Shown: positions 1 through 64,000 of the stretch, piece by piece
Layout: every line of letters starts with the position of its first letter
How positions within the stretch are numbered: position 1 is the stretch's first letter
NCBI GenBank assembly: GCA_964511305.1
Contig: CAZEEU010000002.1
Location: 17,608 to 81,607 of the forward strand
Origin: an uncultured Gammaproteobacteria bacterium
Lineage (GTDB): Bacteria > Patescibacteriota > Microgenomatia > Levybacterales > GWA1-39-11
Direction: 5' to 3'
Length of the DNA stretch: 64,000 nucleotides
The notes under the pieces: model-generated
Databases searched by the model: none
What the model saw: the letters and a program-made list of their open reading frames with translations, nothing else
What the model was told of the DNA's origin: nothing
Made by a program: the position numbers and the translations under genes

Positions 1-573
1 TATGTTTTTGGCGAATCCGAGTCTCCTCCTCTTTATATTTCGGATATCGCAAACATGTATGGAGTTTCAAGAGAATTAATAAAAATAGATGTAGACCAAA
101 CACTTACAGCTCTCCATGCCAATGCTCCATTGCATATTCAAGACAAATACAGTTTGGGAGAGCTGATTGGTACACCAGTTCCCAAGCTAGAAAGAAAGCC
201 GTATGTACCACCGTATCAAAGAGACCGCCTGGACCCAAAGGCCGATTTGGATAAAAGAGTTATTGATCAAACATTAACACGTGAAGAAGCTCAAGTAATC
301 ATTGCGGGGTCATCTGATGGAGAGCTACTTTCATACAGAAAAAGTGATATGTTCGTTGATTCAATACTTACAATCCAAAAAGAGGCTTGGGGGATTGCAA
401 ATAGAAGAATGAGCAAATATGCATTTGGTATTCTTGAAGGTGCTGGTTTGGTTGTCGCAGAAAGGGCTCATATTGTTCGTGGCAAACAAAAAGGAAGCCA
501 CAGATTTGTATGGAAAACAGACAAAGAGCTTGCGGTTAAAACCCTTATTAAGTTCGGCTACGATTCCGGATAA
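1..573 (+). CDS. hypothetical protein, possibly 5'-partial (first ATG at 55; same frame has no stop back to base 1). C-terminal region looks like a winged-helix DNA-binding fold.
   Basis: ORF 55..573 from the track. The in-frame codons 1..54 contain no stop, so the gene may begin upstream of the window. No recognisable catalytic motif. Confidence 0.35.
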   Translation, partial: YVFGESESPPLYISDIANMYGVSRELIKIDVDQTLTALHANAPLHIQDKYSLGELIGTPVPKLERKPYVPPYQRDRLDPKADLDKRVIDQTLTREEAQVIIAGSSDGELLSYRKSDMFVDSILTIQKEAWGIANRRMSKYAFGILEGAGLVVAERAHIVRGKQKGSHRFVWKTDKELAVKTLIKFGYDSG

Positions 574-715
574 AGATTCAAAAATTTTATTTTTCGATCT
601 TAGAAGCTGCGCTGCAAATCTATCCTAGATTTGAGCTACGCTATAGAAATTCAGAAGTTCTACTTTTATATTTGGGTCACCCCTCCCTACTAATCCTATG
701 GAGTTCGAGATCACG

Positions 716-2065
716 TTACATTCGTCCGATTTTTTTGGAGAATTCAATTATTCGGGGGTCTACCATCACGTCATTTGGATAAATCTTTTTAGTTACAACC
801 ATTCCCTCAAGGGTTCTACACCGACTCAAGGCAACATACGTTTGACCATGAGTAAAAGGAGACTTTGTAAAATCAATATTGGCTTTATTAAATGTCATAC
901 CCTGGCTTTTATGAATAGTTATAGCCCATGCAAGTTTTAGCGGATATTGCTTTAATGTACCTAGCACTACCGGAACAACGCTTTGAGCATCCTCATCATA
1001 TTCGTATTTGATATTTTCCCACTCTTCTATTGGAACTGTCACAATTTCATGAAATCCAGGGTCATCTAATCTTACTTTTATAGAATCTTTATCTAATGAC
1101 TCAACAAAACCTGAAGTCCCATTAACCCAACGACGAGCTTTATCGTTCTTTATGAAAATTACCCTCGCACCTTTCTTAAGTTTTAAATCTATTTCAATAG
1201 GCAGCGTTCTTTCCTCAGTCGGAAAATTTCCTTCGACCGTTGCGTTATATGTAAATAATGGACCATCAATTTTGTTAAGCTCTGAATCGTTGATGCCAGC
1301 AACTACACTATTAGTTGTTGCAAGAGTTATAAATTCTCGTCTCACTTTTTCGTAGTCCTTTACTACAACCCTATCATTTATAAGAGCCATGTCTTGCATT
1401 GATACGTCCCCAATTCTAATTTTGTTAAGAAGTGAAATATATTGCTCATCTTTTTGCCTAAAAATGTGTGTAAGCTCAATAACAGCAAATCCGGAATCCG
1501 AAAATGCATTTGCACTGAAAAAATATGGCGACTCAAAAAATTGGCTAAAAATATGTGCCTCTTCTCGAGCAACTATCGGAGGTAGCTGATACAGGTCCCC
1601 AACTACTATCATTTGTATTCCTCCAAATGGAAGATTTCTATCTTTACCGTTAATTCTTAAGAACCTATCTAGAGCATCAAAAAGATCAGCACGTACCATA
1701 GAAATTTCGTCAATAATAACTACGTCCAAGTCCTTATACACTCGAGAATTAGAATGCCTAAATTGCACGTGAGGATCTAAAAATCTCGGTGGAAGATGGA
1801 AAAAAGAATGAACTGTTTGGCCTTTTACATTAATTGCAGCAAGTCCGGTTGGCGCAAGAACAACAGTCTTTTTCTTTGTTGTATTTCTAAAGTATTCAAT
1901 AAGCGTTGATTTTCCAGTCCCAGCTTTTCCTGTAATAAAAAGATTGAGATGTGTATTTTCCATGCTCTCGATGCAGTCGAGAAATTCTTGACTCATCTCG
2001 AAGGATTCTTCATTCCCAGTAACTAAATCTTTTATTTTTTTAATAGTCGTTGTTATAGATGACAT
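716..2065 (-). CDS. PIF1/RecD-family ATP-dependent DNA helicase
   Basis: Walker A GKAGTGKST, Walker B VVIIDEISM, motif AITIHKSQG typical of the PIF1/RecD SF1B family. 449 aa. Confidence 0.8.
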   Translation of the reverse strand: MSSITTTIKKIKDLVTGNEESFEMSQEFLDCIESMENTHLNLFITGKAGTGKSTLIEYFRNTTKKKTVVLAPTGLAAINVKGQTVHSFFHLPPRFLDPHVQFRHSNSRVYKDLDVVIIDEISMVRADLFDALDRFLRINGKDRNLPFGGIQMIVVGDLYQLPPIVAREEAHIFSQFFESPYFFSANAFSDSGFAVIELTHIFRQKDEQYISLLNKIRIGDVSMQDMALINDRVVVKDYEKVRREFITLATTNSVVAGINDSELNKIDGPLFTYNATVEGNFPTEERTLPIEIDLKLKKGARVIFIKNDKARRWVNGTSGFVESLDKDSIKVRLDDPGFHEIVTVPIEEWENIKYEYDEDAQSVVPVVLGTLKQYPLKLAWAITIHKSQGMTFNKANIDFTKSPFTHGQTYVALSRCRTLEGMVVTKKIYPNDVMVDPRIIEFSKKIGRM

Positions 2066-2175
2066 TTATAGAACAATCAGTATATCACTGCTTTAAGATG
2101 GGCTGCTATAATGTCATAACAATACAAATTCCACTCATCCCCTACTTTAAAACTTCCCGCTACAGAGTCGCTGCC

Positions 2176-2568
2176 ATGGTTGAGCTTTCAGAAATTAAAG
2201 AAGGTGAACGAGTTGCAGATCTTGGATCAGGGGACGGTCGTATTTCAATTGCTTTCGGCAAAAAAGGAGCAATAGTTACAGGATACGAATTAGACGATAG
2301 ACTCATAGATGAATCACAAAAAGAAATCCAAAATCAAAAACTAGAAAAAAATGTAATTATTAAAAAGGAAGATTTTTGGAATACAGACCTTTCTTCATAT
2401 GACGTAATTGTTATCTATCCTATGCCAGACATAATGGCACCTCTTGAAGAAAAGCTTATGAAAGAATTACGCAGAGGAACACGCGTTCTTTCAAATTTTT
2501 ATACTTTTCCTAATTGGAAATACACGGAATGCAAAGATAAGATTTATTTATACGAGTATAATGAATAA
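2176..2568 (+). CDS. class I SAM-dependent methyltransferase (small)
   Basis: Motif VADLGSGDGR (SAM-binding motif I) followed by an acidic loop YELDD. Start moved to the internal ATG at 2176 (MVELSE...), because the annotated 5' extension overlaps the divergent helicase start. Confidence 0.55.
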   Translation: MVELSEIKEGERVADLGSGDGRISIAFGKKGAIVTGYELDDRLIDESQKEIQNQKLEKNVIIKKEDFWNTDLSSYDVIVIYPMPDIMAPLEEKLMKELRRGTRVLSNFYTFPNWKYTECKDKIYLYEYNE

Positions 2569-3688
2569 AGTGTTCATACCTCACAAAATTCCTCGCTTCA
2601 TGCTCATTGGGCTTTCAGACCCTCGGGCTCCCAAGGAAGAAATGTATTCAGATTTTGAAGAGGTAGAAAGTCTAGTTACAACTTTTGGAGGAACTGTGGA
2701 GGCAGCACTAGTCCAGAACCAAACAAGAGGAGCCTCTGGCACATTTATTGGCCATGGGAAAGTAACGGAGGCACTTGAAGTTATTAAGGAAAATGAAATC
2801 GACGTTGTTGTTATTAATGTTGCCATCAAACCAGGACAAATCCATGAACTTCTCCTTGCATTCCAAAAGGCTAATCCAAATATTGTTGTCTGGGACAGAG
2901 TAAGTCTTATTCTTGAAATATTTTCAAAAAATGCCTCCACTATGGAAGCCAAACTGCAAATAAAATTTGCAAAGCTAAGACAGATGGGACCAAGGATTTA
3001 TGGAATGGGAATGGAACTTTCAAATCAGGCAGCCGGTATTGGCGCAAAAGGAGCTGGCGAGACTAATACAGAGCTTATGCTTAGGCACTGGAAAAATGAA
3101 AAACATAAAATCCAAGAAGAATTAGCAATCCTTTCAAAACAAAAACTAGGACAAATCGATCACCGAAGAAAATTAGGAGCTCCTACAATTTCACTAGTAG
3201 GATATACCAATGCAGGAAAGACAACGTTATTTAATCGACTATCTGGACAGAATGATCTTGTAAAAGACGCGCTCTTTGCAACACTAGATAGTACTGTTAA
3301 TAAGTTTTATTTAAAAAACGCAAAGCGTGAAGTATACATTTCAGATACGATCGGCTTTATTAAGAATTTACCTCCTGAGTTAATTGATGCATTTAAATCT
3401 ACCCTCCTTGAGACAATTCACGCAGACGTAGTTCTTCATGTAATTGATTGTAGCGATCCGCAAATGGAATCAAAAATTATCACAGTTGAGGAAATCTTTG
3501 GTGATCTGAAGATTAAAAGAGAAAGTGTTATGTATGTTTTTAACAAAGTAGAAGATCTAAAGTCCGACAAAGAGATGATTATTGAACAATACAAAGAGTT
3601 CTCCCCTACTTTTATCAGTGCAAAAAAAGGAGATGGCATAGATGATCTTTTGGAGGCAATTACAAAACGCCTGCCCAATTTATCCTAG
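2561..3688 (+). CDS. hflX: GTPase HflX
   Basis: HflX N-terminal domain followed by G-domain motifs G1 GYTNAGKTTLFN and G3 DTIGF. 375 aa. Confidence 0.85.
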   Translation: MNKVFIPHKIPRFMLIGLSDPRAPKEEMYSDFEEVESLVTTFGGTVEAALVQNQTRGASGTFIGHGKVTEALEVIKENEIDVVVINVAIKPGQIHELLLAFQKANPNIVVWDRVSLILEIFSKNASTMEAKLQIKFAKLRQMGPRIYGMGMELSNQAAGIGAKGAGETNTELMLRHWKNEKHKIQEELAILSKQKLGQIDHRRKLGAPTISLVGYTNAGKTTLFNRLSGQNDLVKDALFATLDSTVNKFYLKNAKREVYISDTIGFIKNLPPELIDAFKSTLLETIHADVVLHVIDCSDPQMESKIITVEEIFGDLKIKRESVMYVFNKVEDLKSDKEMIIEQYKEFSPTFISAKKGDGIDDLLEAITKRLPNLS

Positions 3689-3699
3689 AGTCTGCTATA

Positions 3700-4323
3700 A
3701 TGAGCTTCATGGGAAATTACGGACGAGACAATAACTCAAGAGGACGCAGCTACAACGATAGAGGCGGAGCAGGTTTTGGAGATCGCGAGATGTTCAAGGC
3801 AACTTGTGCAGACTGTGGAAAGGCATGCGAAATTCCATTTAAACCATCGAATGGTAGACCCGTATATTGCAGAGATTGTTTCAAAAAACATGCTCCTCAA
3901 GACGCTAGAGGAGGAGAAAGAAGTAATTTCTCAAGAGATCGTAATGATAGAGGAGGAAGAAATACTCAAGATAGACCCATGTTTGATGCCGTTTGTGATA
4001 ACTGCGGAAATAACTGTCGAGTACCATTCGCTCCTCGAGAAGGCAAAGAAACGCTTTGTAGTAACTGCTTTGAGGCAAAAGGCGGAGATCCAAGAAGCAC
4101 AAGCAATCAAAGCTCTCAAGCTCTAAATGATATAAATGCAAAACTAGATAAAATTTTAGAGCTACTCTCTCCTACTCCAAAACAATCAAAGAAAGAAACG
4201 AAAGCAGAAGTTCTCGTTGAAGAAAATATAGTCGAAGAAGTACCTACTGAAGAGGTAGAACAGGCTGAGGAAATCGAAGTTAAAAAGCCAAAAACAAAAA
4301 AGAAAGCCGCAAAGTCAGAGTAA
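3700..4323 (+). CDS. tandem CxxC zinc-ribbon protein with acidic/lysine-rich C-terminal tail
   Basis: Two ~45-aa repeats of F(K/D)AxCxxCGxxCxxPFxP..G....C..CF. The C-terminus is a low-complexity E/K tail. Confidence 0.55.
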   Translation: MSFMGNYGRDNNSRGRSYNDRGGAGFGDREMFKATCADCGKACEIPFKPSNGRPVYCRDCFKKHAPQDARGGERSNFSRDRNDRGGRNTQDRPMFDAVCDNCGNNCRVPFAPREGKETLCSNCFEAKGGDPRSTSNQSSQALNDINAKLDKILELLSPTPKQSKKETKAEVLVEENIVEEVPTEEVEQAEEIEVKKPKTKKKAAKSE

Positions 4324-4331
4324 TTTTAGCC

Positions 4332-4919
4332 TTAGCAGCTCCCACCGGGAATATTCACCGTAATTCTTTCAAATCCAAAAGAAGACAGTATTGATGTAAT
4401 CTGCTTCCTGCCATTCTCACTAGTAGTTGTAAGTATCCCACCAGCACACGCAGCGCCTCTTATAGCATTTACAGCCTCCACTCTTGCGTCGCTTTCCAAA
4501 TTATTATCCGAACCCACTAATAACCCTTGCTGTCTATCATAGACTCTGGTTTCGGACTCATTAAGACTTGTTGATAATATTGTCGGAGGTGGGAAATTTA
4601 TAGTAATTGATTTACCTTCAATCTTTACACTATCTTCAGTTAGACTTGCAAAATCAAATCCTCCTACAACTTCACCATGTGCGATCAAAAGTATCCTATT
4701 TCCAAAAAGAACTCTTTGAAAAACATTTCCACTCTCCCCTCTATCAATTATCTTTTCGATAGAATATGAAGCCGTTTCCCATCTATTCAAATTTCGTATT
4801 TTTTCAATAACGGCGTGGTCATTGTACTTTTGCTTGAACGCTGATGAGAAAAAGAATCCTAGAACCACTATTGCAAGGATCGGGAAAAGAATAATGAGGG
4901 CAATTTTTAATCTATTCAT
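4332..4919 (-). CDS. DUF4230-like membrane-anchored protein
   Basis: N-terminal TM helix followed by a ~170-aa domain whose pattern resembles the DUF4230 family. Confidence 0.45.
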   Translation of the reverse strand: MNRLKIALIILFPILAIVVLGFFFSSAFKQKYNDHAVIEKIRNLNRWETASYSIEKIIDRGESGNVFQRVLFGNRILLIAHGEVVGGFDFASLTEDSVKIEGKSITINFPPPTILSTSLNESETRVYDRQQGLLVGSDNNLESDARVEAVNAIRGAACAGGILTTTSENGRKQITSILSSFGFERITVNIPGGSC

Positions 4920-4938
4920 ATATATAGTGTAGCAGAAT

Positions 4939-5415
4939 TTAAATCGCTAAAAGATACCCGCTAACCAATGGACGAAGAATAGCTTTAGACTTCTCGTACT
5001 TACCCCACCGCACTACATCTCGCTCGGTCGGTTCACCATTAATTCTTCGCCTGTCTGTATTATGCGTGAGATCAGCAAATTTCATATCAATTGCTAGTTG
5101 ATTACCTGAATCGGCAATTTTGTGGATTTTTTTGAAATACGCTTCGTGTGTTCCATCAAAATCTGGGTCATGAGTAACTAATCTTAGCGCATCTATAACA
5201 TGAGGAGGACAACCCATATCCAGAAGCTCTTCAAAGGTAATAGGAGAATCTTCTACAACATCGTGTATTATTGCCAAAAGCTTTGCATCATGCCCTTCTA
5301 CCAATTCCATAACACCCATTGGGTGATTTATGTAGTCGACTCCAGCTTTATCTACCTGCCCTTCGTGGGCTTCAAAGGCAACAGCAGTTGCGAGTTCAAG
5401 GGAAAACTCAACCAT
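4939..5415 (-). CDS. HD-domain protein, small (p)ppGpp hydrolase (SpoT/Mesh1-like)
   Basis: HD motif AIIHDVVED preceded by HEGQ..K.G..YI.HP, as in the RelA/SpoT hydrolase domain. Start placed at the internal Met (MVEFSLELA) where the homology begins. Confidence 0.6.
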   Translation of the reverse strand: MVEFSLELATAVAFEAHEGQVDKAGVDYINHPMGVMELVEGHDAKLLAIIHDVVEDSPITFEELLDMGCPPHVIDALRLVTHDPDFDGTHEAYFKKIHKIADSGNQLAIDMKFADLTHNTDRRRINGEPTERDVVRWGKYEKSKAILRPLVSGYLLAI

Positions 5416-5480
5416 TCTTATTGTAAAAATAATATCACATAAAATTGACATTGTAAGGACTTTGCATCTACGATGAATGC

Positions 5481-5927
5481 ATGGGTATTCTTGATAAATT
5501 AATGATCTTTGCAGCAGGTAAGGACGCTGAAGGAAAAATTCCTGTTCAGGCAACTACAAATCTTCCGAAGATAATGATTGTTGAGGCTGATCCAGCACTA
5601 AAAGCTCAATATATTCTGCTTTTACCAGCGGATAAATATTCAGTAAGCTCCTCAGTAAATGGTGCTGAGGCACTTAATATGTTACTTACCTTTCAGCCTT
5701 CCATCATACTTATCGATCTTAATCTTCCGGTCATGGACGGTAAAGAGCTTCTTCACCATATTCGTGCGATTCCTGAGTACAAAGTTACGCCTGTACTAGT
5801 AGTTTCTGATAAAGGAGATATAGACACAATTAGACAGGTTAAGCTTTATGATGGAGCAAAGGGATTTTTAATCAAAGAAAATGTTACACCAGAACAGACA
5901 ATAGCAACACTTCTTGATCTAATGTAG
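5481..5927 (+). CDS. receiver-only (CheY-like) response regulator
   Basis: Receiver fold with phospho-acceptor Asp in ILIDLNLPVMDGKEL and conserved Lys in GFLIKENVTP. No output domain. Confidence 0.7.
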   Translation: MGILDKLMIFAAGKDAEGKIPVQATTNLPKIMIVEADPALKAQYILLLPADKYSVSSSVNGAEALNMLLTFQPSIILIDLNLPVMDGKELLHHIRAIPEYKVTPVLVVSDKGDIDTIRQVKLYDGAKGFLIKENVTPEQTIATLLDLM

Positions 5928-5928
5928 T

Positions 5929-6693
5929 CTACTTTATAGGAATATTTATGAAAGGTGTACCGCTTGTAGCATTTGGCAATTTTCCATCCCATTTCTGAAC
6001 AGCTAAAAATTGTAAATATTCAGCAGTAAGACTCCCACTATCCCTTAATATCTTTTGTGCATCAGCCTGCCCTTGGGCCTGAGTTGTTGCTGTTGTTGCC
6101 TCAATTCTTGCTTTCTCATAATTTTGTTGCGCGACTTGTTTTTGTTCAATCGACTGATTGAAGTCTTGCGAAAAATCGAAGTTAACAATATTAAAATCAT
6201 CAACTATTACATTAAAGACATTAAGTCTTTCCTTTAGATGAGATAGTGCTTCCTGCTTAACCGCTTCTCTTTTAGTTATTAGCTCTGTTGCCGTAAATTT
6301 GGCAGTCGTTGCTTTAAATGCCTCTTGGATTGCAGGATCGATGATTCTTTCCTTATATAACGAGCCAATATTCTGGTAAACAACCACTGCCTTTTCTGCT
6401 CTTAAATGAAAATTAAGCGCAATCGTACTTTGCACTTCTTGCAAATCCTTTGAGGCTGCCCTAGCATCTACTTGCTCTTTTTGTGTTCTAGTCTCCATCA
6501 AAGTCACTCCTTCAATAAAAGGAACTTTGAAATTAAGTCCTGGGTTGACTACTCTATTCACTGCGCCAAATCGAGTAATAACCCCTACACTTCCTGCCTC
6601 AACAACAGCAAAGGATGAAGCAAACATAGCAATAAAAATAATAACTACTACACCAACTCCTATTATTTTCGGAAGATTTGCCTGAATATTCAT
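5929..6693 (-). CDS. SPFH/band-7 (prohibitin/HflC-like) membrane protein
   Basis: N-terminal TM helix, SPFH core (GxVGVITRFGAV...NPGLNFKVPFIE), C-terminal coiled-coil region rich in Q/A. Confidence 0.75.
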   Translation of the reverse strand: MNIQANLPKIIGVGVVVIIFIAMFASSFAVVEAGSVGVITRFGAVNRVVNPGLNFKVPFIEGVTLMETRTQKEQVDARAASKDLQEVQSTIALNFHLRAEKAVVVYQNIGSLYKERIIDPAIQEAFKATTAKFTATELITKREAVKQEALSHLKERLNVFNVIVDDFNIVNFDFSQDFNQSIEQKQVAQQNYEKARIEATTATTQAQGQADAQKILRDSGSLTAEYLQFLAVQKWDGKLPNATSGTPFINIPIK

Positions 6694-6780
6694 TTGACTT
6701 GAATGATAACACTAAGCAACATTAATTTCTACTCAATCTTATTCATATCACTCACACTTTCGACATGATATTATAAATTT

Positions 6781-7551
6781 ATGCAGTATAAGGCTTTGAT
6801 GCTTGACGTAGATGGCACGCTTATTCCCTATGAATATGGTGCCCTTCCCACTAAAAGGGTCAGGGAGGCAATTAAAAAAGCAAAAGAAAAAGTTGCAGTT
6901 TGCATAGTTACTGGGAGATCATACAAATCAACAAAAGGAATTCTTAATAGTCTTAATTTAAAAGATGGCATCGCCGTAGTTGATGGCGGTGCAATCGTAA
7001 TTGATATCGGAACAGAGAAAATTCTGTCGTCTAACTTTATTTCTGAAGAAGATGTAGAGTTAGTACTTTCTGTATTTGAAAAGGAAAGCGCTCATTTATT
7101 TATTAAAGATGCAAAAAGCCGTCTAGATATTAGAGATCATTATGACCCGTACGTACAGGGTCAAAAATTCGAACTTGTAAGCCAATTTTTTACAGACGAA
7201 GTTTTTACCCTTGAAGCAACACATGGAATTTTAAAGAAACTTTCCTCCCCTACCCTCACCACATTTAGGTCAAAACACAAAGATCCCAATTTATATGGCT
7301 TAAATATTGCAAATATCCATGCGTCAAAACTTCATGGTGTACTTTTTGTGAGTCAAAAACTTGGAATTAATAGGTCAGAGATGATTGGGGTTGGGGATGG
7401 ATACAATGATTTTCCGCTTCTTGAGGCTTGTGGATTAAAAGTCGCAATGGGAAATGCACTTGAGGATCTAAAAGGAATTGCTGATTACATCGCACCCTCT
7501 GTTGATGAAGATGGAGTTGCTAATGTTATTGAAAAATTTATTCTTATATGA
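6781..7551 (+). CDS. Cof-type HAD-IIB phosphatase
   Basis: HAD motif I LMLDVDGTL and motif IV GVGDGYNDFPLLEACGLKVAMGNA. Confidence 0.75.
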   Translation: MQYKALMLDVDGTLIPYEYGALPTKRVREAIKKAKEKVAVCIVTGRSYKSTKGILNSLNLKDGIAVVDGGAIVIDIGTEKILSSNFISEEDVELVLSVFEKESAHLFIKDAKSRLDIRDHYDPYVQGQKFELVSQFFTDEVFTLEATHGILKKLSSPTLTTFRSKHKDPNLYGLNIANIHASKLHGVLFVSQKLGINRSEMIGVGDGYNDFPLLEACGLKVAMGNALEDLKGIADYIAPSVDEDGVANVIEKFILI

Positions 7552-7994
7552 AAAAACTTTTGGTCATTTTTATTGCTGCACTTTTCTTCTTTCTACCTAA
7601 ATTATCATTTGCAGCAGACATTTCAACTACAGACAAGCTCATTACTGTTGATCTAGGCAAGCAAAAGCTTTATGCATGGGAAGGTGGAAGAATACAGAAG
7701 GAATTTAGCGTCTCAACAGGAATGCGCTACACGCCAACGGTTAGGGGGAGTTTTAAGATTTATATCAAAAATGAAAAGCAAAATATGAAAGGAAGCTACC
7801 CTCCCTATGAACCTTATTTTCTAAAAAACGTTCCATATGTCATGTTCTTCAAAGGCTCCTACGCAATTCATGGCACTTATTGGCACAATAAATTTGGCTC
7901 CCGCGCATCTCACGGATGCGTTAACTTACGTGTTGAAGATGCTCAATGGGTCTATGAATGGGCCCCTATGGGAACCCGAGTTGAAGTCTTCTAG
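7548..7994 (+). CDS. L,D-transpeptidase (YkuD domain), secreted
   Basis: Signal peptide. Catalytic motif HGTYWHNKFGSRASHGCVNL with the conserved His and Cys. Confidence 0.75.
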   Translation: MKKLLVIFIAALFFFLPKLSFAADISTTDKLITVDLGKQKLYAWEGGRIQKEFSVSTGMRYTPTVRGSFKIYIKNEKQNMKGSYPPYEPYFLKNVPYVMFFKGSYAIHGTYWHNKFGSRASHGCVNLRVEDAQWVYEWAPMGTRVEVF

Positions 7995-8031
7995 TATTTT
8001 TCTATCTTATAATCTGTTAAAATGTCGGCCT

Positions 8032-8640
8032 ATGGAAAATGGTCAGAGGCCGCGTCTTGCGGAAATACCAAATGTTAGTATTCATGTATCTGAGAATCCC
8101 CATACACTCCCCTTGGTTAGAAAAACGTTAGGATTTATCGGGAAAACTTCTAGAATGATAGGGGAAGATTTTGTAGCAAGCTATTCTACTAATCGGGCGC
8201 AAGCAATTGGAAACCCCCATCCATCAAGTCTAGATTTCTTGATAAAAAGAAATCTCCATTTACCTCAATTTGGGGTTTTTGATGCATTAACAGCGGGTGT
8301 CTTTCTAAATGCTGCAGGCTTAGACCATCAGATTGAACCCGATAATCTTTTGTTGGTATTTCAATTCCCTCAATTAACTGCCCGCTGGAATAGACGTAAA
8401 TATGAAGAAGAAAAACCTGAAAATTCTGTTATTAATTGGGGGAAATTTAGCTACCCCTTTAAGAGAGTTGTTTGGAATAATGTAAAGCTTTATTCAGAAA
8501 AAAGTCAGGAACTCACTTTTGATAGAATAAATGGCGAAGGAGAACATGACAGTAGCCTGTATCATTATGTCTGGGAAGTTGCATTACCTGAAGAAAAAAA
8601 AGAATATTTAAGAAGAAGTGGATTTAACCCCTCAAAATAA
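8032..8640 (+). CDS. hypothetical protein
   Basis: ORF 7837..8640 trimmed to the internal ATG at 8032 (MENGQ...), to avoid a 160-nt out-of-frame overlap with the L,D-transpeptidase. No recognisable motif. Confidence 0.35.
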   Translation: MENGQRPRLAEIPNVSIHVSENPHTLPLVRKTLGFIGKTSRMIGEDFVASYSTNRAQAIGNPHPSSLDFLIKRNLHLPQFGVFDALTAGVFLNAAGLDHQIEPDNLLLVFQFPQLTARWNRRKYEEEKPENSVINWGKFSYPFKRVVWNNVKLYSEKSQELTFDRINGEGEHDSSLYHYVWEVALPEEKKEYLRRSGFNPSK

Positions 8641-8662
8641 TTTCCGTTAATTGTTAAGTGGT

Positions 8663-8696
8663 CCGGCACCCGCAGCTAAAAAGCCACGGGTGCCGG
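8663..8696. terminator. GC-rich hairpin between convergent genes (possible bidirectional terminator)
   Basis: Perfect 10-bp inverted repeat CCGGCACCCG (8663-8672) / CGGGTGCCGG (8687-8696) with a 14-nt A-rich loop. Sits between the stop at 8640 (+) and the stop at 8718 (-). Confidence 0.5.
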
Positions 8697-8717
8697 AAAG
8701 ATCTGCTGGGATGAGCG

Positions 8718-9692
8718 CTAACTCTTGCTCGCCTTCTTGTGGCCGAGCGCAAGTACGTAAGCGCCGATGATGGCACCAAACACCATGAAGGTCAATGCCC
8801 ATGCCTGTGTTTGGCTGACAAGCATGCCTGTCCCCGAACTTGGCGGGGCTGGCGGTTTCGACGGCGTTATTGCCGTCGGTGTCCGCGTAGGCGTAGACTG
8901 CACCTCGGTTGGCGGTGCAGTCGGAGCCAAGGTCGGCGCGACAGTAGGCGAAGCTGTCGGTGGTACCTGCGTACCAGTCGGCGTTGCCGAAGGAGTCGTC
9001 GTCGGTGACAAAGTCCCCGTCGGCGTAGCCGTCGGGGTCTTGGTTTTGGTCGGTGTAGGCGTTGGCTCGACCGTGGTCGGTATAGCCGTCGGCGACGGCG
9101 TCAGGACAATGGTCGGTGTTGGTGGAGGAACCGTTGGGGTGGGCGTTGGCGGCCTACAATTGGGGTTGGGGCGATTAAGCCCCTCACCACCTGCACCATC
9201 CTCGTGGTGTTTGGCCAGCTCTTCCAATCCATACTGGCCTCCGGGTCCGCTCGTCAGGATGCTTCTCGGCGAACTGCCGATATAGACATCGAACTGAACG
9301 AAGCAGACATCGTCGGGTACGGACAGGTAGACTTTGACCGTCTGGCCAGCCTTGATCGTAACAGGCCCGTTCTGGCCAGCGATGTGCTGGTCACACACTT
9401 GGACGCTTGCGCATCCGTGTGTATTGAAGGCCTGAAACGTAGCGTTGTCGCACGTTACCGTACTGTTGTTCGTGACGGCTGCTCCTCCGAACCCGATGGG
9501 CGCCCATGTGAAATTGGCACCCACGCATTCGGAGGGACTTGCACTTACCGTGCGAGGCTGCGGCACCACTGCCACCAATCCCGCGATGAACGCGGCGACC
9601 AGTGGGATCAGTAGTAGCCAAGAACGACCTGCGGGTTTTCTCAAAACCCAACCTCCTTGTCTCACCTTTCCGGCGAGGGCAAACGCAGGCAA
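8718..9692 (-). CDS. secreted/membrane-anchored protein with Cys-containing domain, long Pro/Thr linker and C-terminal TM helix, encoded in a high-GC island
   Basis: N-terminal hydrophobic helix, ~120-aa Cys-containing domain, ~110-aa (PT)n linker, C-terminal TM plus basic tail. The DNA is ~60-65% GC versus a mid-30s% background. Confidence 0.6.
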   Translation of the reverse strand: MPAFALAGKVRQGGWVLRKPAGRSWLLLIPLVAAFIAGLVAVVPQPRTVSASPSECVGANFTWAPIGFGGAAVTNNSTVTCDNATFQAFNTHGCASVQVCDQHIAGQNGPVTIKAGQTVKVYLSVPDDVCFVQFDVYIGSSPRSILTSGPGGQYGLEELAKHHEDGAGGEGLNRPNPNCRPPTPTPTVPPPTPTIVLTPSPTAIPTTVEPTPTPTKTKTPTATPTGTLSPTTTPSATPTGTQVPPTASPTVAPTLAPTAPPTEVQSTPTRTPTAITPSKPPAPPSSGTGMLVSQTQAWALTFMVFGAIIGAYVLALGHKKASKS

Positions 9693-9739
9693 AGTATTAC
9701 CTAAGTTTGTTCTCGCCGAAAAATAGCAGATTTTTAAAG

Positions 9740-9830
9740 AACTGCTAGTCCATATCCATAGCGCGCAAATTTGCTAAACGTAGTTAGCATTAAATGCTAA
9801 ACGCAGTAGCAAATTGCTATGGGATAGAAA
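9740..9830. promoter_or_regulatory. imperfect palindrome upstream of receiver gene (candidate operator)
   Basis: CCATAGCGCGCAAATTTGCTAAACG ... GCTAAACGCAGTAGCAAATTGCTATGG. The two halves are near reverse complements, and TGCTAAACG occurs twice as a direct repeat. Confidence 0.3.
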
Positions 9831-9906
9831 AGCAGTCAAATCATACCACAAAACGGTCAAAATTCAATTAAATTGACATAAAATTACGACAAATGTAATA
9901 TGAGTT

Positions 9907-10356
9907 ATGGGACTCTTTGATAGATTTAAATTCGGCTCACAAAATTCTCAACCATCAGCTCCCTCTCCTGCTGCTCCAGTTGGCCCAAAAATGAAAAAAG
10001 TACTTGTTGTTGAAGACGATGAAGCTCTTCGTGGATTATACGTGGAAGTACTAAAAGCCGAGCAATTAGATGTGATTTCTGCAGAAAATGGCCTTAAAGG
10101 CTTAGAAATTGCCCAAGCACAAAAGCCAGACGTCATTCTCTTGGACCTCATGATGCCTGTTATGGATGGCAAAACCATGCTTCGTACGCTTAGAGGACTT
10201 CCTGGATTTGAAAAACTACCGGTTATTATATTGACCAATGCAGGAGACATAGACTCCATTCGAGAAACAAAATTATTTGGAAATGCCAATGCATTTCTTA
10301 TAAAAGCAAATGTTACCCCTCAAGATATAGTCCAAAATATAAGAACCTACATTTAA
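9907..10356 (+). CDS. receiver-only (CheY-like) response regulator, paralog of 5481..5927
   Basis: Motifs KVLVVEDDEALR and VILLDLMMPVMDGKTML...AFLIKANVTPQD. The C-terminal half is near-identical in motif order to the 5481 protein. An alternative start is the MKKVLVV Met at 9991. Confidence 0.7.
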   Translation: MGLFDRFKFGSQNSQPSAPSPAAPVGPKMKKVLVVEDDEALRGLYVEVLKAEQLDVISAENGLKGLEIAQAQKPDVILLDLMMPVMDGKTMLRTLRGLPGFEKLPVIILTNAGDIDSIRETKLFGNANAFLIKANVTPQDIVQNIRTYI

Positions 10357-10359
10357 TCC

Positions 10360-11208
10360 ATGAGATTTCTTGCCCTACTTTTTTTCCTCGCGACAGCTCC
10401 ACTTGTTATATTTTTAGCTGCACTTTCATACGGAGGGGTATCCACTGACATTATCAAAACCGAACTAGCAAAAAGCGGTTTGTATAAAAAAATCGATTTT
10501 CCCCCAGTTACTCCTGATTATGCGAGAGCGAAAGTAAATAAGGCAATTGATGATTCAGCCTTGTGGATCACAGGCAAGACAAATGACGCTCCCATAGTCT
10601 CATTCAAAGATATAAAGGACGAATTTTTGGCAAAAAATCCAGATATACAAGATTCAATTGTCGAAATGTCCAATATGCCTGAAGCTGAAGCATCAGAGGG
10701 AGACTATGCCCAAGGTGAGGATCCTCAGGAAATTATGAAGTCTATCGCAAAAAATGACTTCTCTTATCCACTTAAAGATGCTTTATCGGGACTCAAGATG
10801 GGACATTCTGTACTTTCTGTAATGCTTCCAGTGCTTTTAATTCTCATGATCATAAGTGTTATTGTAATAATTTTGAAATCTCCTGACAATAAAAGCAGGT
10901 TTCGATGGCTTGGAGTTACTTTTCTCTTAAGCGCTGTTGGCTCATATCTCCTTTTTCTCGTATTTGAATTTATCGCAGCAACAGCACTTGCTGCGGCCAT
11001 CCAAAATTCAAACGGTATATTTACCTTAGTTATTCCTATCATTGAGAGTGTCGCTATGCTTTTTCTAGCAAGACATGGAGATTTTCAGATATTTTATTCT
11101 TTTGCAATCGGGGTATTTGGCGTGGTTTGTCTTGCATCATCTTTTGCTTTTCAAAAGGATACTATACCTAACAAACCACAACCAAATCAAAAAAAGAAAT
11201 CTACTTAA
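10360..11208 (+). CDS. integral membrane protein, hypothetical
   Basis: N-terminal TM, soluble segment, then 3-4 C-terminal TM helices. No motif recognised. Confidence 0.45.
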   Translation: MRFLALLFFLATAPLVIFLAALSYGGVSTDIIKTELAKSGLYKKIDFPPVTPDYARAKVNKAIDDSALWITGKTNDAPIVSFKDIKDEFLAKNPDIQDSIVEMSNMPEAEASEGDYAQGEDPQEIMKSIAKNDFSYPLKDALSGLKMGHSVLSVMLPVLLILMIISVIVIILKSPDNKSRFRWLGVTFLLSAVGSYLLFLVFEFIAATALAAAIQNSNGIFTLVIPIIESVAMLFLARHGDFQIFYSFAIGVFGVVCLASSFAFQKDTIPNKPQPNQKKKST

Positions 11209-11509
11209 TCAATGTAAATCCTCCGATTAACGGAAGGGGTTTCATAACTCCATTAGAAGCGTTGATAATACCCATTACAAAGAAAACCAAGACTGCGATA
11301 TTTCCTATTGGGAGCACTAAGAACCATCCCAAGAAAGGAACTACGCCACCTACTACCTGAACTGCTATAGCTAGGATTAAAAGGATAAGTCCTTGGTTAG
11401 CATGATATTTTGCAAATGTTGATTTTGGTGCCGCAAGAAGCGGTATGAAAAAAAGGATATAAGCCAAAATCCCCATTGTTTTGTTTTGTTGTGCGTCAGT
11501 TGATGCCAT
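11201..11509 (-). CDS. DUF4870-like small membrane protein
   Basis: Motif KYHANQGL between two TM helices, characteristic of the DUF4870/TM2-like small membrane proteins. Confidence 0.5.
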   Translation of the reverse strand: MASTDAQQNKTMGILAYILFFIPLLAAPKSTFAKYHANQGLILLILAIAVQVVGGVVPFLGWFLVLPIGNIAVLVFFVMGIINASNGVMKPLPLIGGFTLIK

Positions 11510-11669
11510 ATTTACTCACCTCCTTTACTAAAGAATTACTTCCCAAAAATTTGCATAGTAAGCTACAGAAAAGCGCCCAAAATTAAAGTTACTAGAAATT
11601 GCAACAACGAGTTTGCCAGAATACACATGCTGGAGAAATTTGGTGTTTGACTTCTTGGCCATGGGAGAT

Positions 11670-12308
11670 TTAGTAGCCTTCTGAATCATCTGTAACAGGC
11701 TCTTCACCTGTCATAGAATCCCCGCCTTGATACTGCTCCATCATTTTCTTTACATCTTCTTCACTCATTCCATTACCATTCATCATTTTTGACATATCCT
11801 GAAAATCTACGTCAGCAGGTGGAGTGAACAAGCTATCCGAAACAACTGAGGCTTTACATTTATCTTTATACTCTTCCAAGTCTTTGATTATATTGTCTGC
11901 TTCATTTGATTTATCATTCTCCATTGCTTGATCATCATCTTTTGCTTCCGGAATTTCCATCATAAATCCTTCTTTACCTTTCCAAGAATATATCTTTCTA
12001 TCTTTCATGATCATGCTACCGGTCTGTTCTGGATCTGAAGACTCCATATCTGCCCGTATCGCACCATTCTTTATGAAGTATTTGGATTTTACGTTTTGAG
12101 CGTCAGTATATTCACATTCAAGGCTAACTGATTTTGTAAGTGCGTCTTTAATTGAAGTGAAAGCGTTTCCGCCCATCATGCTGCTACCCATCATTTTTCC
12201 TTTATTGAGCATGAAAAAAGCACCTGCAGCAACAACGAGAACTCCTACAACAATTAGAACAATTACAATTGGGGGGAATCCTTTTTTAGCAGTAGCCATA
12301 AGATACAT
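11670..12308 (-). CDS. membrane-anchored acidic protein, hypothetical
   Basis: N-terminal TM, then a soluble domain with an acidic/Met-rich C-terminal tail. Confidence 0.4.
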   Translation of the reverse strand: MYLMATAKKGFPPIVIVLIVVGVLVVAAGAFFMLNKGKMMGSSMMGGNAFTSIKDALTKSVSLECEYTDAQNVKSKYFIKNGAIRADMESSDPEQTGSMIMKDRKIYSWKGKEGFMMEIPEAKDDDQAMENDKSNEADNIIKDLEEYKDKCKASVVSDSLFTPPADVDFQDMSKMMNGNGMSEEDVKKMMEQYQGGDSMTGEEPVTDDSEGY

Positions 12309-12515
12309 TAAGCATAATCATTTGGAAGATTTCCTGTCAAGAGATCAATTTCAGCAATTTTCTGATGCAATTTTATCAAGCAACCATATTTTAACGTCTA
12401 AATCATATGTGAATGAGCGAAACATATAGCGCATGCAACAACAACTAATAGCTAGACATTCCACAAATCAAAGATGAGAGAAGGGCTATGGAGCAGGTTC
12501 ACTATATACGTAAAT

Positions 12516-13100
12516 CTACCTCTTCTTTTTCTTGTCAGCATTTCTCAGTGGAGGAAAATAGTCTTTAAATAGAAAAAATACTATATTAATCATTGACCCA
12601 AATACTAACACCCAAGTAAGCAATTCAATATTGCCAAGAGTTAGCATAATATCCTGGACTACTTTCATAGGTTCTGTGAATATATACCAAGAATGAGTTC
12701 TTTGAACCTTGCCCAAGATAACTCCAAATGCTATGACGTAATTAAGCCCTATATATAAAATTTCTTTCTTTATCTCTGGAAAGCGAAGCCTTTTGAAAAT
12801 GAGTGCAATTGGCTCAAGCGAATATACATAAGTCATAACACCTAGTGCCGCAAGAATCGAGAATTGGACAAGAAGAATAAGCTGCTCTCCCATCCCGACT
12901 CTAAGAAGCTGATACGGTAGATGCTGAAGGTCGGTTATCAAATAAATCGTGTTAGGTAAAAATAAGAGCCAAAAGAAAAAAACTATTAAATGAACGACGA
13001 TGTTAAGTCTGCGTCTCAGAACAACAACTAATATTATTGGGAGGAAAGCTAATATGGTATTAAATACCATCCAGGAAAAATTGTAGGCAAAGAAAGTCAC
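12516..13100 (-). CDS. polytopic membrane protein, hypothetical
   Basis: 5-6 predicted TM helices. No catalytic motif. Confidence 0.4.
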   Translation of the reverse strand: MTFFAYNFSWMVFNTILAFLPIILVVVLRRRLNIVVHLIVFFFWLLFLPNTIYLITDLQHLPYQLLRVGMGEQLILLVQFSILAALGVMTYVYSLEPIALIFKRLRFPEIKKEILYIGLNYVIAFGVILGKVQRTHSWYIFTEPMKVVQDIMLTLGNIELLTWVLVFGSMINIVFFLFKDYFPPLRNADKKKKR

Positions 13101-13110
13101 GAATTTAATC

Positions 13111-13911
13111 TTACCCTACTTTTTTCACCAAAATCAACTTGCCATCAGCGTCAAAACCCACGATACCCTCATCTACTAGCTTCTTTACATGAGCCCTAGC
13201 GGTCATTTTTCCAGCGAATCCGTGGTTCCCATAATAAACCTCCACCATTTCATCGATTGTACGTACTCCCCTCTCTATCAACCTAAGCATCCCTATTTCA
13301 CGTCTTGTTGTTCTATCGATATATGCATCTATTTTTCCTGCAGCATCAGTAATGGGTTTGCCATGGCCTGAAAGAAGCATCGAGGGCTCCATGTTTTTAA
13401 GCAAATGAAGACTATTAATATAGTCGCTCATTTCAGCGCATACCACAACAGAGTCTGCTTCAATTATTGTATCTCCCGTAAATATTGCGCCAGTTACAGA
13501 ATCGCTTACAACCAAGCTATCTTCAGTATGTCCCGGTGTTGCAACTACATTAAGTACCCGTGAACCAAGATCAATGCTTCGGTTAACTGCTTTTTTGCCA
13601 GTTCCTCCATGCGACCTGCTTTCAGTAATTTGACCAAACTGTGATCTACCACCTCGATGATCAAAATGGAAATGCGTTACAACCATCGAGTCAATTTTAG
13701 GAGAACCAAGATTGCGCCAAGTGTCTGCAAGCAGTTGCCCTTCTTGCGCCATACCACGTCCTGTATCAATAATAGCTGCACTCTCTTGCCCAACAACAAT
13801 ATAAAAATTGGGTGCACCGACTGTCCATTCATAATCACCAACAGTCATTTGGGTTATACCCTCTGCAACCTCGCGTGCAATAGCCTGGCCATGGCTTGGA
13901 GTTTCAAACAT
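13111..13911 (-). CDS. MBL-fold metallo-hydrolase
   Basis: Metallo-beta-lactamase motif VVTHFHFDHRGG (HxHxDH) and downstream His/Asp ligands. Confidence 0.7.
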   Translation of the reverse strand: MFETPSHGQAIAREVAEGITQMTVGDYEWTVGAPNFYIVVGQESAAIIDTGRGMAQEGQLLADTWRNLGSPKIDSMVVTHFHFDHRGGRSQFGQITESRSHGGTGKKAVNRSIDLGSRVLNVVATPGHTEDSLVVSDSVTGAIFTGDTIIEADSVVVCAEMSDYINSLHLLKNMEPSMLLSGHGKPITDAAGKIDAYIDRTTRREIGMLRLIERGVRTIDEMVEVYYGNHGFAGKMTARAHVKKLVDEGIVGFDADGKLILVKKVG

Positions 13912-13926
13912 GGGGGAATGATACCA

Positions 13927-15183
13927 CTAGAGCGGGAGGTCTACAATAAAAGATGCGCCATCCCCGGCTTTGCTCTCGACTGAAAGCTTACCTTTATGTG
14001 CTTCTACAATCTGAAGACAAATATATAGCCCGACTCCAAGACCAGAATACTCTTTTGAGTTTACGGCTCTTTTGAACTGCTCGAATATCATCTCCTGATC
14101 AACCTTTTTAATGCCAATCCCATTATCTTTTATGCGAATGTGCGCATTTTTCCCTAGTTTCTTGACGGTTATCAAGATAGGTTTCCCTTTTCCATACTTA
14201 ATTGCGTTTGAAAGTAGATTTGCGATTACCTGCTCTATGCGAACCTTGTCCCACATACCGACAATCTTTTCATCCATATCTACAACTACCTGTATGTTGG
14301 AATCCTTAAGGCGCGCTTTAAAACTAAGTATTACCTCTTTTACGAGTCCTATTAGCTCTGTTTCTTCTTTTTCAATTTGTAGTCTTCCTGTTGATGCAAC
14401 CGATACATTTAGTAGGTCATTAATGAGTCTTGCCATCCTATGACTTTGTCTACTGCTTAGCTCCAACATTTTTACAATTTCTCGAATCTCTGGAGATTCG
14501 ATCTCGGTTTTTTGGATTTTCTTAATAACCGCCTGGATATTGAGTAAAATTGAAGTTAAAGGTGTCTTAAGCTCGTGAGACGCAACTGACAAAAATTCAT
14601 CCCTAGTTCTTAATGCCTTTTGCGCTTCCAAATAAAGCCTCGCTTTATCTACAGCTGTTGCAGCTCTATTTGCTAGTTCTTCAATAAATGGTAGGTCAGT
14701 TTCTGAATAGGAAAACTTTGGATCCATTGATGCAGTTGTCAAAACCCCAATTGTTTGACCACGACTAATGAGTGGAACAAAAAGGTGTGAATTAAGACCT
14801 AATTTTTTTATAGTCTCACGCTCTTCCTTTATCTTTGAAACTCTATTAAGCCAGGTAGGTGTAGCTTTTTTTATCAGAACAGTCTTGTTATTTTTAGCAG
14901 TGTCATAAATTGCTTCCTTATTGGATGGACTCGGAAGAAATTCATACATTTTATTTGCAAGTTTTTGCTTTTTTCGATCAGCAACCCTAACAGCAACCCG
15001 AGACATTTTTCGCCCATCAAAAATATCTATAATACAAAAATCAGAAACTCCGGTTACAATAAGCTCTGCTACCGTTCCAAGAGTTGTGTAGTAGTCAAGA
15101 GAAGATGAAAGGACTTTACTTGCTTCAGATAAAAAAAGTATCTTGTCTGATACGACGTGAGGCATGTACCACAAGTGTAGCAC
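13927..15183 (-). CDS. cytoplasmic GAF-domain sensor histidine kinase
   Basis: N-terminal GAF-like domain, H-box SVASHELKTPLTSI, N/G boxes NAIKYG, DNGIGI, GLGVGLYI. No TM segments. Confidence 0.8.
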   Translation of the reverse strand: MLHLWYMPHVVSDKILFLSEASKVLSSSLDYYTTLGTVAELIVTGVSDFCIIDIFDGRKMSRVAVRVADRKKQKLANKMYEFLPSPSNKEAIYDTAKNNKTVLIKKATPTWLNRVSKIKEERETIKKLGLNSHLFVPLISRGQTIGVLTTASMDPKFSYSETDLPFIEELANRAATAVDKARLYLEAQKALRTRDEFLSVASHELKTPLTSILLNIQAVIKKIQKTEIESPEIREIVKMLELSSRQSHRMARLINDLLNVSVASTGRLQIEKEETELIGLVKEVILSFKARLKDSNIQVVVDMDEKIVGMWDKVRIEQVIANLLSNAIKYGKGKPILITVKKLGKNAHIRIKDNGIGIKKVDQEMIFEQFKRAVNSKEYSGLGVGLYICLQIVEAHKGKLSVESKAGDGASFIVDLPL

Positions 15184-15437
15184 TGATCAATAATATAGCA
15201 AATTTGCCCTGAAACACCCACTACAACAATTGATAGTCAAAACGTAAGTTTTGTTGAAGATGCATTGGAATATGGAGTAGTACTTTACCCCTGATGAGAC
15301 ACCTAGAATCACACACAACCGAATGACTAACCAATTCGGAAGGATGACGAATGTGCCAGTTGAAAAAGTTGATCCAGTTGTAAAAGCCTTAAGTGTGCAA
15401 TTAAAGTTAATAAAATTGCCTGATGCAGAATAATTGG

Positions 15438-16103
15438 TTATTCCCTAATTGTATATCCAAAACCCCTAACACTTTTTATGAGTTTTTTATCATGTCCAGT
15501 ATCTATTTTCTTTCTAAGATATCCGATATACACATCTACCACTCTACTCTCAATTTCAGGTGAATAAAGCCAAATGTGATCTAATATTGCTTCCCGGGAA
15601 AGAACAGCACCCTTGTTAATAATTAAATACTCAAGCAGTTTGAATTCTTTTGCTGTTAGAGAAATACTTTTGCCTCCTCTTTCAACATCATACGTTGAGG
15701 TATTCACAGTAAGGTCCCCTATCTCAAGCAACGGCGTGCCCTGCTGCTTCAATCTTGTTCTGATACGTGCAAGTAATTCGTCTATCTCAAATGGTTTGGA
15801 TATATAATCATCCGCACCCAAATCAAAACCTCTCACAACTTCTCTGGAAGTATTTTTAGCGGTGAGAATTATAATAGGAAGGTCGGGGTGCATTTTTTTC
15901 ACTTCTTCACATACTGTTTCGCCAGCAATACTTTCAATTCCAAGATCAAGCACTATCAAGTCTGGTTTTGCATCTTTCACCATCTTGATAGCCTTTGCCC
16001 CATCTGGCGTGCCAGTGACACTATAGCCCGTCTCCTTAAGGGCATCTAGCAAGAATTCCCGAATATTCGGGTCATCTTCGACAACTAGCACTTTGTATAT
16101 CAT
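15438..16103 (-). CDS. OmpR-family response regulator
   Basis: Receiver (KVLVVEDDPNIREFL, LIVLDLGI) plus winged-helix output (RVVDVYIGYLRKK...GFGYTI). Upstream of the histidine kinase on the same strand. Confidence 0.85.
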   Translation of the reverse strand: MIYKVLVVEDDPNIREFLLDALKETGYSVTGTPDGAKAIKMVKDAKPDLIVLDLGIESIAGETVCEEVKKMHPDLPIIILTAKNTSREVVRGFDLGADDYISKPFEIDELLARIRTRLKQQGTPLLEIGDLTVNTSTYDVERGGKSISLTAKEFKLLEYLIINKGAVLSREAILDHIWLYSPEIESRVVDVYIGYLRKKIDTGHDKKLIKSVRGFGYTIRE

Positions 16104-16322
16104 AATTTTTGATTAGTAAGGCTACAGACAGGCATATTATTACATAACATCTCCGTCGCAACCACCCTCTGAAATCTCATATGTGTCATATAACTATACT
16201 AATGACCTGAAGTAAATCTAATTGTAAGAATCGGTAAGAGAATTGTAAGAAGAAATCGAGCGTTCAAGGCAACACTTGGTGAGAGCTTTTGGTACTTTTT
16301 TCGGTAGAAAAGTACAAGAAAT

Positions 16323-17975
16323 TTACCAACTCATGCGTAAATGCTCCATTGAATAGTCCATAGTAACCCCAACTTTCTTTCTCGGATTGAACATATTCTC
16401 AGGATCAAATATCTTCTTTGTCTCAACGAATAATTCATATACCTTAGGTCCATACATTTGTCTCAAATATGGAGTCCTTACAAGGCCATCATTATGCTCA
16501 CCGGTAATAGAACCACCATATTTAATAACAAGCTCATACACTTCTTTAGAAATTTGAGGTATTGCGTCTCGAATATGCTTTTTCGTGATATCAACAAGAG
16601 GGATTATATGAAAATTCCCATCCCCAACATGACCGGCAACAGTATAGATAAAGTCTTTATGTTTTTGAATTATTTTATTAACTTGAGGCATAATTTCAGC
16701 AATATGCTCAGGCTTTATAACAAAGTCATCAATGAATGGCGCTGTATGTTTATTTTTAATCTTCTTCCTCAAAAGATTAAAACTCTCACGTCTGATTAAC
16801 CAATACTTCTCTTCCTGAGACTCAATAGCAACCTTAAGTTGTGGATGCAGGGGTGCAAGTTTTGCCTTGAGCTCTGTTACTTTTTGTTTTAATTCTTCCG
16901 GATCATTGCCGGTAAAATCGATTTGTAATACAAGCTTGGGTAATCCACTTCTCATAACCATAAGAAATTCTGGGAAGAATGCAATTCCGCTTCCTATAAA
17001 TCCTTTTGCTCCAAGCTGTTTTGCAAATTCTGGGAAATATTTTAAAGCAAGCTTGAGAGTGTTGTCGTCGTATGACTCAAAGCTTTCTGGCTTGAAAGGC
17101 ATTGCCAAATTTATAATTTCGCCCAAATGCTTTAGGTCATGAAGAAATAGAATTACCATCTCTCTGTGCATATGCATTGGAACAAGATCAATATCAGCTT
17201 CCGTCATAAGACCCAATGTTCCTTGTGCTCCAACCCATAATTGAGTTAAGTCAAAAGTCTTTGCTTCTTTATCCCATACATTCCAAAGCGAATATCCAGC
17301 AGAATTTTTACTTACCTGTGGTTTTGCATCCATGATGACATCATAATTGTCTTTTATTAGCTTGAACATTTTTCTATAAATCTCTCCCTCTACATCTTCT
17401 TGTGCCATTTTCTTCTCCAAAGCCGCTTCTGTAATTTTTTTAATTTCATAGGTATTCCCATCTCTTAGAACTACTTTTACTTTCTTAACATAACGCTCAG
17501 TTTTTCCATATTGCAAAGATTTTTCTCCACCTGAGTTATTATTTACAATCCCTCCCATGGCACAAAGTCCACGAGAAGCTGGATACGAAGGGAAAAGAAG
17601 ACCTTCTCGGGTTGTAACCTTCTCAAGGTCACGATAATATACGCCCGGCTGTGTAGTTATTGTGCGATCGTTAATTACTGGGGTCGCATTAAAGTATTTT
17701 GTAAAACTTACAATTATTGAGTCATTTATTGAGCCTCCACCCATGTCCGTACCCGCTGATCTTCCGGTAAGCGACAAATGCGGATGATCCTTTTTATTCT
17801 CAGCAACAAATTTAACTAAATTTTGAAGATCCGAAACATTTTTTGGGAAAACAACGACCTGTGGTCTTATTTCAAAAAGCGAAGCATCGTGGCTATATTC
17901 CGCAAGAGTGGTTGAGTCAGTCACGACGTCTCCCTCAATAACTTTAGTGAGTGCGGACAGTAATTTTGGATCCAT
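16323..17975 (-). CDS. FAD-linked oxidase (GlcD/D-lactate dehydrogenase/alkyl-DHAP synthase family)
   Basis: FAD-binding PCMH-type domain (GRSAGTDMGGGS, GGIVNNNSGG) plus a C-terminal FAD-oxidase domain. 550 aa. Confidence 0.7.
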   Translation of the reverse strand: MDPKLLSALTKVIEGDVVTDSTTLAEYSHDASLFEIRPQVVVFPKNVSDLQNLVKFVAENKKDHPHLSLTGRSAGTDMGGGSINDSIIVSFTKYFNATPVINDRTITTQPGVYYRDLEKVTTREGLLFPSYPASRGLCAMGGIVNNNSGGEKSLQYGKTERYVKKVKVVLRDGNTYEIKKITEAALEKKMAQEDVEGEIYRKMFKLIKDNYDVIMDAKPQVSKNSAGYSLWNVWDKEAKTFDLTQLWVGAQGTLGLMTEADIDLVPMHMHREMVILFLHDLKHLGEIINLAMPFKPESFESYDDNTLKLALKYFPEFAKQLGAKGFIGSGIAFFPEFLMVMRSGLPKLVLQIDFTGNDPEELKQKVTELKAKLAPLHPQLKVAIESQEEKYWLIRRESFNLLRKKIKNKHTAPFIDDFVIKPEHIAEIMPQVNKIIQKHKDFIYTVAGHVGDGNFHIIPLVDITKKHIRDAIPQISKEVYELVIKYGGSITGEHNDGLVRTPYLRQMYGPKVYELFVETKKIFDPENMFNPRKKVGVTMDYSMEHLRMSW

Positions 17976-18018
17976 ATTTATGCTTCTTAACCATGATGCA
18001 GGAATTACGAGCTATAAG

Positions 18019-20151
18019 TCAAGTGGAGAGGTAGCATAATGCAGCAATCGCTGCCCCCTTAAGACAAGCGTTTTCCTTCATGTTTTTTGTGTATATAAGC
18101 TGAGATGAACCTTCTACATTTCGCGCCAAATATTGCTCCAACCTCTCTTTGTATCCTGCCACATTGAATACTCCACCATGGAAAACGACAGCTGTTTTTT
18201 GTGGGTTTTCAAATAATCCAAACGTGTTGCCAATACCTTTTACTACAATAGCAGTCATTCGCGCTGACTCATCGTAAAGAGTAATTGCCCTTGCATCTCC
18301 CTTTTGCGCCAATGTGTTAATTTCGTGTCCGCTAGCTCTTTCCCCACTTAATTTCTCGTACATTTTTTCTATACCCGCTTTTCCTGATGCCACCATTTCT
18401 ACGCACGGATTTTGATTTTCAAATACTCCGCATGGATCCGTAATTCCATGGACATTCAAATCTTCAGACAGGCTGATATGCCCTGGTTCTAAAGCTAGTA
18501 TTTTTCCCTGATGTAGTAATGCGCCACCAAATCCACTTCCAGATATTATATAGAGAACCGACTCAACCTCAGGGTATTTCGAAAGCGCCTCAATTGCTCC
18601 GGCTTTAAGTCCCGCAACAGCATCATTGTCAACCACAGGTTGAGCAAATAATTTAGCAAAATCACTTTGATACATTGCCTCAAATTCGTTCCCAAACTCT
18701 TGAACATTTGGACCCATATGAAGTACTGTTCCATTCAGTGGCCCCGCGACAGAAAGACCAACTTTAAGATTTTTATCAAGAGCTTTACTTGCAACATCTT
18801 CCAAAAATTGAAGGTAACCTTTTCCATAGTCTCCTTTATTCATCATAATCTCACTAGAAGTAATTACTTTCCCGTCATCTACTGCAAAAATTTGAGCTGC
18901 AATTTTGTCTCCACCCAAATCTATTGCATATACCTGCTTACCATTTGAATCCAATAAATCTTTTTGCACTTTACGAACATCAAATTCGCTAAGCTCTTTT
19001 ATGTGAAGAGCATCTCTAGATATTAGATTTAACTGTGAATCGGAAAAAGGTAGAAGGTCAGGGCTCGTTAGATATTCATTTTCTTCGACAACCATACTTT
19101 GGCCACGCTCCATCTCATAAAGAGCAACTATAAAAAGAGATTCAGACCAGCCTAATGGCGTATTATCGTTATAATCAGGAGAGTTTGAAAAATATAACTC
19201 AGGAATTCCACTTGAAGTATCTGCAGCAATAAGATCCTTTATATATTCAAAAGCTTTTTCCTTCTCTCCCCTTTTTTGATAAATAATGGAGAGCCATGCA
19301 AGACCAAAAGTCCACTCGGCCTCTTCACTTACAGTATCCACGTTCTTATTGTAATAGGCATCCCCTTTATATCGAATAACTCCCCGCTCTCGCAAAAGGT
19401 GGTATTCAACATTAGTCAGTATCTCCTCTGTTTCTTCAGGTGTTGTTACGTTGTATGGCCAAATAAGTGAAAGTAGGGATAAATCTACAAACTTTCTAGC
19501 GGATTCTCGGGGCAATAAATCTCGCAACGCCTGCTTCCCATTCTCAATTAGCTCTTTTGGCACAGTAATTTTTTCAAGCCTATTGATCGACTCAAGACCT
19601 GCAACGCATGCACCGACAGAGGACGCATGAAGCTCCTCATCCTCTTCCCACATTCCGCTATCTCGATCTTTCCAATACTCGATTGCACCAAGATACTTTA
19701 CGAGCTTATTAACTATCCTAACATGGTCTTCGTCCTTAAGTATTACTCTCTTGTGATGCTTCTCAAGCTCTCCAATTCTAAAAAGAATGCATCCAATTGC
19801 GTCATTCTGCTTATTACCCCACGACTCCCAAAATTCATCAAATGTAGTTGGGTGGAATCGTGCATGGATATACTGATACGATTCTGTTGGTTTATTTTCG
19901 ATAGCCCAATCGATTTTTGCTTCATGCTTTACAAGTATTTCAAGAATTGCAGCGTATGTATTTTCAACAGTTGCCCAATCATTAATTACCTCAAAGGCAA
20001 TAGTCTCGTAGAAATTATCACGAAGCCAGGACTTGTCATAACCGGTACTTACCGTACGATCTGCTGCAGCAAAAAGCCCAGAATCATACTGAAGGGATCT
20101 TAAAATCTCCAAATGTTTGTCTATTAGTTGTTGATAGGAAAGACGAGCCAT
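18019..20151 (-). CDS. fusion protein: GH15-like (glucoamylase/glucodextranase-type) (alpha/alpha)6 domain plus C-terminal ROK-family sugar kinase
   Basis: N-terminal ~360 aa: SGLFAAADRTVSTGYDKSWLRDNFYE matches the GH15 'sGl.As.s....Y.y.W.RD' signature and six-hairpin pattern. C-terminal ~330 aa: ROK motifs LGGDKIAAQIF, ISGSGFGGALL, Zn-motif DPCGVFENQNPCVEMVASG. Confidence 0.6.
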   Translation of the reverse strand: MARLSYQQLIDKHLEILRSLQYDSGLFAAADRTVSTGYDKSWLRDNFYETIAFEVINDWATVENTYAAILEILVKHEAKIDWAIENKPTESYQYIHARFHPTTFDEFWESWGNKQNDAIGCILFRIGELEKHHKRVILKDEDHVRIVNKLVKYLGAIEYWKDRDSGMWEEDEELHASSVGACVAGLESINRLEKITVPKELIENGKQALRDLLPRESARKFVDLSLLSLIWPYNVTTPEETEEILTNVEYHLLRERGVIRYKGDAYYNKNVDTVSEEAEWTFGLAWLSIIYQKRGEKEKAFEYIKDLIAADTSSGIPELYFSNSPDYNDNTPLGWSESLFIVALYEMERGQSMVVEENEYLTSPDLLPFSDSQLNLISRDALHIKELSEFDVRKVQKDLLDSNGKQVYAIDLGGDKIAAQIFAVDDGKVITSSEIMMNKGDYGKGYLQFLEDVASKALDKNLKVGLSVAGPLNGTVLHMGPNVQEFGNEFEAMYQSDFAKLFAQPVVDNDAVAGLKAGAIEALSKYPEVESVLYIISGSGFGGALLHQGKILALEPGHISLSEDLNVHGITDPCGVFENQNPCVEMVASGKAGIEKMYEKLSGERASGHEINTLAQKGDARAITLYDESARMTAIVVKGIGNTFGLFENPQKTAVVFHGGVFNVAGYKERLEQYLARNVEGSSQLIYTKNMKENACLKGAAIAALCYLST

Positions 20152-20154
20152 AGA

Positions 20155-21396
20155 TTATACAAACAAACTACCAAATCCACCGACTAGTGCGCCGATTGTG
20201 ATTGCAACACCGCATGCTATAAGTAAAAAGTTCTGCAATCTAGTATTTTTATATTTACCCATTAGCTCCTTATCATTTACAAATTTATACAAGAAGAACA
20301 AAATTACCGGCAAAAATATACCGTTTAAAAAGTCTGCATACAGTGTAAATTTAAACAATGACACATTTGGGAAACTAACAACTAGAACCCCTAAAAGAAC
20401 TTGGATTATAAAGAACCCATAAAAAAGCCTACTCTTCGAAAAAGAGACGTCAAGACTCCCTTCGTAGCCAAAAAATTCCGAGAACGCATAAGCAGTCGCC
20501 AATGGCACAATGGCTGCTCCAATAAATCCTGCAACAATTAACCCCCCACCAAAAAGAACACCGGCAAGCTCTCCTGCAAAAGGCTTAATAGCTACAGCAG
20601 CATCAGCTGCCCCTTCAATTTTGAGGTCATTTGCAAAAACTGTCGCGGCAACTGCAACCATCATAAAAAGAGAGAAAAGATTAGTAAGAAATGCCCCTGC
20701 AAAAATTTCAGCACGATTATATTTGATCCTATCAATCGTTAGCTTCTTATCCTTAACGTAACTATTTATAAAGAATTGTCCCCATGCCGTAACTGTAGTT
20801 CCTAATACCGCGATCGAAGTATATAAGTAGTCAAATGATATTTTTGATTGAGGAACAATAACTGATTTTGCAACCAATCCCCAGTCGGGCTTTGCAAGAA
20901 CAGCAGATATAAAATAAGCAACATAAAAAACAATCAAAAAGAGAAAGAACTTCTCCACTTTTGCGTACGAAGCCTTTGTTATAAAAAAGAATAAGAATGC
21001 AATAACAACAGGAAGAAAAATCCATAAATTGAGGTTAAATAACGACAAACCATCTTTTAGCCCTCCTATATTTTGGATAATTACCCCAAAATTCACAAAA
21101 AATAGGAGTGAGAATATTAGCACACTCACGCGAATTCCAAATTTTTCGCGGATTAAATCCCCTAGACCTTTCCCGGTAACAATTGCCAGCCTACTTCCAA
21201 TTTCTTGTGTGATAATCAGTACGACAGTAATAGGAATAATCGTTGCTAACATTGAGTAGCCAAACTTGGAAGCGGCAACTGAATATGTCGCAACTCCTCC
21301 AGCATCATTATCAGCAAAAGCGGTTATAATTCCTGGCCCAACAACTGCCATGATGATCAGTATTTTAATTTTTGCTCTTTTTAAAAATTGTTTCAT
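20155..21396 (-). CDS. mntH: NRAMP-family divalent metal (Mn2+/Fe2+) transporter
   Basis: Nramp signature MAVVGPGIITAFADNDAGGVATYS (DPGN-type motif), ~11 TM helices. Start trimmed to the internal Met to reduce overlap with the upstream gene. The ORF could extend to 21441. Confidence 0.75.
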   Translation of the reverse strand: MKQFLKRAKIKILIIMAVVGPGIITAFADNDAGGVATYSVAASKFGYSMLATIIPITVVLIITQEIGSRLAIVTGKGLGDLIREKFGIRVSVLIFSLLFFVNFGVIIQNIGGLKDGLSLFNLNLWIFLPVVIAFLFFFITKASYAKVEKFFLFLIVFYVAYFISAVLAKPDWGLVAKSVIVPQSKISFDYLYTSIAVLGTTVTAWGQFFINSYVKDKKLTIDRIKYNRAEIFAGAFLTNLFSLFMMVAVAATVFANDLKIEGAADAAVAIKPFAGELAGVLFGGGLIVAGFIGAAIVPLATAYAFSEFFGYEGSLDVSFSKSRLFYGFFIIQVLLGVLVVSFPNVSLFKFTLYADFLNGIFLPVILFFLYKFVNDKELMGKYKNTRLQNFLLIACGVAITIGALVGGFGSLFV

Positions 21397-21403
21397 GTAA
21401 TTA

Positions 21404-22621
21404 TCATAATTTTCGCTCAATATCTTCAACCATATCATCAAATTTCACGACACCGATCATCTTTCTATTATCCTCAATTACTGGTAACGCATACAGTTTG
21501 TATTTCAGCATCCTCTTCAAAGCAATTTCCTGTGGTGTCGTAAGATGGGCAACAACAACATCCTGCTCCATGAATTTAAAAAGTTGCACATCAGACTCTT
21601 GCTTAAGAATATCTGCAAGACTCACAACCCCAACTAAATGTTTTTCGCTATTGTGTGTGTATATATATGAGGCAAATGGTGATTCGGGCAACAATGTCTT
21701 TATTTCGGAGAGTGCCTGTGAAGCGGTTAGCTCGGAATTAATTGTAATAAAGTCAGGATTTAAAAGCTTTCCTACCGACGTCTTTGAATACTTAATAAGC
21801 TCTTTTAGCTCTTCTCTTTTTTTTGCCTCAAGCCCTTCTAGTATTTCGATTCTCTTTTCTCGAGGAAGTGTTAAGAGAATATCAACAGCTTCATCTGGCT
21901 CGAGAATGTCAATGAGTCTTGTTGCCTGCTCTGTCGGAAATCTTTTAAAAAGCGCGGTCTGATAATTTACGTTAAGGTCTTCAATAACATCAGCGGCATA
22001 TGAAGCGTCAAGACCGACAATAATTTTATTAACATTTTTGATATTTGTCTTTTCCAGATAGTCAGCCAGATCTTCTGGCCTCATCCTTTCAAGATCAGAA
22101 ATATCTTTCTTCAGTTGAATGGTACCGCGAGCAAGCTCAAGTGGCTCAATATCTCCCCAAGATAAAAAGTGAGGATGAGAAAAAATATTTAAAGCTTTAT
22201 ATATGGGCACTGTTGGCTTCTCAAGCTTGAACCATCTCAAGATTGCTCTAAATCCGACATCAACTCCTGCGATATAGTATTCCGAATTATTGTCTTTATC
22301 TTGGATAGCAATATCATTTACCCTTACAACTTTTCCACCTTTAACATCAATTATCTGTCTATTTAATAAATTTTTTGCAAGTGAAAATTCTCTTTCGGCA
22401 ACGTCTTTCTCGACATAATCCGCATTTACTACAACGTTTTTGTCGATCTTAACAAGATCCTTTATTACTATGGCAAATGTTTTTCTCTTGCCTTTTTTTA
22501 TAAAAAGTTTTGTTACTTTTGGGGATTCTTCAGCAAGAAATAGAAAGTCTTTTAGTGTCCCAATCTGCTTATTATTGGTATTAACAACTTTCTTATTAAC
22601 GAGCTCTGAAAAATAATACAT
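21404..22621 (-). CDS. soluble MgtE-N plus CBS-pair protein with N-terminal PRC-barrel-like segment (no transmembrane domain)
   Basis: MgtE intracellular N-domain pattern (acidic helical bundle, DEAVDILLTLPREKRIEILEGL) followed by two CBS motifs. No TM helices, so this is not a complete MgtE channel. Confidence 0.6.
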   Translation of the reverse strand: MYYFSELVNKKVVNTNNKQIGTLKDFLFLAEESPKVTKLFIKKGKRKTFAIVIKDLVKIDKNVVVNADYVEKDVAEREFSLAKNLLNRQIIDVKGGKVVRVNDIAIQDKDNNSEYYIAGVDVGFRAILRWFKLEKPTVPIYKALNIFSHPHFLSWGDIEPLELARGTIQLKKDISDLERMRPEDLADYLEKTNIKNVNKIIVGLDASYAADVIEDLNVNYQTALFKRFPTEQATRLIDILEPDEAVDILLTLPREKRIEILEGLEAKKREELKELIKYSKTSVGKLLNPDFITINSELTASQALSEIKTLLPESPFASYIYTHNSEKHLVGVVSLADILKQESDVQLFKFMEQDVVVAHLTTPQEIALKRMLKYKLYALPVIEDNRKMIGVVKFDDMVEDIERKL

Positions 22622-22914
22622 ACGGGCAGCAAATGAACCACGCTTTCATGCGCTTAATTCATTGTATGATCAGTGAAAAAGTGAAGTCAAGAAGAAGAAA
22701 ACTAAATTACAGTCGTATCAAGTGATTGGGGAAAAACTGCACAACTTCAAGTGCATAACAACCGCTTGAGAAGAGTTACTGGAAAGGCTTAGCGTGATAG
22801 AGATACCAAAACCTATTTAAGAATAATGAATTTCTATCAACTCGTCAAGGAATTTCAATTATCGTGCTTTTGAAATTCTTTCCTCACTTTTTACCAAGAA
22901 AGTTATCTAGCGTC

Positions 22915-23421
22915 TCACTTACCCTGTAACCATTCGTTTTGATTTGCCACCATCAAAGGAAATTCTTTTCTATAAGAGCTATATCTTTCTGCTAATTCAG
23001 GGTTACTCGAAGCTAACATTTCCACAGCAAGTAGTGCTCCATTGTCTGCTCGTCCTATTCCCACAAAGGTCAGTGGGATAGGAACCTCAGGTTTCAATGT
23101 GGTAGGAAAGATGGCCAAAGCAAGCAGATTATTAAAACCATTGGATTTTTCTGTTGCAAGAGGGACCCCAATAACCATTTTTACGTTTTTTGATGCTAGC
23201 AGTACTGGTAATACAGGGTCTTGGCCAGCAGCGGCAATAATTACTCCAACGCCTGAGTCCATCTTCTGTAAAAATTCCGGTTCATAATGTATAACTTCGT
23301 GCGTTACTCCAAAATCATTCAGTACCTTAACAGCACCTGACATGCCCTCCAAATCCTCAGACCCTCCCACTACTACTCTTACAGTAGAATCTTCCATTCC
23401 TTCTTTTCTTAAACCTTCCAT
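22915..23421 (-). CDS. PurE-like (AIR carboxylase fold) protein lacking canonical catalytic motifs
   Basis: Collinear with PurE: RVVVGGSEDL...GVIIAAAG...VIGVPL...IGRADNGALLAVEMLA. The SAHR(T)P and GGAAHLPG motifs are replaced by IHYEPEF and AGQDPVLP. Confidence 0.55.
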   Translation of the reverse strand: MEGLRKEGMEDSTVRVVVGGSEDLEGMSGAVKVLNDFGVTHEVIHYEPEFLQKMDSGVGVIIAAAGQDPVLPVLLASKNVKMVIGVPLATEKSNGFNNLLALAIFPTTLKPEVPIPLTFVGIGRADNGALLAVEMLASSNPELAERYSSYRKEFPLMVANQNEWLQGK

Positions 23422-23711
23422 CCCATATGTATTGCCATATCTAACTCATAATTGTCTGAAATTTCGATTACTCTCCCATTAAAACCATCGGGCTTAAATT
23501 TACCATTGATACGATACTCTCTTGGATTAACAATTTCTGTGTGGATTTTATGTTCTTTTGCTCGTTCTAGTGCGAGTGCGTTTGGATTACTGGAAACAAC
23601 AACTGGGACAATAACACCTAATCTATCTACCTTCCGAGCCGAAAGAGGACCAGATTCCATTGTAGTTCCGTCGCCCGAAACAAATATACCTGCGTTCTTT
23701 TCATACGGCAT
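23409..23711 (-). CDS. formyltransferase (PurN/Fmt N-terminal)-like fragment, 100 aa
   Basis: IFVSGDGTTMES...ALERAKEHKIHTEI resembles the N-terminal nucleotide-binding half of PurN/Fmt. The protein ends before the catalytic His/Asp region and overlaps the PurE-like gene by 13 nt. Confidence 0.3.
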   Translation of the reverse strand: MPYEKNAGIFVSGDGTTMESGPLSARKVDRLGVIVPVVVSSNPNALALERAKEHKIHTEIVNPREYRINGKFKPDGFNGRVIEISDNYELDMAIHMGWKV

Positions 23712-23772
23712 TTAAACTAGATATTACCAAACATAGTTACAAAAACAAGAGAGAAAGGATATACTTACATAT

Positions 23773-24261
23773 GTGAAATTACATGAGGATTACCTTCGAT
23801 CTCTAATGTTTGGACTGCAGGACGGCATTGTCAGTACGACTGGCGTTGTAGTTGGTATTTCAACTGGAGTATCAAGCAAACCAATTATCGTTCTTGCTGC
23901 ACTCGTTGCTGTTATGGTAGAGGCAACATCAATGGCTGCCGGACAATACACTTCTGAAAAAGCCGTACATCAAATGGATAAAACTGGAAAGCATACTGAT
24001 AGTTTGATGATAGGCGCAGTTATAATGTTCTTTTCTTACTTAGTTGGAGGAATGTTTTCGATCATACCAACGCTTCTCTTCAGACAGCCGGAGGCCCGAA
24101 TAATTGCCATAATGTCATCTTTCGTTGGACTATTCTTAATTGGATATTTGAAGGGTTATCTTGTCGAACATAAGCCGCTACGAAGTGCCATTGAACTCTT
24201 TATAATTGGCTCAATTGCAACAACAATTGGTCTTATCGTTGGCCACTTCCTAAAAGTCTAA
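23773..24261 (+). CDS. VIT1/CCC1-family membrane protein (iron/manganese transporter-like)
   Basis: Motif LMFGLQDGIVSTTGVVVGIS...AAG.Y.S typical of the VIT family. 162 aa with 3-4 TM helices. Confidence 0.5.
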   Translation: MKLHEDYLRSLMFGLQDGIVSTTGVVVGISTGVSSKPIIVLAALVAVMVEATSMAAGQYTSEKAVHQMDKTGKHTDSLMIGAVIMFFSYLVGGMFSIIPTLLFRQPEARIIAIMSSFVGLFLIGYLKGYLVEHKPLRSAIELFIIGSIATTIGLIVGHFLKV

Positions 24262-24504
24262 CTAATTGGTTAATCCAAGAGCTTTTAGGGCTTCTTTTGG
24301 GGTATGATAAGTTCTATTCGGAGGTAGAACCTGAACAAGAGTCATTACGTTTATGTTAGCTCCCTGACTTGCAACCTTCTTAAAAATTTCCTCTTTAGTC
24401 GCTGGGTAATTTACGATCGAAAGGTATCTTTGAACGTCACTTAAATTTTCAAAAACACTGGTTCCCTTTCCTGTTCCCACTGATATTCTTGTATTGCGTA
24501 CATT
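24262..24504 (-). CDS. DUF2795 family small protein
   Basis: ...YLSIVNYPATKEEIFKKVASQGANINVMTLVQVLPPNRTYHTPKEALKALG matches the DUF2795 pattern (Y.....YPA.K..L...A...GA...V...L..LP...Y.....V..A). Start placed at the internal Met. Confidence 0.55.
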   Translation of the reverse strand, partial: NVRNTRISVGTGKGTSVFENLSDVQRYLSIVNYPATKEEIFKKVASQGANINVMTLVQVLPPNRTYHTPKEALKALGLTN

Positions 24505-24774
24505 CATAATTACTAATGTAGTCTTTAAGAATGAAAGCACAACTAAAGAATGGTAAGGAATCAATAAAAAGAGTTACAATATATAAAGAATGAAAGGACT
24601 TAAATTCTCACTGCTTCAACTTATAATTTGTGTTTGCTTGATATTATTTATTGCATTTGTACTTATCAATGCATATAAACCCTCTGTTTCACCTACTGTT
24701 GCACCACAAGATCCGGTTGTTACTATTCCATTTCAACAGATTAAAGTTAAGTGATTGGTGATTGGTGGATAGAA

Positions 24775-25170
24775 TTAGATAGCAGAAGCTTGATGTGTTG
24801 AGGTTGAGGTTCTTACAGCTTTTTGTTTTCCTGCTTCGCTTTTCGAATTCAATGAATTCTTGTGTGCTTGGCCCCATTTATGCATTGTTTCAAGAACTGG
24901 CAAAAGAGTTCTACCATACGGTGTCATTGAGTATTCCACTTTAGGAGGGACTTGGGGATAAACTTTTCTTGATATAAGCCCATCTTTTTCAAGCTCCCTC
25001 AGCTGCTCAGTTAGCATTTTTTGAGTTATATGAATTATATTTCTTTGAAGCTCAGAAAATCTGAGAGTCTGGTCAACCAATAAAAACATGATCAAAGGCT
25101 TCCATTTTCCACCCATTGCTTCCAGAGTCACTTTTACTGAAGAACATCCTACCGATATTGGTTTTGTCAT
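24775..25170 (-). CDS. HxlR-family transcriptional regulator
   Basis: HxlR-type winged helix: C..V..TLEAMGGKW...I...L......RFSEL.R.I..IT.KML...LREL...GLI.R..Y...PPKVEY..T..G. Start at the internal Met just downstream of the tandem-repeat array. Confidence 0.7.
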   Translation of the reverse strand: MTKPISVGCSSVKVTLEAMGGKWKPLIMFLLVDQTLRFSELQRNIIHITQKMLTEQLRELEKDGLISRKVYPQVPPKVEYSMTPYGRTLLPVLETMHKWGQAHKNSLNSKSEAGKQKAVRTSTSTHQASAI

Positions 25171-25194
25171 ATTTTGATTATTAAAAACGTAACT

Positions 25195-25380
25195 TAGCGT
25201 AAACGAAGTTTGCGCCAAGCTCTGCTTAGCGTAGCTCTGCTTAGCGTATACGAAGTTTGCGCCAAGCTCTGCTTAGCGTAGCTCTGCTTAGCGTATACGA
25301 AGTTTGCGCCAAGCTCTGCTTAGCGTAAACGAAGTTTGCGCCAAGCTCTGCTTAGCGTAGCCAAGCTCTGCGTAGCCAAG
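25195..25380. repeat. tandem direct repeats (~50-bp period; 35-bp and 15-bp subunits), about 3.5 copies
   Basis: Unit TAGCGTA(A/T)ACGAAGTTTGCGCCAAGCTCTGCT alternates with TAGCGTAGCTCTGCT. Read directly from the sequence. Lies in the divergent promoter region between the HxlR gene and the 25522 gene. Confidence 0.85.
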
Positions 25381-25521
25381 ACTTTTTTTGGTACTTAATT
25401 AATATTGCAAGAAAGGCTTAAATAAAGCTGAATACATACTTAGTTTCCTTTTTGATAGTATAGCACATTATTGTGGGTACTTGTTGATTTACAACTAAGT
25501 CCCTATAGTATACGGTAGGCT

Positions 25522-26145
25522 ATGAAAAATGACAAATACACTACTCTTGCAACCTCATTTGTAATTGATACAACTATCGCTGCACTCAAGAAAAACAACA
25601 TATCCGCTATGGTTGTTGATACAGAGGAAGAGGCAATCACACAGGCAACCAGCCTCATTCCTGAAGGGTCTGAGGTTATGACAGCAACTTCAAAAACTCT
25701 TGAAAAACTTGGTCTTGATACCCTTTTCAATGACTCGGGAAAATATAATTCAATTAAATCTCAACTTAAAAAGCTTAATAGGGAACATGATGGATTGAAA
25801 ATGCAAAAACTAGGCGCTGCGCCCGAATACGTAATTGGAAGTGTTCATGCTGTAACCAAAGATGGAAAAATAGTTATTGCCTCAGGATCTGGAAGCCAAC
25901 TACCGTCGTACTCATATAGTGCACCGAATGTTATATGGATTGTCTCAACAAAAAAGATAGTAAGCGATGTTGAAGAAGGCCTTGATAGGATTTATCAGCA
26001 TATTCTTCCTCTTGAAGACGAAAGAATGAAAGAGGTTTATGGACCTGAGTCAGGCAGTACTCCTCGCAAAATCTTGATAATCAACTCTGAATTGAACCCA
26101 AAAAGGATAAATATAGTCTTCGTTAAGAAAAATCTAGGATTTTAA
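25522..26145 (+). CDS. LUD-domain protein (LutC/YkgG-like, DUF162)
   Basis: Size, secondary-structure pattern and the C-terminal GS..GS..S...AP..IW motif resemble lactate-utilisation LutC-family proteins. Confidence 0.5.
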   Translation: MKNDKYTTLATSFVIDTTIAALKKNNISAMVVDTEEEAITQATSLIPEGSEVMTATSKTLEKLGLDTLFNDSGKYNSIKSQLKKLNREHDGLKMQKLGAAPEYVIGSVHAVTKDGKIVIASGSGSQLPSYSYSAPNVIWIVSTKKIVSDVEEGLDRIYQHILPLEDERMKEVYGPESGSTPRKILIINSELNPKRINIVFVKKNLGF

Positions 26146-26153
26146 TTGGCGTC

Positions 26154-26726
26154 TTGACTTCCTTACTTAAAATACGTACCATAAATCCCATGTCTGATGA
26201 AATGTGTCCTAAGTGTGGAAGCCCACTTGGAGAAATAACAACAACCCCTACCGGAAAGAAATTACAACGCTGCACAAATGGATCCTGGGATAAAGAAACA
26301 AGAAAAAATGTTGGCTGTGATTTTGTTAAGTGGCTTGAAGTAGAGCCAGAGACTTTGGATGAAAAATGTCCAAAATGTGGATCCCCTCTCACTCTAATTG
26401 TGACTCGGTTTGGCAAAAAAATGAAGAAATGTTCTACCAATCAATGGGACAAGGATACAAAAAAAGCTAGTGGATGTGACTTCGTCGAATGGATCAATGG
26501 CACAACAGAACCTCTCGATGAAGATTGCCCTACTTGTGGCAATAAGCTAGTTCTCTATACAACAGCAGCTGGTAAGAAGATGAAAAAATGCTCAACCAGC
26601 GGTTGGGATTCAAAGGCAAGAAAAGCAACTGGATGTGCATATGTCGAATGGCTCAAGGCTGGAGAATATACAAAAAACGAAGACCACGGTGGCGAAGAGT
26701 TCCTTCCACCAGACCCTAATGAATAG
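26154..26726 (+). CDS. triple topoisomerase-IA-type C4 zinc-ribbon protein (YrdD-like)
   Basis: Three ~60-aa repeats of CPxCGSPL....G(K)K..KC......W........GC.FV.W, the zf-C4_Topoisom pattern. The true start is probably MSDEMCPKCG at 26190. Confidence 0.55.
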   Translation: MTSLLKIRTINPMSDEMCPKCGSPLGEITTTPTGKKLQRCTNGSWDKETRKNVGCDFVKWLEVEPETLDEKCPKCGSPLTLIVTRFGKKMKKCSTNQWDKDTKKASGCDFVEWINGTTEPLDEDCPTCGNKLVLYTTAAGKKMKKCSTSGWDSKARKATGCAYVEWLKAGEYTKNEDHGGEEFLPPDPNE

Positions 26727-26764
26727 CTAAGCTTTCATTCGAATTTATTAATCCCTCAAGAATC

Positions 26765-28027
26765 ATGAAAAAAGCTGATGTAATTTCAGAAGCTCAAAGA
26801 ATTTTTGATCTCAACACAATGTCTGGGTATTCCAAATGGCGGGATACTGAGTATAGATTTATTGCTCCTGCAAATCGTGAATATACGTTTCAGTGGTATT
26901 GGGATACCGCCTTTCATGCGATCGTACTTTCTCATTTCGATACTCTCCGCGCAAAAAATGAAATAAGAAATTTCCTAAAAGCACAATGGGATAATGGCTT
27001 CCTCCCCCATATAATATTCTGGGGCAAGAAAAAAATGCTGCCACATTGGGCATACATAGAAAGTGCTATTTCAATACGGCCAAGAACTACTTCCATTACA
27101 CAACCTCCGATTTTTCCAATATCAGTTGAGAAGATATTTCAAAAGGACCATGATCGGGACTTTCTCAAAGAAGTCCTTCCGTCCCTTGCTAAAAATCATA
27201 GGTGGCTTTTAGAAAACCGAGATGTCGATCAAGATTATTTAGTTTCGATAATTTCACCAAATGAGAGCGGCATGGACGAGCTACCTGTATTTCAATATGC
27301 AGCAGGATATACAGGACTTGAAACAGCTCGACTTCACTATACCTATAGACGCGGGGACATTCTCAACCAGCGATATAAATTTGACAATAAGAAAATTCTT
27401 GAGAAAGATTACTTCAATGTTGAAGAACTTCTTTTTAATACCGTTTTTGCTGAAAGCTCAAGGGCACTATCAAGGCTATTTAAAGAAATTGGAAATGCTC
27501 CAGAGTCTGTCTTTTTTGAGATGGTTGCCACAAAAACAGAGGATGCAATCATTTCAAAATGCTGGAATGACAAAGACGAAATATTCTATTCACTCTATAA
27601 AAAGGATGAAAAACAAGCAAAAGTAAAAACTGTTGCCTCACTTATCCCTCTATTTCTTGAAGGGCTTAAGGGTGCAAAACTTAAAAAGCTTGTTGAGGAA
27701 CATTTAAAAAATCCGAAGGAGTTTTGGACCCCCTATCCCTTCCCAAGCGTGAGTCGCGACGAAAAATATTATGTACCAGGTGATACTCCCTTCCATCAAG
27801 TAAAACTCTTATGGCGTGGGCCAACATGGCTTGCCACAAATTGGTTTGTTATAAAGGGCCTGCAAAAACATGGCTATAAAAAATTAGCCAAGGAGGCTGT
27901 TGATAAAATGACTGAGATGATCGATCGCGAAGGATTTAGGGAATACTACAATCCAGAAACCGGAGAAGGTTATAGGCGTCAAAACTTCGGCTGGAGCACA
28001 TTGATCCTTGACTTGCTTGAAGAATAG
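26765..28027 (+). CDS. (alpha/alpha)6-barrel glycoside hydrolase, GH63/GH37-like (glucosidase/trehalase-type)
   Basis: Motifs WYWDTAFH, GMDELP, GPTWLATNW, EYYNPETGEG...FGWST are characteristic of the six-hairpin glycosidase clan (GH63/GH37/GH15-related). Confidence 0.55.
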   Translation: MKKADVISEAQRIFDLNTMSGYSKWRDTEYRFIAPANREYTFQWYWDTAFHAIVLSHFDTLRAKNEIRNFLKAQWDNGFLPHIIFWGKKKMLPHWAYIESAISIRPRTTSITQPPIFPISVEKIFQKDHDRDFLKEVLPSLAKNHRWLLENRDVDQDYLVSIISPNESGMDELPVFQYAAGYTGLETARLHYTYRRGDILNQRYKFDNKKILEKDYFNVEELLFNTVFAESSRALSRLFKEIGNAPESVFFEMVATKTEDAIISKCWNDKDEIFYSLYKKDEKQAKVKTVASLIPLFLEGLKGAKLKKLVEEHLKNPKEFWTPYPFPSVSRDEKYYVPGDTPFHQVKLLWRGPTWLATNWFVIKGLQKHGYKKLAKEAVDKMTEMIDREGFREYYNPETGEGYRRQNFGWSTLILDLLEE

Positions 28028-28082
28028 ATCATCCCCTCCACCCAATTGACACTTCTTAAAATTTTATGTATCCTAAATCTAG

Positions 28083-28499
28083 ATGAAGAAATTCCTATTT
28101 GCAATTTTACTCGCAACCGCTTTCTTAATTCCAACAGCAACATCATCCCAAGCAGCCACACCAAACTTACCAACACATTTTCGTATTCCCCATGTAGCAG
28201 GGGTCTTTGGCATGGGGGTTGCTAAAAAAGCAATCGTAAAAGTTCATTTTGCACCACTCCTCTGGGTTAAAAACGTTAGCTATGTTCTAACATATGATGC
28301 CAATGGAATTCCTCAAGGAATCTCTGGATCATTTAATCCAAATGGAAAGAGTAATGTTTCTAAAGAATTTTTCCTTGGCACCTGCTCAGGCAGCGTTTGT
28401 ATAAAGCATGAAAAAATTAAGAATGTAAAAATACAGGCAACCTTTGAATATACAGATAATACATCAGAAACCAAAACCGACAACATCTTCGTTTTCTAA
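28083..28499 (+). CDS. small secreted protein, hypothetical
   Basis: Cleavable signal peptide (MKKFLFAILLATAFLIPTATSSQA). 138 aa, no motif. Confidence 0.45.
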   Translation: MKKFLFAILLATAFLIPTATSSQAATPNLPTHFRIPHVAGVFGMGVAKKAIVKVHFAPLLWVKNVSYVLTYDANGIPQGISGSFNPNGKSNVSKEFFLGTCSGSVCIKHEKIKNVKIQATFEYTDNTSETKTDNIFVF

Positions 28500-28552
28500 C
28501 TTAAATCTAGCAGCTTTTCTTAATTTCACAAGAATCATGTATAATATAGGAT

Positions 28553-30031
28553 ATGATTCAGGCTAAAAACATTTCATTTGCGCATCTTCGCCCGATATTT
28601 ACTGAAGTGAGTTTTACAATCGGAGAAGGACAAATCGTAGGAATAGCAGGACCAAATGGTGCTGGGAAATCTACTCTCTTTAAGCTACTCATGCGAGAAG
28701 AACATCCCCGAGAAGGAGAGATAGTAATTGATGGATCAATAGTTCTCGTTCCTCAAGAAATTAAGTATGACCCGATCCTTGAAAAGGCTAATACCCTTCG
28801 CGAGTACCTTGATGAACACTATGTCAGAGAAGATCGCGAAATTTTATCAATGATCCATGGACTTGAGATGAATGATATAGATCTTTATGCAGAGCCACAT
28901 AATCTGTCTGGAGGACAAAAAACCAAACTTGCGATTATTCGTGCACTCTTGCTAGAACCTGACATATTACTCCTGGATGAACCTACTAACTTTCTAGATA
29001 CTAAAGGAAAAGCATGGGTTGCTAAATTTCTGTCATCATACCCAAAGACATTATTACTTATAAGTCACGATCTTGATCTCCTTGATTCTGCAATCGATAA
29101 AGTTATGACAATCGATCCTCTCAAAGCAAAAATTGAAGAATATAAAGGTAATTACTCCCAATATCTCAAGTTAAAGGCGCAACACGATGCACTTCTTACC
29201 CGCCAAATTGTTAATACCTCAAAGCACGTGAAGCGAATGGAGAAAAGCTTAGTAGGTCTAATGGGAAGAAAATCAGAAAAAGGAGTCAGGCAACGCGTAC
29301 AACTCCAAAAAAGAATTGAGAGAATAAAAGACAGTCTTCCTCCTCTTCCGAAAGAAGCTAGAGGATTTAGATTAAATCTTCCAGAACCTCATCCGATAAG
29401 TGATATTCCTGTAAGAATTGCAGAAGTCACAAAAGCCTTTGATGATGTAGTAATTCTTGAAGACTTCACAACAACAATAGGAAAAGGAGACAAGGTTGCG
29501 CTTATTGGTAGAAATGGAGCGGGTAAAAGTACGTTCATAAAAATGATAATGGGCGAGATAGAACCTGACAGTGGCGAAATAATAAAAGGACAAAATTTAA
29601 AAATTGGATATTACTCACAAGAGCTTGAAGCATTGGACTTTAACAAAAATCTTCTTGAAACCGTCGCTTTTTACAAAGCTTTTCCTGAAGAAAAAATACG
29701 GGCACATTTGGCTGCCTTCTTATTTACAGGAGATAAAGTCTATCAACGCGTAGGCTCTCTTTCAGGCGGTGAAAAAACCAGACTCTCAATTGCCCTACTT
29801 CTTCTTGATAACTTCAATATGCTCATTCTAGACGAGCCTACGACTTATCTTGACGTTATGTCTCAAAGAATTATTCTAGAGGCGATAAAAAGGTATAAGG
29901 GGACAATACTGATAGTAAGTCACACAGAAGACTTTATAAAAGAACTCATGCCTACAAAAGCAATTATTCTACCAGATCAAAAAGTGGCACGATGGGAAGA
30001 CTCACTGCTAGATGGCGTCGGGGAAATTTAG
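28553..30031 (+). CDS. ABC-F family ATPase (tandem ABC domains, no TM; translation factor/ribosome-associated type)
   Basis: Two Walker A motifs (GPNGAGKSTL, GRNGAGKSTF), two signature motifs (LSGGQKTKL, LSGGEKTRL), inter-domain linker, no membrane domain. Confidence 0.85.
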   Translation: MIQAKNISFAHLRPIFTEVSFTIGEGQIVGIAGPNGAGKSTLFKLLMREEHPREGEIVIDGSIVLVPQEIKYDPILEKANTLREYLDEHYVREDREILSMIHGLEMNDIDLYAEPHNLSGGQKTKLAIIRALLLEPDILLLDEPTNFLDTKGKAWVAKFLSSYPKTLLLISHDLDLLDSAIDKVMTIDPLKAKIEEYKGNYSQYLKLKAQHDALLTRQIVNTSKHVKRMEKSLVGLMGRKSEKGVRQRVQLQKRIERIKDSLPPLPKEARGFRLNLPEPHPISDIPVRIAEVTKAFDDVVILEDFTTTIGKGDKVALIGRNGAGKSTFIKMIMGEIEPDSGEIIKGQNLKIGYYSQELEALDFNKNLLETVAFYKAFPEEKIRAHLAAFLFTGDKVYQRVGSLSGGEKTRLSIALLLLDNFNMLILDEPTTYLDVMSQRIILEAIKRYKGTILIVSHTEDFIKELMPTKAIILPDQKVARWEDSLLDGVGEI

Positions 30032-30405
30032 GGCTGCTGTATTTCCGTGTGCACATTATTTACTGTTATTGGCAAGCACAATAAATCCATAGATTTGTAT
30101 GAGTTGTATATCTCTATTCCCTCACCCTCATTTAATATGGCAGGAAAAAGGATTTCTACTCCTCTTATAAGCTCAGTGCCTCTTATCTCTATGTGCTTGC
30201 CACGAATATTTCTCTTGGGATTATCTACAAAAATGATAGTAGATCCGCCTTCATCGCCAACCTTTGCTTCAATAGTCACATTTGGGAAAAAATTAGAGGC
30301 ATATTCACCATTAGGATCAAGAATATCTTCTCCTAAAAAAATCCACTCACTTTCGTTGGAACAATGATGTCTATTTTTTATATACGATGACGACTCAAGA
30401 AGCAT
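30028..30405 (-). CDS. hypothetical protein
   Basis: 125-aa ORF with a 4-nt overlap with the ABC-F stop. No motif. Confidence 0.3.
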   Translation of the reverse strand: MLLESSSYIKNRHHCSNESEWIFLGEDILDPNGEYASNFFPNVTIEAKVGDEGGSTIIFVDNPKRNIRGKHIEIRGTELIRGVEILFPAILNEGEGIEIYNSYKSMDLLCLPITVNNVHTEIQQP

Positions 30406-30437
30406 TTGGAGTATTGTAAGAATAAGCGTTCAAAAGA

Positions 30438-31121
30438 TCAATAATCTACTTTATTTACTATTTTTCCAAAAACTATAATTGCTAAATCAAGAATTAATGG
30501 AATTCCCAGAAGAACACATGCTGTTGTAAAAAAATCCTGAAGATTCTGGCCGTTTAAAATTTCCAGCGTTAGGCCGGGAATTCTTACTCCCACGAAATAT
30601 AGAGTAATAATAGGCGCAACGATTAGAAGGATAAATTCAATTGCTCCTTCCATATCCTTTTTCGAGGAGTACATGGTATTTGCCATCATAAAAGTAAAAA
30701 CTAAAACCAAAACTGTTAATAAATTAAATCCAAATAGATGGTTTGTAAAAAAGTAAAAAAGAACGGATAGAAGCAAAGCTGTACCAACAATGAATGGCGC
30801 AATCCCAATTAAAAAATTTCTAACAATATCTGTTTTTCCTACTTCTACACTTCCCAACTTCAAACTATTTCCATTCAATAGCGGAAAAAGACTCATTTTT
30901 CCCACATACACAAAAAGTACTTTTGCCATTATTGCATGCGAAAATTCATGAATAACCGTACCAGGTAAAAAAAGTATAGCCATCAACCAAATAGCGACTT
31001 TCTGACTTTTGAAAATTTTATAAAAAAGTAAAGACAACTCAGAGGTCAATTGACGAGAAAGAAAGAATAAGACAATAAGCTCTATAAAGAATAAAATAAC
31101 CACTCTATCTAATGTTACCAA
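30438..31121 (-). CDS. polytopic membrane protein with HExxH motif (putative intramembrane zinc metalloprotease, DUF3267-like)
   Basis: GTVIHEFSHAIMAK at the start of a TM helix. 5-6 TM helices. Confidence 0.4.
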   Translation of the reverse strand: MVTLDRVVILFFIELIVLFFLSRQLTSELSLLFYKIFKSQKVAIWLMAILFLPGTVIHEFSHAIMAKVLFVYVGKMSLFPLLNGNSLKLGSVEVGKTDIVRNFLIGIAPFIVGTALLLSVLFYFFTNHLFGFNLLTVLVLVFTFMMANTMYSSKKDMEGAIEFILLIVAPIITLYFVGVRIPGLTLEILNGQNLQDFFTTACVLLGIPLILDLAIIVFGKIVNKVDY

Positions 31122-31127
31122 AGAACT

Positions 31128-31610
31128 TTACAAAGCGCGGATCAAACTAGCTAAATATTGTGGCACTCTACTTTTCCAGCTTTTTTTTGATAGCATAAGC
31201 GCTCTTATTCTATAACCCTCAAATTCTTCCCTGTTGTGAAGACCTGTGTATATCGCCGCAATTCCATGTCTTTTTATAATTTCATTATTCCATTCATTAT
31301 TACCAAGCGTAACATCAAACGGTCCTGTTTTTTTATATAAGTTCTCAAACCATACGTCATCATCGGGATTATCATCTAAATTTACTATTTTAATCACTCT
31401 GTCACTGTAACCATTTTTATTAACAAACCTTTCAAGCATCAGCCTTCGTTCATGTGCAGACCAAGGATTATTTTTATTCTTCCTGTTAGCACTACCTACA
31501 CCAATGATTATTCTTTCGCATTGCTCGAATGCTTTTTCAAATAAATATACGTGCCCGTTGTGAAATGGCTGAAATCTACCAATAACAAGCCCTATCTTAT
31601 ATTTTTTCAT
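31128..31610 (-). CDS. nicotinamide-nucleotide adenylyltransferase (archaeal/NadM-type cytidylyltransferase fold)
   Basis: Motif GLVIGRFQPFHNGH (HxGH nucleotidyltransferase) plus ISGT-like region. 160 aa. Confidence 0.7.
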   Translation of the reverse strand: MKKYKIGLVIGRFQPFHNGHVYLFEKAFEQCERIIIGVGSANRKNKNNPWSAHERRLMLERFVNKNGYSDRVIKIVNLDDNPDDDVWFENLYKKTGPFDVTLGNNEWNNEIIKRHGIAAIYTGLHNREEFEGYRIRALMLSKKSWKSRVPQYLASLIRAL

Positions 31611-31788
31611 AATTTATGAGTTCCTTCCTGCTCTTACTTCCTCAGCAACACTTATAAATGGTAGTTCTGCTCCCACAATCGCATTCTAATAAACTCTTGA
31701 TGTTAAAACAATAATCTCATTTGCACTCTTTGTAATTAAGATTACAAAAGTATTGTAATAGAAATTACATGCGCATATAATCAACAAA

Positions 31789-32496
31789 ATGCCGGAAAGC
31801 ACTTCGTCTTTGTCCCGCCGCCTTAGCACTCTTTGGAAGAAGCCGGACTTTACTGCTTTCTTTTCCCAATACTCCAAACGCAAACCACTAAAAATCAAAA
31901 AGGGAGGAACTATTTTCTATGAGGGCGATCTTTCAGAAAAGATCTACTGCGTAATTAAAGGCTATGTAAAGCTATATAGACTTTCTGAAAGTGGTCGTGA
32001 TGCAGCGATTTATTTATATGGACCAGGAAGTATATTGGGACTTCGCTCTATCACATCAGAAGATGGGATTCTTAGACACAGCGCCGAAGCCTTAACTGAT
32101 TGCGAAATATCATCAATATCAAAAGATGAATACTTAAGAATACTCTCAGAACATCCCGAGCATGTAGTTGACCTTATGCATTCATTTATTCAACGCTTAA
32201 ATAATGCAGAAAGAAAACTTGAAGGATTTATACTGACAGATACTACTGCTCGAGTGGCAAGCTTTTTTGTCGACTGCGCACTTCGTTTTGGTGAAAAGCA
32301 AGACAAAAACATTGCACTCCCTATTCCTTTCACTCATCAAAGAATAGCTGAATTCGTAGGGGCATTCCGCGAAACGATTACGATTGCGATAAATAAATTG
32401 GAAGGTGAAAAACTTATTTCTCTTGATAAAGGCAAGGTTACTATTCTTAATCTCAAGAAACTAAAACAAAAAACTCATATTAACGACTCCCTCTAA
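31789..32496 (+). CDS. Crp/Fnr-family transcriptional regulator
   Basis: cNMP-binding beta-barrel (IFYEGDLSEKIYCVIKGYVKLYRLSESGRD) followed by HTH (THQRIAEFVGAFRETITIAINKLEGEKLIS). Confidence 0.75.
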   Translation: MPESTSSLSRRLSTLWKKPDFTAFFSQYSKRKPLKIKKGGTIFYEGDLSEKIYCVIKGYVKLYRLSESGRDAAIYLYGPGSILGLRSITSEDGILRHSAEALTDCEISSISKDEYLRILSEHPEHVVDLMHSFIQRLNNAERKLEGFILTDTTARVASFFVDCALRFGEKQDKNIALPIPFTHQRIAEFVGAFRETITIAINKLEGEKLISLDKGKVTILNLKKLKQKTHINDSL

Positions 32497-32700
32497 CGAA
32501 CTGAAACCCCAAGAGACCATACGTATGTATGGGATCATACAATTTTCGTGTGTTATTTATTACAGAAATCTGAATATTGACATGTTTTAATAAAATCATG
32601 AAAAAGATAACTGCCATTCCAGGAAGAATAATAGTTGCTTTCTTAGAGGTTCTAAATTCAAATACCGAAGTTGAGGAAATTTCAAAGTTTAGGATAAATT

Positions 32701-33414
32701 TTAGACAACGCCAGAAAGATACTCTCTTCTTCTATCCGCGTCAAATCTTTCGATAGCATATCGTAAAGCAGTCCTTCCCATCTTCTTATAATTTTTTAAC
32801 AGATATTTCTCCAGATCTTTCTCAGATACTCTTTTGCCTGACTCTCTCAACATCCACCCTACCGCTTTTTGGACTAGATCATTCTTATCCTCCAACAATA
32901 GATCGGCAACCTGGAAGGTCAATGAATTGTCTTTTTTTGCCCGTTGGAACATATGAGTCGCAACCATCGCTATTCTTCTAAGCCATATGTTGTCTGATTT
33001 TGCATAAAATAGAATTAACGTCACTTTTTTATCTAGTAAAAAATCTCCAATTATTTCAGGAGCAGATCCATCAACTAAATCCCAATTGTTTACAGTTTTA
33101 ATATGCTCTACATAGAAATCGAAAATATTTTTTTTCATTTCTAAATCTGCTTTTTTATATCGGTTGACCAAAATAATAAGACCAACTGAACGCTCTTCAT
33201 GTATCTTCGATAATAAGAGTTTTTCAATATCTGCAAGTGTTAACTTTGGAAATTTCTTAGCTAATACACGCTGCTCTGGAAGTGTTACTCCAATGAATTT
33301 GTCACCATATCCGTATTGACCTTCTCCTGTTTTAAAAAACCGTGAGGATGATTTCTTTTTTTTCTCACTTCCTAATGCACCAAGTTCTTTTCTCAATTGA
33401 GCTAAGCTATTCAT
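32701..33414 (-). CDS. DNA alkylation repair enzyme (AlkD/AlkC-like HEAT-repeat glycosylase family)
   Basis: Motifs NNWDLVD and VGWMLRE with HEAT-like repeats, typical of PF08713. Start placed at the internal Met (MNSLAQL). Confidence 0.6.
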   Translation of the reverse strand: MNSLAQLRKELGALGSEKKKKSSSRFFKTGEGQYGYGDKFIGVTLPEQRVLAKKFPKLTLADIEKLLLSKIHEERSVGLIILVNRYKKADLEMKKNIFDFYVEHIKTVNNWDLVDGSAPEIIGDFLLDKKVTLILFYAKSDNIWLRRIAMVATHMFQRAKKDNSLTFQVADLLLEDKNDLVQKAVGWMLRESGKRVSEKDLEKYLLKNYKKMGRTALRYAIERFDADRRREYLSGVV

Positions 33415-33418
33415 TTTC

Positions 33419-33829
33419 TTATTTTTGAATGTAAATATGTGAGTGCCAAATTTCAGCAACAGAAACTTTGCCTTCTTTTCGTGTCATTGAAATCCATTGT
33501 GCATTCTTAAATTTTTTCTCAACCCCTTCTTTTATTTTTGCTTCCGGTAATTCACCTTCCAAACTCCAGAGACAATAATGCATTACGTCAGGTAAATGCG
33601 CTAAAACATTTGTGTGAGGAAAAATATTTTCAATAAGAGCAATTCGTTCATCATTGAATTTTGATGTTATCATCTTTAGAAATTCTTCTCTTGGAATGGA
33701 ATTTTGGTGTGTACTATATTTTTCTCTATCTTCATTCTTTCTTAAAAAGATAGGGTTACAGTCGGTTAAATAATCACGCAATTCAACTAATTCATTCCAG
33801 CTTTCTGGTATTTTGGGGAAGTCATTCAT
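33419..33829 (-). CDS. hypothetical protein
   Basis: 136-aa ORF immediately upstream of the AlkD-like gene. No motif. Confidence 0.35.
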   Translation of the reverse strand: MNDFPKIPESWNELVELRDYLTDCNPIFLRKNEDREKYSTHQNSIPREEFLKMITSKFNDERIALIENIFPHTNVLAHLPDVMHYCLWSLEGELPEAKIKEGVEKKFKNAQWISMTRKEGKVSVAEIWHSHIYIQK

Positions 33830-33842
33830 ACAACTCTATCAG

Positions 33843-34787
33843 TTACCCAATGTTATTATTCTCGGTGTGTACAGGATTCTCCCTTTGCAGCTTTCGAAGA
33901 TATGTACATCCATTCGGACATATTTGACCACTCTGATCAATACATTTCTCACATAAAATAAAATGTCTATGACACCCAACAGTATCGCAATTAATGTAAT
34001 GCTCTGATTTCTTATCGCATTTCTCACATCTACCTACAATTTCATGCTCTGGATCGTTAGTATTAAATCCCATAAGTACTCGCTGATCAAAGACATATAA
34101 CTTTCCTTTAAAATGCTCGTTTGGATATTTTTCCATATAGCTCACTATCCCACCACTTAGTTGATATACGTCTGAAAAACCATTTGCCACCAAAAAGCCT
34201 GATGCTTTTTCGCATCTCACTCCACCTGTGCATACTGTCAGTATTTTTTTATCCTTCAAATTCGCCAACTTAGGAAGTATTTTGGGTAAATCTCGATAAT
34301 TTGTTAATTCTGGAAGAATTGATCCTTCGAAATATCCGGCTTTGTGTTCATAGTCATTTCGCATATCAACAATGAAAAATTCCTGCTTTTTCTCAAACCA
34401 TGAATGAAGCTCTTCAGGAGACAAATGTTTGCCTGTTACACTCCATGGCTTAATATCATTTTCATGCAAGTGCATACTAACTATTTCCTCCCTAACCTTT
34501 ATTGAAAGTTTTGGAAATGCTTCACCGGTACCTGTTGACCTTTTCCAATGTACGTCAGAAAATCTTGGGTCTTTTGACATTTCCTCAATATACTTTTCTG
34601 TTGACTCAACGGTGCCTTCGACAGTACCATTTATTCCCTCTGTTGCGATGATGATTCTGCCAGTAAGACCCAGACTCTCACAAAGCCTGCGCTGTTCGCG
34701 CATTTCATGTACTGGATTTTCTATTTCCACATATTTGTAAAATAGGAGTATCTGATAATTATTCATAGGTATCCTAACTTTGCCCAC
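33843..34787 (-). CDS. trhO: rhodanese-domain tRNA uridine(34) hydroxylase TrhO (UPF0176/YceA family)
   Basis: N-terminal ILLFYKY...E, rhodanese domain with active-site Cys (VCTGGVRCEKASG), C-terminal Cys-rich tail (CEKCDKKSEHYINCDTVGCHRHFILCEKC). Confidence 0.75.
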   Translation of the reverse strand: MGKVRIPMNNYQILLFYKYVEIENPVHEMREQRRLCESLGLTGRIIIATEGINGTVEGTVESTEKYIEEMSKDPRFSDVHWKRSTGTGEAFPKLSIKVREEIVSMHLHENDIKPWSVTGKHLSPEELHSWFEKKQEFFIVDMRNDYEHKAGYFEGSILPELTNYRDLPKILPKLANLKDKKILTVCTGGVRCEKASGFLVANGFSDVYQLSGGIVSYMEKYPNEHFKGKLYVFDQRVLMGFNTNDPEHEIVGRCEKCDKKSEHYINCDTVGCHRHFILCEKCIDQSGQICPNGCTYLRKLQRENPVHTENNNIG

Positions 34788-34916
34788 TCGCTTTGCTCGG
34801 GGTAAAATAGAACCATTTTATTTTCTATTCTATAGAGATCTTATTATACCAAAATTGAGAGTCAATTCGCTCTCTATCTTGACTATTTGTCTTCCAGTAT
34901 TTAATATTTACCCAAC

Positions 34917-35204
34917 ATGGCCGCAAAGTACCGTCAATTATTTCTTGATATGATGCAAGAGCATCGCGATCTTTTCCTCGACTTTAAGGAAGTGCATGAT
35001 AAATTCATGGAAGATGATTCTCTGAAGCCTGAATTTAATGAGAAAGGAACCAAGGTTGTTGAGGTAATACGGGATTATGAAAGACGTCTTACATCTCAAC
35101 AAGACAAAGGACAATATTCTAAGTTTTCGACGGGACTATCAGATAAATTCTGGGATCAAATCCGCTCCTTTCTCCCATACATAGACTTTGTAGGTGTTAA
35201 ATAA
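34917..35204 (+). CDS. small hypothetical protein
   Basis: 95-aa ORF, helical, no motif. Confidence 0.3.
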   Translation: MAAKYRQLFLDMMQEHRDLFLDFKEVHDKFMEDDSLKPEFNEKGTKVVEVIRDYERRLTSQQDKGQYSKFSTGLSDKFWDQIRSFLPYIDFVGVK

Positions 35205-35267
35205 TACCATTAAGTTATATCTTGGCTCTGTACTTCTTGTGCTTAAAATTGTATACTTTAACTTCCA

Positions 35268-35603
35268 ATGGCACACCTCGCAGAACTTAAAATTGAAGAG
35301 CTCGTAGTTGGTAACGGCGCAGAAGTTAAAGAAGGCGACACAGTGGTTATGCACTATACCGGTTCGTTTCAGGATGGTGAAAAGTTTGATTCATCTGTTG
35401 ATCGCGGCGTTCCATTCGAAACCAAAATCGGTGTAGGTCATGTGATTAGAGGTTGGGATGAAGGTGTTCCCGGAATGAAAGTTGGAGGAAAGAGAAAATT
35501 GTTCATTCCTTATACAATGGCTTACGGAGAAGAAGGTGCTGGAAGCGTTATCCCCCCACTAGCAGATCTTATTTTTGAAATGGAACTCCTCGCGATTAAA
35601 TAA
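35268..35603 (+). CDS. FKBP-type peptidyl-prolyl cis-trans isomerase
   Basis: Motifs VVMHYTGSFQDGEKFDSS, GWDEGVPGMKVGGKRKLFIPYTMAYG, LIFEMELL. Confidence 0.85.
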   Translation: MAHLAELKIEELVVGNGAEVKEGDTVVMHYTGSFQDGEKFDSSVDRGVPFETKIGVGHVIRGWDEGVPGMKVGGKRKLFIPYTMAYGEEGAGSVIPPLADLIFEMELLAIK

Positions 35604-35628
35604 CTCTCAGTTTTGCTACAATTGCTTC

Positions 35629-36504
35629 ATGCTTTGGTTTTTTCTCTCACTTTTTGTCGCTGCCTCAAGCTCGACAACAAATATTTTAACGAAAAAAGCC
35701 TCAAAAGAAATTTCACCTCTTACATTCCTGCTTTTATTTTTTGGCTTTATTATTCCATTTGACATACTACTACTTCTTTTACTTGGCGGCACACCAAACG
35801 TATCCGAAGCTTTTTACTTCATGATGCTGCTCTCCATCGGACTTGATGTTATTGCGTTTATTTGTTCTATAAAAGGAATTCAGCTTTCTGACCTTTCTCT
35901 GATTGTTCCTCTCTCATCGTTTCTGCCGGTATTTACGATTATATTTAATGCTATTCTTTTTCAGGAATTCCCAACCCCTATAAAGTTCCTAGGGATTCTT
36001 TTAATTGTTGTTGGTGTTTATGTCCTTAACTTAAAAGATGTTAAGAGAGGTTTTTTAAGACCCATTCAGGACGTCTTATTTAATCGTGGCGCGCAATTAT
36101 TTCTTTTCGCCAATTTTATATGGTCAGTCACTCCAATTTTTCAAAAACAGGCAGTTCTTGCAACAATGCCCCAGAGTCCCGCATATATTGCTCTTGTAAA
36201 TTCGGTAGGAATATTTAGCGTATTGATTGTAATCGTATTTCTCAAAAGAGAAAAAATATCAAAAGCGTTTGTCAAAAAACATACACCTCTTTTTCTTTTG
36301 CTTGGAGTCCTTGGGGCAAGTTCTCAGTACGCAGCGTTTACTGCATTTTCACTTACAAACGTTGCGTATCCAAATGCTGTTTTTAAATTATCTACTCTTT
36401 TTACCGTTATTGTTGGTGGGATACTTTTAAAGGAGAAAAATGTAGGGTCGAGAATAATAGCAACAATCATAATGCTCACAGGCGTAGTCTTCCTCATCTT
36501 CTAA
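35629..36504 (+). CDS. EamA/DMT-family transporter
   Basis: 10 TM helices in two 5-TM halves. Start placed at the first Met after the FKBP stop (ORF begins at 35575). Confidence 0.6.
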   Translation: MLWFFLSLFVAASSSTTNILTKKASKEISPLTFLLLFFGFIIPFDILLLLLLGGTPNVSEAFYFMMLLSIGLDVIAFICSIKGIQLSDLSLIVPLSSFLPVFTIIFNAILFQEFPTPIKFLGILLIVVGVYVLNLKDVKRGFLRPIQDVLFNRGAQLFLFANFIWSVTPIFQKQAVLATMPQSPAYIALVNSVGIFSVLIVIVFLKREKISKAFVKKHTPLFLLLGVLGASSQYAAFTAFSLTNVAYPNAVFKLSTLFTVIVGGILLKEKNVGSRIIATIIMLTGVVFLIF

Positions 36505-36514
36505 CTTACTTAAT

Positions 36515-36634
36515 TACGGGTGACACGTCGAAGGGGCTCCATCGAGAAAATTTCACAAGCGATCAATAAAAAATAGACAGGTAGAGCGGGTGGATATTTT
36601 TGAAAATGGGGATTTAGACGTGACAGGACCCGTA
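36515..36634. repeat. ~120-bp intergenic element bounded by terminal inverted repeats (MITE-like or structured RNA), copy 1
   Basis: TACGGGTGACACGTC...GACGTGACAGGACCCGTA. The ends are reverse complements (ACGGGT/ACCCGT and CACGTC/GACGTG). A second copy at 43848..43965 is ~90% identical in both arms. Confidence 0.6.
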
Positions 36635-36639
36635 TCCCC

Positions 36640-38199
36640 TTATCCTATCTCTTCCCTCTTATTGTGCAAGAAGAAGAACCACTGATCAAAAAATCCAACC
36701 AACCCCTTATATGGGGCTTCTATTAGAAAGTCTAATATAAATAAGAAGATATTAACTTGAGAAATACCTGCAGTTAAGTATTGACCAACCCTGGCAATCG
36801 GCATGAAGAAGAAATCTACGATTGGAGTGAGTATCCCCTGAGTGCTCTCGACGCTATATTCATGAGCAGTTATATTTATGCGATATGCCAAAAAGCTTAC
36901 GATCGCCAAGAAGAATATAAAAATTGCCTGGCTGACTGCTGAAAATCCGAGAAGCGAAAGACCCAGTGATACTGCGCCAAAACTTAAAAGAAAAGCAACA
37001 ACCCACAAGATACCAAATGTTAATTCCATTACACTTCTCGGTTTTTTTTCAGAAGAAGGAAAAGCCATCACCCTACCAACTTTCGGATCTTCCTCAAAAA
37101 GGAGAGCATGAATTCTGCTTAATATTAATCGTGAATTCTTCTCGCCAGGGGTCCTTATTGAGAACCCTACTACTATCATAAAAAGGGTTGGAATAATAAC
37201 ATTTAAAGCCAATGTTAACCATTGAATGTGCCCTAAAAATATTCTTTCATATGTTCCTTCGATTCCAAAAGCTATGACTGTCTTTGAAAGCAAGATAAAT
37301 ATAACGCTCCTTATAATTGCGCGTCTTACCTTTTCAGAGATTGTCTTATATTTCTTTTTGCACGCGGCATTGATTGCAGTATTTAATTCTTCTTCATTCT
37401 CAGCAAGTTCTTTAATGTTGTTTTGTGTTGCAAAAATATCCTCCATTATCAAAAATGCAGGGATCTGTCTTTTGACATAACCCAGAACTTTAAAACGTGC
37501 AGGATGCGCAAGTTGAGATTCAATTTGTTTGTGTGCATGGCCAAATTGAGCTCCAACCTCCCCAACATCCATCTTAGACATTTCTCCAAAATACTGCGTA
37601 AATAATTTGTATCTTAAAAAGGCAAGATCATCTTTGGAATATGCACGTCTAATAGCAATAAAAAGTTGTATATCGCGCTGTTCTTCTGTTTCTTCTTGGG
37701 CAGATATACTTTTTTGCAGGACGTGGAAAATATAGTTCCCCACAGCCTCTTCAACTTTGTTTGGATGCAACATCTCTTCAATATCGGAGGACATTAACTG
37801 GAACATTAACTCCCTCATCTCTCCCTCTTTAATTTGGTGAGACTTAACAACTTCGGTTTTCAAGTGTATGTAAAAATTTATTACGTTTTCCAAAGATGTA
37901 ATAGTGTCTTCGGTGTACATACTCTCCGGAAAATATCGTGCCCACACCAACTCTTTAAGTAAAGGCTTTGCCGTACTAGCACCATTTCCACCTAAAGCCA
38001 AACGACGTTTTAGAATCCTTTCGATTGAGGCTCTTAGAATGACTTCTTCATCCCGATATTCTATGGAGTTTCTAAATTTTTCGTACCAGGAGGCAAGCTC
38101 CGAAACAAGGGGGTTAATTGCATTTGCACTTTCAATTGGAACTTCTTTTGCCTTCTCAAAAATATGGATAAGGCTCTCTGAGTACTTATTTAACTGCAT
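36640..38199 (-). CDS. large membrane protein with cytoplasmic helical N-domain, hypothetical
   Basis: ~250-aa soluble N-terminal region followed by ~7 TM helices. Start placed at the Met (MQLNKY) whose codon abuts the divergent gene. The ORF could extend to 38349. Confidence 0.45.
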   Translation of the reverse strand: MQLNKYSESLIHIFEKAKEVPIESANAINPLVSELASWYEKFRNSIEYRDEEVILRASIERILKRRLALGGNGASTAKPLLKELVWARYFPESMYTEDTITSLENVINFYIHLKTEVVKSHQIKEGEMRELMFQLMSSDIEEMLHPNKVEEAVGNYIFHVLQKSISAQEETEEQRDIQLFIAIRRAYSKDDLAFLRYKLFTQYFGEMSKMDVGEVGAQFGHAHKQIESQLAHPARFKVLGYVKRQIPAFLIMEDIFATQNNIKELAENEEELNTAINAACKKKYKTISEKVRRAIIRSVIFILLSKTVIAFGIEGTYERIFLGHIQWLTLALNVIIPTLFMIVVGFSIRTPGEKNSRLILSRIHALLFEEDPKVGRVMAFPSSEKKPRSVMELTFGILWVVAFLLSFGAVSLGLSLLGFSAVSQAIFIFFLAIVSFLAYRINITAHEYSVESTQGILTPIVDFFFMPIARVGQYLTAGISQVNIFLFILDFLIEAPYKGLVGFFDQWFFFLHNKREEIG

Positions 38200-39343
38200 G
38201 AAGATAGTATACGACAAAAATAGACAAAAAAATCTCTTAGTGCTACCATATATTCTTGTGACTGATAGCAATAGACAACAACTCCAAGAATTATCCCAAG
38301 AAATAATAGAAATCAAAAAGACTTTACGATTGGGAACTACCTCCCTCACACCTCTTAATTACCAAGAGGAAATGGACAATTTTAATTCATCTGCTTCGTA
38401 TAGTCCCATCTATATATACAAACAACCAGAGCTTCCAGATTTTTCTAAAATGATTGATGAATTTAAGCTAAAGGCAGACAGACTTGACGTCCCCGAGGAC
38501 ATAAAAGAGCACATCTTCCAATTTCTTGAAGATCAAAATAATTTGTATCTAACTAAATCGTCAATAGGTACTGAAGCGTTTTCTGAACATGCCCATCGTC
38601 TTTTTGACTGGGGCACGGACAGACTCGAAATAATTTTGGCAAATACTCCGGCAGTAGAATTTACAATGTACATAGAACATAAATTAGTTGATGCATACGC
38701 AATTAAAGAGAAATTTGTAGAAGCGCTTAGCAAGTATAATTTAACTGATTTTGAGGTTAGAGTAGACGAATTTAGTCCTCATATTGTAAGTGTTGGTTAT
38801 AAATCAGTTAGTATTGGGGCTGCTGTTAAACGATTTGAATGCAATGTGGACAGGCTTATTGTTCATGAAATAGAAAGTCATGCGATCCAAACCCAAAATA
38901 TGAAAAACTCCCCAACTCCACTTTCTGAATTTGTAAAATATGGGAATCAACATCTCTATGGAGAAGGACTTGCTGTATACAATGAGATTACTACAAGAAA
39001 GATTACCCCTTCAGCTTTTGAAATATACTTCAATAGGATTAAAGCAGTTAAGCTCTTAGATAAAAGTTTTCGTGAAATATATGAAAGCCTTTGTGAAGAT
39101 CTAGATCCAAAACGAGCTTTTGTAATGACGTATAGAGTAAAAAGGGGCATGCATGATACGGCACAACCTGGAGGTTTTCCTAAAGACGCATCATATCTTT
39201 TGGGTTACCATGAGGTTGAAAATCTTGTACTTGAGAATTATCCGAAGAAATTATTGTATGCGACTAAATCCCCCATTCTTTCATTACTGCTTCATAAGCA
39301 TGGATTATTAGATTTAGATAATGTCCTAATTCCGAAGTTCTAG
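38198..39343 (+). CDS. DUF1704 'QEGLA-motif' family protein (MATCAP-like putative zinc metallocarboxypeptidase)
   Basis: HExxH motif VHEIESHA followed by YGEGLAVY (the QEGLA signature of DUF1704). Start placed at the internal ATG 38198 (MKIVYDK...). Confidence 0.55.
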   Translation: MKIVYDKNRQKNLLVLPYILVTDSNRQQLQELSQEIIEIKKTLRLGTTSLTPLNYQEEMDNFNSSASYSPIYIYKQPELPDFSKMIDEFKLKADRLDVPEDIKEHIFQFLEDQNNLYLTKSSIGTEAFSEHAHRLFDWGTDRLEIILANTPAVEFTMYIEHKLVDAYAIKEKFVEALSKYNLTDFEVRVDEFSPHIVSVGYKSVSIGAAVKRFECNVDRLIVHEIESHAIQTQNMKNSPTPLSEFVKYGNQHLYGEGLAVYNEITTRKITPSAFEIYFNRIKAVKLLDKSFREIYESLCEDLDPKRAFVMTYRVKRGMHDTAQPGGFPKDASYLLGYHEVENLVLENYPKKLLYATKSPILSLLLHKHGLLDLDNVLIPKF

Positions 39344-39347
39344 TAAA

Positions 39348-40691
39348 TTATGTAATGAGGCCTAAACGTTTTTTTGCTGTATCAATATTGTGTAGATAGA
39401 ATTTTGGATCAAATGCCTCATCAAGCTCCTCTTTAGTCAAATGGTCCGTTATTCCAGAGTTATCAACTGCCAACTCGTAAAGCAATGTTTTCTCTTTCAT
39501 TGCTTTTAAGGCCAACCCTTTAACCAATTCGTATGCTTCAGTCCTAGAATATGCACCTTGGTCCAATAACATATTCAGAAGTCTTCCACTATATATCGCA
39601 CCAAAACTTTTCTCTACGTTTTCGGCCATTTTCTCAGGATCTACTTCAAGATTTCGAATAATATGAGTGGTTAGTTTGGTAGCATATGCTAATAATCCAA
39701 ATGAGTCAGGGAATGAAAATCTTTCAGTTGATGAATGACTTATATCTCTTTCGAGCCAAAGAATCATTGCGTCCAGCTCTTCAGCGGCTGCACTTCTTAT
39801 TCTACGATTAACACCCACAACTCTCTCTGACAACTCGGGATTTCTTTTATGAGGCATTGAACTTGAACCTTGTTGCGAGCCCGCCTCAAACGGCTCTCTA
39901 ACTTCCCCAACTTCACTTATAGATAGGAGTCGAACGTCTGTAGCTATTCGCGCCAATGTTGCAGCATTAATCGCATTTATTCCTAAGACTTCCGCATGCC
40001 TATCGCGACTGATTACTTGGGTTGGCGCTTCGTCCGGCCTTAGTCCTAATTTTTTTAATGCTAACTCCTCAAACTCCGGTTCGATGAATACATTTGTTCC
40101 AATTTCGCCTGACAACTTCCCGACTGATATTACTTGGTCAGCTCGATCAAACCTTTCAACGCCTCTCATTACCTCTGCATACCACCCTAGCATTTGACGC
40201 TCAAATGTTTGAGGCAATGCCTGTTGCGTATGACTTCTACCTATTTGCAATGTATCTTGGTGCTCTCCTGATTTTTCTAATAAAGCTACCCCTAATTCCT
40301 CAAAGCCTGATTTCACCATCCCAATTGACTCTTTCACCTGCAAAGCCAAACTTGTATCCAAAACATCACTTGATGTATTACCCCTATGAAGATGGTTCCC
40401 CACAGCATCTGGCAGCTTTGACTGAACATGCCTCAGCAATTTGTTGGTTTCATGACCACTTGCGGCATTTAATGTAGTTACTTCATCGGGGGTTAATACC
40501 AACGCACCTTTTATTTGCAGTAATTCATCAGCCGTCGGTTCACCGTATAGCTCATGCCTTGCTTCGCTTTGAGCACCCCAGATTCCCATTTGTGCATTGA
40601 AATAACCCGCTGACTCCCAAACCTGCGTCATCTCAGGCACTTCTCCTGCGTATCTTTCTGGTAGTGGCATATTTCGATTATATGTGCTCAT
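39348..40691 (-). CDS. purB: adenylosuccinate lyase
   Basis: Fumarate-lyase family signature GSSSMPHKRNP and PurB-type N-terminus. 447 aa. Confidence 0.85.
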   Translation of the reverse strand: MSTYNRNMPLPERYAGEVPEMTQVWESAGYFNAQMGIWGAQSEARHELYGEPTADELLQIKGALVLTPDEVTTLNAASGHETNKLLRHVQSKLPDAVGNHLHRGNTSSDVLDTSLALQVKESIGMVKSGFEELGVALLEKSGEHQDTLQIGRSHTQQALPQTFERQMLGWYAEVMRGVERFDRADQVISVGKLSGEIGTNVFIEPEFEELALKKLGLRPDEAPTQVISRDRHAEVLGINAINAATLARIATDVRLLSISEVGEVREPFEAGSQQGSSSMPHKRNPELSERVVGVNRRIRSAAAEELDAMILWLERDISHSSTERFSFPDSFGLLAYATKLTTHIIRNLEVDPEKMAENVEKSFGAIYSGRLLNMLLDQGAYSRTEAYELVKGLALKAMKEKTLLYELAVDNSGITDHLTKEELDEAFDPKFYLHNIDTAKKRLGLIT

Positions 40692-40732
40692 TTTATTTTG
40701 TCAATGAGTTCAAAATGATGTACAATTCTCAC

Positions 40733-41476
40733 ATGAATATCACGTCCCTCAGAACTCACAAGATTACATCACAAGACAACGACATTTTAAAAATTATTGA
40801 TCAATACATTCCACAACTGCAGGAAAATTCTATACTCGTTGTCACCAGCAAAATTGTTGCTATATCCGAAGGAAGTGTTGTTGAAAGTAATAAGGTTAGC
40901 AAGGATGAACTTGTTCTGGGACAAGCAGATATGTATCTTCCAAAAGAAGGGAACACTTTTAATTTATTTGTCACTATCAAAGATAATATATTGGCAGTCA
41001 ATGCTGGTATTGATGAATCAAATGCAGATGGAAAGTATGTTTTGTGGCCAACTAACGCACAGCAAAGCGCTGACGCAATAAGCTCTCATCTACACAAAAA
41101 ATTTAATCTTAAAAACGTCGGCGTTCTTATTACCGACAGCAAGACCACTCCACTACGTTATGGAATTACAGGTATTGGAATTGCTTACAGCGGTTTTGTC
41201 GCAATTAATGACTTTAAAGGCAAGCCAGACATCTTTGGAAGAATTTTAAAAATGACAACGGTGAATGTTATGGATGGGATAGCGGCCGCTGCTGCAGTTG
41301 TTATGGGTGAGGCATCAGAACAAACACCTCTTGCTATCGTTACTGACATACCTTTTGTACAGTTTCAGGACCACGCGCCCACAAAGGAGGAATTAGACCT
41401 TTTGGACATCGATCCTGCAACTGATGTCTATGGTGTCATGCTTCAAAGTACTCCTTGGAAAAAAGGCGGCAAATAA
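40733..41476 (+). CDS. CofE-like (F420-0:gamma-glutamyl ligase family) protein
   Basis: SILVVTSKIVAISEG...VGVLITDSKTTPLRYGITGIGIAYSG pattern of the CofE/FbiB-N fold. Start moved to the internal Met (MNITS). Confidence 0.5.
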   Translation: MNITSLRTHKITSQDNDILKIIDQYIPQLQENSILVVTSKIVAISEGSVVESNKVSKDELVLGQADMYLPKEGNTFNLFVTIKDNILAVNAGIDESNADGKYVLWPTNAQQSADAISSHLHKKFNLKNVGVLITDSKTTPLRYGITGIGIAYSGFVAINDFKGKPDIFGRILKMTTVNVMDGIAAAAAVVMGEASEQTPLAIVTDIPFVQFQDHAPTKEELDLLDIDPATDVYGVMLQSTPWKKGGK

Positions 41477-41523
41477 CCGCCAAAGTATTGACAACAAACC
41501 TCATTTTCTTGTAACTTAGAAGT

Positions 41524-43830
41524 ATGTCCGAACCATTAGCACCCGGAGGTGTTGCTGTTGCAGAAGCTCCACAGGCAGTAGTACCCACAACAGAAAACGT
41601 CTTAGATCAAGCTGTTGCTGTAGCTGAGCAAGCTGGCGGAGCAAGTCTAACCGGTTCTGCTGCACCAGCTATAGAAAATCCACCACTTGGAGGAATAAGT
41701 AATGTACTTCCTGGTGGAGATATGAGCTCGACAGAAGACCCCGGCAAGATTGCTGCGCAAAAAGCAGGTGAAGTTGCTGCAACGCAGGCAGCCGCGGGAA
41801 ATGAAAAAAAAGGCGGACTCTTCAGTTCTCTTGCCAAACTAAATCCCTTTAAAACGGAAATTGTTGATAGAGCAACTGCTGACGCTGCGCCTCCTCCAAA
41901 ACCTGCAGAAGTTACTCCTGGCTTAGGATTTGCCCCTGGTGAGCCAAAAATTGCAAAAATTGATGTTCCAGTTGGAGCTAATCAAGAACTAGCAGCGGGG
42001 ACCACTCCACCTGTACTTAGAGTTACAGAAGAAGCTCAAGCTGCAGAAGCAAGTGCAAATAAAGTTCTTGGCGGGAATTCACAGCTTCCAGACGCACCTG
42101 TTGAAACACCACCTGCTACTGGTTCGCTTGATGCTGCTATGGATGAGATCCACAAAACAGCTGAAGAAGCATGGAACAAGCCAGAAACATCTGCAGAACC
42201 TGCTCCCGCTGTAGATAGCGCTGTTGCCTCACCTACAGAGGTTACCGCACCAATAGCCGAAGCATCCGTTGTTCCAACAACTGTTGAAGCACCAAAGACC
42301 GCTGCCCCAGTTGAATCATTACTAGCTGCAGCTGCTCAAGAAACTGATGTCGCTGCTGATGCAGCTGCACATCCTGAAATAGTGGACTATGACAAAAATG
42401 TTGCAGCAACTGCAGGTGAAGCAGAAGATGCCGCAAATGCAGCAAAAAATGAAGCACCAAATCTTGATCCTCTTGCCGTAACAGGAACTGAGGCAAGCGC
42501 GGCGCCAGACGTTCCTGCATATACTCCTCCCCTTGATGGTCTTCCAAGTGCAGAAGTTACAGCCTCAGCCCTGCCAGATGCACAAACATCAACGCCAGAT
42601 CCTCTTGCCGTAACCACAGAGCCAGAACAAGCAATGCCTCAAGCAGTACCAGATGTTCTTTCACAAGCAGCAGACGTTGCTGCAAATGCTGAAGCAACAG
42701 GCGGACCACTCCCATCAGACGGTGCAGTAGCTCCTGCAGTCGAGAGTCCAATTCTTGCTCAAGCAAATGAAGTTGTAGCAAATGCTCAAGCATCAAGTAG
42801 TATTGCAGAGCCAAGCACTATCGGATCACAAGAACCAACAGCTCCTACGGATACTCTTTCACAAGCAGCAGACGTTGCTGCAAATGCTGAAGCAACAGGC
42901 GGACCACTCCCATCAGACGGAGCAGCAGCTCTTACAATTGAAAATCCAGTTCTTGCACAAGCAAATGAAGTTGTTGCAAACGCTGAGGCTGTCGGAGGTG
43001 CACTACCGACTGAGAATTCAGCAGATTCAGGTAATACTCCAATTGAAGCAATTGCTTCCCCACTTCCTAACGCGAATGCTACAAACGAAAATCAATGGAG
43101 TGCCTCCAACTTAACAGGAGTAACATCGGCGGAAACATCAAGCATAGCTGCATCCAGTGAGCAAACCGCAGCAACTCCTGCAACAGCCGTAATTCAGTCA
43201 TTAGAAACTATGCCCAAAGCAAACCCTATTCAAGTTCAGGCACCAGATGGCACAACACTTCCTGCAGCACCTGAAATAACCCCAGCAGAACCAGTTGCAC
43301 CAGCTGTAGTTGAAACAGTCACTACACCTACACCATCTGCAGTACCTGAAACAGTAGATTCTCCAGCCAATGAACAATCCAGCAATTTAACACCGTTCCC
43401 AGCGGCAACTCTACCAACAGAAGCATCTAGTACTTCTCCTGAAATAGCAGCTGATCTAAATACAACTACAACAATTGGAGCTGATGCAAGCGTTGAAGAA
43501 GCACCTTCAGCCTCTGTATTGCCAGATAATATGTCTGCCCTTCCTGGTGTAACTCCAGAAGCACAAACACAAGAACAAATTACCGCGGCACAAAGCGGGA
43601 TAGCACCAACATTAATAAATACAGAAGCTCCTTCAGCCACACTTGGTACCGCAACTCCAGATAATTTACTCGCCTTCCCAGGAGCAACAGCTGAAGCACA
43701 ATCACCTCAGCAAATTGCAACGGCACAAAGCGGAACACCATTAAGTACTGTCGACACCGGGCCTACAGCACCAGCTGAGGATACAAATTCAGGAACAGGA
43801 ACTCCAACTGCACCACCCATCGCCGCATAA
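41524..43830 (+). CDS. 768-aa Ala/Pro/Thr/Glu-rich low-complexity protein with internal repeats
   Basis: No TM or signal peptide. Repeated blocks LSQAADVAANAEATGGPLPSDGA (x2), NPVLAQANEVVANA (x2), DPLAVT (x3). Acidic throughout. Confidence 0.5.
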   Translation: MSEPLAPGGVAVAEAPQAVVPTTENVLDQAVAVAEQAGGASLTGSAAPAIENPPLGGISNVLPGGDMSSTEDPGKIAAQKAGEVAATQAAAGNEKKGGLFSSLAKLNPFKTEIVDRATADAAPPPKPAEVTPGLGFAPGEPKIAKIDVPVGANQELAAGTTPPVLRVTEEAQAAEASANKVLGGNSQLPDAPVETPPATGSLDAAMDEIHKTAEEAWNKPETSAEPAPAVDSAVASPTEVTAPIAEASVVPTTVEAPKTAAPVESLLAAAAQETDVAADAAAHPEIVDYDKNVAATAGEAEDAANAAKNEAPNLDPLAVTGTEASAAPDVPAYTPPLDGLPSAEVTASALPDAQTSTPDPLAVTTEPEQAMPQAVPDVLSQAADVAANAEATGGPLPSDGAVAPAVESPILAQANEVVANAQASSSIAEPSTIGSQEPTAPTDTLSQAADVAANAEATGGPLPSDGAAALTIENPVLAQANEVVANAEAVGGALPTENSADSGNTPIEAIASPLPNANATNENQWSASNLTGVTSAETSSIAASSEQTAATPATAVIQSLETMPKANPIQVQAPDGTTLPAAPEITPAEPVAPAVVETVTTPTPSAVPETVDSPANEQSSNLTPFPAATLPTEASSTSPEIAADLNTTTTIGADASVEEAPSASVLPDNMSALPGVTPEAQTQEQITAAQSGIAPTLINTEAPSATLGTATPDNLLAFPGATAEAQSPQQIATAQSGTPLSTVDTGPTAPAEDTNSGTGTPTAPPIAA

Positions 43831-43847
43831 CCTTATTCAACTGCCCA

Positions 43848-43965
43848 ACGGGTGACACGTCGAAGGGGCTCCATCGAGAAAATTTCACAAGCGAACAATG
43901 TTACTAAATTAGTAGAGTGGGTGAATATTTTCGAAAATGGGGATTTAGACGTGGCAGGACCCGTA
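43848..43965. repeat. ~120-bp TIR-bounded intergenic element, copy 2
   Basis: The first 47 nt are identical to copy 1 (ACGGGTGACACGTCGAAGGGGCTCCATCGAGAAAATTTCACAAGCGA). The last 53 nt differ at 4 positions. The central ~20 nt is divergent. Confidence 0.6.
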
Positions 43966-43969
43966 ACAC

Positions 43970-44587
43970 CTAATACTCGCTTCTTCCTTCAAGTGCTCGA
44001 GTGAGGGTTACTTCGTCAGCATATTCAATATCTGCACCGACTGGAAGTCCTCTACCAATTCTAGTTATTTTAAGCTCGGGACTTTGGAACTTTAATTGCT
44101 TAACCAGATACATTGCCGTCGCTTCCCCTTCCATTGTAGGATTTGTCGCAATAATAATCTCCTCAATCTCCTGACCGCTGTCCGCTGTTTCCCGTAATCT
44201 TTTCATCAATTGCGGGATATAAATATCATCGGGTCCAATTGAATTGAGAGGATCAATTACTCCATGAAGTACATGATACACCCCGTTAAATTTGTCAGAT
44301 TTTTCAAATGCAATTACGTCTAACGCGTCCTCAACCAAACAAATTGTTGAAATATCACGTTGAGGATCAGAACACACGTCACATATATCAGTAGTGCCGA
44401 TATTAAAACAGATCGTACACATCTTTGTATTTTTCTTAAGATTTGTGAGAGAGGCTGCAAAATCATCAAGATCACTTTGTGGTACATGTAATAAATAGAA
44501 GCCAAGGCGCTGCGCCGACTTAGGACCAATACCTGGTAGTCGTTCAAAACCTTCAATAACCTGTTCTAACGCTCTGGGAATTTTCAT
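43970..44587 (-). CDS. recR: recombination protein RecR
   Basis: HhH N-terminus, C4 zinc finger CTICFNIGTTDICDVC, Toprim domain. Confidence 0.9.
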   Translation of the reverse strand: MKIPRALEQVIEGFERLPGIGPKSAQRLGFYLLHVPQSDLDDFAASLTNLKKNTKMCTICFNIGTTDICDVCSDPQRDISTICLVEDALDVIAFEKSDKFNGVYHVLHGVIDPLNSIGPDDIYIPQLMKRLRETADSGQEIEEIIIATNPTMEGEATAMYLVKQLKFQSPELKITRIGRGLPVGADIEYADEVTLTRALEGRSEY

Positions 44588-44607
44588 GGAAAAAAACTAA
44601 ACGCTTC

Positions 44608-45171
44608 TTAGACTGTCATGAGCTCCTGCTCTTTTGCTTTTGATGCTTCGTCAATTTTTGCGATAAATTCATCTGTTATTTTTTGAATCTCTTTTTCCAT
44701 TCTTTTTTCATCATCCTCAGAAATTTCTCCATCTTTTTTTGCTTTTCCAACTTCTTCATTAAATTCCTGCCTCACTTGTCTTATCATAATTTTCCCATTT
44801 TCTGCTTTTTTATGGATAAGTTTTACGAATTCTTCACGTCTTTCTTGAGTCAAGGGAGGAATGCTTACGCGGATGTTTGTGCCATCCACTGCGATACCTA
44901 ACCCCATCTGGCTATCTGATATACCCTTCTCAAGATCGCGAAGCACTGATGAATCAAAAGGAGTTATAACAATAGTCTGGTGATCTTGCACATGAATAGT
45001 AGCAAGTTCCAACACTTTAAGTCTTGCTGTCCCGTTGTAAGCTGAAATTACAATATTTTCGACCAACTGAGGATTTGCTTTACCGGTCTTTACAGTCCCA
45101 AAGTCTTCTCTTAGTACAGAAAAGGCCTTATCCATTTTATTTCTTGTTTGTTGTTGAATCTGTGCATCCAT
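44608..45171 (-). CDS. frr: ribosome recycling factor
   Basis: Full-length RRF pattern (..ENIVISAYNGTARLKVLE...ITPFD...). 187 aa. Confidence 0.9.
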   Translation of the reverse strand: MDAQIQQQTRNKMDKAFSVLREDFGTVKTGKANPQLVENIVISAYNGTARLKVLELATIHVQDHQTIVITPFDSSVLRDLEKGISDSQMGLGIAVDGTNIRVSIPPLTQERREEFVKLIHKKAENGKIMIRQVRQEFNEEVGKAKKDGEISEDDEKRMEKEIQKITDEFIAKIDEASKAKEQELMTV

Positions 45172-45268
45172 ATGACCGTTAGGTTATCAGAATAAGAATC
45201 AAGAAGCAAGAATTAAATATCAAGCATATAAGAACTTTATACATTCTTCTTCATTCTTTATTCTGTAT

Positions 45269-46384
45269 TCAGGGTAAGATACTCTTTCCCTGAACCAATC
45301 TTGAAACGTCTAGCAATGTTATAAGAAGCATGAGCCCCAAAAGAGCAACTAGTCCTACTGCATGAGCGTATCCTTCGTATTTTTGACTTACCTTTCTTCG
45401 AGTAGCAAGTTCAATAAGCATAAAGAAAAATCTTCCTCCATCAAGAGCTGGTATTGGCATGATATTAAGTACAGCAAGATTAAGAGACAATAAAGCAACG
45501 AACCAAAGAACAGCAAACCATCCTGCTCTTACGGCTTCTCCCGTTAGTTGAGCAACTCCTATTGGACCCGCAACACTTTCTGGCCTAACTCCACCATGGA
45601 CAAGATCATTCACCATTCCACCAAGTCCTGACAATATCAACCAAGAGAATTTACCAGCTTCGATTGTTCCATATATAGGAGCTTCGTACCATGTGTATTT
45701 CTTGACAATGATATTTGTGATGCTAACCCCCATTGCACCCTCATTTTTCGGAGGATTAAGTCGAGGTGTGAGGCTAGTGGTAAATTCTTTGCCATCGCGC
45801 CTGACCAAAAGTTGTATCTCGTGTCCTGCGTTTTTCTTTGTCTCAGAGATAAAAACGTCAGTCTTACTAATCGCTTTGTCATTAATTTTTAAAATTCTAT
45901 CTTCAACTTTAAGACCTGCTACTTCCGCTGGAGAATTTTTTGAAATACCTGATACGATAACGTCGCTTGAGGGTAGCGGTACGCCTTGAGTTGAAAAGAG
46001 GAAAGAAATAAGTACGATGGCAAGTAAAAAATTCATGATAACCCCAGCGGTTACAACTGCCATTCTCTGCCAAAGGGGACGCGCATAAAAAGCCCTCTTA
46101 ATATCTGTTTCCTCATTCTTAATACTTGATTCTTGATTCTTAGCTCTAACTGATCCTCCACCTGCATTATCTTCTCCATATAACTTTACAAAGCCTCCGA
46201 TAGGAAGCCAATTAATTGAGTACACCGTCTCGCCAATTTTTTTGCCAAATGCACGAGGTGGAAATCCTACACCAAATTCCTCCACCTTGATCCCAAATTT
46301 CTTGGCAACTAAGTAGTGGCCTAATTCATGAATTAATACAAGGATAGAGAGAATTACAATAAAGGAGATAATTGTCAGAAGCAT
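45269..46384 (-). CDS. rseP: RIP metalloprotease RseP (site-2 protease, M50) with PDZ domain
   Basis: HELGHYLVAKKFG HExxH motif in TM1, PDZ domain, C-terminal LDGG motif. Confidence 0.85.
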   Translation of the reverse strand: MLLTIISFIVILSILVLIHELGHYLVAKKFGIKVEEFGVGFPPRAFGKKIGETVYSINWLPIGGFVKLYGEDNAGGGSVRAKNQESSIKNEETDIKRAFYARPLWQRMAVVTAGVIMNFLLAIVLISFLFSTQGVPLPSSDVIVSGISKNSPAEVAGLKVEDRILKINDKAISKTDVFISETKKNAGHEIQLLVRRDGKEFTTSLTPRLNPPKNEGAMGVSITNIIVKKYTWYEAPIYGTIEAGKFSWLILSGLGGMVNDLVHGGVRPESVAGPIGVAQLTGEAVRAGWFAVLWFVALLSLNLAVLNIMPIPALDGGRFFFMLIELATRRKVSQKYEGYAHAVGLVALLGLMLLITLLDVSRLVQGKSILP

Positions 46385-46422
46385 TTAATTATTATACAGG
46401 ATTACTTACAAAAAACAGGGGC

Positions 46423-46875
46423 TTAATAAATTCTTGTAGTATGAGTATAACTCGTAAAATCGGCGTTGTGTGTTTCAGTTATCTGCCCTACAGAGGCACC
46501 TACGTATTCACTCAGCAATATTAATCTTTGAGGAGTCTCATTCAATGTAAGTTCAAATTGTTCCAGCATTTCAGCTGGAAGCCTGTGCCATTCATCAACT
46601 TCAAGGGTAGCTAATTTGGCTTCCCATCCCGCATCTCTTTTTTGAACACTATGCATGAGAACATAATTGATTGTCCTAATAGAACCAAATTCTATGTTGG
46701 CGACTCTATAAACTTCTGCCGTTTGATCCCCTGCTCCTCTTAATTTATTTGCACTATCCTCCACTATGTGACGAGCTTCACCTAACTGATCTTTGCGTTC
46801 GCCAATGAAATTATCTAGAAGTGTTCTTGATTCTTGAATTTGGGCTGGGGTGGACGAATGGGTTTCGTTAGCCAT
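46423..46875 (-). CDS. hypothetical protein (occupies the slot where pyrH usually sits)
   Basis: 150 aa, no kinase motifs. Start codon overlaps the tsf stop by 1 nt (TAATG). Confidence 0.45.
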   Translation of the reverse strand: MANETHSSTPAQIQESRTLLDNFIGERKDQLGEARHIVEDSANKLRGAGDQTAEVYRVANIEFGSIRTINYVLMHSVQKRDAGWEAKLATLEVDEWHRLPAEMLEQFELTLNETPQRLILLSEYVGASVGQITETHNADFTSYTHTTRIY

Positions 46876-47327
46876 TAGATTTCGGAGCGTTTGAATTCAC
46901 TAATCTTAATATTCTCACCAAGTTTTGCGATTGCTTCTGTTACCAAATCATTTATAACCTTTGATCCGTCCCGAATGTATTCTTGCTTAAGAAGCGCATC
47001 TACATCTTTAGGATTCATTGCTGCAATTTGCATAGCAACTTCATGAGCCAGATGCTTAAATTCGTCTGTTCTTGCAACGAAATCTGTTTCACAAAGCACT
47101 GATACGAGTACTCCTACTTTTCCTGTTTGATGAACGTAGCTTTCAACGAGTCCTTGACCTGTCTCACGGTCAGACTTTTTAGCAGCTTTTTCAAAACCCT
47201 TTTTTCGAAGGATTTCTTCTGCCTTTTTCATATCTCCTTTTGCCTCATCAAGAGCCATTTTGCAATCTGCAAAACCTGCTTGGGTTTTTTCTCTTAAGTC
47301 TTTGATTTGTTGTGCTGAAATTGCCAT
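46875..47327 (-). CDS. tsf: elongation factor Ts (short form)
   Basis: N-terminal UBA-like MAISAQQIKDLREKTQAGFADCKMAL plus dimerisation core. Start placed at the MAIS Met, 1 nt after the rpsB stop. Confidence 0.85.
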   Translation of the reverse strand: MAISAQQIKDLREKTQAGFADCKMALDEAKGDMKKAEEILRKKGFEKAAKKSDRETGQGLVESYVHQTGKVGVLVSVLCETDFVARTDEFKHLAHEVAMQIAAMNPKDVDALLKQEYIRDGSKVINDLVTEAIAKLGENIKISEFKRSEI

Positions 47328-47328
47328 A

Positions 47329-48111
47329 TTATTTAGCCTTCTCCTCTGCAACCTTTGCTTTTCTTGTTTCTTCTGCTAATTTCTCGGCTGCTTTGTTGTC
47401 TACTTTTAATTTTTCCTTAGATCCTTCGATCCAAGCGTCAATTAAATATGTAGTAATAAGCTTGATTGATCCAACTGCATCATCATTTGCAGGAATTGAA
47501 AAATCAACTTCGGATGGATCTGCATTTGTGTCAGTTATACCGATTGTTTTAAGTCCAACTCTTGCAGCCTCTCTTACAGCTGTATTTTCTCCATGCGTAT
47601 CAATAATAAATACAGCATCAGGTGCTTGCTTGATAGTAAATAAACCTCCGTATATGTCTTTTAATTTTATTAGTTCTTTTTCAAAAATACCAACTTCTCT
47701 TTTTGTGTATCCACCACGATCTTCAGCAGTAACAATTTTCTCAAGATCAACAAGCTTTTTGAAATTTTTCTTTACTTCTTCAAAATTTGTAAAAATTCCA
47801 CCAATCCAACGAGAAATGATGTAATGAATCGTGTCTGGGGTTACTTCTCGGGCCCTTTCAACTTCTTCTTTAACGATTGCCTGAGCCTGTCTTTTTGTAC
47901 CTACGACAACAATGCTTCCGCCTTTTGCTGCAAGTTCTTTAACATATTCTGCAGCCGCAATAAGACCTTCCTGAGTTGCCTCAAGATTTATGATATTAAC
48001 TCCTCCGCGAGCTTCAAAAATATAGCGATTAGCTTTTGGGTTGCGTCTATTAACTTGATGTCCAAAATGACATCCAGCTTCCAATAATTCTTCTAGTGTA
48101 ATTTGTCTCAT
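47329..48111 (-). CDS. rpsB: 30S ribosomal protein S2
   Basis: MRQITLEELLEAGCHFGHQ...RWIGG signature. Confidence 0.95.
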   Translation of the reverse strand: MRQITLEELLEAGCHFGHQVNRRNPKANRYIFEARGGVNIINLEATQEGLIAAAEYVKELAAKGGSIVVVGTKRQAQAIVKEEVERAREVTPDTIHYIISRWIGGIFTNFEEVKKNFKKLVDLEKIVTAEDRGGYTKREVGIFEKELIKLKDIYGGLFTIKQAPDAVFIIDTHGENTAVREAARVGLKTIGITDTNADPSEVDFSIPANDDAVGSIKLITTYLIDAWIEGSKEKLKVDNKAAEKLAEETRKAKVAEEKAK

Positions 48112-48234
48112 TTATTTATTCCTTTTAAACCTCTGCTTCTGGGGGCGTTTTCAGCCAGGAAGTAATCCAGAGCATGTTGTTATGAAGGTAATTATATAGA
48201 ATTAAGCACAAAGAATCAAGTATTAAGAGTCCAT

Positions 48235-48615
48235 TCAGATTCTTGTAATATTTTTTGAACTTTTTAATAAGCCATTTATGATCTTATGAACCTCAATGGA
48301 CTTAGCATCAAGTTCCTGAAATACTTCTGAATTCATCAATCCTACGTCATGAGATATTTGTAATTGGCTTTGGAGCTCAGTTACAGAACCAAGTGAAACT
48401 GAATAGAACTGAGACTTATCCTTATAAGTTTTTCTGCTAAAACCTTCTGCTATGTTTGAGACTATAGAGACGACACACCTTCGCATTTGACTTGTTAACC
48501 CAAACTGTTCGATTGTGGGGAAATTTCTTGTAACCTCATAGATTCTAACGGCTAGAACGTGAGATTTTTTCCAAGCAAACAAATCTTCAAACGACTTAAT
48601 TTTTAAATTTTCCAT
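48235..48615 (-). CDS. four-helix-bundle protein (23S rRNA intervening-sequence protein family)
   Basis: F.AWKKSH.LA..IY..T..FP..E.FGLTSQMRR...SI..NIAEG pattern of PF05635/TIGR02436. Confidence 0.75.
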   Translation of the reverse strand: MENLKIKSFEDLFAWKKSHVLAVRIYEVTRNFPTIEQFGLTSQMRRCVVSIVSNIAEGFSRKTYKDKSQFYSVSLGSVTELQSQLQISHDVGLMNSEVFQELDAKSIEVHKIINGLLKSSKNITRI

Positions 48616-48716
48616 ACCTGTAAGTCAGTATAAAATCTTGTTATTAAATTATTCTGTACTTTTCTACTTAATACTTACTTCTTGATACTTTATTCTTTAT
48701 CCGTCTAAAATGAGTT

Positions 48717-49619
48717 ATGGCTAAGAATAAGCGTCGTGGCGGTGGATATGGTTTTACAGTTAGTCTTACCGGTCCCGGTACGATTTTTACCATTGGTTTT
48801 ATCACTGTCGCAATCGGCATGGGACTACTTCTTGCACGTGGGGTTGCCCCAAAAAATATGTACTCTGACCCTGGCCCTACTGGAGACCTTGAAGTTATCC
48901 CAGAACCCGCCGATCCGGAGCAAAAAGGTCTTCAACTTAAGACGCTTAAATTCAAAGAATGCGCAAGCACACTTACCATTGATCTACTTGTAGATAAATC
49001 TGATTCCATGAATCGACAAACTAGCTCTGGAGTTGCCAAAATTGCTAGACTTAGGGAAGCGATAAGAGAGCTTATAAGCAATGCGGGAGATGATTCAATA
49101 ATCGGAATCCAATCTTTCACAACTGGCGATATCACAAATGATGTTCCTATTGCCTATTACAAAGACAATAAGTCTACTATCCAGGCAAAAATTACTGCAA
49201 TTGGTGGAAGATCTTCAACTCCTACTTATGAAGCGCTTACGTTTTCCTACAATCATCTAAAAGAGTCTATTCCGAAATTCCCTGCTGATAGGAAGTTCAC
49301 TTTCATATTTATCTCCGATGGTGGTCCATGCCCCGGTTTTGCCTGTCCCGGCAATGCAGGAGCTGATCAAGACCCAAGAATATACAGCCCCAATCCAGCA
49401 GATCAGATCAAAGGATTAGGAGTCGAGGTTTATAGCCTTGGAATTTTCGCCCCAGATGAACGCCAATATGTTTTTCAGATGGAAACCTTGCTAAAAAGCA
49501 TAGCAAGCAAACCAGAAAACTATTTTGCTGCAGAATCAGCAGATGATGTCAAAAGACTTCTTACAACAATTACAAGCAGGCTTTGCACTGGAGGCCCAAC
49601 GCCAACACCGAAGATCTAA
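48717..49619 (+). CDS. membrane-anchored von Willebrand factor A (VWA) domain protein
   Basis: N-terminal TM, MIDAS motif DLLVDKSDSM, VWA fold, C-terminal Cys pair and PTPTP tail. Confidence 0.7.
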   Translation: MAKNKRRGGGYGFTVSLTGPGTIFTIGFITVAIGMGLLLARGVAPKNMYSDPGPTGDLEVIPEPADPEQKGLQLKTLKFKECASTLTIDLLVDKSDSMNRQTSSGVAKIARLREAIRELISNAGDDSIIGIQSFTTGDITNDVPIAYYKDNKSTIQAKITAIGGRSSTPTYEALTFSYNHLKESIPKFPADRKFTFIFISDGGPCPGFACPGNAGADQDPRIYSPNPADQIKGLGVEVYSLGIFAPDERQYVFQMETLLKSIASKPENYFAAESADDVKRLLTTITSRLCTGGPTPTPKI

Positions 49620-49676
49620 CATGAATAAAGAATGTAGAATAAAGAATGTAGAATTAAGAATTAAGAATTAAGCAAT

Positions 49677-50279
49677 ATGTTTTTATTTAAGAAAATCATT
49701 AAAAATGACCCCAATACATTATTCTCATCCCTTAATTCTTCACGGGGTCAGTCTTCTATATATATAGTGATAATTATAATGGTCATAATTTTTGCCGTAA
49801 TGTTTGTAGGTGGCGTAGAATCTCTATCATCCGGCAATGAGGCTTCCCCCGTCAGTATAACGCCATCCGCAGTAGCCGACTCAGGTTCAGCTTCCCCCTC
49901 CGCTGGCTCTGCCTCTCCTACCGCATCAACTTCTCCAACAGCGACTACCGCCCCGGCAACCTGGACTCTTGATGTTATACCTGGTGCGTGTGAAGGATTA
50001 ACTAAGGCTAAGTTCAAAAAGTTTCAGGTAGCCATTAATGGAAACTCCAAGGGCTACATTGCTGTTTCTCAACTAAAGGGAAGCTCTTATGAAGTTTATG
50101 GAACTAGTGAATTCTCACCTCCTCTACAGAATTATACGATGTCTCTACTATCTGACCTTCAATTCGATACAAAACCATGGAAAATAACTATATTTTCAGG
50201 TGGAACAAAAAATGGAGAAAATTGGGTGGGAGGATCAACACAAAAAATATATGACGGCCAACCAACGGGATGCAACTAG
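49677..50279 (+). CDS. membrane-anchored/secreted protein with Ser/Pro/Thr/Ala linker, hypothetical
   Basis: TM helix, SPSAGSASPTASTSPTATTAPA linker, ~110-aa C-terminal domain. Confidence 0.45.
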   Translation: MFLFKKIIKNDPNTLFSSLNSSRGQSSIYIVIIIMVIIFAVMFVGGVESLSSGNEASPVSITPSAVADSGSASPSAGSASPTASTSPTATTAPATWTLDVIPGACEGLTKAKFKKFQVAINGNSKGYIAVSQLKGSSYEVYGTSEFSPPLQNYTMSLLSDLQFDTKPWKITIFSGGTKNGENWVGGSTQKIYDGQPTGCN

Positions 50280-50323
50280 TGACTTGACATGATATATATA
50301 ATTGGTGCAAACTCAAAGTTAGC

Positions 50324-52015
50324 ATGAAATTATTAACAAAAATTAAAAAATTGCTGTTTTTCACCAGCATTTTAATCTTTGCATTATCTGGTCTGAGTTT
50401 TGTAGTATCCCCTAGACCAATAATTCCTGTTGCTCAAGCGGCGTGCCTAATTCCACCTCCAGTGTGCGTCCTTAATTTTTGCGTTGATTCTCCGTTGTGT
50501 GCTCTTGACACGGGTGATCTGAAAGATGCTGGTAAAGTTGCACTTTCACTTGCCGGAAAGGGATTCGGAGAAATTGATGATGTTCTTGCAAAAGTCGCTT
50601 CGCACGGCGGTGACGCTTGTTCAGTTGTTGTTAAACTAGCATCTGAACTTTCACCTGTTGATTTTGATAAGTTGGTTAAAAAATATGGGTGTGATAATAT
50701 TCCAGGTGGTGGTGGCGGTAGTAGTAGCGGTGGTGGCCAAGATGGATTTACCGGGTGTGAAACACCTATTATGACTGAGCGCGGTAGAGACTTCTGCGAA
50801 AGCTTCAGTAGCCATCAATGCTTTTGGTACTCAGGCTATTCCAGCGAATCTCCTAGTTGTAGAACAAATAGTGAAAATATGGATCCCAATCAATTGTGCC
50901 GAGATGGTGGGCATTGCTATATTGGACAGACTTGTCAGCCAGGCAATTATTGTTCATCTACTCCAGAGAGTCCATCAACCAGCCCAGCACCGACCAGTGG
51001 TGGTGGCTCGAGTGGAGGTACAGACACATGCACAGAGGTAGACAGAACAAAAGGTTTTGAGTGGAAATGTATGGATGGCTGCTCCGGGGGGTTCGATGAT
51101 ACCAAGAAGACGAATACTACACCGTTTCACCAATGCACTGCGGGACTAACCTGCTGCGTCAAAAAGACTGTGGCGATTGGCTCTGGCACAGGGACCGGTA
51201 CTGGAAGCACAACTCCTGCTCCAACACCAGCAACGCCAACTGAAATTGGATATTGCGGAGACTCTGTTCCAACATTAGGCACTTTGAAGCCAGTCAATGG
51301 GGCAACATGCGCAACCACTTCAACTGGTAATTTAAGATGGATAAAAAGGAGCACTGATTCATCAGGTTATGATAAATACTGTGATCGTCTAACCGGCCAA
51401 CAACAAGTATACTTCTACGAATGCGCTTCTGGCACGAGTGGTGGTGGATCAACAACACCAACTCCAACTACGACAGCTTCCCCTACCCCAACAACCTTTG
51501 TACCTATTTCTCAAGGTGGTGTGTGCAATCCCGTGCAAGGCCCATGGCAATGTCAGTCACCAAATGTATGTCTTACTGTCCCAGGTGAGGGTAGATGCTG
51601 CCCCGCAGGTACTCAATGGATAAATAATCAGTGCGTAACCCCCACTTCTACTCCAGCACCTACAACAACCCAGACACCTACTAACCCTACACCAATTTCA
51701 ACAGGAAGTACATGCAACGACTATATTCCAGCATCAAATATCCACCAAGTATGTAGAACTGGTGTAAATTCATGTATCGGCACCGAGGTTCAAAATACAG
51801 ATGGAAATAAAGCCTGTTCTGATTTCTACCAAAATACATCAACTTGCTGTCAATTACCTCCAAGCGCGGGACCAGCTGGAGGTTCATGTAATCTACCAGG
51901 AAGAACATGCAATCCTAGCTCAAATACTTCAACAGGAACAAATATTGCATGCACTGGATGCGGAGGATACTGCGTAGGATCAGGCACAACAGGATCCTGC
52001 CAAAATCCCTATTAA
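50324..52015 (+). CDS. large secreted Cys-rich modular protein (Gly/Ser/Thr linkers; 'YCGDS' module)
   Basis: Signal/TM N-terminus, more than 40 Cys in repeated modules separated by GGGSS/TGTGTG/PT linkers. The module IGYCGDSVPTLG recurs in the 56946 protein. Confidence 0.5.
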   Translation: MKLLTKIKKLLFFTSILIFALSGLSFVVSPRPIIPVAQAACLIPPPVCVLNFCVDSPLCALDTGDLKDAGKVALSLAGKGFGEIDDVLAKVASHGGDACSVVVKLASELSPVDFDKLVKKYGCDNIPGGGGGSSSGGGQDGFTGCETPIMTERGRDFCESFSSHQCFWYSGYSSESPSCRTNSENMDPNQLCRDGGHCYIGQTCQPGNYCSSTPESPSTSPAPTSGGGSSGGTDTCTEVDRTKGFEWKCMDGCSGGFDDTKKTNTTPFHQCTAGLTCCVKKTVAIGSGTGTGTGSTTPAPTPATPTEIGYCGDSVPTLGTLKPVNGATCATTSTGNLRWIKRSTDSSGYDKYCDRLTGQQQVYFYECASGTSGGGSTTPTPTTTASPTPTTFVPISQGGVCNPVQGPWQCQSPNVCLTVPGEGRCCPAGTQWINNQCVTPTSTPAPTTTQTPTNPTPISTGSTCNDYIPASNIHQVCRTGVNSCIGTEVQNTDGNKACSDFYQNTSTCCQLPPSAGPAGGSCNLPGRTCNPSSNTSTGTNIACTGCGGYCVGSGTTGSCQNPY

Positions 52016-52023
52016 GATTAAAC

Positions 52024-52668
52024 ATGGAAGAACAACTGCCCACAATACAACAGAGCCCAGAACAACCAAAAAAATCTGGAAATAAAAAGCTTCTCCTTTC
52101 TCTTGGGGGGATTGTTTTAATTTTAGCTATTATTCTTGTTACTTTCTTTGCACTCAAATCAACTTCAATAAAAGAAGAAAAGATAGCACCAAGCTCTGAA
52201 AGCCTTACAAATCCACTAAATATACAAGCTCTGCTAGGTTTTTCTACATTTAACTTGACGGCGGTTGATAAAAGATCCGAAACCGTTGACGTGACACTAG
52301 GAACAACAACTACGGCTGGTATTTCAGGTGGAACTATTGTTATCACCTATGACCCCTTTATGACAAATGACCTAAAGGTAAAACCAATAATTGGATCTAC
52401 CTCTCTTCTTCCAAACGCTATTTTCTCCGAGGTCAAATATAATCCCAACAATATAGTTATCACATTTTCTCTTCCCGAAGGATCTAATCCAGTTACGGGA
52501 TCGGGGAGAATTGCAGCTCTTACCTTTACACCTGTAGCTTACAATAAAACGGATAGATCTACTATATCTTTTGATCTAAAGCGCTCAGAGCTCTATACAA
52601 TAGAAAACGGACAGAAAAAAATATTAAGAGCTTCCCGAGCTGATCTTGATATAAAAATTCAGCCATAA
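52024..52668 (+). CDS. membrane-anchored cohesin-like domain protein
   Basis: TM anchor then a ~150-aa domain: TVDVTLGTTTTAGISGGTIVITYDPFMTNDLKV...GSGRIAALTFTPVAYNKTDRSTISF, matching the cohesin pattern (aG.q..l.YDp.vL ... G..a.itF). Start at the internal ATG 52024. Confidence 0.5.
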   Translation: MEEQLPTIQQSPEQPKKSGNKKLLLSLGGIVLILAIILVTFFALKSTSIKEEKIAPSSESLTNPLNIQALLGFSTFNLTAVDKRSETVDVTLGTTTTAGISGGTIVITYDPFMTNDLKVKPIIGSTSLLPNAIFSEVKYNPNNIVITFSLPEGSNPVTGSGRIAALTFTPVAYNKTDRSTISFDLKRSELYTIENGQKKILRASRADLDIKIQP

Positions 52669-52714
52669 CCTATCCCAAAGTCTATTTCCTCGAATTTATG
52701 GCATACTTATAGAT

Positions 52715-53698
52715 ATGAAGAGTCAAGGATTTATTAATATCGTCATTCCCATCCTTATTCTTGTAACCGCTTTTGCCTTTATGCTTACAAGTGGCAAGAT
52801 GTTCAATATCTCAACCACTAATCCAAATGAAAAATACGAAAGTCCAGTCACTTCCGGAGACTCACAGAAAAAAAATCTTCAATTAAAAAAACTCACTTTT
52901 AAGCCAAAGCCCACTCCCGTTGGGGACGCGTGCAATCATGATATGTCAAAAAAGGTTGACCCAAATGTATGCACCAATTGCATTGCGTGGCTTGTCTACT
53001 GTAAAGATAACGCATGTGTTGATGTTGATACCACTAAATCGAAAATGCCAGGAGACAAAACAACCGTATGCCCAGAGTTTGAAAATTCGGGGTGGTGCAG
53101 AACTCTTGCCATGGAGGGAGACGGATGGTACTGCATAGGCAAGCCAGTAATATACCTCTACCCCACAGTCCCCACCCTTGTTAACGTCAAAATCAGAACA
53201 GAAGGCGCTGTTGTTGTAAGCGATCCCCAAATAGAAAAAGAGAATGGATGGACAAATGTCATGGCTCACCCAAATGGAATACTTTTCTACAACGATCAAC
53301 CATTCCGTGAATTGTTCTACGAGTCGGAGGCGCAAAATGTGAGTCAGCCGAAGGCCGGATTTGTTTTTAAAAAAGAAAATCTTAAAAAGGAATTAACTGA
53401 CTTCATAGAAAAATTAGGTTTAACACGTGAGGATGAAAAGGATGAATTCCTTGAGTGGTGGCTTCCCCGCTTGGAGGCATTTGAGTCTCCATATTGGTTT
53501 GTTTCAATTCTAGAAAAAGATGAAAAAAGACGTATTGATGAAGTGACAATATCTCCCAAGCCCGATACATTTATCGAGTTTATCGCGTATTTCAAGCCAC
53601 TTGAAAATGCTGAAGAAGTTGAAAAATTGATTCTTCCTCCTACTCCACAACGAAAAGGCTTTACAGCCGTCGAATGGGGAGGGGTTATTGGTAAATAA
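52715..53698 (+). CDS. membrane-anchored/secreted protein, hypothetical (shares LQLKxLxFK motif with the VWA protein)
   Basis: TM helix, then KNLQLKKLTFK (compare KGLQLKTLKFK in the 48717 protein), then a Cys-rich region and a ~200-aa domain. Confidence 0.45.
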   Translation: MKSQGFINIVIPILILVTAFAFMLTSGKMFNISTTNPNEKYESPVTSGDSQKKNLQLKKLTFKPKPTPVGDACNHDMSKKVDPNVCTNCIAWLVYCKDNACVDVDTTKSKMPGDKTTVCPEFENSGWCRTLAMEGDGWYCIGKPVIYLYPTVPTLVNVKIRTEGAVVVSDPQIEKENGWTNVMAHPNGILFYNDQPFRELFYESEAQNVSQPKAGFVFKKENLKKELTDFIEKLGLTREDEKDEFLEWWLPRLEAFESPYWFVSILEKDEKRRIDEVTISPKPDTFIEFIAYFKPLENAEEVEKLILPPTPQRKGFTAVEWGGVIGK

Positions 53699-53710
53699 GC
53701 GAAGCTTGCC

Positions 53711-53727
53711 CTTTTGGCAAAGGGTGA
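53711..53727. terminator. hairpin CCCTTTtggcAAAGGG immediately after stop of 52715..53698
   Basis: Inverted repeat read from the sequence, within a GC-rich ~100-bp segment between convergent genes. No downstream T-tract, hence low confidence. Confidence 0.3.
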
Positions 53728-53801
53728 CACCGACCCTCCTCTTCTGGGCGCTGCCATGCAATGGCGAGTACTCTTGGGGTGGAGGGGTTATTGGAAGATA
53801 G

Positions 53802-54392
53802 CTACTGAAGACTAGCAAGCATTGCATCATACTGAGCCTCAATCACTGGATCTTTATCCCCTACATATGACAGCTGTAATCTTATAATTGAATACCCTTT
53901 TTGAAATAAAGCAACTTTCTCGTGAAGACGCAGAACTGAATTGCCACCTTTATAATAATAGCCAGGCATATCGCTACGCGCTATCTCTTTACTTTCGTAT
54001 TTGGCACTCTGGTAGGGTTTTGATAAGTCCTCAATTGTGTTATTTTGACGGGAAAAAACAACCACGCTTATCTCTTTTGTTGACGGGCTTACAAAGCGTA
54101 TGTATTCGGAAATGCCTTCGTTTGGTATTACACTTACAACCTGAAAGCTTTCAGGGTAAGCAATTGAAAAAATTTCAGAATTGTATCTTACCGACGTGAT
54201 ACTACCTTCCTGCGTTTTGACAATGCCTGGACTGGCATTTGTAGGTGCTGGAGTTATATTGGATTTGCCGGCCACACTAACGTTGTCAGCATTTCGCAAG
54301 GACACTATTGCAAATGTCGTAAGTCCTAGACATCCCACCACTATAATAACCGCCATTTTTTTCCATCCAAGCTTCTCTACTAGTTGTTCCAT
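53802..54392 (-). CDS. membrane-anchored protein, hypothetical
   Basis: N-terminal TM then a ~160-aa extracytoplasmic domain. No motif. Confidence 0.45.
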   Translation of the reverse strand: MEQLVEKLGWKKMAVIIVVGCLGLTTFAIVSLRNADNVSVAGKSNITPAPTNASPGIVKTQEGSITSVRYNSEIFSIAYPESFQVVSVIPNEGISEYIRFVSPSTKEISVVVFSRQNNTIEDLSKPYQSAKYESKEIARSDMPGYYYKGGNSVLRLHEKVALFQKGYSIIRLQLSYVGDKDPVIEAQYDAMLASLQ

Positions 54393-54461
54393 ATATTTAA
54401 ATATTATCAGATTTTCTTAATTCTTGATTCTTAATTCTTAATTCTATATACTCGTGACAAG

Positions 54462-55778
54462 ATGCTAAGCCAACAAGATCCAGAAGTTTATGCCATACTC
54501 CAAAAAGAAGACAAGAGACAGCGGGATACTCTAACGCTTATACCTTCAGAAAATTACGCCTCCCTTGAAGTGAGATCCACCCTCGCGTCAGTATTTACAA
54601 ATAAATATTCAGAAGGATATTCAAAGAAAAGATATTATCAGGGAAATGCCAATGCTGATGACATAGAAATGCTAGCAATGGAGCGAGCAAAAAAATTATT
54701 TGGCGTTCCTTTTGTAAATGTCCAACCTTATTCAGGAAGTCCGGCAAATACGGCAGTCTATTTTGCACTACTCGAACCTCTAAAAAGCAAAATTATGGGA
54801 CTTGCTCTGTCATCTGGAGGACATCTAACTCATGGGTCACCTGTTAGCTTTTCTGGCAAATATTTTAAAACTGTCAGCTTTCCTGTAACTCGCGACGGAA
54901 TCCTTGATATGGATGAAATAGAGAAATTGGCCATAAAAGAAAAACCGCAGATCATTGTATGTGGATTCACTGCATACCCACGAATTATTGATTTTGAAAG
55001 ATTTGGCAAGATTGCTGATAAGTGTGGGGCTTATTTACTTGCTGATGTGTCCCATATTGCTGGTCTTATTGCTGGAGGCGCTCATCCTTCACCCGCAAAT
55101 CACGCCCATATCATTATGACTACAACTCACAAATCTCTTCGCGGACCCCGAGGAGCAATGCTTATGGTAACTGAAAAAGGTATTCAAAAAGATCCAGATC
55201 TTCCAGAAAAAATAAATAAGGCGGTTTTTCCAGGCCTCCAAGGAGGACCTCACGATAACCAGACAGCAGCAATCGCTGTTGCGTTAAAAGAAGCCATGAG
55301 CCCGGAATTTAAAAAATATGCTCATCAAATAGTTAAAAACGCGAAAGTTCTTGCTGATGTTCTACTAGCAAATGGCTTTCGTCTTACAACAGGTGGCACG
55401 GAAAATCATTTAATTGTTATAGACACCATGTCAAAAGGGGTTAATGGAGCACTCGCCTCTTACGCTCTGGAGCTTGGGGGGATAATTACCAATAAAAATA
55501 CTATTCCGTATGACACACTTCCCCCTTTCTATCCGTCAGGTGTAAGAATTGGAACTCCTGGAAGTGCCACTCGGGGCATGAAGGAAAAAGAAATGAAGAT
55601 TCTAGGACAATGGATTGCTGATATTATCAAGGAATGCGAAGGAAATGTATTACCGGAGATAAAAGAAGAACGCGGACCTTTCTTTAAGAATTTTAAGAAA
55701 GAAATAGCTGAAAATAAAAAAATCAAAAAAATTGCTCTTGAAGTTAAAAGAACACTCAAAGAATTCCCGCTTCCCTAA
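54462..55778 (+). CDS. glyA: serine hydroxymethyltransferase
   Basis: SHMT signature ...SGGHLTHGSPVSFSGKYF... and PLP-lysine region TTTHKSLRGPRG. Confidence 0.95.
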   Translation: MLSQQDPEVYAILQKEDKRQRDTLTLIPSENYASLEVRSTLASVFTNKYSEGYSKKRYYQGNANADDIEMLAMERAKKLFGVPFVNVQPYSGSPANTAVYFALLEPLKSKIMGLALSSGGHLTHGSPVSFSGKYFKTVSFPVTRDGILDMDEIEKLAIKEKPQIIVCGFTAYPRIIDFERFGKIADKCGAYLLADVSHIAGLIAGGAHPSPANHAHIIMTTTHKSLRGPRGAMLMVTEKGIQKDPDLPEKINKAVFPGLQGGPHDNQTAAIAVALKEAMSPEFKKYAHQIVKNAKVLADVLLANGFRLTTGGTENHLIVIDTMSKGVNGALASYALELGGIITNKNTIPYDTLPPFYPSGVRIGTPGSATRGMKEKEMKILGQWIADIIKECEGNVLPEIKEERGPFFKNFKKEIAENKKIKKIALEVKRTLKEFPLP

Positions 55779-55846
55779 AAAACGCGCTTCTTATTGACAC
55801 TCAAGTCTATCTTCACTACTATGTAAATAGTTGGCCTTATATAGAT

Positions 55847-56959
55847 ATGGTAAAAATTATTCCTCGAATTCTCTTTCTCATTGTAAGCCTTTTTTTTATA
55901 ATCCCTATGAATTTACAAATAAATGCATCAAACGAAAATTCTAAAATAGACACAAATAAAACTTTGGCTTTTATCCCAGGTACAGACAAACTACCAGATA
56001 GCTATATATGGACACAGAATTCATCACCTTGCTCAGCAGGTGAAGCTTATTGTTATCAAGACACAACAGGAAATTACCAACATGGAATCGAAAATACTCA
56101 AAACAATGATTTACCCCCGGCAGATCAATCAGTTAACGATAATCCAAATGGGAACACCAGTCGCAAATCTGGATATGGAGGGGATTGTACAATATTTGGC
56201 GGTTGCGTGAATGAAGGGGTATGCGAACTCACAGACATTGGAGGCATTAACGGTCAATGTGTTGCGCCCAGAACAGCACAGCCAACTAGTTGCAATAGTC
56301 AGAGTGGCCGGGCAAATGGATGCAACTGCGAACAATCAAATAACACTCAATGCGCAAGTCAATATTGTGGTGGACCATATCGAGTAGAAGATGTCTATCG
56401 CAGGGGAAGCCCAAAAACTATCGGCACCTGTCAATCGTCAACGGTGTCTGGTCCATCCGTAACACCTGGCCCTTCAAGTCAGCCTCTTGTATGCGGAATT
56501 ATTGGAGATCCTAATGCAGACGGGATGATTACTGACGCAGATGCCTTATTTGTAGGAAGAATGATGGCTGGCCTTGAAACATCAACTCCCGACAGGATAG
56601 CAAGAGCAGATGTTAATAATGACGCTATTGTAGACAGCAAAGATCAATTAGAAATAAGAAAATATGTTACAAAATTAATTACAACTTTTCGTGCTTGCAA
56701 TAGTTCTAACCCTCCCCAAGTCTTATGTCCTCCTGAGACGACAAATCCCAATACAACACTCAAGAACAAAGGGGATGCAAATTGCAGCGGTACAATAACA
56801 ATTCAAGACTACAATTTATGGCGGGATGAATTCATTGCTAAAGAAGCCAATACAACCAACAGAACAAAGTACGCTGATTTTAATGGTGGGGATGTTACGA
56901 TTTCTGACTATAATATATGGAGAGATAATTTTATAGCTACAAATAATGGAACAAACTAA
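55847..56959 (+). CDS. secreted Cys-rich protein carrying two tandem dockerin-like modules
   Basis: Signal peptide. Dockerin-type Ca-loop pairs GDPNADGMITDAD / ADVNNDAIVDSKD and GDANCSGTITIQD / ADFNGGDVTISD, each followed by a hydrophobic helix (classic D-x-N-x-D-G-x-I-x-x-x-D repeats). Confidence 0.6.
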   Translation: MVKIIPRILFLIVSLFFIIPMNLQINASNENSKIDTNKTLAFIPGTDKLPDSYIWTQNSSPCSAGEAYCYQDTTGNYQHGIENTQNNDLPPADQSVNDNPNGNTSRKSGYGGDCTIFGGCVNEGVCELTDIGGINGQCVAPRTAQPTSCNSQSGRANGCNCEQSNNTQCASQYCGGPYRVEDVYRRGSPKTIGTCQSSTVSGPSVTPGPSSQPLVCGIIGDPNADGMITDADALFVGRMMAGLETSTPDRIARADVNNDAIVDSKDQLEIRKYVTKLITTFRACNSSNPPQVLCPPETTNPNTTLKNKGDANCSGTITIQDYNLWRDEFIAKEANTTNRTKYADFNGGDVTISDYNIWRDNFIATNNGTN

Positions 56960-59042
56960 CAACCCAATCATCCAGTATATTAAGACTCTAAAAAGAAAAC
57001 AGATTTTTATGGCAATTGGTGGTTTAATTGTAGCTGGTGCTCTTGTCACAACGTTATATCTCGTAAAACAATCCCAGGACTTAAGACAACGGGCTTCTGG
57101 AGAAGAAGTTATACTCTCATATTCCCCTTCTCAAATACAATTAGCACAGCATACAGAAACTGCAATTGAGCTTAAAGCCAGAACCATAGCAGCAAATGTG
57201 AATGTTACAGCAATCCAAACGACTGTAAAGTTTGATCAAGATAAAGTCGAGCTCGTGAGATACGAAGACGGTAACAGATCGGCACTACTAACACCTCTTC
57301 AAACTCCGTCACCAAATAATGCAGCAGGTACCATGAGCGTTACCTTCCTGCGACCAACGGCAGACGCAACTGTTCTTAGTGGAGACATCAATCTTGGTCG
57401 GCTAATATTTAAATCTAAAGGAACTATCGGAGTAACTGACATCACGGCAATTAACTCTTTAGTTACTAAGTCTGGATCCTACACTGACATAACGCCGGGA
57501 GTTGAAGTATCCAGTCTCACTGTTTCGTCAAATACATCTGTTACAGTTACGACAGCACCAAGCGGAACAACCGCCCCCTCTCCTTCTCCAAATACTCAGC
57601 CGACAGGCTCACAGGTATATTGTGGAGATTCTAGTCATGTTGGTTGCACGGTTGGACTTTATTCCTGCTACGTTAACCTAGGCAATAATGTAGGCAAGAC
57701 ATGTACAGATGTGTCTGGCAGTAACGGCACATACAATTGCGTTAAATGCGCATATGTCACTCCATCGCCAACGGTATCCCCTAGCACAACCCCTGTACCA
57801 AGAGTTCCTGAATGTGGAGTTTCAACTATTCCACCTACGATAGGAGCTGCCCCACTCAAAGTAGCTTTACATGGTTCTGGAAAGTCAAATGCACTGGGAG
57901 TAGGAATTGCAGGATATGAATGGGATTTTGATGGAAATGGAACATGGGATTCTCCTGTCCAACTTGATTACATAGAACATATTTATACTGTTAATGGTAC
58001 ATATAGACCTAAATTCAGAATTAAGGGTCAAAATGGTAAATACAGTGAGACTTGCACTTACGGATATGAGGTGCTGGTTGGACCCATCTCAACAAATCCC
58101 AACTATGACGTGACCATTATTCCGCCAGCCAATCTTCAACCATCAGGCAATATAGATTCTGGAAGCCGAAATATAACATGGACAGCTTCAGCAAAAGCTG
58201 AGGGAGGTTACTATCTGAGAGTTAATGAGGATGGAATAGATACTACAACTTGGAACGCACCTAGTTGTGATTCGAATACAAATTTAAGAACCGGCGATAT
58301 TTGCGAAACAATTAACACAACCAGCTACTCTTATACATTTAAGCCTGGAAAGAATTACTTTGTATGGGTTCACAGTCGAGCAACTAATGGTAAATACGGT
58401 GAGCCAGTTGCCGCCACTGTAGTCACGCGTGCTGGTTCCGAGCCAACAACTTCACCCACATTAACGCCTACGGCAACTATATTTCCTACTGCAACTCTTG
58501 CACCAAATGATACAGCTATAAATGTGAACATTGCACTTCCTGGTATAGGCACTGGGGCTGAAAATCTGGGACTTAATGCAACCCCAATACACCCACAAAG
58601 AACTGCAACGCTTAAGCTATACGACAATACGAGTGCAAATATTAAAACAGTCGATGCTATCATGACCTACGTGCCACAGTCATCATCCTACTTTGGCCAA
58701 TTCCCATTGGGCACCACATTCCCAACAGGAGTGTATACTGCAAAAATTAAGGTCAACAATGCTCTCTATCGAAGCCTTGTAGGATCAATGCAAATTACAG
58801 GCGGCGTAGCAAATGCGTCTACTATATGGACAGGAACTCCAAGGAATCTTATTAGCGGAGATCTAAATAATGATAATACTCTTGGTATTATTGACTGGAC
58901 CTATATGATAGCTTGCGTAAAGAATGAGGCAGCTTGCACATCCGCAATAAGAGGTCTTGCAGACCTTAACGATAATGGAAGTGTTGACGAGATAGATGTT
59001 CAGATATTACAACGCGGGTTTGCATTACGTGACGGAGACTAA
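56946..59042 (+). CDS. membrane-anchored multidomain surface protein: cohesin-like + Cys-rich 'YCGDS' module + PKD + FN3-like + C-terminal dockerin
   Basis: TM anchor. Cohesin-like segment (TTVKFDQDKVELV...GRLIFKSKGTIGVTDI). PKD motif (GYEWDFDGNGTWDS...HIYTVNGTYRPKFRIKGQNG). Dockerin loops GDLNNDNTLGIID / ADLNDNGSVDEID at the C-terminus. Confidence 0.6.
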   Translation: MEQTNNPIIQYIKTLKRKQIFMAIGGLIVAGALVTTLYLVKQSQDLRQRASGEEVILSYSPSQIQLAQHTETAIELKARTIAANVNVTAIQTTVKFDQDKVELVRYEDGNRSALLTPLQTPSPNNAAGTMSVTFLRPTADATVLSGDINLGRLIFKSKGTIGVTDITAINSLVTKSGSYTDITPGVEVSSLTVSSNTSVTVTTAPSGTTAPSPSPNTQPTGSQVYCGDSSHVGCTVGLYSCYVNLGNNVGKTCTDVSGSNGTYNCVKCAYVTPSPTVSPSTTPVPRVPECGVSTIPPTIGAAPLKVALHGSGKSNALGVGIAGYEWDFDGNGTWDSPVQLDYIEHIYTVNGTYRPKFRIKGQNGKYSETCTYGYEVLVGPISTNPNYDVTIIPPANLQPSGNIDSGSRNITWTASAKAEGGYYLRVNEDGIDTTTWNAPSCDSNTNLRTGDICETINTTSYSYTFKPGKNYFVWVHSRATNGKYGEPVAATVVTRAGSEPTTSPTLTPTATIFPTATLAPNDTAINVNIALPGIGTGAENLGLNATPIHPQRTATLKLYDNTSANIKTVDAIMTYVPQSSSYFGQFPLGTTFPTGVYTAKIKVNNALYRSLVGSMQITGGVANASTIWTGTPRNLISGDLNNDNTLGIIDWTYMIACVKNEAACTSAIRGLADLNDNGSVDEIDVQILQRGFALRDGD

Positions 59043-59124
59043 TATAGAATTAAGGACAATGAATAAAGCGTAAAGAGAAAAGTTGACAGTAAAAGAAAAT
59101 TGCTTAATACTTAATTCTTGATAC

Positions 59125-59745
59125 TTGATTCGAATAATACTGCCTAACATGCCTAAAAAAACGACAATACTAATAGTGATTCTTGCTCTAGTTACAGGAG
59201 TTCTTATTTTCCTTGCGGTACGATCGGATCAAGGACAAAATTTACTCTCGACTGATCAGGGAGAAGCTACCCCTACCCAAGTGCAACCATTTGCAAGCTT
59301 GTCATTTGAGAACCCACTTCTTGATGCTTCAACCGGCCCGACAACACAATCGGTAAATATTGTAATTGATACTCTGGGTAAACCTGCCGCAGGAGCACAA
59401 ATAGAGCTTTCATATAATCCTGCTGTGCTAACGAATGTGAGCGTTAAGACTCCCCAGACGTCTTTCTTTGGAGCAAACCCGAGTGTGCTTATAAATACTG
59501 TTGATCCTACTCAGGGAAGAATCTCTTACGCTGTAGGGATATCTGCATCAGATGCAGAGAAGTCTGGAAATGGTACCTTAGCAACCATAACTTTCACAGT
59601 AAATAGACTCGCTGGTATTGCAACTACTAATCTAACCTTTCTTCCTAAATCTGCTGTAACAACACTGAGTGCTCAGGGGTCAATTCTCAACACCTCAACT
59701 CCCCTTGAGATACGCCTTACACCTCTTCCAACATCTGCCAATTAA
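59125..59745 (+). CDS. membrane-anchored cohesin-domain protein
   Basis: TM anchor then TQSVNIVIDTLGKPAAGAQIELSYNPAVLTNVSV...GNGTLATITFTVNRLAGIATTNLTF, the best cohesin-like match in the window. Confidence 0.6.
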   Translation: MIRIILPNMPKKTTILIVILALVTGVLIFLAVRSDQGQNLLSTDQGEATPTQVQPFASLSFENPLLDASTGPTTQSVNIVIDTLGKPAAGAQIELSYNPAVLTNVSVKTPQTSFFGANPSVLINTVDPTQGRISYAVGISASDAEKSGNGTLATITFTVNRLAGIATTNLTFLPKSAVTTLSAQGSILNTSTPLEIRLTPLPTSAN

Positions 59746-59748
59746 TGC

Positions 59749-60099
59749 ATGTTTATTGATAAAATTTGGAAAAAGAATCAATATGTCCTTCTTGTAGCGG
59801 CAACGGTACTTTTGGGAGCCTGCCTAGCAATACTTATTCTCCTGCGATTTAGTTCCAATAGGCAACAAGAGCATCAACAAAATACAATAACCCAACAGTC
59901 GGCCTCTCAAAATTGCACTGCTCAAAAAATAGCGTGTAACCCTCAATTCATAGACAATAAGAAGATAGCATGTGGATTACTTAAAAATAAGATAATTGAT
60001 GAACTTTTGAAACGAAATGAGTCACCATGTAAGAGTATTAATAGAGAAATAGTTGAAAATCAAATGAATGAAGCATGTCAAATAGGTTGCCCCAAGTAA
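59749..60099 (+). CDS. small membrane-anchored Cys-containing protein, hypothetical
   Basis: TM helix then a ~80-aa segment with 6 Cys. Confidence 0.35.
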   Translation: MFIDKIWKKNQYVLLVAATVLLGACLAILILLRFSSNRQQEHQQNTITQQSASQNCTAQKIACNPQFIDNKKIACGLLKNKIIDELLKRNESPCKSINREIVENQMNEACQIGCPK

Positions 60100-60147
60100 C
60101 TTCTGTAGTTGATTTAAGTGATAGCATTCTGAAATAATGTAACTAAT

Positions 60148-60510
60148 ATGGCAGACATACCACAAAATTCATTTCAAGGACCTTTGGCTCCAAAATATGG
60201 ATTAAATGACAATTTCAGAAATCCGATTCCGGCTGGACCCAAAGTTAATATTCCAAAAAACAGAAATTACGGGCGACTTATACCGGTGGGCGCAGTTGCA
60301 CTTGCGCTTCTTATTCTTCCTTTAACTATCCAGCAGCTTGGCCAGCAACAAGATAATAGACAGCAAGCATCTCAACCAACTCCTACAATATCGCTACCTG
60401 CCCAGGTGACTTCCCCGACATCAACCCCGACACCTATAGGCCTTACTCCAACACCAACCTCTACAGTAGAATTAGTACCACCACTTCAAGCAACTTCTTC
60501 CGGGAATTAA
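60148..60510 (+). CDS. small membrane-anchored Pro/Thr-rich protein, hypothetical
   Basis: Central TM helix then a PT-rich tail (SPTSTPTPIGLTPTPTSTV). Confidence 0.35.
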   Translation: MADIPQNSFQGPLAPKYGLNDNFRNPIPAGPKVNIPKNRNYGRLIPVGAVALALLILPLTIQQLGQQQDNRQQASQPTPTISLPAQVTSPTSTPTPIGLTPTPTSTVELVPPLQATSSGN

Positions 60511-60513
60511 ATT

Positions 60514-61026
60514 TTAATGGTGCCCTGAACCTGGCTTAGAAAGCACTGGGGTATTTCCACGTCTTACTTTTGCTGCAAAATCAGCAGCCATGTCCCCAGC
60601 TGCATATGCCATAAGTCCTACCCCTGCTACAGGGTGAGCAGCTCCTAGAACTCCCAGGATTGTAAGTCCCATACCGGCACGTTTTACGCCCTTGTCCATT
60701 GTCTGCTCGAATGGACCTTGATGCTCGGGGAACATACCTTTCTTTGATCTATTCTTAAATTTTGCCATCATGTCTGCCATAAAATCTCCAGCTGCATACG
60801 TAAGCAGACTCAAACCTACCACGGGATGACTCATGGCGATTGTTCCTATTGCTACAAGGGCAAGGCTTGCCCCCCATTTGATTTTTTTATCTGCGAAATT
60901 CTCAGTTATTCCCTCATGATGTACAAAGGTTGCAAATTGAGGTTCTGAATGAGAAGCCTCATGACTTGCTTCATGTCCACGCGTCTCAGCAGGTGCTGCA
61001 TGTGATGGTCCGTGTTCTGCGCTCAT
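60514..61026 (-). CDS. membrane protein with His-rich N-terminus and two internal repeats, hypothetical
   Basis: Repeats HPVVGLSLLTYAAGDFMADMMAKF and HPVAGVGLMAYAAGDMAADFAAKV. N-terminal HEASHEASH. Confidence 0.45.
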   Translation of the reverse strand: MSAEHGPSHAAPAETRGHEASHEASHSEPQFATFVHHEGITENFADKKIKWGASLALVAIGTIAMSHPVVGLSLLTYAAGDFMADMMAKFKNRSKKGMFPEHQGPFEQTMDKGVKRAGMGLTILGVLGAAHPVAGVGLMAYAAGDMAADFAAKVRRGNTPVLSKPGSGHH

Positions 61027-61394
61027 ATTATTTAGATAATTTCTTTCTTAAGTTGAAAACTTTTCGTTCTAAAGAACGGGCCACAAAAGGCTTAACTGCT
61101 TCAAAGGTGTTTGATGCAACCTTACCGACAACTTTTGCCCCTGTCTTAATATCTTTTGTAGGTAACTCAATTTCTTTCACAGTGCGTAATTATATCAGAA
61201 AACCTGGGAAAATTAAAGTACTATGGGATTAAGTGTTGCACACTTAATCCCAACGAAGTTAAGATGCAATCTTAACTGAGTATGGGACAATCTGTGATCC
61301 TAGACACAGAACAATCTTTGTCAAAAGATTTTTATGGGATTAAGACGAAGTCCATTGTGCTTTGGGCGAAGCCAAAAGAGTTGGGGTAAATTTG

Positions 61395-61466
61395 AGGCGC
61401 GGAAGGGAATCGAACCCTCGCATAGAAGTTTTGCAGACTCCCGTGTTACCACTTCACCACCGCGCC
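61395..61466 (-). tRNA. tRNA-Cys (anticodon GCA)
   Basis: Reverse complement folds as GGCGCGG|TG|GTG-AAGTGGTAA-CAC|G|GGAGT-CTGCAAA-ACTTC|TATGC|GAGGG-TTCGATT-CCCTT|CCGCGCC|T. 7-bp acceptor stem, T-loop TTCGATT, U33 and A37 present, anticodon GCA. CCA not encoded. Confidence 0.85.
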
Positions 61467-61550
61467 ATGAGTGTTGAGTGTATCAAAATTTGAGGCAAAA
61501 ATCCATCTCCACGATTGATTTACCCCACCCTCACAGACTAAACTTAATCC

Positions 61551-62606
61551 GTGAACAAAAAAATAATCTTAATTGCCTTAATAGTGCTTGTTCTTATAGG
61601 TGTTGTCGTCACAACTCTTCTTATTAGACAAAACCAGGACAATAGACAGCGAGCTGATGAAGGAACTCCTACGACAACACAAGGTCCTACTCTCGACACA
61701 GAAGAATGGAATTTCGTTAGGATTTTGAACGAACATAGGCAAGAAATAGGACACAATCCACTTAAAGTGTCCCAAAAATTAACACTAGCAGCTAGATGGA
61801 TGTCAACAGACATGGCAGCAAGAAATATATTGCCCGCTGATCATTCAGATTCGCTTGGCAGGCAATTCCAAAACAGAATAAGATCATTTGGCTACAACGC
61901 CGTACCTATTGGAGAAAATATAGCAAAAGTTGGTGCAACCGGTCAAAACGCATTTGATGCTTGGCTCGCCTCAACAATGGGGCATAAAGAAGAAATGGAA
62001 AGCCCTGCAAGAAGTGTTATTGGTATTGCTAGAGTTCAAAGTGGAAATAGCTGGTATTGGACTGCAGACTTCGGGCCATCGTTAGACTCCGAAATTACTC
62101 CAACGACAACTCCATCTATTACTGATAGCCCTACCCCATCAACAACAGTATCTCCTACATTATCAGTTACTACAACCCAAGAGCCCACAATAACTGCCTC
62201 ACCAACAACTGTAATAGTAACCCCTTCTAATACGGTAACTCCTACGTTGACCGCAACTTCGACACCCACGTCTACAGCAACGCCAACACCAACTTCGACT
62301 CCTACCGCAACTCCTACCCCAACGCCTAGTCCAACAAAAGTACCAACAAGCACACCAACTCCTACATCCAAACCAACTGCTACTCCCACAGCTACGTCCA
62401 TTCCAACTGTGCCTCCAACGGCAACTCCAACAATCCTACCAACTGTAATTGCTCATATATCACCAACCCCTACACAATTGCCGCCTATTGCAACGAGCAC
62501 TCCAGTACCATCCATAGCACAACCAGGAGGACTCGTACCTACTCTGGGTATATTTGGTGGAATTTTGGTCGTGATCGTTGCTGGAATATTCTTGTTAGCA
62601 CTTTAG
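61551..62606 (+). CDS. membrane-anchored CAP (SCP/PR-1-like, YkwD-type) domain protein with long Pro/Thr linker and C-terminal TM
   Basis: N-terminal TM. CAP-domain motifs (LNEHR...G..PL, HK..M, SWYWTADFG). ~130-aa (PT/ST)n linker. C-terminal hydrophobic helix. Confidence 0.7.
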   Translation: MNKKIILIALIVLVLIGVVVTTLLIRQNQDNRQRADEGTPTTTQGPTLDTEEWNFVRILNEHRQEIGHNPLKVSQKLTLAARWMSTDMAARNILPADHSDSLGRQFQNRIRSFGYNAVPIGENIAKVGATGQNAFDAWLASTMGHKEEMESPARSVIGIARVQSGNSWYWTADFGPSLDSEITPTTTPSITDSPTPSTTVSPTLSVTTTQEPTITASPTTVIVTPSNTVTPTLTATSTPTSTATPTPTSTPTATPTPTPSPTKVPTSTPTPTSKPTATPTATSIPTVPPTATPTILPTVIAHISPTPTQLPPIATSTPVPSIAQPGGLVPTLGIFGGILVVIVAGIFLLAL

Positions 62607-62670
62607 AGTGTACAGCGTAAAGTTAACAGCGTACAGAAATTCTAGAACTGGCCGCTAAACGCTGTCTACT

Positions 62671-62937
62671 GTCCGCTACTTGTCTTGATTGTATTTACTC
62701 TCTTGAGGTCCAACCTGAAACTTAGCGAAGCAAAGGATCAGGCACATTACTTATCTTGATTATATCGACTTTCCTGTGGTCCTGCCTGAAACTTACACGC
62801 AGTGAAGTTTTAGGCGTTATTTATCTTGGTTATACTTACTTTCTTGAGGACCTGCCTGGAACTTACACGCAGTGAAGTTTTAGGCGTTATTTATCTTGGT
62901 TATACTTACTTTCTTGAGGACCTGCCTGGAACTTATA
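62671..62937. repeat. ~70-bp tandem repeat, ~3.8 copies with increasing divergence upstream. The last copy encodes the C-terminus of dcd
   Basis: 62811-62880 and 62881-62935 are identical (TAGGCGTTATTTATCTTGGTTATACTTACTTTCTTGAGGACCTGCCTGGAACTTA...). Two further degenerate copies lie upstream. Confidence 0.8.
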
Positions 62938-63456
62938 TTTTGCGTCTTTCTTTTTTGTATATGGGGTCTCTGCAGGACTTGATAGTTGCTCAAAAGCCAT
63001 AGCGCAAATTCTCATTCCGGGGTACAAAGCAACAGCCATACGCCCAAGATTACCAAGCTCCAAAACGCAATTACCGTCCCATCCTGCGTCAAAAATACTT
63101 GCAGTTGAATGTACAACAATTCCAAGTCGCCCCAATGAAGATCTTCCCTCTAACCTTCCCAGAAGATCATCTGGAATTCTTACCTTTTCCATGGTAACGG
63201 CAAGCACAAAATCCCCTGGCTGCATAATAAATGGTGAACCTTTCTTAATCTTTATTTCAGTTGTAATTTCGTTTGTATAATCTTTTTTCGTAGGGTCAAG
63301 GAAGGCATTCCTGCTATGGTCAAAAACTCTAAATTTATCTCCAAGACGAAGGTCTAAAGAGCAGGTACCCAACTGTGTTTTGAAATCTGGGGCCGGCAAT
63401 ATACCAATCTTTTTCTTCTTAATATAATCTTTGATGTCGCGATCGGATAAAACCAT
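62887..63456 (-). CDS. dcd: dCTP deaminase
   Basis: Dcd pattern MVLSDRDIKDYI...LDLRLG... The last ~17 aa (KYKFQAGPQESKYNQDK) are encoded inside the tandem repeat. Confidence 0.85.
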   Translation of the reverse strand: MVLSDRDIKDYIKKKKIGILPAPDFKTQLGTCSLDLRLGDKFRVFDHSRNAFLDPTKKDYTNEITTEIKIKKGSPFIMQPGDFVLAVTMEKVRIPDDLLGRLEGRSSLGRLGIVVHSTASIFDAGWDGNCVLELGNLGRMAVALYPGMRICAMAFEQLSSPAETPYTKKKDAKYKFQAGPQESKYNQDK

Positions 63457-63559
63457 AATTGGCAGTAGGGCTTGCGGTTATTTCATCATTCTACAGAAGG
63501 AAAAATGATTTCGCAATACGAGTATTTAGTTTGGTAAGATAAATTGCGTTTGTGACATC

Positions 63560-63922
63560 TCACATGGAACAAGTGCCATTGCATTGAATTGACAATAGAA
63601 TCAAAAACAAAATATTGGAAATAAAATAGATAAATAAGATAATAATAACCGGTGCGAAGAAAGTTAATGAAAACATTTTCAACATTACTTTGATTCTATT
63701 TTTCTTATTAAGAATACCTGCAAAAAATCCTGTGGCACCACTTATGATGAGAACCGATATCAAGAAATTAAAGATAAGATCATAATATGACATAAAAAGT
63801 TCTGGCATGGCAAGAATTCCTTTTACGTTAAAAGTTAGAGTAGTAAAAGAGAGAATAAACAATGCAAACCCCATTTCAAACATGTCTTTTGATGTTATTT
63901 TATTGGTAAGAATATTTATCAA
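63560..63922 (-). CDS. small polytopic membrane protein, hypothetical
   Basis: Three TM helices. 120 aa. Confidence 0.4.
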   Translation of the reverse strand: MINILTNKITSKDMFEMGFALFILSFTTLTFNVKGILAMPELFMSYYDLIFNFLISVLIISGATGFFAGILNKKNRIKVMLKMFSLTFFAPVIIILFIYFISNILFLILLSIQCNGTCSM

Positions 63923-63974
63923 TACTACAAGAAGTGATAATGATACTGAAACAATGAACAGAACTAAATTTTTG

Positions 63975-64000
63975 TTCTTAATATAATCTTTGATGTCGCG
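63975..64000. repeat. 26-bp exact duplicate of the dcd 5' end at the window edge
   Basis: TTCTTAATATAATCTTTGATGTCGCG is identical to 63416..63441. On the minus strand it encodes RDIKDYIKK, the Dcd N-terminus. Confidence 0.5.

Follow-up and report, generated by a model that had tools for sequence, protein, structure and literature searches.

In the analyzed window, a 64-kb stretch of DNA from an uncultivated lineage with a genomic GC content of 38%, a segment of about 1 kb reaches approximately 60% GC. It is flanked by a response regulator gene on one side and g202/YkuD on the other, and we refer to this position as the slot. The body of one predicted transcription unit, bounded by the hairpin in the 5' UTR and the hairpin at the 3' end, coincides with the GC-rich tract, which contains a single gene on the minus strand. 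All features are collected in Table 1.

Table 1. Features of the GC-rich cassette and its borders, in ascending order of window positions
Feature	Position	Strand	Description
g202	8032-8640	+	neighboring gene (YkuD)
3' hairpin	8663..8696	-	GC-rich, 15-16 bp with G-U pairs counted (minus-strand RNA); arms 8662-8677 / 8682-8697; no U-tract
Box 1'	8701-8707	-	AGCAGAU; 3' UTR, complementary to box 1
Box 2'	8709-8717	-	CGCUCAUCC; 3' UTR, right after the stop codon, complementary to box 2
CDS	8718..9644	-	308 aa with the most likely start, TTG; only real gene of the tract
Stop codon	8718-8720	-	
Putative sorting signal	8721-8846	-	basic tail HKKASKS 8721-8741, hydrophobic stretch 8742-8804, PPSSG 8832-8846
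PT linker	8847-9146	-	part of the CDS
Ectodomain	9147-9539	-	Cys-containing predicted beta-sandwich; part of the CDS
Allele-specific segment	9151..9620	-	late signal peptide and whole ectodomain; replaced between strains
Signal peptide	about 9540-9644	-	part of the CDS
Shine-Dalgarno sequence	9652-9656	-	GGAGG
Box 2	9661-9666	-	GGUGAG (GGAUGAGC in relatives), followed by the Shine-Dalgarno sequence
5' UTR hairpin	9667..9722	-	GC-rich, 26-nt arms; inverted repeat I1
Box 1	9725..9731	-	AUCUGCU; 5' partner of the predicted long-range helix; inverted repeat I8
Leader/operator tract	9740..9830	-	AT-rich, nested palindromes; TAGCA-N3-5-TGCTA units split by ACGTTT
Candidate promoter	9840..9867	-	sigma-70 type: TTGAAT, 16 nt, TG-extended TATGAT; in AT-rich, host-like DNA
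Response regulator promoter	9873-9901	+	back-to-back with the candidate cassette promoter

The initial annotation had described a high-GC island of about 1 kb in an AT-rich genome, and this is borne out by sliding-window analysis: positions 8660-9725 show 58-66% GC, compared to approximately 37% in the surroundings. In windows of 200 nt, the GC content rises from 0.34-0.40 to 0.49 at 8600-8799, remains on a plateau of 0.575-0.66 across 8700-9699, and drops to 0.34 by 9700-9899. The background of the 64 kb, measured in windows of 1 kb, varies between 0.32 and 0.45, with the exception of 41-44 kb and 51-52 kb, where the rises are driven by amino acid content. Both landmarks that had been noted at the edges were found, a perfect 10-bp GC hairpin on one side (outer stem 8663-8672/8687-8696) and the palindromic leader region on the other.

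The gene reveals GC contents of 0.57, 0.61, and 0.63 at the three codon positions. Seventy other ORFs of the window have a mean GC3 of 0.304 (sd 0.033, range 0.20-0.38), which places the island gene 9.9 sd above them. Codon counts uphold the contrast drawn earlier between AT-rich codons in native PT-linker genes and GC-rich codons in the island. Native PT-rich genes prefer ACA, ACT, CCA, and CCT, with ACG at 11% and CCG at 5-11%, whereas the island gene uses ACG at 53% and CCG at 44%. Codons ending in G and codons ending in C are both enriched. Translational selection was rejected as the cause of the high GC3, as G-ending CpG codons are enriched like C-ending ones and rpsB, a likely highly expressed host gene, has a GC3 of 0.20, such that translational selection would push GC3 the opposite way.

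The many overlapping ORFs on the plus strand are artefacts, as had been assumed, since the minus-strand frame shows a dN/dS of ~0.15-0.2 between homologues and conserved protein features; within ectodomain types the ratio is ~0.14-0.19, which marks a real coding gene. This frame had been read as one anchored surface protein of 324 aa with a PT linker. While its architecture stands, two details do not: The ORF extends from 9692, but its most probable start is TTG 9644, which gives 308 aa, and the N-terminal segment taken for a TM is a signal peptide. The TTG follows GGAGG by 7 nt, and the same start position was called for the relative P0001. The signal peptide, MRKPAGRSWLLLIPLVAAFIAGLVAVVPQPRTVSA|SP, combines, as judged from sequence, a basic n-region with a hydrophobic core and a VSA site, and equivalent leaders are present in all homologues. 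At the C-terminus, the hydrophobic stretch AWALTFMVFGAIIGAYVLALG is followed by HKKASKS, while the chains of the homologues end in RRGRRSLR, GRRSKR, RSTRRR, NRNRY, KLASRR, and RMSKTR. The associated pentapeptides, PPSSG, PPSAG, APSTG, and APITG, give the consensus [AP]-P-x-[TSA]-G over eight members; relative to LPXTG, P2 and G5 are kept, L1 never occurs, and T4 is found sometimes.

By definition, sortase-anchored proteins of the LPXTG type carry a C-terminal signal in three parts: a pentapeptide with G as its last residue, then a hydrophobic stretch, then a basic tail (PMC4617865). The island protein resembles these Gram-positive surface proteins in a putative tripartite signal as well as a signal peptide, an ectodomain, and a PT-rich stalk. 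It differs from them in its [AP]-P-x-[TSA]-G motif, in an ectodomain family without described relatives, in the absence of a matching anchor model in NCBIfam or Pfam, and in a window without a sortase gene. NCBIfam, including its sorting-signal models, returned 0 hits at E <= 1, and Pfam contained no match to the protein family. Within the 64-kb window, neither a sortase signature of the TLxTC type nor a second protein with the [AP]-P-x-[TSA]-G signal was found. The architecture suggests that the protein is probably secreted and anchored at the surface by a sortase. The ectodomain may be compared with Ig/Fn3-like beta-sandwich adhesin domains; the structure model is of moderate quality (pLDDT 68) and its fold matches are generic. 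Cys and motif positions are conserved among the homologues.

Upstream of the gene, a scan for promoter-like sites found 4 versus 0.8 expected, and the hexamers of the candidate promoter are kept in the relatives L009, L013, L011, L021, and L022. The palindromic tract between promoter and box 1 (fold z = -6.95) may act as an array of operators that directly follows the promoter, or may fold into a long hairpin of the 5' leader. Its motif TAGCA-N3-5-TGCTA occurs nowhere else in the 64-kb window; among the relatives, the number of palindrome units differs, and in L014 the tract is missing. Rfam contained no family for the leader or the UTRs, at gathering as well as at permissive thresholds. At box 1, both the GC-rich tract and the homology common to all family members have their upstream edge. 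The Shine-Dalgarno sequence ends 7 nt upstream of the start codon. AAGGAGG combined with a TTG start is present in 8/8 members, while just 3 of the 56 host genes of the window are preceded by an SD-like 4- or 5-mer. The 3' hairpin is conserved, with one-sided changes plus one two-sided change, and forms the common convergent end with g202. It was passed over by the terminator scan because a T-run is absent; its probable role is termination or stabilization of the 3' end.

Box 1 and box 1' (7-11 bp) as well as box 2 and box 2' (6-9 bp) pair in all co-folds. The 5' UTR hairpin is likewise present in all of them and reveals many compensatory pairs among 5 sequences. An identical three-way junction is predicted in 8/8 co-folds and also in the MFE and centroid structures of the full 1181-nt transcript. 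RNAalifold by itself recovers the box 1 helix from 5 sequences, with 7 pairs, 0 broken, and 2 with compensatory changes; the double changes at two positions read CG/UA/UG and UA/CG/UG. The cognate partners of box 1 were outscored by only 7 of 5040 permutations, in a small sample of 7-8 sequences. That both UTR boxes are transcribed is suggested by the predicted consensus promoter upstream of box 1; a transcription start downstream of box 1 would make this helix impossible as an RNA feature.

The boxes could also be read at the DNA level, with box 1 and box 1' as terminal inverted repeats of a mobile cassette served by a transposase in trans. The 11-nt inverted repeat (I8) indeed flanks the unit, the common homology begins at box 1, and one member resides in a second genomic context. 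We nevertheless regard this as very improbable. The repeats tolerate G-T "wobble" in L013, L021, and L022, and several G-U pairs of the boxes are mismatches if read as duplex DNA. The order in which a further box pair and the 3' hairpin are arranged is fixed and fits an RNA junction, and the hairpin travels with the cassette although it lies outside the repeats. Target-site duplications are not visible, nor is there a transposase among the annotated neighbors. An integron cassette was rejected by eye: promoter and SD belong to the unit itself, and its neighbors include no integrase.

Folding of the coding part was assessed against synonymous shuffles. The mean z of the 8 members is -4.2, compared to -0.3 for 24 host genes (MWU p = 2e-6) and -1.7 for 17 genes of phage L5 with 62% GC (p = 0.0015). 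Regional codon heterogeneity was rejected as the source of this excess, which survives local shuffles of 20 and 40 codons. Since GC-rich control genes reach z = -5.3, the excess overlaps the normal range of GC-rich genes. The sense strand out-folds the antisense strand in only 5/7 members. A test for conserved secondary structure in the CDS found none, with individual helices differing between types A and A2 and between B and B3.

At least 8 contigs, which derive from several independent samples, encode the identical protein, and together with its flanks this protein recurs in independent Logan, ENA, JGI, and NCBI assemblies. An assembly chimera or contamination, which the compositional step, sharp at both ends, might suggest and against which the initial annotation had cautioned, is therefore excluded for all practical purposes: identical junctions were recovered from independent samples and by independent assemblers. 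Within the species, 7/7 loci covering the slot contain the cassette; 23 contigs were read for the response regulator beside it, a gene with 56 blocks in the index. Family members also fill this slot in L009, L013, L011, L021, and L022. A further member is located in a different genomic context (L014/L012), and in L023, the most distant relative (g282 31% identical), a different gene occupies the slot. The organisms occur, among other places, in wastewater and river-water metagenomes.

A HMMER search against 1.84 billion representative proteins delivered only four true relatives, and all those whose DNA was fetched lie on AT-rich contigs. One further match, P0002, a repeat protein of 5486 aa with E = 6e-16, was discarded as spurious, since the 68 matches of which it is made up are weak and fall in a T/P-rich repeat. 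GC-rich genomes, plasmids, and phages yielded no homologue. Viral contigs and phage and plasmid collections gave no family hits in tblastn searches, and JGI metagenomes were scanned with a peptide pattern as well as with an exact linker 35-mer, both with an empty result. A word-indexed protein search, run with the domain alone and with the alignment of the family, did not even recover the query itself and is uninformative here. The borders of the cassette reveal no integrase or transposase, no tRNA, and no direct repeats; the only tRNA of the window is located at 61.4 kb, and the neighbors of the cassette are housekeeping genes. In all 8 members, GC3 amounts to 0.59-0.75, while the loci have a GC content of 0.39-0.42. 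The flanking genes of the window and L013 are saturated (dS 1.1-4). Members with saturated dS and 26-40% amino acid identity show no trend of GC3 toward the host value of 0.30.

Atypical GC content is routinely taken to indicate recent horizontal transfer. A recent acquisition from a high-GC donor, actinobacterial or Chloroflexi-like, was the interpretation first given to the island, and the codon usage, the PT linker, and an LPXTG/LAXTG-like signal would fit as well. This origin is hardly credible in view of the distribution: The slot persists in species whose flanks are saturated in dS, all 8 members examined are equally GC-rich, donor homologues are lacking among the 1.84 billion proteins and in the viral, plasmid, and phage collections, and the borders show none of the traces of mobility listed above. 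As in islands described by the amelioration model, a sharp break in GC content and codon usage is confined to one gene. Unlike them, this island is GC-rich in an AT-rich genome, is devoid of mobility genes, and occupies one slot across species with no convergence to the host composition despite saturated synonymous divergence. A GC content kept across species with saturated silent sites requires that a force other than recent import acts.

A much older transfer deserves more consideration, although we judge it unlikely. According to this scenario, an SD-using donor of ~60% GC contributed the cassette to the ancestor of the clade, amelioration has been slow, incomplete, and neutral, and the RNA features date from the donor and are unrelated to composition. 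Along this line, the codon usage is shifted toward GC in general and not toward specific codons, a strong SD and a GC hairpin lacking a U-tract are untypical of the host, the LPXTG-like signal fits too, and the slot of the most distant relative, L023, lacks the cassette. Polarised synonymous changes range from 15:14 to 26:8 (S>W:W>S), biased by saturated outgroups and shared linkers; some of these counts show an S>W excess, so that a mild ongoing decay is possible. Against this stands the high GC3 of 8/8 members, which has not drifted to the host level. By rough inference, ~0.8-1 synonymous substitution per site and lineage should have erased most of the excess. Moreover, the 1.84e9 representative proteins include no homologue on the donor side.

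The ectodomain evolves differently from its surroundings. In the allele-specific segment, identity falls to 27-63% in alignment windows of 30 columns, compared to 93-100% in the DNA on either side. Between the window and L001, dS is 0-0.03 in the flanks versus 1.57 in the ectodomain, where dN is 0.62. The edges of the swap, sharp at 9151 and near 9620 at the other end, correspond to the start of the linker and the signal peptide. Type B shares 70% amino acid identity with B3 of another species versus 39% with type A of the same species, and types B and A2 were found together in one assembly. Divergent ectodomain types are exchanged between otherwise near-identical strains. Hypervariation of the DGR type was rejected by inspection, as the differences between alleles involve all four bases as well as indels and extend across the entire domain. 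The 64-kb window contains no other high-GC3 ORF or family fragment that could serve as a silent copy, and protein libraries contained no extra family clusters.

With polymorphic surface-protein loci that undergo allelic domain replacement or show trans-species polymorphism, the island has in common the divergent ectodomains in near-identical backgrounds, the sharp breakpoints, and the types common to several species. It differs from these in that its variation is seen between strains and that neither silent cassettes nor switching machinery were found; unlike vls and pilS, it has no silent archive of partial copies in the 64-kb window. Homologous recombination swaps the ectodomains, with the conserved leader/signal-peptide region and the PT linker serving as flanks. 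An unsampled GC-rich reservoir, be it a partner organism, a plasmid, or a phage, could also supply alleles repeatedly, which would then recombine via the same conserved flanks. Whole-domain replacement with sharp breakpoints, the mosaic divergence of the surrounding genes between the window and L009, and the joint presence of several types in one sample would fit such a supply. We consider it improbable, as all members with recovered DNA are located on AT-rich contigs, most of them in the syntenic slot, and scans of viral, phage, plasmid, genome, and metagenome data were empty beyond these lineages.

The explanation that we favor, with a probability of roughly 55%, sees the segment as an expression cassette, long resident and restricted to the lineage, that encodes a secreted, probably sortase-anchored surface protein with a putative disulfide-containing beta-sandwich ectodomain and whose GC content would be held by selection on its RNA. 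A 5'-3' helix, set around a three-way junction that adjoins the ribosome-binding site, would close the mRNA, which would be unusually base-paired along its whole length. Selection at the RNA level would hold GC high against the AT mutation bias of the host, presumably by way of mRNA stability and/or control of initiation. Selection on RNA structure would also account for the strong SD needed beside a weak TTG start. An ancient foreign origin of the cassette is possible; it is compatible with this explanation and not needed by it. Only tentatively, and with less than even confidence, do we extend this to the statement that the GC "island" is an RNA-selected compositional state rather than a fossil of horizontal transfer, with ~60% GC predating the species of the clade while the ectodomain turns over.

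Pairing between 5' and 3' UTRs is known for hbs of B. subtilis (PMC5737220), icaR of S. aureus (PMC3868564), and the tac/fbi elements of hok (PMC9841398), where it modulates RNase access, mRNA stability, or translation. The island resembles these systems in its complementary boxes in both UTRs near the ribosome-binding site. In contrast to them, its pairing is predicted, encloses a GC-rich CDS of ~930 nt in an AT-rich genome, forms a junction of two helices around a 5' hairpin, and is kept, with covarying positions, in a family with a hypervariable coding part. If correct, 5'-3' UTR communication, so far described for few genes of model organisms, would extend to an uncultivated lineage. Selection on mRNA structure would make the cassette a rare natural case of a whole bacterial mRNA, including its CDS, that is shaped by folding, and its signature would resemble that of horizontal transfer. 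As its composition is kept despite saturation, the cassette provides a concrete test of the amelioration model.

Read from architecture and variation pattern alone, the variable ectodomain may form a surface for contacts on which diversifying or balancing selection acts, such as in attachment to a partner cell or as a phage receptor. Regardless of the RNA reading, this surface protein is specific to the lineage, has not been described before, and comes in allelic ectodomain types, which makes it a good candidate for the molecule by which these little-known bacteria meet partner cells or phages.

The GC-rich island reported in the initial annotation is real. GC, 0.34-0.40 outside, rises to 0.575-0.66 across approximately 8700-9700 and is back at 0.34 by 9700-9899 (200-nt windows), while the rest of the 64 kb ranges between 0.32 and 0.45 (1-kb windows). 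Also in place are the perfect outer stem of the 3' hairpin and the palindromic tract. The island contains a single convincing gene on the minus strand, as proposed, but its product is probably shorter than the 324 aa given by the ORF listing (8718-9692, TTG start). Since GGAGG lies 7 nt ahead of an in-frame TTG at 9644, and gene calling places the start of the related protein P0001 at the equivalent codon, we take the gene as 8718-9644, encoding 308 aa. Its GC at codon positions 1, 2 and 3 is 0.57, 0.61 and 0.63, respectively; the GC3 lies 9.9 sd above the mean of 70 other ORFs in the window (0.304, sd 0.033, none above 0.38). Other PT-rich genes of the window show GC enrichment at codon positions 1 and 2 only and use ACA, ACT, CCA and CCT, whereas the island gene uses ACG (53%) and CCG (44%), each at 11% in the host, which bears out the earlier codon contrast. 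Within ectodomain types, dN/dS is about 0.14-0.19; thus, the gene in the minus-strand frame is real and evolves under purifying selection, and the overlapping plus-strand ORFs are GC artefacts, as had been suspected. In L002 and L004, some gene callers chose a plus-strand ORF in its place. One of the PT-rich genes encodes 768 aa of low complexity, rich in Ala, Pro, Glu and Thr, with about 45 aa duplicated internally and no Pfam match; its GC reaches 0.49 at a GC3 of only 0.20, which shows how amino-acid content alone lifts GC in this genome. The GC3 of the ribosomal protein S2 gene is among the window's lowest; expression-linked codon bias seems to favour A/T-ending codons here.

A chimeric assembly, the earlier caveat, is excluded by recurrence. 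Many public assemblies encode the exact protein of the flanking response regulator, all seven slot-spanning loci carry an insert of 1262-1266 bp and 0.55 GC, and at least eight contigs in Logan, ENA, JGI and NCBI data encode the exact 324-aa ORF product.

The cassette protein represents a new surface-protein family confined to one lineage. A HMMER search of 1.84 billion representative proteins yielded only four true relatives, a fifth match (P0002) being a repeat artefact, and a scan of GTDB-representative genomes gave matches in these lineages only. No curated model matched the protein. All members share a signal peptide, a domain of about 130 aa with conserved Cys residues and the motifs AYNTHGC, VQFD and YG, a PT-rich linker of 80-104 residues and a C-terminal signal. 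The latter has, in the right register, [AP]-P-x-[TSA]-G (PPSSG, PPSAG, APSTG or APITG), a hydrophobic stretch and a basic tail. It follows the three-part plan of sortase sorting signals (PMC4617865), although the motif is non-canonical; neither a sortase gene nor another protein with this signal was found within the 64-kb window. An AlphaFold model from five family members predicts, with moderate confidence, a seven-stranded beta-sandwich (pLDDT 67.9, pTM 0.65). Foldseek returned only weak matches, none at E <= 0.001; those with domain-level annotation are Fn3/Ig-like.

Relatives' loci were gathered from DNA around the HMMER matches and from orthologues of the neighbouring 282-aa gene, g282. 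Several genomes share the order response regulator, cassette, g202/YkuD. The cassette occupies this slot in L009 (a conspecific mosaic), L013, L021, L022 and, as a fragment, L011; a family member in L012/L014 lies downstream of obg, and the slot of L023, the most distant relative examined, holds an unrelated AT-rich gene. L013 and L014 are GTDB-representative MAGs. Every family member has a gene GC of 0.56-0.62 and a GC3 of 0.59-0.75 in a locus of 0.39-0.42 GC. Flanking genes of the window and L013 differ by dS of 1.1 to above 2 at 85-93% amino-acid identity. Saturated flanks and GC richness in all members imply that the cassette predates, or moved among, lineages saturated at silent sites. 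Together with the shared slot and the lack of homologues in viral contigs, phage genomes and plasmids, this contradicts the recent transfer from a high-GC donor proposed initially. Mobility genes, tRNAs and direct repeats were looked for at the cassette borders, and none were found. The main rival, ancient transfer with slow neutral amelioration, is hard to square with such GC3 values at saturated dS; family members show no drift of composition towards the host, and polarised substitution counts gave no decision between amelioration and GC maintenance. Repeated import from an unsampled GC-rich reservoir could still account for the pattern, although no such reservoir was seen.

Ectodomain alleles have been replaced within the species. 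Seven assemblies aligned over the slot form two haplotypes, which are 93-100% identical in promoter region, leader, the first approximately 10 codons, the whole PT linker, anchor and 3' UTR, and 27-63% identical, with indels, over the ectodomain segment. The window (type A) and L001 (type B) differ by dS of 0-0.03 in adjacent genes, against an ectodomain dS of 1.57, dN of 0.62 and 39% amino-acid identity. Type B has more in common with another species' B-type gene (L013, 70% amino-acid identity) than with the type A gene of the same species. Types A2, B4, C, D and E exist as well; L020 has a second mosaic inside the linker, and types B and A2 occur together in one metagenome assembly. Neighbouring genes of the window and L009 differ by dS of 0 to above 1, with the highest divergence around the slot. 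A surface locus whose alleles are diversified or balanced by selection, and recombine through conserved flanks, would be expected to look like this. Across 1278-14862, zf_Tbcl has a dS of 0 to L009, and g282, DUF1361 and HK are above 1. The window lacks glpX, located between the MamF-like gene and DUF1361 in L009, L013 and L021, and an additional 639- or 656-aa gene of L009 and L013.

The GC-rich cassette is not only persistent but transcript-shaped. Its best promoter match is back-to-back with that of the response regulator, and the GC-rich tract starts about 110 nt downstream of it, at conserved box 1. Boxes 1/1' and 2/2', segments of the 5' and 3' UTR, are complementary in every family member; in co-folds their order fits a three-way junction of box 1:1', 5' hairpin and box 2:2', and both helices recur in the predicted MFE and centroid structures of the full 1181-nt transcript. 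Box 1 pairs covary (UCUGCU/AGCAGA, UCUGUUG/CAACAGA, UCUGUC/GACAGA, UCUGUCAC/GUGACAGA), with G-U pairs in L013, L021 and L022. RNAalifold finds this helix without guidance; none of its pairs is broken and two columns are compensatory. Cognate partners beat all but 7 of 5040 permutations. DNA terminal inverted repeats, the other reading of box 1/1', are opposed by the G-U positions and by the 3' hairpin, which goes with the cassette in every case despite its position outside the repeats. Pairing between 5' and 3' UTRs is known from hbs, where cleavage by RNase Y is modulated by a 14-bp interaction (PMC5737220), from icaR (PMC3868564) and from the hok tac/fbi stem (PMC9841398).

Features of the cassette and other genes of the window
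Feature	Position	Strand	Details
Response-regulator promoter	9873-9909	+	near-consensus TTGACA-N17-TAATAT; -10 ends 5 nt before ATG
Cassette promoter match	9867-9840	-	TTGAAT-N16-TG-TATGAT; AT-rich DNA
AT-rich palindromes	9740-9830
Box 1	9725-9731	-	AUCUGCU
GC-rich 5' hairpin	9667-9722	-
Box 2	9661-9666	-
SD and start			AAGGAGG then TTG, after box 2
Divergent ectodomain segment	9151-9620
Box 2'	8709-8717	-	CGCUCAUCC, immediately 3' of stop codon
Box 1'	8701-8707	-	AGCAGAU, then 3' hairpin
3' hairpin, outer stem	8663-8672/8687-8696		10 bp
202-aa gene (g202)	8032-8640	+
Mechanical ORF	7837-8640	+	158-nt overlap with YkuD gene
GH15-ROK fusion	18019-20151	-	710 aa
PT-rich gene, 768 aa	41524-43830	+	GC3 0.20
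Ribosomal protein S2	47329-48111	-	GC3 0.20
Secreted-protein run	48717-62606	+
PT-rich gene	61551-62606		GC3 0.28

The AT-rich palindromes fold well as RNA (z = -6.95). Since their copy number varies among relatives and they are missing in L014, they are no less likely to form an operator array than an RNA element; neither tract nor leader has an Rfam match. In L011, the stop codon and the conserved 3' box are set apart by an insertion at 1206-1290 that consists of three tandem repeats of approximately 27 nt (TTGCCCCTTCCAGGGGTAATCAGAWA), each forming a small CCCCT/AGGGG hairpin. The position of its -10 element suggests that the response-regulator mRNA is leaderless.

In all eight family members, a perfect SD precedes a TTG start. 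Of 56 window genes, only three show an SD-like 4- or 5-mer in the 22 nt upstream of the start, and 48 begin with ATG; the host seems to do largely without SD sites. Ectodomain-coding RNA is more stable than synonymous-codon shuffles in 8/8 members (z = -7.2, -4.9, -4.4, -6.3, -0.9, -3.1, -3.5 and -3.6; mean -4.2), compared with means of -0.3 in 24 host genes (minimum -2.5; MWU p = 2e-6) and -1.7 in 17 genes of mycobacteriophage L5 (62% GC; minimum -5.3; p = 0.0015), the range of these GC-rich controls overlapping that of the island. The excess persists when codons are shuffled within 20-codon blocks. Individual CDS helices are not conserved between A and A2 or B and B3, and the sense strand is favoured in only 5/7 members. 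We infer that the cassette mRNA is a closed, highly paired molecule, whose GC richness may be kept because it serves this structure, by protecting the mRNA from AU-directed RNases and/or by gating initiation. Such an mRNA would require a strong SD, while other host genes would rely on unstructured AT-rich starts. The island thus stands as an observation and is largely re-interpreted. Its interest exceeds that of a routine HGT island, since its composition is evolutionarily stable and tied to a distinctive RNA architecture and a polymorphic surface protein.

Gene content (YkuD, secreted proteins with cohesin, dockerin, VWA and CAP domains, the sortase-like signal), low GC and few SD sites give the impression of a monoderm-like host, possibly CPR/Patescibacteria. 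One relative's MAG stems from a study of municipal wastewater and river water (SRP286056, PMC9405806). The secreted-protein run combines VWA, dockerin, cohesin, PKD and CAP domains with PT linkers in native AT-rich codons, and resembles a cohesin-dockerin surface system in the style of a cellulosome. Relatives' calls of g202 start at the position equivalent to 8032 rather than at that of the mechanical ORF; the gene lacks a Pfam match, L013 does not have it, and in L021 a second YkuD gene takes its place. A fusion of a GH15 glucoamylase-like and a ROK sugar-kinase domain, with Pfam families taken from the L021 orthologue, is conserved across relatives.

Follow-up and report, generated by a model that had tools for sequence, protein, structure and literature searches.

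This stretch of DNA, the 64,000-nt window analysed here, contains a sequence of about 120 bp with pairing ends twice, which raises the question whether that sequence is a mobile element, a structured RNA or a bidirectional terminator, the three options left by an earlier sequence-only reading. We put at roughly 75% the probability that both sequences are insertions of a non-autonomous mobile palindromic repeat of Levyibacteria-type CPR bacteria, most likely without a dedicated function and serving at most as 3'-UTR hairpins.

The 47-mer ACGGGTGACACGTCGAAGGGGCTCCATCGAGAAAATTTCACAAGCGA, which forms the 5' arm, is found twice without mismatch in the window, each time on the + strand (36516-36562 and 43848-43894). 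With its partner arm it delimits a hairpin element of 118 nt as copy 1 (36516..36633, + strand; 62.4 bits and E ~1e-13 with the covariance model R2 described below), the closing helix of which can be extended by a T36515/A36634 pair, and one of 117 nt as copy 2 (43848..43964, + strand; 63.4 bits with R2). The 3' arms, 36581-36633 and 43912-43964, mismatch at 4 of 53 positions (49/53 match), while the centres, 18 nt in copy 1 (36563-36580) and 17 nt in copy 2 (43895-43911), differ by 1 nt in length and are dissimilar. Copy 1 lies 11 nt downstream of the stop of an EamA-family transporter gene (35575..36504, +) and 6 nt from the stop of a 569-aa gene without Pfam match (36640..38349, -); copy 2 lies 17 nt downstream of the stop of a 768-aa low-complexity gene (41524..43830, +) and its 3' end is 5 nt from the stop of recR (43970..44587, -), so that at both places the spacer between the convergent stop codons is almost wholly taken up by the element. 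What had been noticed beforehand, namely two copies with the same 47-nt 5' arms and ~92%-identical 53-nt 3' arms around a divergent centre, each exactly between convergent gene ends, is hereby borne out. The window also holds two other repeats: the 768-aa gene carries an internal repeat of ~130 nt (42657-42786 and 42855-42984, ~91% identical), and an unrelated GC-rich 16-bp hairpin with a 4-nt loop, TCCGGCACCCGCAGCT/AGCCACGGGTGCCGGA, lies at 8662-8697, also between convergent ORFs.

The copy count that had been proposed was made over the whole window by blastn and nhmmer and gave the two copies and no third; a further ~17 kb of sequence of the same species contained none, which brings the total to two copies in ~81 kb. 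This low number is the one point in favour of a chance similarity, or of two parts of a segmental duplication without any wider family, and that reading is already refuted, with practically no probability left to it. In shuffles the expected number of exact 47-nt repeats is 0.00, more than 30 homologues exist elsewhere, and beyond the element ends the identity is gone and the flanks of the copies are dissimilar. Segmental duplication, which had been named beforehand as the finding that would speak against an independent element, is excluded by this end of identity at the element borders.

The window locus was found in contigs of several metagenomes at 96-99.9% identity, and among strains 96-98% identical overall copy 2 is nearly identical. 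Its centre is the same across the strains of 96-99.9% identity, by which a hypervariable centre is ruled out. Three Logan contigs end within copy 2, precisely where it first has a 31-mer absent from copy 1, which is how a repeat shows itself in an assembly graph with k = 31. A small-protein gene was rejected as well, since the 1-nt indel in the centre interrupts, in copy 1, the 50-aa ORF that crosses copy 2; protein-word searches with this ORF and with all open frames of both copies gave no match. A gene for a bAvd / 23S-rRNA-IVS-type four-helix protein (48242-48622, -; Pfam) adjoins rpsB and had suggested the template and variable repeats of a diversity-generating retroelement, an idea rejected because the differences between the copies are not adenine-specific, no reverse transcriptase is present and neither copy is coding. 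Near the bAvd gene itself, neither a reverse transcriptase nor a repeat pair nor any other sign of such a retroelement was seen.

Several other features of the window were also observed. At ~49.9-52.7 kb the window is unalignable between strains otherwise 99.7% identical, and the proteins there have no Pfam match or weak Cohesin matches; this looks like a strain-variable surface-protein island, and dockerin and cohesin genes cluster at 54-60 kb. Two Logan contigs, L007 and L008 (loci and contigs are cited by such handles), are 100% identical to window positions 1-2559 and then fully divergent just beyond the PIF1-helicase gene. At 61302-61466 and 62748-62865, around a tRNA (61395-61466) and dcd, the alignments of other strains overlap, which implies short direct repeats or a ~118-nt duplication differing between strains. 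Finally, the EF-Ts region (46423-47351, -) consists of two abutting ORFs of 150 aa, with an EF_TS domain in the first only, and may represent a split or unusual tsf gene.

Both copies take the form of one long imperfect hairpin, in which a helix P1 is followed by an asymmetric junction, a helix P2, an internal loop, a helix P3 and an apical extension tipped by the variable centre. The termini are reverse-complementary as had been stated (ACGGGT/ACCCGT and CACGTC/GACGTG), and the pairing consists of two 6-bp helices, P1 and P2, split by an asymmetric loop with GA opposite RCAGG; P3 pairs CTCCAT with ATGGGG. On the + strand of copy 1, the 5' basal module spans 36516..36529 (P1 36516-21, GA 36522-23, P2 36524-29) and its 3' partners are P2' 36617-22, ACAGG 36623-27 and P1' 36628-33; between them, P3 and the apical 'long-form' module occupy 36537..36611 (P3 36537-42 with 36606-11), with the centre 36563-36580 inside. 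The corresponding + strand features of copy 2 are the 5' basal module 43848..43861 (P1 43848-53, GA 43854-55, P2 43856-61), the 3' partners P2' 43948-53, GCAGG 43954-58 and P1' 43959-64, and P3 with the apical module at 43869..43942 (P3 43869-74 with 43937-42), with the centre 43895-43911 inside. The arms pair with each other and neither forms a hairpin alone. As + strand RNA the copies fold at -35.8 (copy 1) and -38.3 kcal/mol (copy 2), with z = -2.8 and -2.9, whereas the - strand RNA is indistinct from shuffles (z = -0.75 and -0.95). Six members were tested, and each folded better as + strand than as - strand, by 2.5-12 kcal/mol. Of the four positions at which the window 3' arms differ, three change a + strand G.U pair into G-C or A-U. 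As DNA either strand is foldable, the + strand being somewhat more stable.

Relatives were sought in the 80 best RecR loci of GTDB species representatives, which cover 1.36 Mb around recR and are all of Patescibacteria/CPR type. The closest RecR proteins in this set are 79-83% identical and come from MAGs titled Candidatus Levyibacteriota or from mislabelled TPA assemblies; in the window the neighbours RecR, RRF, EF-Ts and others are bacterial. Using nhmmer, one diverged copy, ~70% identical, was found in L013, the RecR of which is 79% identical. As for copy 1, 6 nt separate it from the neighbouring stop, here that of the orthologue of the 569-aa gene, and its P1, P3 and apical helix all show compensatory changes. 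A first covariance model (R1), built from the window copies and L013, added L070, L021 and L016, and a motif scan added L024, L032, L045 and L075. The model R2, restricted to P1-P3 and with L032 and L075 outside its training set, recovers exactly ten members from the 1.36 Mb, the two window copies and one each in L013, L016, L021, L024, L032, L045, L070 and L075; the untrained members score E 5e-12 (L032) and 2e-8 (L075), E-values from such short-calibrated models being rough. The family is sporadic, with a copy in 8 of the 80 related recR loci, in species with a RecR 55-80% identical to that of the window.

The 3' motif common to L013 and L070, GGTGAGGAGYGRCAGGACCC, matched 39 metagenome stretches, 26 of which R2 confirms at E <= 4e-6; these represent 24 distinct members, up to three per contig, on contigs placed by low GC and compact gene layout only. 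Weak covariance-model matches in L210, L226, L227 and L235 were rejected as apparently conserved sequence of another organism with the motif by chance. An exact 22-mer of the window 5' arm is absent from GTDB genomes and JGI metagenomes, neither collection containing the window species. In viral contigs the specific GC-type pattern of the termini was unmatched, and more than 120 matches to a loose termini pattern are noise. Members measure 75-125 bp and encode no protein of their own. Those in L219 and L224 are 'long forms' that share the window-type apical module, which is also present in L013, while most other metagenome members are 'short forms' of 75-100 nt with other apices on the same basal module. 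The apical module thus varies by subfamily and the basal module, 5' (N)GGGGUGRC-P2-...-P3 ... P3'-...-P2'-GRCAGGACCCC(N) 3', is the conserved part, which explains the pattern of conserved arms around a variable centre. A 45-nt minimal derivative at L232:1429-1473, consisting of P1, P2 and the junctions only, resembles an internal deletion of the element. A full-text literature search for CPR or Patescibacteria together with palindromic elements or MITEs returned nothing relevant, and within the literature searched the family appears to be undescribed.

How the hairpin has changed among these members bears on its nature. In a 33-member alignment, which had been fitted to the covariance model, a caveat on the pairing statistics drawn from it, 86.4% of the P1-P3 cells are in standard pairs compared to 68.9% in shuffles, 98 cells show double-sided changes compared to 29, and the covariation score is 0.397 compared to 0.099 after shuffling and at most 0.10 with the partners shifted by 1-3 columns. 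At the junction, 16 of the 33 members have an A.G pair, another 16 have G.A and one, window copy 1, has A.A; a tandem GA/GA lies inside P2 in 24/33. Such non-canonical pairs are pyrimidine mismatches on the complement, by which the selected fold belongs to the window + strand. These alignments clearly point to a hairpin under selection for structure. A K-turn at the P1/P2 junction was considered and rejected, its 1n position being G in half of the members.

Strong helix covariation, the A.G/G.A pair and the tandem G.A, together with better folding of the + strand, are also what would be expected of a functional structured RNA family read from the + strand, in the form of small RNA genes or of cis-acting 3'-UTR or leader elements, paralogous and binding protein or RNA. 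This reading is further served by the direction of the changes between the window copies, by the fold retained at the orthologous L013 locus and by AT-rich, promoter-like sequence that precedes the stand-alone copies of L024, L070 and L075. As the sequence-only reading had proposed, Rfam 15 was searched for covariance-model matches. No match reached the gathering threshold in the window or in L013, L016, L021 and L070, and even at E <= 10 nothing relevant appeared over copy 1 or the L016 copy. The SRP RNA had come to mind on account of a 'GGAGCA' motif of the family and of a location at dnaX. The SRP RNA gene ffs classically lies upstream of dnaX. It was rejected given the lack of an Rfam SRP match and of a GNRA-capped helix-8 core, the variable apex, the multiple copies and the copies inside ORFs.

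The position of the copies relative to genes is hard to reconcile with such an RNA. Most copies fill their spacers and leave 3-30 nt per side, many of them thereby without promoter room, and no promoter-like or terminator-like site coincides with either window copy on the two strands scanned. Relative to the surrounding transcription units either orientation occurs: the element is on the strand of its neighbours in L245 and in L240, where it lies between atpG and atpD at 3 and 13 nt, and on the opposite strand around nusB and rnc, where two copies of the same orientation, 640 nt apart, flank nusB directly upstream of rnc, the RNase III gene (L228:3535-4260; also L230). A single 357-kb contig carries three copies (L215, L237 and L245), which are mutually 93-95% identical and vary in P1 and P2 by compensatory replacement of G-C with A-U. 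The element stands out by its GC content, 0.59-0.77 compared to 0.37-0.47 for the host loci.

A bidirectional terminator or 3'-end stabiliser family, with copies kept alike by convergent selection or gene conversion, would explain why the stable hairpins of the window, L013, L211, L222, L234 and L247 sit precisely where two convergent genes end. We hold it to be very improbable, and the claim of a bidirectional terminator falls with it: there is no U tract on either strand, the terminator scan was empty at both window copies, close relatives lack the element at the same recR site, and copies also occur upstream of genes, inside ORFs and between the co-directional atpG and atpD. From the copies between atpG and atpD and in folD, and the lack of a U tract, a terminator is not expected.

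Comparison of filled and empty sites separates the copies in time. Downstream of recR the convergent gene ends are 139 nt apart in the window; L010, L011 and L013 lack the element there and have these ends close to each other, with a 10-nt gap between the ORFs in L013. Upstream of a tsaD-like gene the spacer consists of the element plus 33 nt in L246 compared to 6 nt in the syntenic L211, and beside the 569-aa gene the element is present in the window and L013, with an unrelated 100-nt spacer in L010. Copy 1 would then be the older one, common to L013, and copy 2, specific to the window lineage, would have entered a spacer of ~20 nt downstream of recR once that lineage had separated from its nearest sampled relatives. 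Nested copies occur as well: at L215:6552-6637 and L247:12739-12832 the flanks lengthen P1 by 15 and 7 bp, and at L225:2048-2206 the copy lies between the 17-bp arms of a larger palindrome. Their central place in larger palindromes hints at insertion into pre-existing hairpins. The tsaD-like gene just mentioned contains a second, unrelated palindrome in frame, TGTCATTGCGAG...47 nt...CTCGCAATGACA, at L246:4980-5050 and L211:5969-6035 in these related contigs and absent from the window, which indicates that these genomes hold more than one family of coding palindromes.

Copies of the element itself are found in frame within six genes, dnaX, folD, a GT4 glycosyltransferase gene, mfd, mnmA and rnhB, with intact domains on either side, and are evidently read through. 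All of these belong to other genomes, the window copies being intergenic. In DnaX the copy lies in the linker after domain III in four species, of which the DnaX proteins are 42-50% identical to that of L016; these copies are antisense and translated as RGP(A/V)T.FPP...S.(V/A)TP. In L032:8286-8332 the 5' terminus of the dnaX copy is partly tandem-duplicated, with ACGGGTGGC twice and a repeated 'SATR' in the protein. A stimulator of dnaX frameshifting was rejected, because no slippery site lies upstream of the copies in L016 and L021 and the polarity of the element is opposite. FolD shows a 32-aa insertion at the element when aligned to solved (PDB) FolD structures, and in the GT4 glycosyltransferase the copy sits between the two domains. 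The three sense-strand copies within ORFs use one common frame, ...WGEERQDP, and the third frame of the sense-strand arm contains TGA, as read directly from the sequence.

For a dedicated RNA gene or cis-regulator one would not expect both orientations, missing promoter room, presence within six unrelated ORFs and the lack of it in most close relatives. With in-frame copies on either strand, no Rfam family, the sporadic distribution and neither promoter nor terminator predictions at the window copies, we regard a structured RNA as improbable for the primary nature of the element; that earlier claim is unlikely for want of an Rfam match and of a U tract and in view of the operon-internal and in-ORF copies, the structural selection being clear nonetheless. 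In the window, each copy would likely form a stable hairpin in the 3' UTRs of both convergent genes, and a secondary role as such a 3'-UTR hairpin is possible.

For the mobile repeat that we favour, the usual marks of transposition were looked for. The proposed check for a target-site duplication gave none: the best candidate was a dinucleotide at 6 of 32 copies with ~2 expected, nothing was seen at k = 3-5, and the filled and empty recR sites compared revealed no duplicated bases. The terminal inverted repeats are short and imperfect, (N)GGGT/ACCC(N) of 5-9 bp followed by the 6-7-bp P2 past the asymmetric loop, and the outermost pairs covary and are not fixed in sequence. In the loci examined, the copies share no recurring neighbour gene family, no RAYT gene was encountered and no partner transposase has matching ends, the sole DDE_Tnp_1 ORF (near L225) having unrelated ends; in the window, no transposase domain was found by Pfam in 26 ORFs and the annotated genes of ~34-64 kb. 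Of the proposal of a MITE/REP-like mobile element, the dispersed multiple copies, the filled and empty sites, both orientations and the in-frame copies stand; the classical marks of a MITE are present in part only, with neither a target-site duplication nor, in the loci examined, a partner transposase found. Against mobility it also weighs that movement is deduced from sequence and that ~81 kb of the species hold two copies only. A host-selected RNA would equally fit the copy shared with L013, which kept its fold by compensatory changes at a fixed locus, and the junction nucleotides, which were kept across species as distant as the RecR identities above indicate.

A strand preference was found. 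Among 27 loci with 3 kb or more of flank, not all of them independent, 23 have the element's G-rich strand on the genome strand that is locally C-rich, as do 12 of 16 metagenome loci taken alone; gene orientation does not account for this bias. Across the window (1-64000), 14 of 16 4-kb bins have a negative GC skew and the cumulative curve descends almost monotonically, which fits the strong and even chromosome-wide strand asymmetry reported for Microgenomates (PMC7143001). We infer that the repeat spreads by means of a trans-acting enzyme that would recognise a folded single strand, the window + strand. Its substrate is probably ssDNA, because the non-Watson-Crick pairs are present on one strand only, no target-site duplication is seen and the element favours the C-rich strand. 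By analogy with REP/REPIN-RAYT (PMC3116915) or IS200/IS605, these features suggest that it is the folded single strand that is recognised.

An element that is more than decaying selfish DNA, a strand-specific folded motif read by a conserved CPR protein, seems unlikely to us, with the A.G/G.A pair in 32/33 members, the tandem G.A and the strand bias (23/27) arguing for it. It could possibly take the form of a new ssDNA mobilisation, HUH-type or other, tied to replication under whole-chromosome strand asymmetry, or of a mobile RNA structure recruited by the host.

The usual picture of CPR/Patescibacteria genomes is one of streamlining with few mobile elements. From one complete Microgenomates genome, mobile-element-related genes were reported to be entirely missing (PMC7143001). 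A structure-selected repeat in spacers of 3-30 nt and in interdomain linkers of housekeeping proteins would mean that selfish DNA persists in CPR. The family would also explain some contig breaks and odd 'insertions' in CPR proteins and might serve as a strain-typing marker, and its conserved non-canonical pairs offer a concrete handle for finding the mobilising enzyme. With it, the 'protein-coding palindrome' phenomenon, once considered peculiar to Rickettsia, would extend to a very different reduced-genome lineage.

The best reading is that the element behaves like Rickettsia RPEs, MITEs or REPINs and constitutes a new family for CPR bacteria. Integron attC sites and the end hairpins of IS200-IS605 are likewise imperfect and recognised as ssDNA, with the structure and a few unpaired or mispaired bases conserved around a variable centre. 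The CPR element also conserves its structure and mispairs around a variable centre, an analogy of mechanism only, as it has no GTTRRRY core and no integrase or TnpA nearby. With REPINs and the REP-RAYT system (PMC3116915) it shares two conserved inverted arms around a less conserved spacer, a single-stranded hairpin, the lack of a target-site duplication and long-lived sequence populations within genomes, a strand-specific folded substrate being plausible for both. It differs in that neither arm is a short REP palindrome, the loci examined revealed no RAYT and the copy number in the window species seems low; REPINs are extragenic in a strict sense, whereas the CPR family also lies in ORFs of six host genes. 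MITEs such as Correia/NEMIS, ERIC/IRU and RUP (PMC2229807, PMC3184786) are, like it, small, non-coding and dispersed in multiple copies, with ends that pair into a long stem-loop, and mostly intergenic and co-transcribed with their neighbours. The general description of a MITE, less than ~300 bp, without transposase ORF and in dispersed copies, applies to the CPR element, with more than 30 members at unrelated sites. It departs from MITEs in the lack of a TA or other target-site duplication, the short terminal inverted repeats and the lack of a parent IS with the same ends in the loci examined.

The closest match, by analogy and as far as the description in the review goes, is with the RPEs (Ogata et al. 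2000, reviewed in PMC2229807), hairpins of 105-146 bp that occur in spacers and fused in frame into 19 protein genes, with an unclear target duplication and an unknown mobiliser. The CPR/Levyibacteria element has a different host and no evident sequence relationship to the RPEs, which were compared by description, and sequence homology to RPE-1 to RPE-8 is unlikely given the host phylum and composition. Moreover, the CPR family is GC-rich in AT-rich hosts and is marked by a short basal module, exchangeable apices, a purine-purine pair and tandem G.A, and the window itself holds no in-frame copy. As the review presents the RPEs (PMC2229807), neither family has a clear target-site duplication or an identified mobilising enzyme, and both are ~100-150-bp long-hairpin repeats of small AT-rich genomes, present in spacers and in frame in conserved protein genes, tolerated only in stop-free frames and shared between species as orthologous insertions.

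Follow-up and report, generated by a model that had tools for sequence, protein, structure and literature searches.

Cohesin and dockerin modules in a surface-protein gene cluster of a Levyibacteriota (Microgenomates, CPR) bacterium: a conserved X-Doc/cohesin gene pair and its probable role in protein display

The presence of cohesin and dockerin modules in the genome of a tiny-celled CPR bacterium raises the question of what these modules serve there. The stretch of DNA analysed (64,000 nt in total; hereafter the window) is from a genome of the Levyibacteriota (Microgenomates, CPR): its glyA, coding for SHMT and indeed located within the cluster as noted by a first-pass annotation, shares 78–84 % identity with the nearest MAGs, among them one designated Candidatus Levyibacteriota, in agreement with the earlier assignment to CPR. 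GC content is mostly 0.35–0.44 in 2-kb windows, with two windows at 0.48–0.49. The cluster genes (Table 1) are co-directional with gaps of 3–82 nt and one 14-nt overlap (between the genes at 55847–56959 and 56946–59042), representing an operon-like arrangement, and the modules are clustered and syntenic in relatives. Local HMMs confine cohesins and dockerins to five proteins of the cluster, and no further ORF of at least 100 aa within the 64 kb carries the paired Ca-loop pattern; the modules are therefore not a product of chance.

Table 1 Features of the cluster and its neighbourhood (nt, positions in the window; aa, positions in the encoded protein)
Feature	Location	Strand	Description
VWA/MIDAS protein	48717..49619	+	TM-anchored, 300 aa; opens co-directional surface-protein block
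Linker protein	49677..50279	+	TM, PT/S-rich linker, small C-terminal domain; 200 aa
Cys-rich secreted protein	50324..52015	+	563 aa, 42 Cys, PT linkers
Coh1	52024..52668	+	N-terminal TM anchor (aa 23–41), single cohesin (~aa 60–211)
TM/Cys-rich protein	52715..53698	+	TM, Cys-rich segment, conserved ~190-aa C-terminal domain
PsbP-like protein	53802..54392	-	TM-anchored; PsbP-like match sub-threshold
glyA	54462–55778		SHMT
Dockerin protein	55847..56959	+	Cys-rich, secreted, 370 aa; two C-terminal modules (DocA, DocB)
DocA	aa 218–278, nt 56498–56680	+	Canonical type-I-like dockerin
DocB	aa 306–366, nt 56762–56944	+	Dockerin-like, DYNxW type
Mini-scaffoldin-like protein	56946..59042	+	698 aa
TM of 56946–59042	aa 22–40		
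QDLRQRA motif of 56946–59042	aa 44–50, nt 57075–57095		
Coh2 of 56946–59042	aa 51–198, nt 57096–57539		Coh2-class cohesin
Cys/PT linker of 56946–59042	between Coh2 and PKD		
PKD of 56946–59042	aa 297–369		
fn3-like of 56946–59042	aa 393–487		Weak
X-module of 56946–59042	aa ~522–632, nt 58509–58841		
Dockerin of 56946–59042	aa 636–698, nt 58851–59039		C-terminus
Coh3	59125..59745	+	Conserved N-terminal TM helix, short PT linker, single cohesin (aa ~56–197)
Small TM protein	59749..60099	+	116 aa, 7 Cys; 3 nt downstream of Coh3
Small PT-tail protein	60148..60510	+	43-aa N-terminal cytoplasmic part, TM, QQQDNRQQA motif, 45-aa PT-rich tail
CAP/SCP-domain surface protein	61551..62606	+	N-terminal TM, QNQDNRQRA motif, long PT-rich stalk, C-terminal TM

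The three TM-anchored cohesins originally proposed all exceed the gathering score of Pfam Cohesin (PF00963; 24.1), i.e. Coh1 with 25.5, Coh2 (aa 83–186 of its protein) with 28.0 and Coh3 with 36.5 bits, and an N-terminal hydrophobic segment is present in each of the three proteins. For Coh3, the cohesin fold is also borne out by an AF2 model (pLDDT 91.4), the best 50 PDB matches of which are cohesins without exception; the closest structure is the type I cohesin CaCohA2 (6kgc_A; E = 1e-9, TM-score to target 0.75–0.78), and structure search places the fold nearer to type I than to type II or III cohesins. The Coh2-family profile likewise matches type I cohesins in the PDB (4ums, E = 4.6e-5; also 1g1k and 2vn5). 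Coh1 aligns with the Coh3-family profile (hhalign, 95.8 %, E = 6.7e-9), while the Coh3- and Coh2-family profiles are homologous (94.7 %), yet only 12 % identical. As judged from these profiles, two cohesin classes can be distinguished: the small, type-I-like Coh1 and Coh3, in both of which a short linker joins a conserved N-terminal TM helix to a single cohesin, and the very divergent Coh2, placed N-terminally on a longer protein.

Homologues of Coh3 form 98 clusters of about 200 aa each, none of which bears a functional name, whatever its source. Since family members open with MPKKTT, the true start of Coh3 is probably the ATG at 59149. The TM residues are nearly invariant across the family and AF2 predicts a confident helix at this site, both atypical of a cleaved signal peptide, and the anchor is therefore considered to be retained. 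Also invariant or near-invariant are the polar residues Q92, E94, R132, S134 and K175, which in the model appear to lie in or next to strands 3, 6 and 8, the face used for dockerin binding in type I cohesins.

From the three dockerins proposed initially, two are solid and the third is not. Against a Dockerin_1 (PF00404) gathering score of 22.9, the entire 55847–56959 protein reaches 44.9 bits and DocA scanned alone (aa 215–282) 38.4 bits; DocB (aa 304–366) attains 18.0 bits and on direct reading has a second Ca-loop of 11 rather than 12 residues, and is classed as dockerin-like only. Residues 194–300 match the type I dockerins 2ccl_B and 1ohz_B as well as R. bromii Amy16 (9qf9_A), the dockerin region of this amylase being the best PDB match of DocA. 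The protein has only 2 homologues, and in the relative P0108, 88 % identical, a clean indel of ~81 aa has removed DocA or left it out. Neither the sub-threshold score of DocB nor this absence of the better dockerin had been noticed before.

The other solid dockerin (Dockerin_1, 25.6 bits in the whole protein, 32.1 bits alone) forms an X-module plus dockerin dyad (X-Doc) at the C-terminus of the 698-aa protein. Closest solved relatives of the X-Doc profile are type II X-Doc of scaffoldins, headed by CipA (2b59_B, E = 2e-9) and including 3kcp, 5g5d, 4wi0_B and 4u3s_B (CipA and A. cellulolyticus X-Doc chains). The AF2 model of the entire protein is of low confidence (pLDDT 46.6), with the X-Doc of 5g5d_B as best structural match (TM-score to target 0.62). 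Between Coh2 and X-Doc, the expected PKD domain was recovered (ColH PKD 4jgu_A, E = 3.9e-5), and the expected fn3 domain is represented by a weak match under the gathering score (16.9 bits vs 25). The architecture TM-Coh2-spacer-X-Doc is kept in all near relatives.

A gene ending in X-Doc is almost always directly followed by one of the Coh3 type. In total, 12 such pairs with a ~200-aa TM-cohesin gene were counted at 11 non-redundant loci, comprising the window, L081, L001–L004, L083, L084 (two pairs in tandem), L086, L087 and L089; the loci L086, L087 and L089 were picked from the cohesin side at 37–45 % identity, such that the pairing could have failed there. In L084 the pair is duplicated as a unit, and the X-Doc proteins paired there with Coh3-type genes lack Coh2. 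Exceptions are L008, where the Coh3-type gene has no X-Doc neighbour, and L088, where the X-Doc gene is two genes off. Absent from the first-pass annotation were the X-Doc dyad, this gene pair, the division of the cohesins into two divergent classes and the QDxRQRA motif described below.

The X-Doc family is large: with a cut-off of E <= 1e-3, it numbers 1,583 representative clusters. Among its 150 best members, the dyad is C-terminal in 146, a TM-like N-terminal segment is present in 138 and a cohesin, mostly Coh2-type and N-terminal, in 48. Cargo domains of 73 sampled members include Cohesin (10), SdrD_B (7), CBM_4_9 (6) and VWA (3), with protease and sulfatase as single cases, and L088 contains a VWA and SdrD_B protein carrying X-Doc. 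Judged by domain content, the cargo is mostly of a binding or adhesin type (cohesin, VWA, SdrD-B, CBM, Ig-like).

Other, unrelated surface proteins are encoded in the cluster as well. The VWA/MIDAS protein was correctly recognised (Pfam VWA, 35.2 bits; D-x-S-x-S motif DKSDS; hydrophobic segment at aa 26–44) and has orthologues in L001, L004 and L081. The adjacent linker protein (hydropathy 3.02 at aa 28–46; P/T/S fraction 0.29), with orthologues in L001 and L004, matches no Pfam family above threshold. Equally, the Cys-rich 563-aa protein, its 42 Cys according with the earlier description, and the 52715–53698 protein are without match in Pfam and NCBIfam, the latter having 2–3 paralogues (38–54 % identity, tblastn) in each of L002, L003 and L004. 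A second conserved gene pair consists of a Cys-rich protein (563–709 aa) directly upstream of a Coh1-type gene (8 nt apart in the window) and recurs in L001, L003, L004 and L081; Coh1 orthologues are present in L001–L004 and L081. The PsbP-like protein (19.8 bits vs gathering score 23.5) retains its opposite-strand position and has orthologues in L001, L002 and L004. Downstream of Coh3, the small TM protein has no match in related loci (tblastn) and intervenes in the window before the 60148–60510 gene, which in relatives is adjacent to Coh3 and in L001–L004 and L011 shares 66–77 % identity over aa 1–~95. The CAP protein (47.8 bits), with orthologues in L001–L004, L011, L081 and L083, lies outside the range covered before (48717–60510), yet is part of the conserved neighbourhood. 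A post-TM motif of the QDxRQRA type is common to this protein, the 60148–60510 protein and the mini-scaffoldin-like protein.

In its best reading, the cluster probably represents a non-cellulosomal cohesin-dockerin system for non-covalent display of proteins on the cell surface of Levybacteria (Microgenomates, CPR). X-Doc would plug, dependent on Ca2+, into the Coh3-type cohesin of the neighbouring gene, the proposed socket in the membrane, and the docking would tether the secreted protein non-covalently to the producing cell. Coh2 on the tethered protein could act as second-tier socket for another dockerin class, the candidate partner in this strain being the type-I-like DocA, encoded just upstream with translational overlap. 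The outcome would be a mini-scaffold in two tiers, made up of proteins that are not enzymes and probably bind ligands or a host (PKD, fn3, VWA, CAP and Cys-rich modules), and a function in host attachment is plausible, in keeping with the adhesin-like cargo. The X-Doc:Coh3 pairing would be of a type not yet seen, because Coh3 is type I-like by fold and X-Doc type II-like, and the DocA:Coh2 tier is not conserved, given the absence of DocA from the 88 %-identical relative. Against display speaks that X-Doc proteins, if their N-terminal TM-like segment is uncleaved, would already be anchored and need no cohesin tether, and that genes may also be neighbours because they are co-regulated, with no contact between their products.

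The latter point leads to the unlikely alternative that the modules are not mutual partners, i.e. that the cohesin-like domains bind ligands or serve as generic Ig-like stalks, the dockerins being Ca2+-stabilised EF-hand ends or binders of a non-cohesin target (cell-wall glycan, host-surface component), with adjacency due to co-regulation of surface proteins. It would agree with the TM-like segment of the X-Doc proteins themselves, with the VWA, CAP and Cys-rich proteins sharing the cluster, and with the many non-cellulolytic microbes that have dockerins with zero or one cohesin in an obscure role, as far as PMC4081043 relates from Peer et al. 2009. Opposed to it are the tight and repeatedly conserved X-Doc/cohesin pairing, duplicated as a pair in L084, and the conserved polar residues on the putative dockerin-binding face of Coh3.

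The low identity of Coh2 and Coh3 argues for different specificities rather than one shared X-Doc ligand, and cohesin-less X-Doc proteins (L084) are still paired with Coh3 genes; to our knowledge, the dockerin of known scaffoldins never binds their own cohesin type. Quite unlikely, then, is head-to-tail polymerisation of the cohesin-plus-X-Doc proteins (X-Doc into the next Coh2, the last into Coh3) to a surface fibril or lattice for attachment, for which the cohesin in about a third of the best X-Doc members, the invariable architecture in near relatives and an additional cohesin and dockerin protein close by in L081 could be adduced. It is very unlikely that the cluster encodes the structural core of a genuine if minimal cellulosome or amylosome-like complex for polysaccharide degradation, onto whose Coh1, Coh2 and Coh3 glycoside hydrolases (GH) with dockerins, encoded elsewhere in the genome, would dock. 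Cohesin, dockerin and X-Doc are canonical cellulosome parts, CBM_4_9 and the Amy16 match of DocA point the same way, and in the distant L086 a gene with a weak GH5_mannosidase match has a sub-threshold dockerin (17.6 bits). However, every scaffoldin here has at most one cohesin, no GH domain above threshold was recovered in the dockerin proteins identified in the window and in L081, L086, L088 and L089, GH is missing from the 25 families listed for the 73 sampled X-Doc members, and no confirmed GH with X-Doc was found. Neither of the window's GH-like proteins, one a GH15-ROK fusion and the other resembling GH63, carries a dockerin, consistent with the initial view that the dockerins here do not reside on GH and that the system is not a cellulosome. 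CAZymes are generally few in small CPR genomes.

The preferred reading, surface display, thus concerns real cohesin and dockerin modules in a tiny-celled CPR bacterium, outside any cellulose-degrading machine. Calling it largely undescribed was an overstatement, as non-cellulosomal cohesin and dockerin modules were catalogued in 2009 in non-cellulolytic bacteria and archaea (Peer et al., to the extent cited in PMC4081043), and among the essential proteins of a cultured Saccharibacterium is one with a dockerin (PMC10633639). For CPR, Microgenomates included, no paper describing a cohesin-dockerin system was found, and new are the X-Doc dyad and the conserved X-Doc/cohesin gene pair. The closest known system to the proposed display is cttA-scaE of Ruminococcus flavefaciens, where the sca cluster is ordered scaC-scaA-scaB-cttA-scaE and ScaE is the single-cohesin cell-wall anchor for X-Doc of CttA and ScaB (PMC4081043, PMC4266597). 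The same logic as for CttA or ScaB X-Doc with ScaE, and for CipA X-Doc with SdbA/OlpB in Clostridium thermocellum, is proposed for X-Doc with Coh3, with the difference that the anchor here is an N-terminal TM helix, in contrast to the SLH or sortase anchoring of the known systems.

Three cohesin modules were identified in the window, as the first-pass annotation had held: Coh1 in the product of 52024-52668 (25.5 bits against Pfam Cohesin PF00963, gathering score 24.1), Coh2 at the N-terminus of the 698-aa protein encoded by 56946-59042 (aa 83-186, 28.0 bits) and Coh3 in the product of 59125-59745 (36.5 bits). Their orthologues likewise match Pfam Cohesin, and the proposed N-terminal anchors are borne out by a hydrophobic segment at the N-terminus of all three proteins. 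The AF2 model of Coh3 (41-sequence alignment, pLDDT 91.4) displays a long N-terminal helix followed by nine main strands, i.e., the nine-stranded β-sandwich (jelly-roll) of cohesins. All of its 50 best PDB matches are cohesins, headed by type I CaCohA2 (6kgc_A, E=1e-9, TM-score to target 0.75-0.78); type II and type III cohesins are also included, as are non-cellulosomal ones from A. fulgidus and C. perfringens; the type II/III matches score lower than type I, but still significantly. Coh1 is linked to the fold solely by its alignment with the Coh3-family profile (hhalign, 95.8 % probability). As a single sequence, Coh2 yielded no alignment with the Coh3 family (hhalign, 0.4 %). A profile built from eight orthologous Coh2 modules retrieved type I cohesins from the PDB (4ums, E=4.6e-5, also 1g1k and 2vn5) and aligned with the Coh3-family profile at 94.7 % probability and 12 % identity; the two therefore represent very divergent cohesin classes. 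Coh2 still matches cohesins (Foldseek) within a low-confidence AF2 model of the full-length protein.

The TM helix of Coh3 is near-invariant across the family and confidently modelled, which suggests a retained anchor. The polar residues Q92, E94, R132, S134 and K175, invariant or nearly so in the family, locate on or beside strands 3, 6 and 8, in a sheet that we assign to the dockerin-binding one of type I cohesins.

A second, weaker gene pair comprises a Cys-rich protein (563-709 aa, 42-56 cysteines) followed after 2-13 nt by a Coh1-type TM-cohesin gene; it is present in the window (50324-52668) and in the related loci L001, L003, L004 and L081. Since no dockerin is detectable in the paired Cys-rich protein, the ligand of Coh1 may possibly be a non-dockerin one.

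Of the three dockerins claimed initially, two were recovered with Pfam Dockerin_1 (PF00404, gathering score 22.9): DocA (aa 215-282 of the 370-aa product of 55847-56959 in a module-by-module scan; 38.4 bits) and the C-terminus of 56946-59042 (32.1 bits), while DocB, the second C-terminal (DYNxW) module of the 370-aa protein, fell below threshold at 18.0 bits. Scored as whole proteins, the two reached 44.9 bits (55847-56959) and 25.6 bits (56946-59042, C-terminus), respectively. Both DocA (DPNADGMITDAD and DVNNDAIVDSKD) and the C-terminal dockerin (DLNNDNTLGIID and DLNDNGSVDEID) possess duplicated EF-hand-like Ca loops (D/N at positions 1, 3 and 5, D at position 12), in each case 34 residues apart. 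Helices of the C-terminal dockerin are predicted at residues 648-658, 666-672 and 682-693 in the low-confidence model. The second loop of DocB (DFNGGDVTISD) comprises 11 instead of 12 residues and its orthologue in L081, a locus from the 88 %-identical relative, received no Pfam call; by its sequence DocB is rated as dockerin-like only. Outside these proteins, neither a Ca-loop regular expression nor local HMMs detected such modules among the ORFs of the 64-kb window.

In the PDB, the sequence of the DocA region is matched best by Amy16 of Ruminococcus bromii (9qf9, E=5.6e-7). The module (~81 aa) is present in 55847-56959 and cleanly absent from its homologue P0108 (L081 9142-10020), the flanks of which are 82 % identical overall; cohesin/X-Doc orthologues of the same two strains (P0002) share 88 % identity. 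This indel looks as though a dockerin module had recently been gained or lost, and the tier putatively formed by Coh2 and DocA would therefore be plastic.

An exact-sequence look-up of the 698-aa protein returned no record; a 98 %-identical cluster exists. The module order of the 698-aa protein is TM segment, QDLRQRA motif, Coh2, Cys/PT linker, PKD, fn3-like domain (weak), X-module and dockerin, the PKD module being supported by a match to that of ColH (4jgu_A, E=3.9e-5). As judged from sequence and models, the C-terminus is a type II-like X-module/dockerin dyad (X-Doc). Residues 582-695 as a single sequence match the X-Doc of CipA (2b59_B, E=6e-4), and with a profile of nine sequences for the C-terminal ~175 residues the match improves to E=2e-9, the alignment covering the end of the X-module and the entire dockerin. 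The profile also retrieves 3kcp/4fl4, 5g5d_B and, from A. cellulolyticus, 4wi0_B and 4u3s_B, all of them ranking above plain type I dockerins. The full-length AF2 model (8-sequence alignment, pLDDT 46.6) was used at the domain level only: aa 523-617 are all-β (pLDDT 70-82), and Foldseek placed the CipA X-Doc 5g5d_B on top (TM-score to target 0.62), with type I cohesins next. Coh3, the genomic partner cohesin of X-Doc, has a type I and not a type II/III cohesin as its best fold match.

An X-Doc gene was found immediately upstream of a Coh3-family gene in 12 adjacent pairs from 11 non-redundant loci, namely the window, L081 (L082 is identical), L001, L002, L003, L004, L083, L084 (twice, in tandem), L086, L087 and L089. 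Each pair thus places a single-cohesin surface anchor next to an X-Doc gene, as in the ScaE/CttA pair. When loci were conversely fetched from four distant Coh3-family members (37-45 % identity), the upstream gene encoded an X-Doc protein in three of them (L086, L087 and L089); L088, the remaining locus, has its X-Doc gene two genes off, within a dockerin/cohesin block. The Coh3-type gene of L008 has no X-Doc neighbour. The X-Doc proteins of L084 lack Coh2 and maintain the pairing with Coh3; the conserved partnership is therefore that of X-Doc with Coh3, not with Coh2.

The pair resides in a region (48.7-60.5 kb) of mostly co-directional genes with exported or membrane-anchored products, interrupted by glyA (54462-55778) and one gene on the opposite strand. 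The VWA/MIDAS protein (VWA 35.2 bits, DKSDS MIDAS motif), the 563-aa Cys-rich protein (42 cysteines) and the PT-rich linkers agree with the first-pass annotation, and its view of a CPR-like, AT-rich genome was correct: GC is 0.35-0.44 in most 2-kb windows, and glyA is closest to metagenome-assembled genomes (78-84 % identity), one of which is labelled Candidatus Levyibacteriota and the remainder, evidently wrongly, 'uncultured Gammaproteobacteria'. Identity to glyA of named groundwater Levybacteria is 63-65 %. The RNA genes of the window amount to one tRNA and zero rRNA. The neighbourhood is syntenic in five species-level relatives, the 88 %-identical strain and more distant Levybacteria, in the order VWA, TM-PT protein, Cys-rich protein, Coh1, 52715 family, PsbP-like gene, glyA, Cys-rich secreted protein, Coh2...X-Doc protein, Coh3, TM-PT protein, CAP protein and dcd. 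Neither promoter (42 vs 36.3±5.8 in shuffles) nor terminator predictions (15 vs 12.5±3.5) were in excess, so that operon structure is supported by spacing alone. An NCBIfam search added no names.

The product of 52715-53698 belongs to an unnamed family without Pfam or NCBIfam match, whose members combine a TM and a Cys-rich segment with a conserved C-terminal domain of ~190 aa; it is amplified nearby to 2-3 paralogues per locus in L002-L004. Two further members of the system are encoded in L081 (19441-22094), 3-6 kb past dcd, in a region whose counterpart here lies to the right of the window. One, of 679 aa, is a TM-QDLRQRA protein that contains Dockerin_1 internally (49 bits) and ends in a dockerin-like DYNxW module; the other is a 441-aa cohesin+dockerin protein. 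The window thus covers only part of the system.

When aa 511-698 were searched against 1.84 billion representatives (phmmer), 1,583 clusters matched at E<=1e-3, of which 781 reached E<=1e-10. Among the 150 best family members, X-Doc forms the C-terminal end in 146, a TM-like segment is present at the start of 138 and directly followed by Q-x-x-R-x-x-A in 98, 48 harbour a cohesin of their own, and in 140 a C-x(5-9)-C pair lies between the Ca loops. Pfam domains in 73 sampled members are Dockerin_1 (52), FlgD_ig (12), Cohesin (10), SdrD_B (7), CBM_4_9 (6), VWA (3) and CarboxypepD_reg (3), with singletons for subtilase, sulfatase, peptidase M64, PG_binding_1 and a β-helix domain; the 25 families listed for these proteins include no glycoside hydrolase. 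At distant loci, cargo carries VWA+SdrD_B or a weak HEXXH-type metalloprotease signature. Going by these domain assignments, X-Doc cargo is mostly of the adhesin type.

A motif Q-(D/E)-x-R-Q-(R/Q/K)-A directly follows the N-terminal TM of many surface proteins. It occurs in the window at 57075-57095 (cohesin+X-Doc), 60343-60369 (TM-PT) and 61629-61655 (CAP protein), and also in L001-L004, L006, L011, L081, L086, L088 and L089. It is invariant among homologues only 27-35 % identical, and its relaxed form is the one counted above in 98 of 150 X-Doc family members. Among 83 sources it was restricted to Levybacteria loci, with a post-TM position in 30 of 31 occurrences. It differs from a canonical A-x-A signal-peptidase site, a literature search for QDxRQRA motif strings retrieved no mention, and it may represent an undescribed sorting or processing signal.

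The combination of cohesins and dockerins calls a cellulosome to mind, and one weak match points in that direction, a GH5-like gene of L086 with a sub-threshold dockerin match (17.6 bits). This reading is rejected on membership: each cohesin protein contains one cohesin and a multi-cohesin scaffoldin was not found, no dockerin-bearing glycoside hydrolase or other CAZyme was detected in the window or the related loci apart from that match, and SLH or LPXTG matches are lacking, the anchors being N-terminal TM helices. The two GH-like proteins of the window (GH15-ROK and GH63-like) are devoid of dockerins, as had been noted from the sequence, and the initial interpretation is supported in part: the system is non-cellulosomal and surface-related, a role in host attachment being no more than plausible. 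The best explanation, held with moderate confidence, is that X-Doc docks onto the membrane-anchored Coh3-type cohesin and would thereby tether a secreted protein non-covalently to the cell; we infer this from the near-invariant TM helix of Coh3 and the invariant polar residues on its presumed dockerin sheet. Coh2 would provide a second-tier socket, with DocA, encoded just upstream with a 14-nt overlap, as candidate ligand here. The main difficulty, apparent from the sequences, is that X-Doc proteins carry an N-terminal TM-like segment of their own, which tethering requires to be a cleaved leader. A wider reading, which we regard as rather unlikely, envisages a lineage-wide sorting and display system of Microgenomates-type CPR, in which proteins with an N-terminal TM and Q-(D/E)-x-R-(Q/S)-(R/Q/K)-A leader bear a C-terminal, probably disulfide-braced X-Doc tag caught by small membrane-anchored cohesins from adjacent genes, and cohesin-containing members could stack in several tiers or daisy-chain for attachment of these ultrasmall cells to hosts or substrates. 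As an equally doubtful corollary, such a system might constitute, for a whole CPR branch, the non-covalent counterpart of sortase/LPXTG or SLH anchoring.

Further features of the window are compiled in the table. The bAvd-like gene suggested a DGR, which was dismissed: no RT was present among the scanned proteins and no template/variable repeat pair of at least 40 nt in the window. As the last copy of the 70-nt repeat overlaps the end of dcd, the 3' end of this gene has been re-duplicated into the spacer. A ~140-nt element occurs twice, 7.3 kb apart (36516-36657 and 43848-43988; 98 % and 83 % identity over two parts), the copies bracketing a segment that includes the high-GC ORF of the low-complexity protein (GC 0.43-0.48 vs roughly 0.38 over most of the window); it could be a repeated regulatory/RNA element or mark insertion borders. 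The 324-aa surface protein (GC 0.49) ends in a C-terminal TM and a KKASKS tail without LPXTG, i.e., its anchoring style differs in being C-terminal.

Additional genes and repeats of the window
Feature	Position	Strand or property	Remarks
bAvd / 23S-rRNA-IVP four-helix-bundle gene	48235-48615	-	Borders the cluster in the window as well as in L081, L083 and L084
70-nt tandem repeat, ~four copies	62676-62956	92 % matches, score 315	Immediately 3' of dcd
dcd	62887-63456	-	Stop and C-terminal codons overlapped by last 70-nt copy
768-aa A/P/T/E-rich low-complexity protein	41524-43830	+	Internal 198-nt and 135-nt repeats; no TM or Pfam match
324-aa surface protein	8718-9692	-	N-terminal hydrophobic segment, small Cys domain, ~120-aa PT-rich stalk
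Tandem array, 47-nt period	25186-25374	intergenic	Copy spacing alternates between 32 and 15 nt
GH15-like (N-terminal) + ROK sugar kinase/regulator (C-terminal) fusion	18019-20151	-	No dockerin; unusual fusion

Little is known of how CPR/Patescibacteria build their surface and become attached to hosts or substrates, and the role of non-cellulosomal cohesins and dockerins has been an open question since the 2009 catalogue, as cited in PMC4081043. The present locus reduces this old question to whether X-Doc and Coh3, two small modules from neighbouring genes, bind each other in the presence of Ca2+, and gives the very large unnamed X-Doc family a provisional role. If X-Doc binds Coh3, a function as cargo displayed at the surface could be assigned to more than 1,000 unnamed protein clusters, the displayed adhesin-like repertoire of a genome would become readable from the X-Doc tag, and new orthogonal cohesin-dockerin pairs would be available for protein engineering.

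Cohesins and dockerins of non-cellulolytic microbes are on record, their role being largely open (Peer et al. 2009, as cited in PMC4081043). The designation 'largely undescribed' in the first-pass annotation thus applies to this lineage and architecture, but not to the general phenomenon. A cellulosome is absent and the proteins are non-cellulolytic in both cases, and 2xdh, 2jh2, 2w1n and 2vo8 are among the fold matches; whereas those modules are mostly isolated or form enzyme-enzyme (toxin) complexes, a syntenic, lineage-wide X-Doc/TM-cohesin gene pair and a shared N-terminal leader motif are found here. As presumed for DocA, the dockerin of the R. bromii amylosome (Amy16, 9qf9) functions outside cellulose degradation; there, however, dockerins reside on amylases, while DocA is attached to a 190-aa Cys-rich domain without recognisable enzyme. 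A dockerin-bearing envelope protein is also known from a CPR bacterium, the saccharibacterium Southlakia epibionticum, where SEML1_0315 is essential and proposed to act in host-glycan adhesion or degradation (PMC10633639). This likeness is one of general description; that organism belongs to another CPR class, and a cohesin is never mentioned in PMC10633639. A cohesin-dockerin system of Microgenomates or other CPR was not described in any paper retrieved by our literature search.

The nearest relative of X-Doc by sequence and predicted structure is the type II dyad of C. thermocellum CipA, which binds the SdbA, OlpB and Orf2p cohesins (2b59, 3kcp, 4fl4, 5g5d) and is the best match of the C-terminal 170 residues. 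The two-tier logic, in which the scaffold's own cohesin differs in class from the anchoring one, is shared as well. CipA differs in its nine type I cohesins and CBM3, compared with one cohesin plus PKD and fn3-like spacers in the 698-aa protein, and its anchoring proteins employ SLH domains; X-Doc in turn is marked by the C-x(5-9)-C pair specific to its family and, in most cases, by G-D or G-N as its final residues. In R. flavefaciens, the single-cohesin, sortase-anchored ScaE holds the X-Doc of ScaB and of the non-enzymatic adhesin CttA, the gene of which is located directly upstream of scaE (PMC4081043, PMC4266597). ScaE is a type III cohesin linked covalently to peptidoglycan via a C-terminal sortase signal, while Coh3 has an N-terminal TM helix, no sortase motif and a type I best match; moreover, R. 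flavefaciens is a member of the Firmicutes and not of the CPR, and its system carries about a hundred CAZymes, whereas enzyme cargo was not found here. Bimodular cohesin+dockerin proteins exist in R. flavefaciens too, Coh3 has the ScaE cohesin 2zf9 among its structural matches, the X-Doc gene directly precedes the anchor-cohesin gene in both organisms, and a single-cohesin protein anchors X-Doc proteins at the surface, as predicted for Coh3. Among known systems, ScaE/CttA is the closest working analogue of the X-Doc/Coh3 pair.
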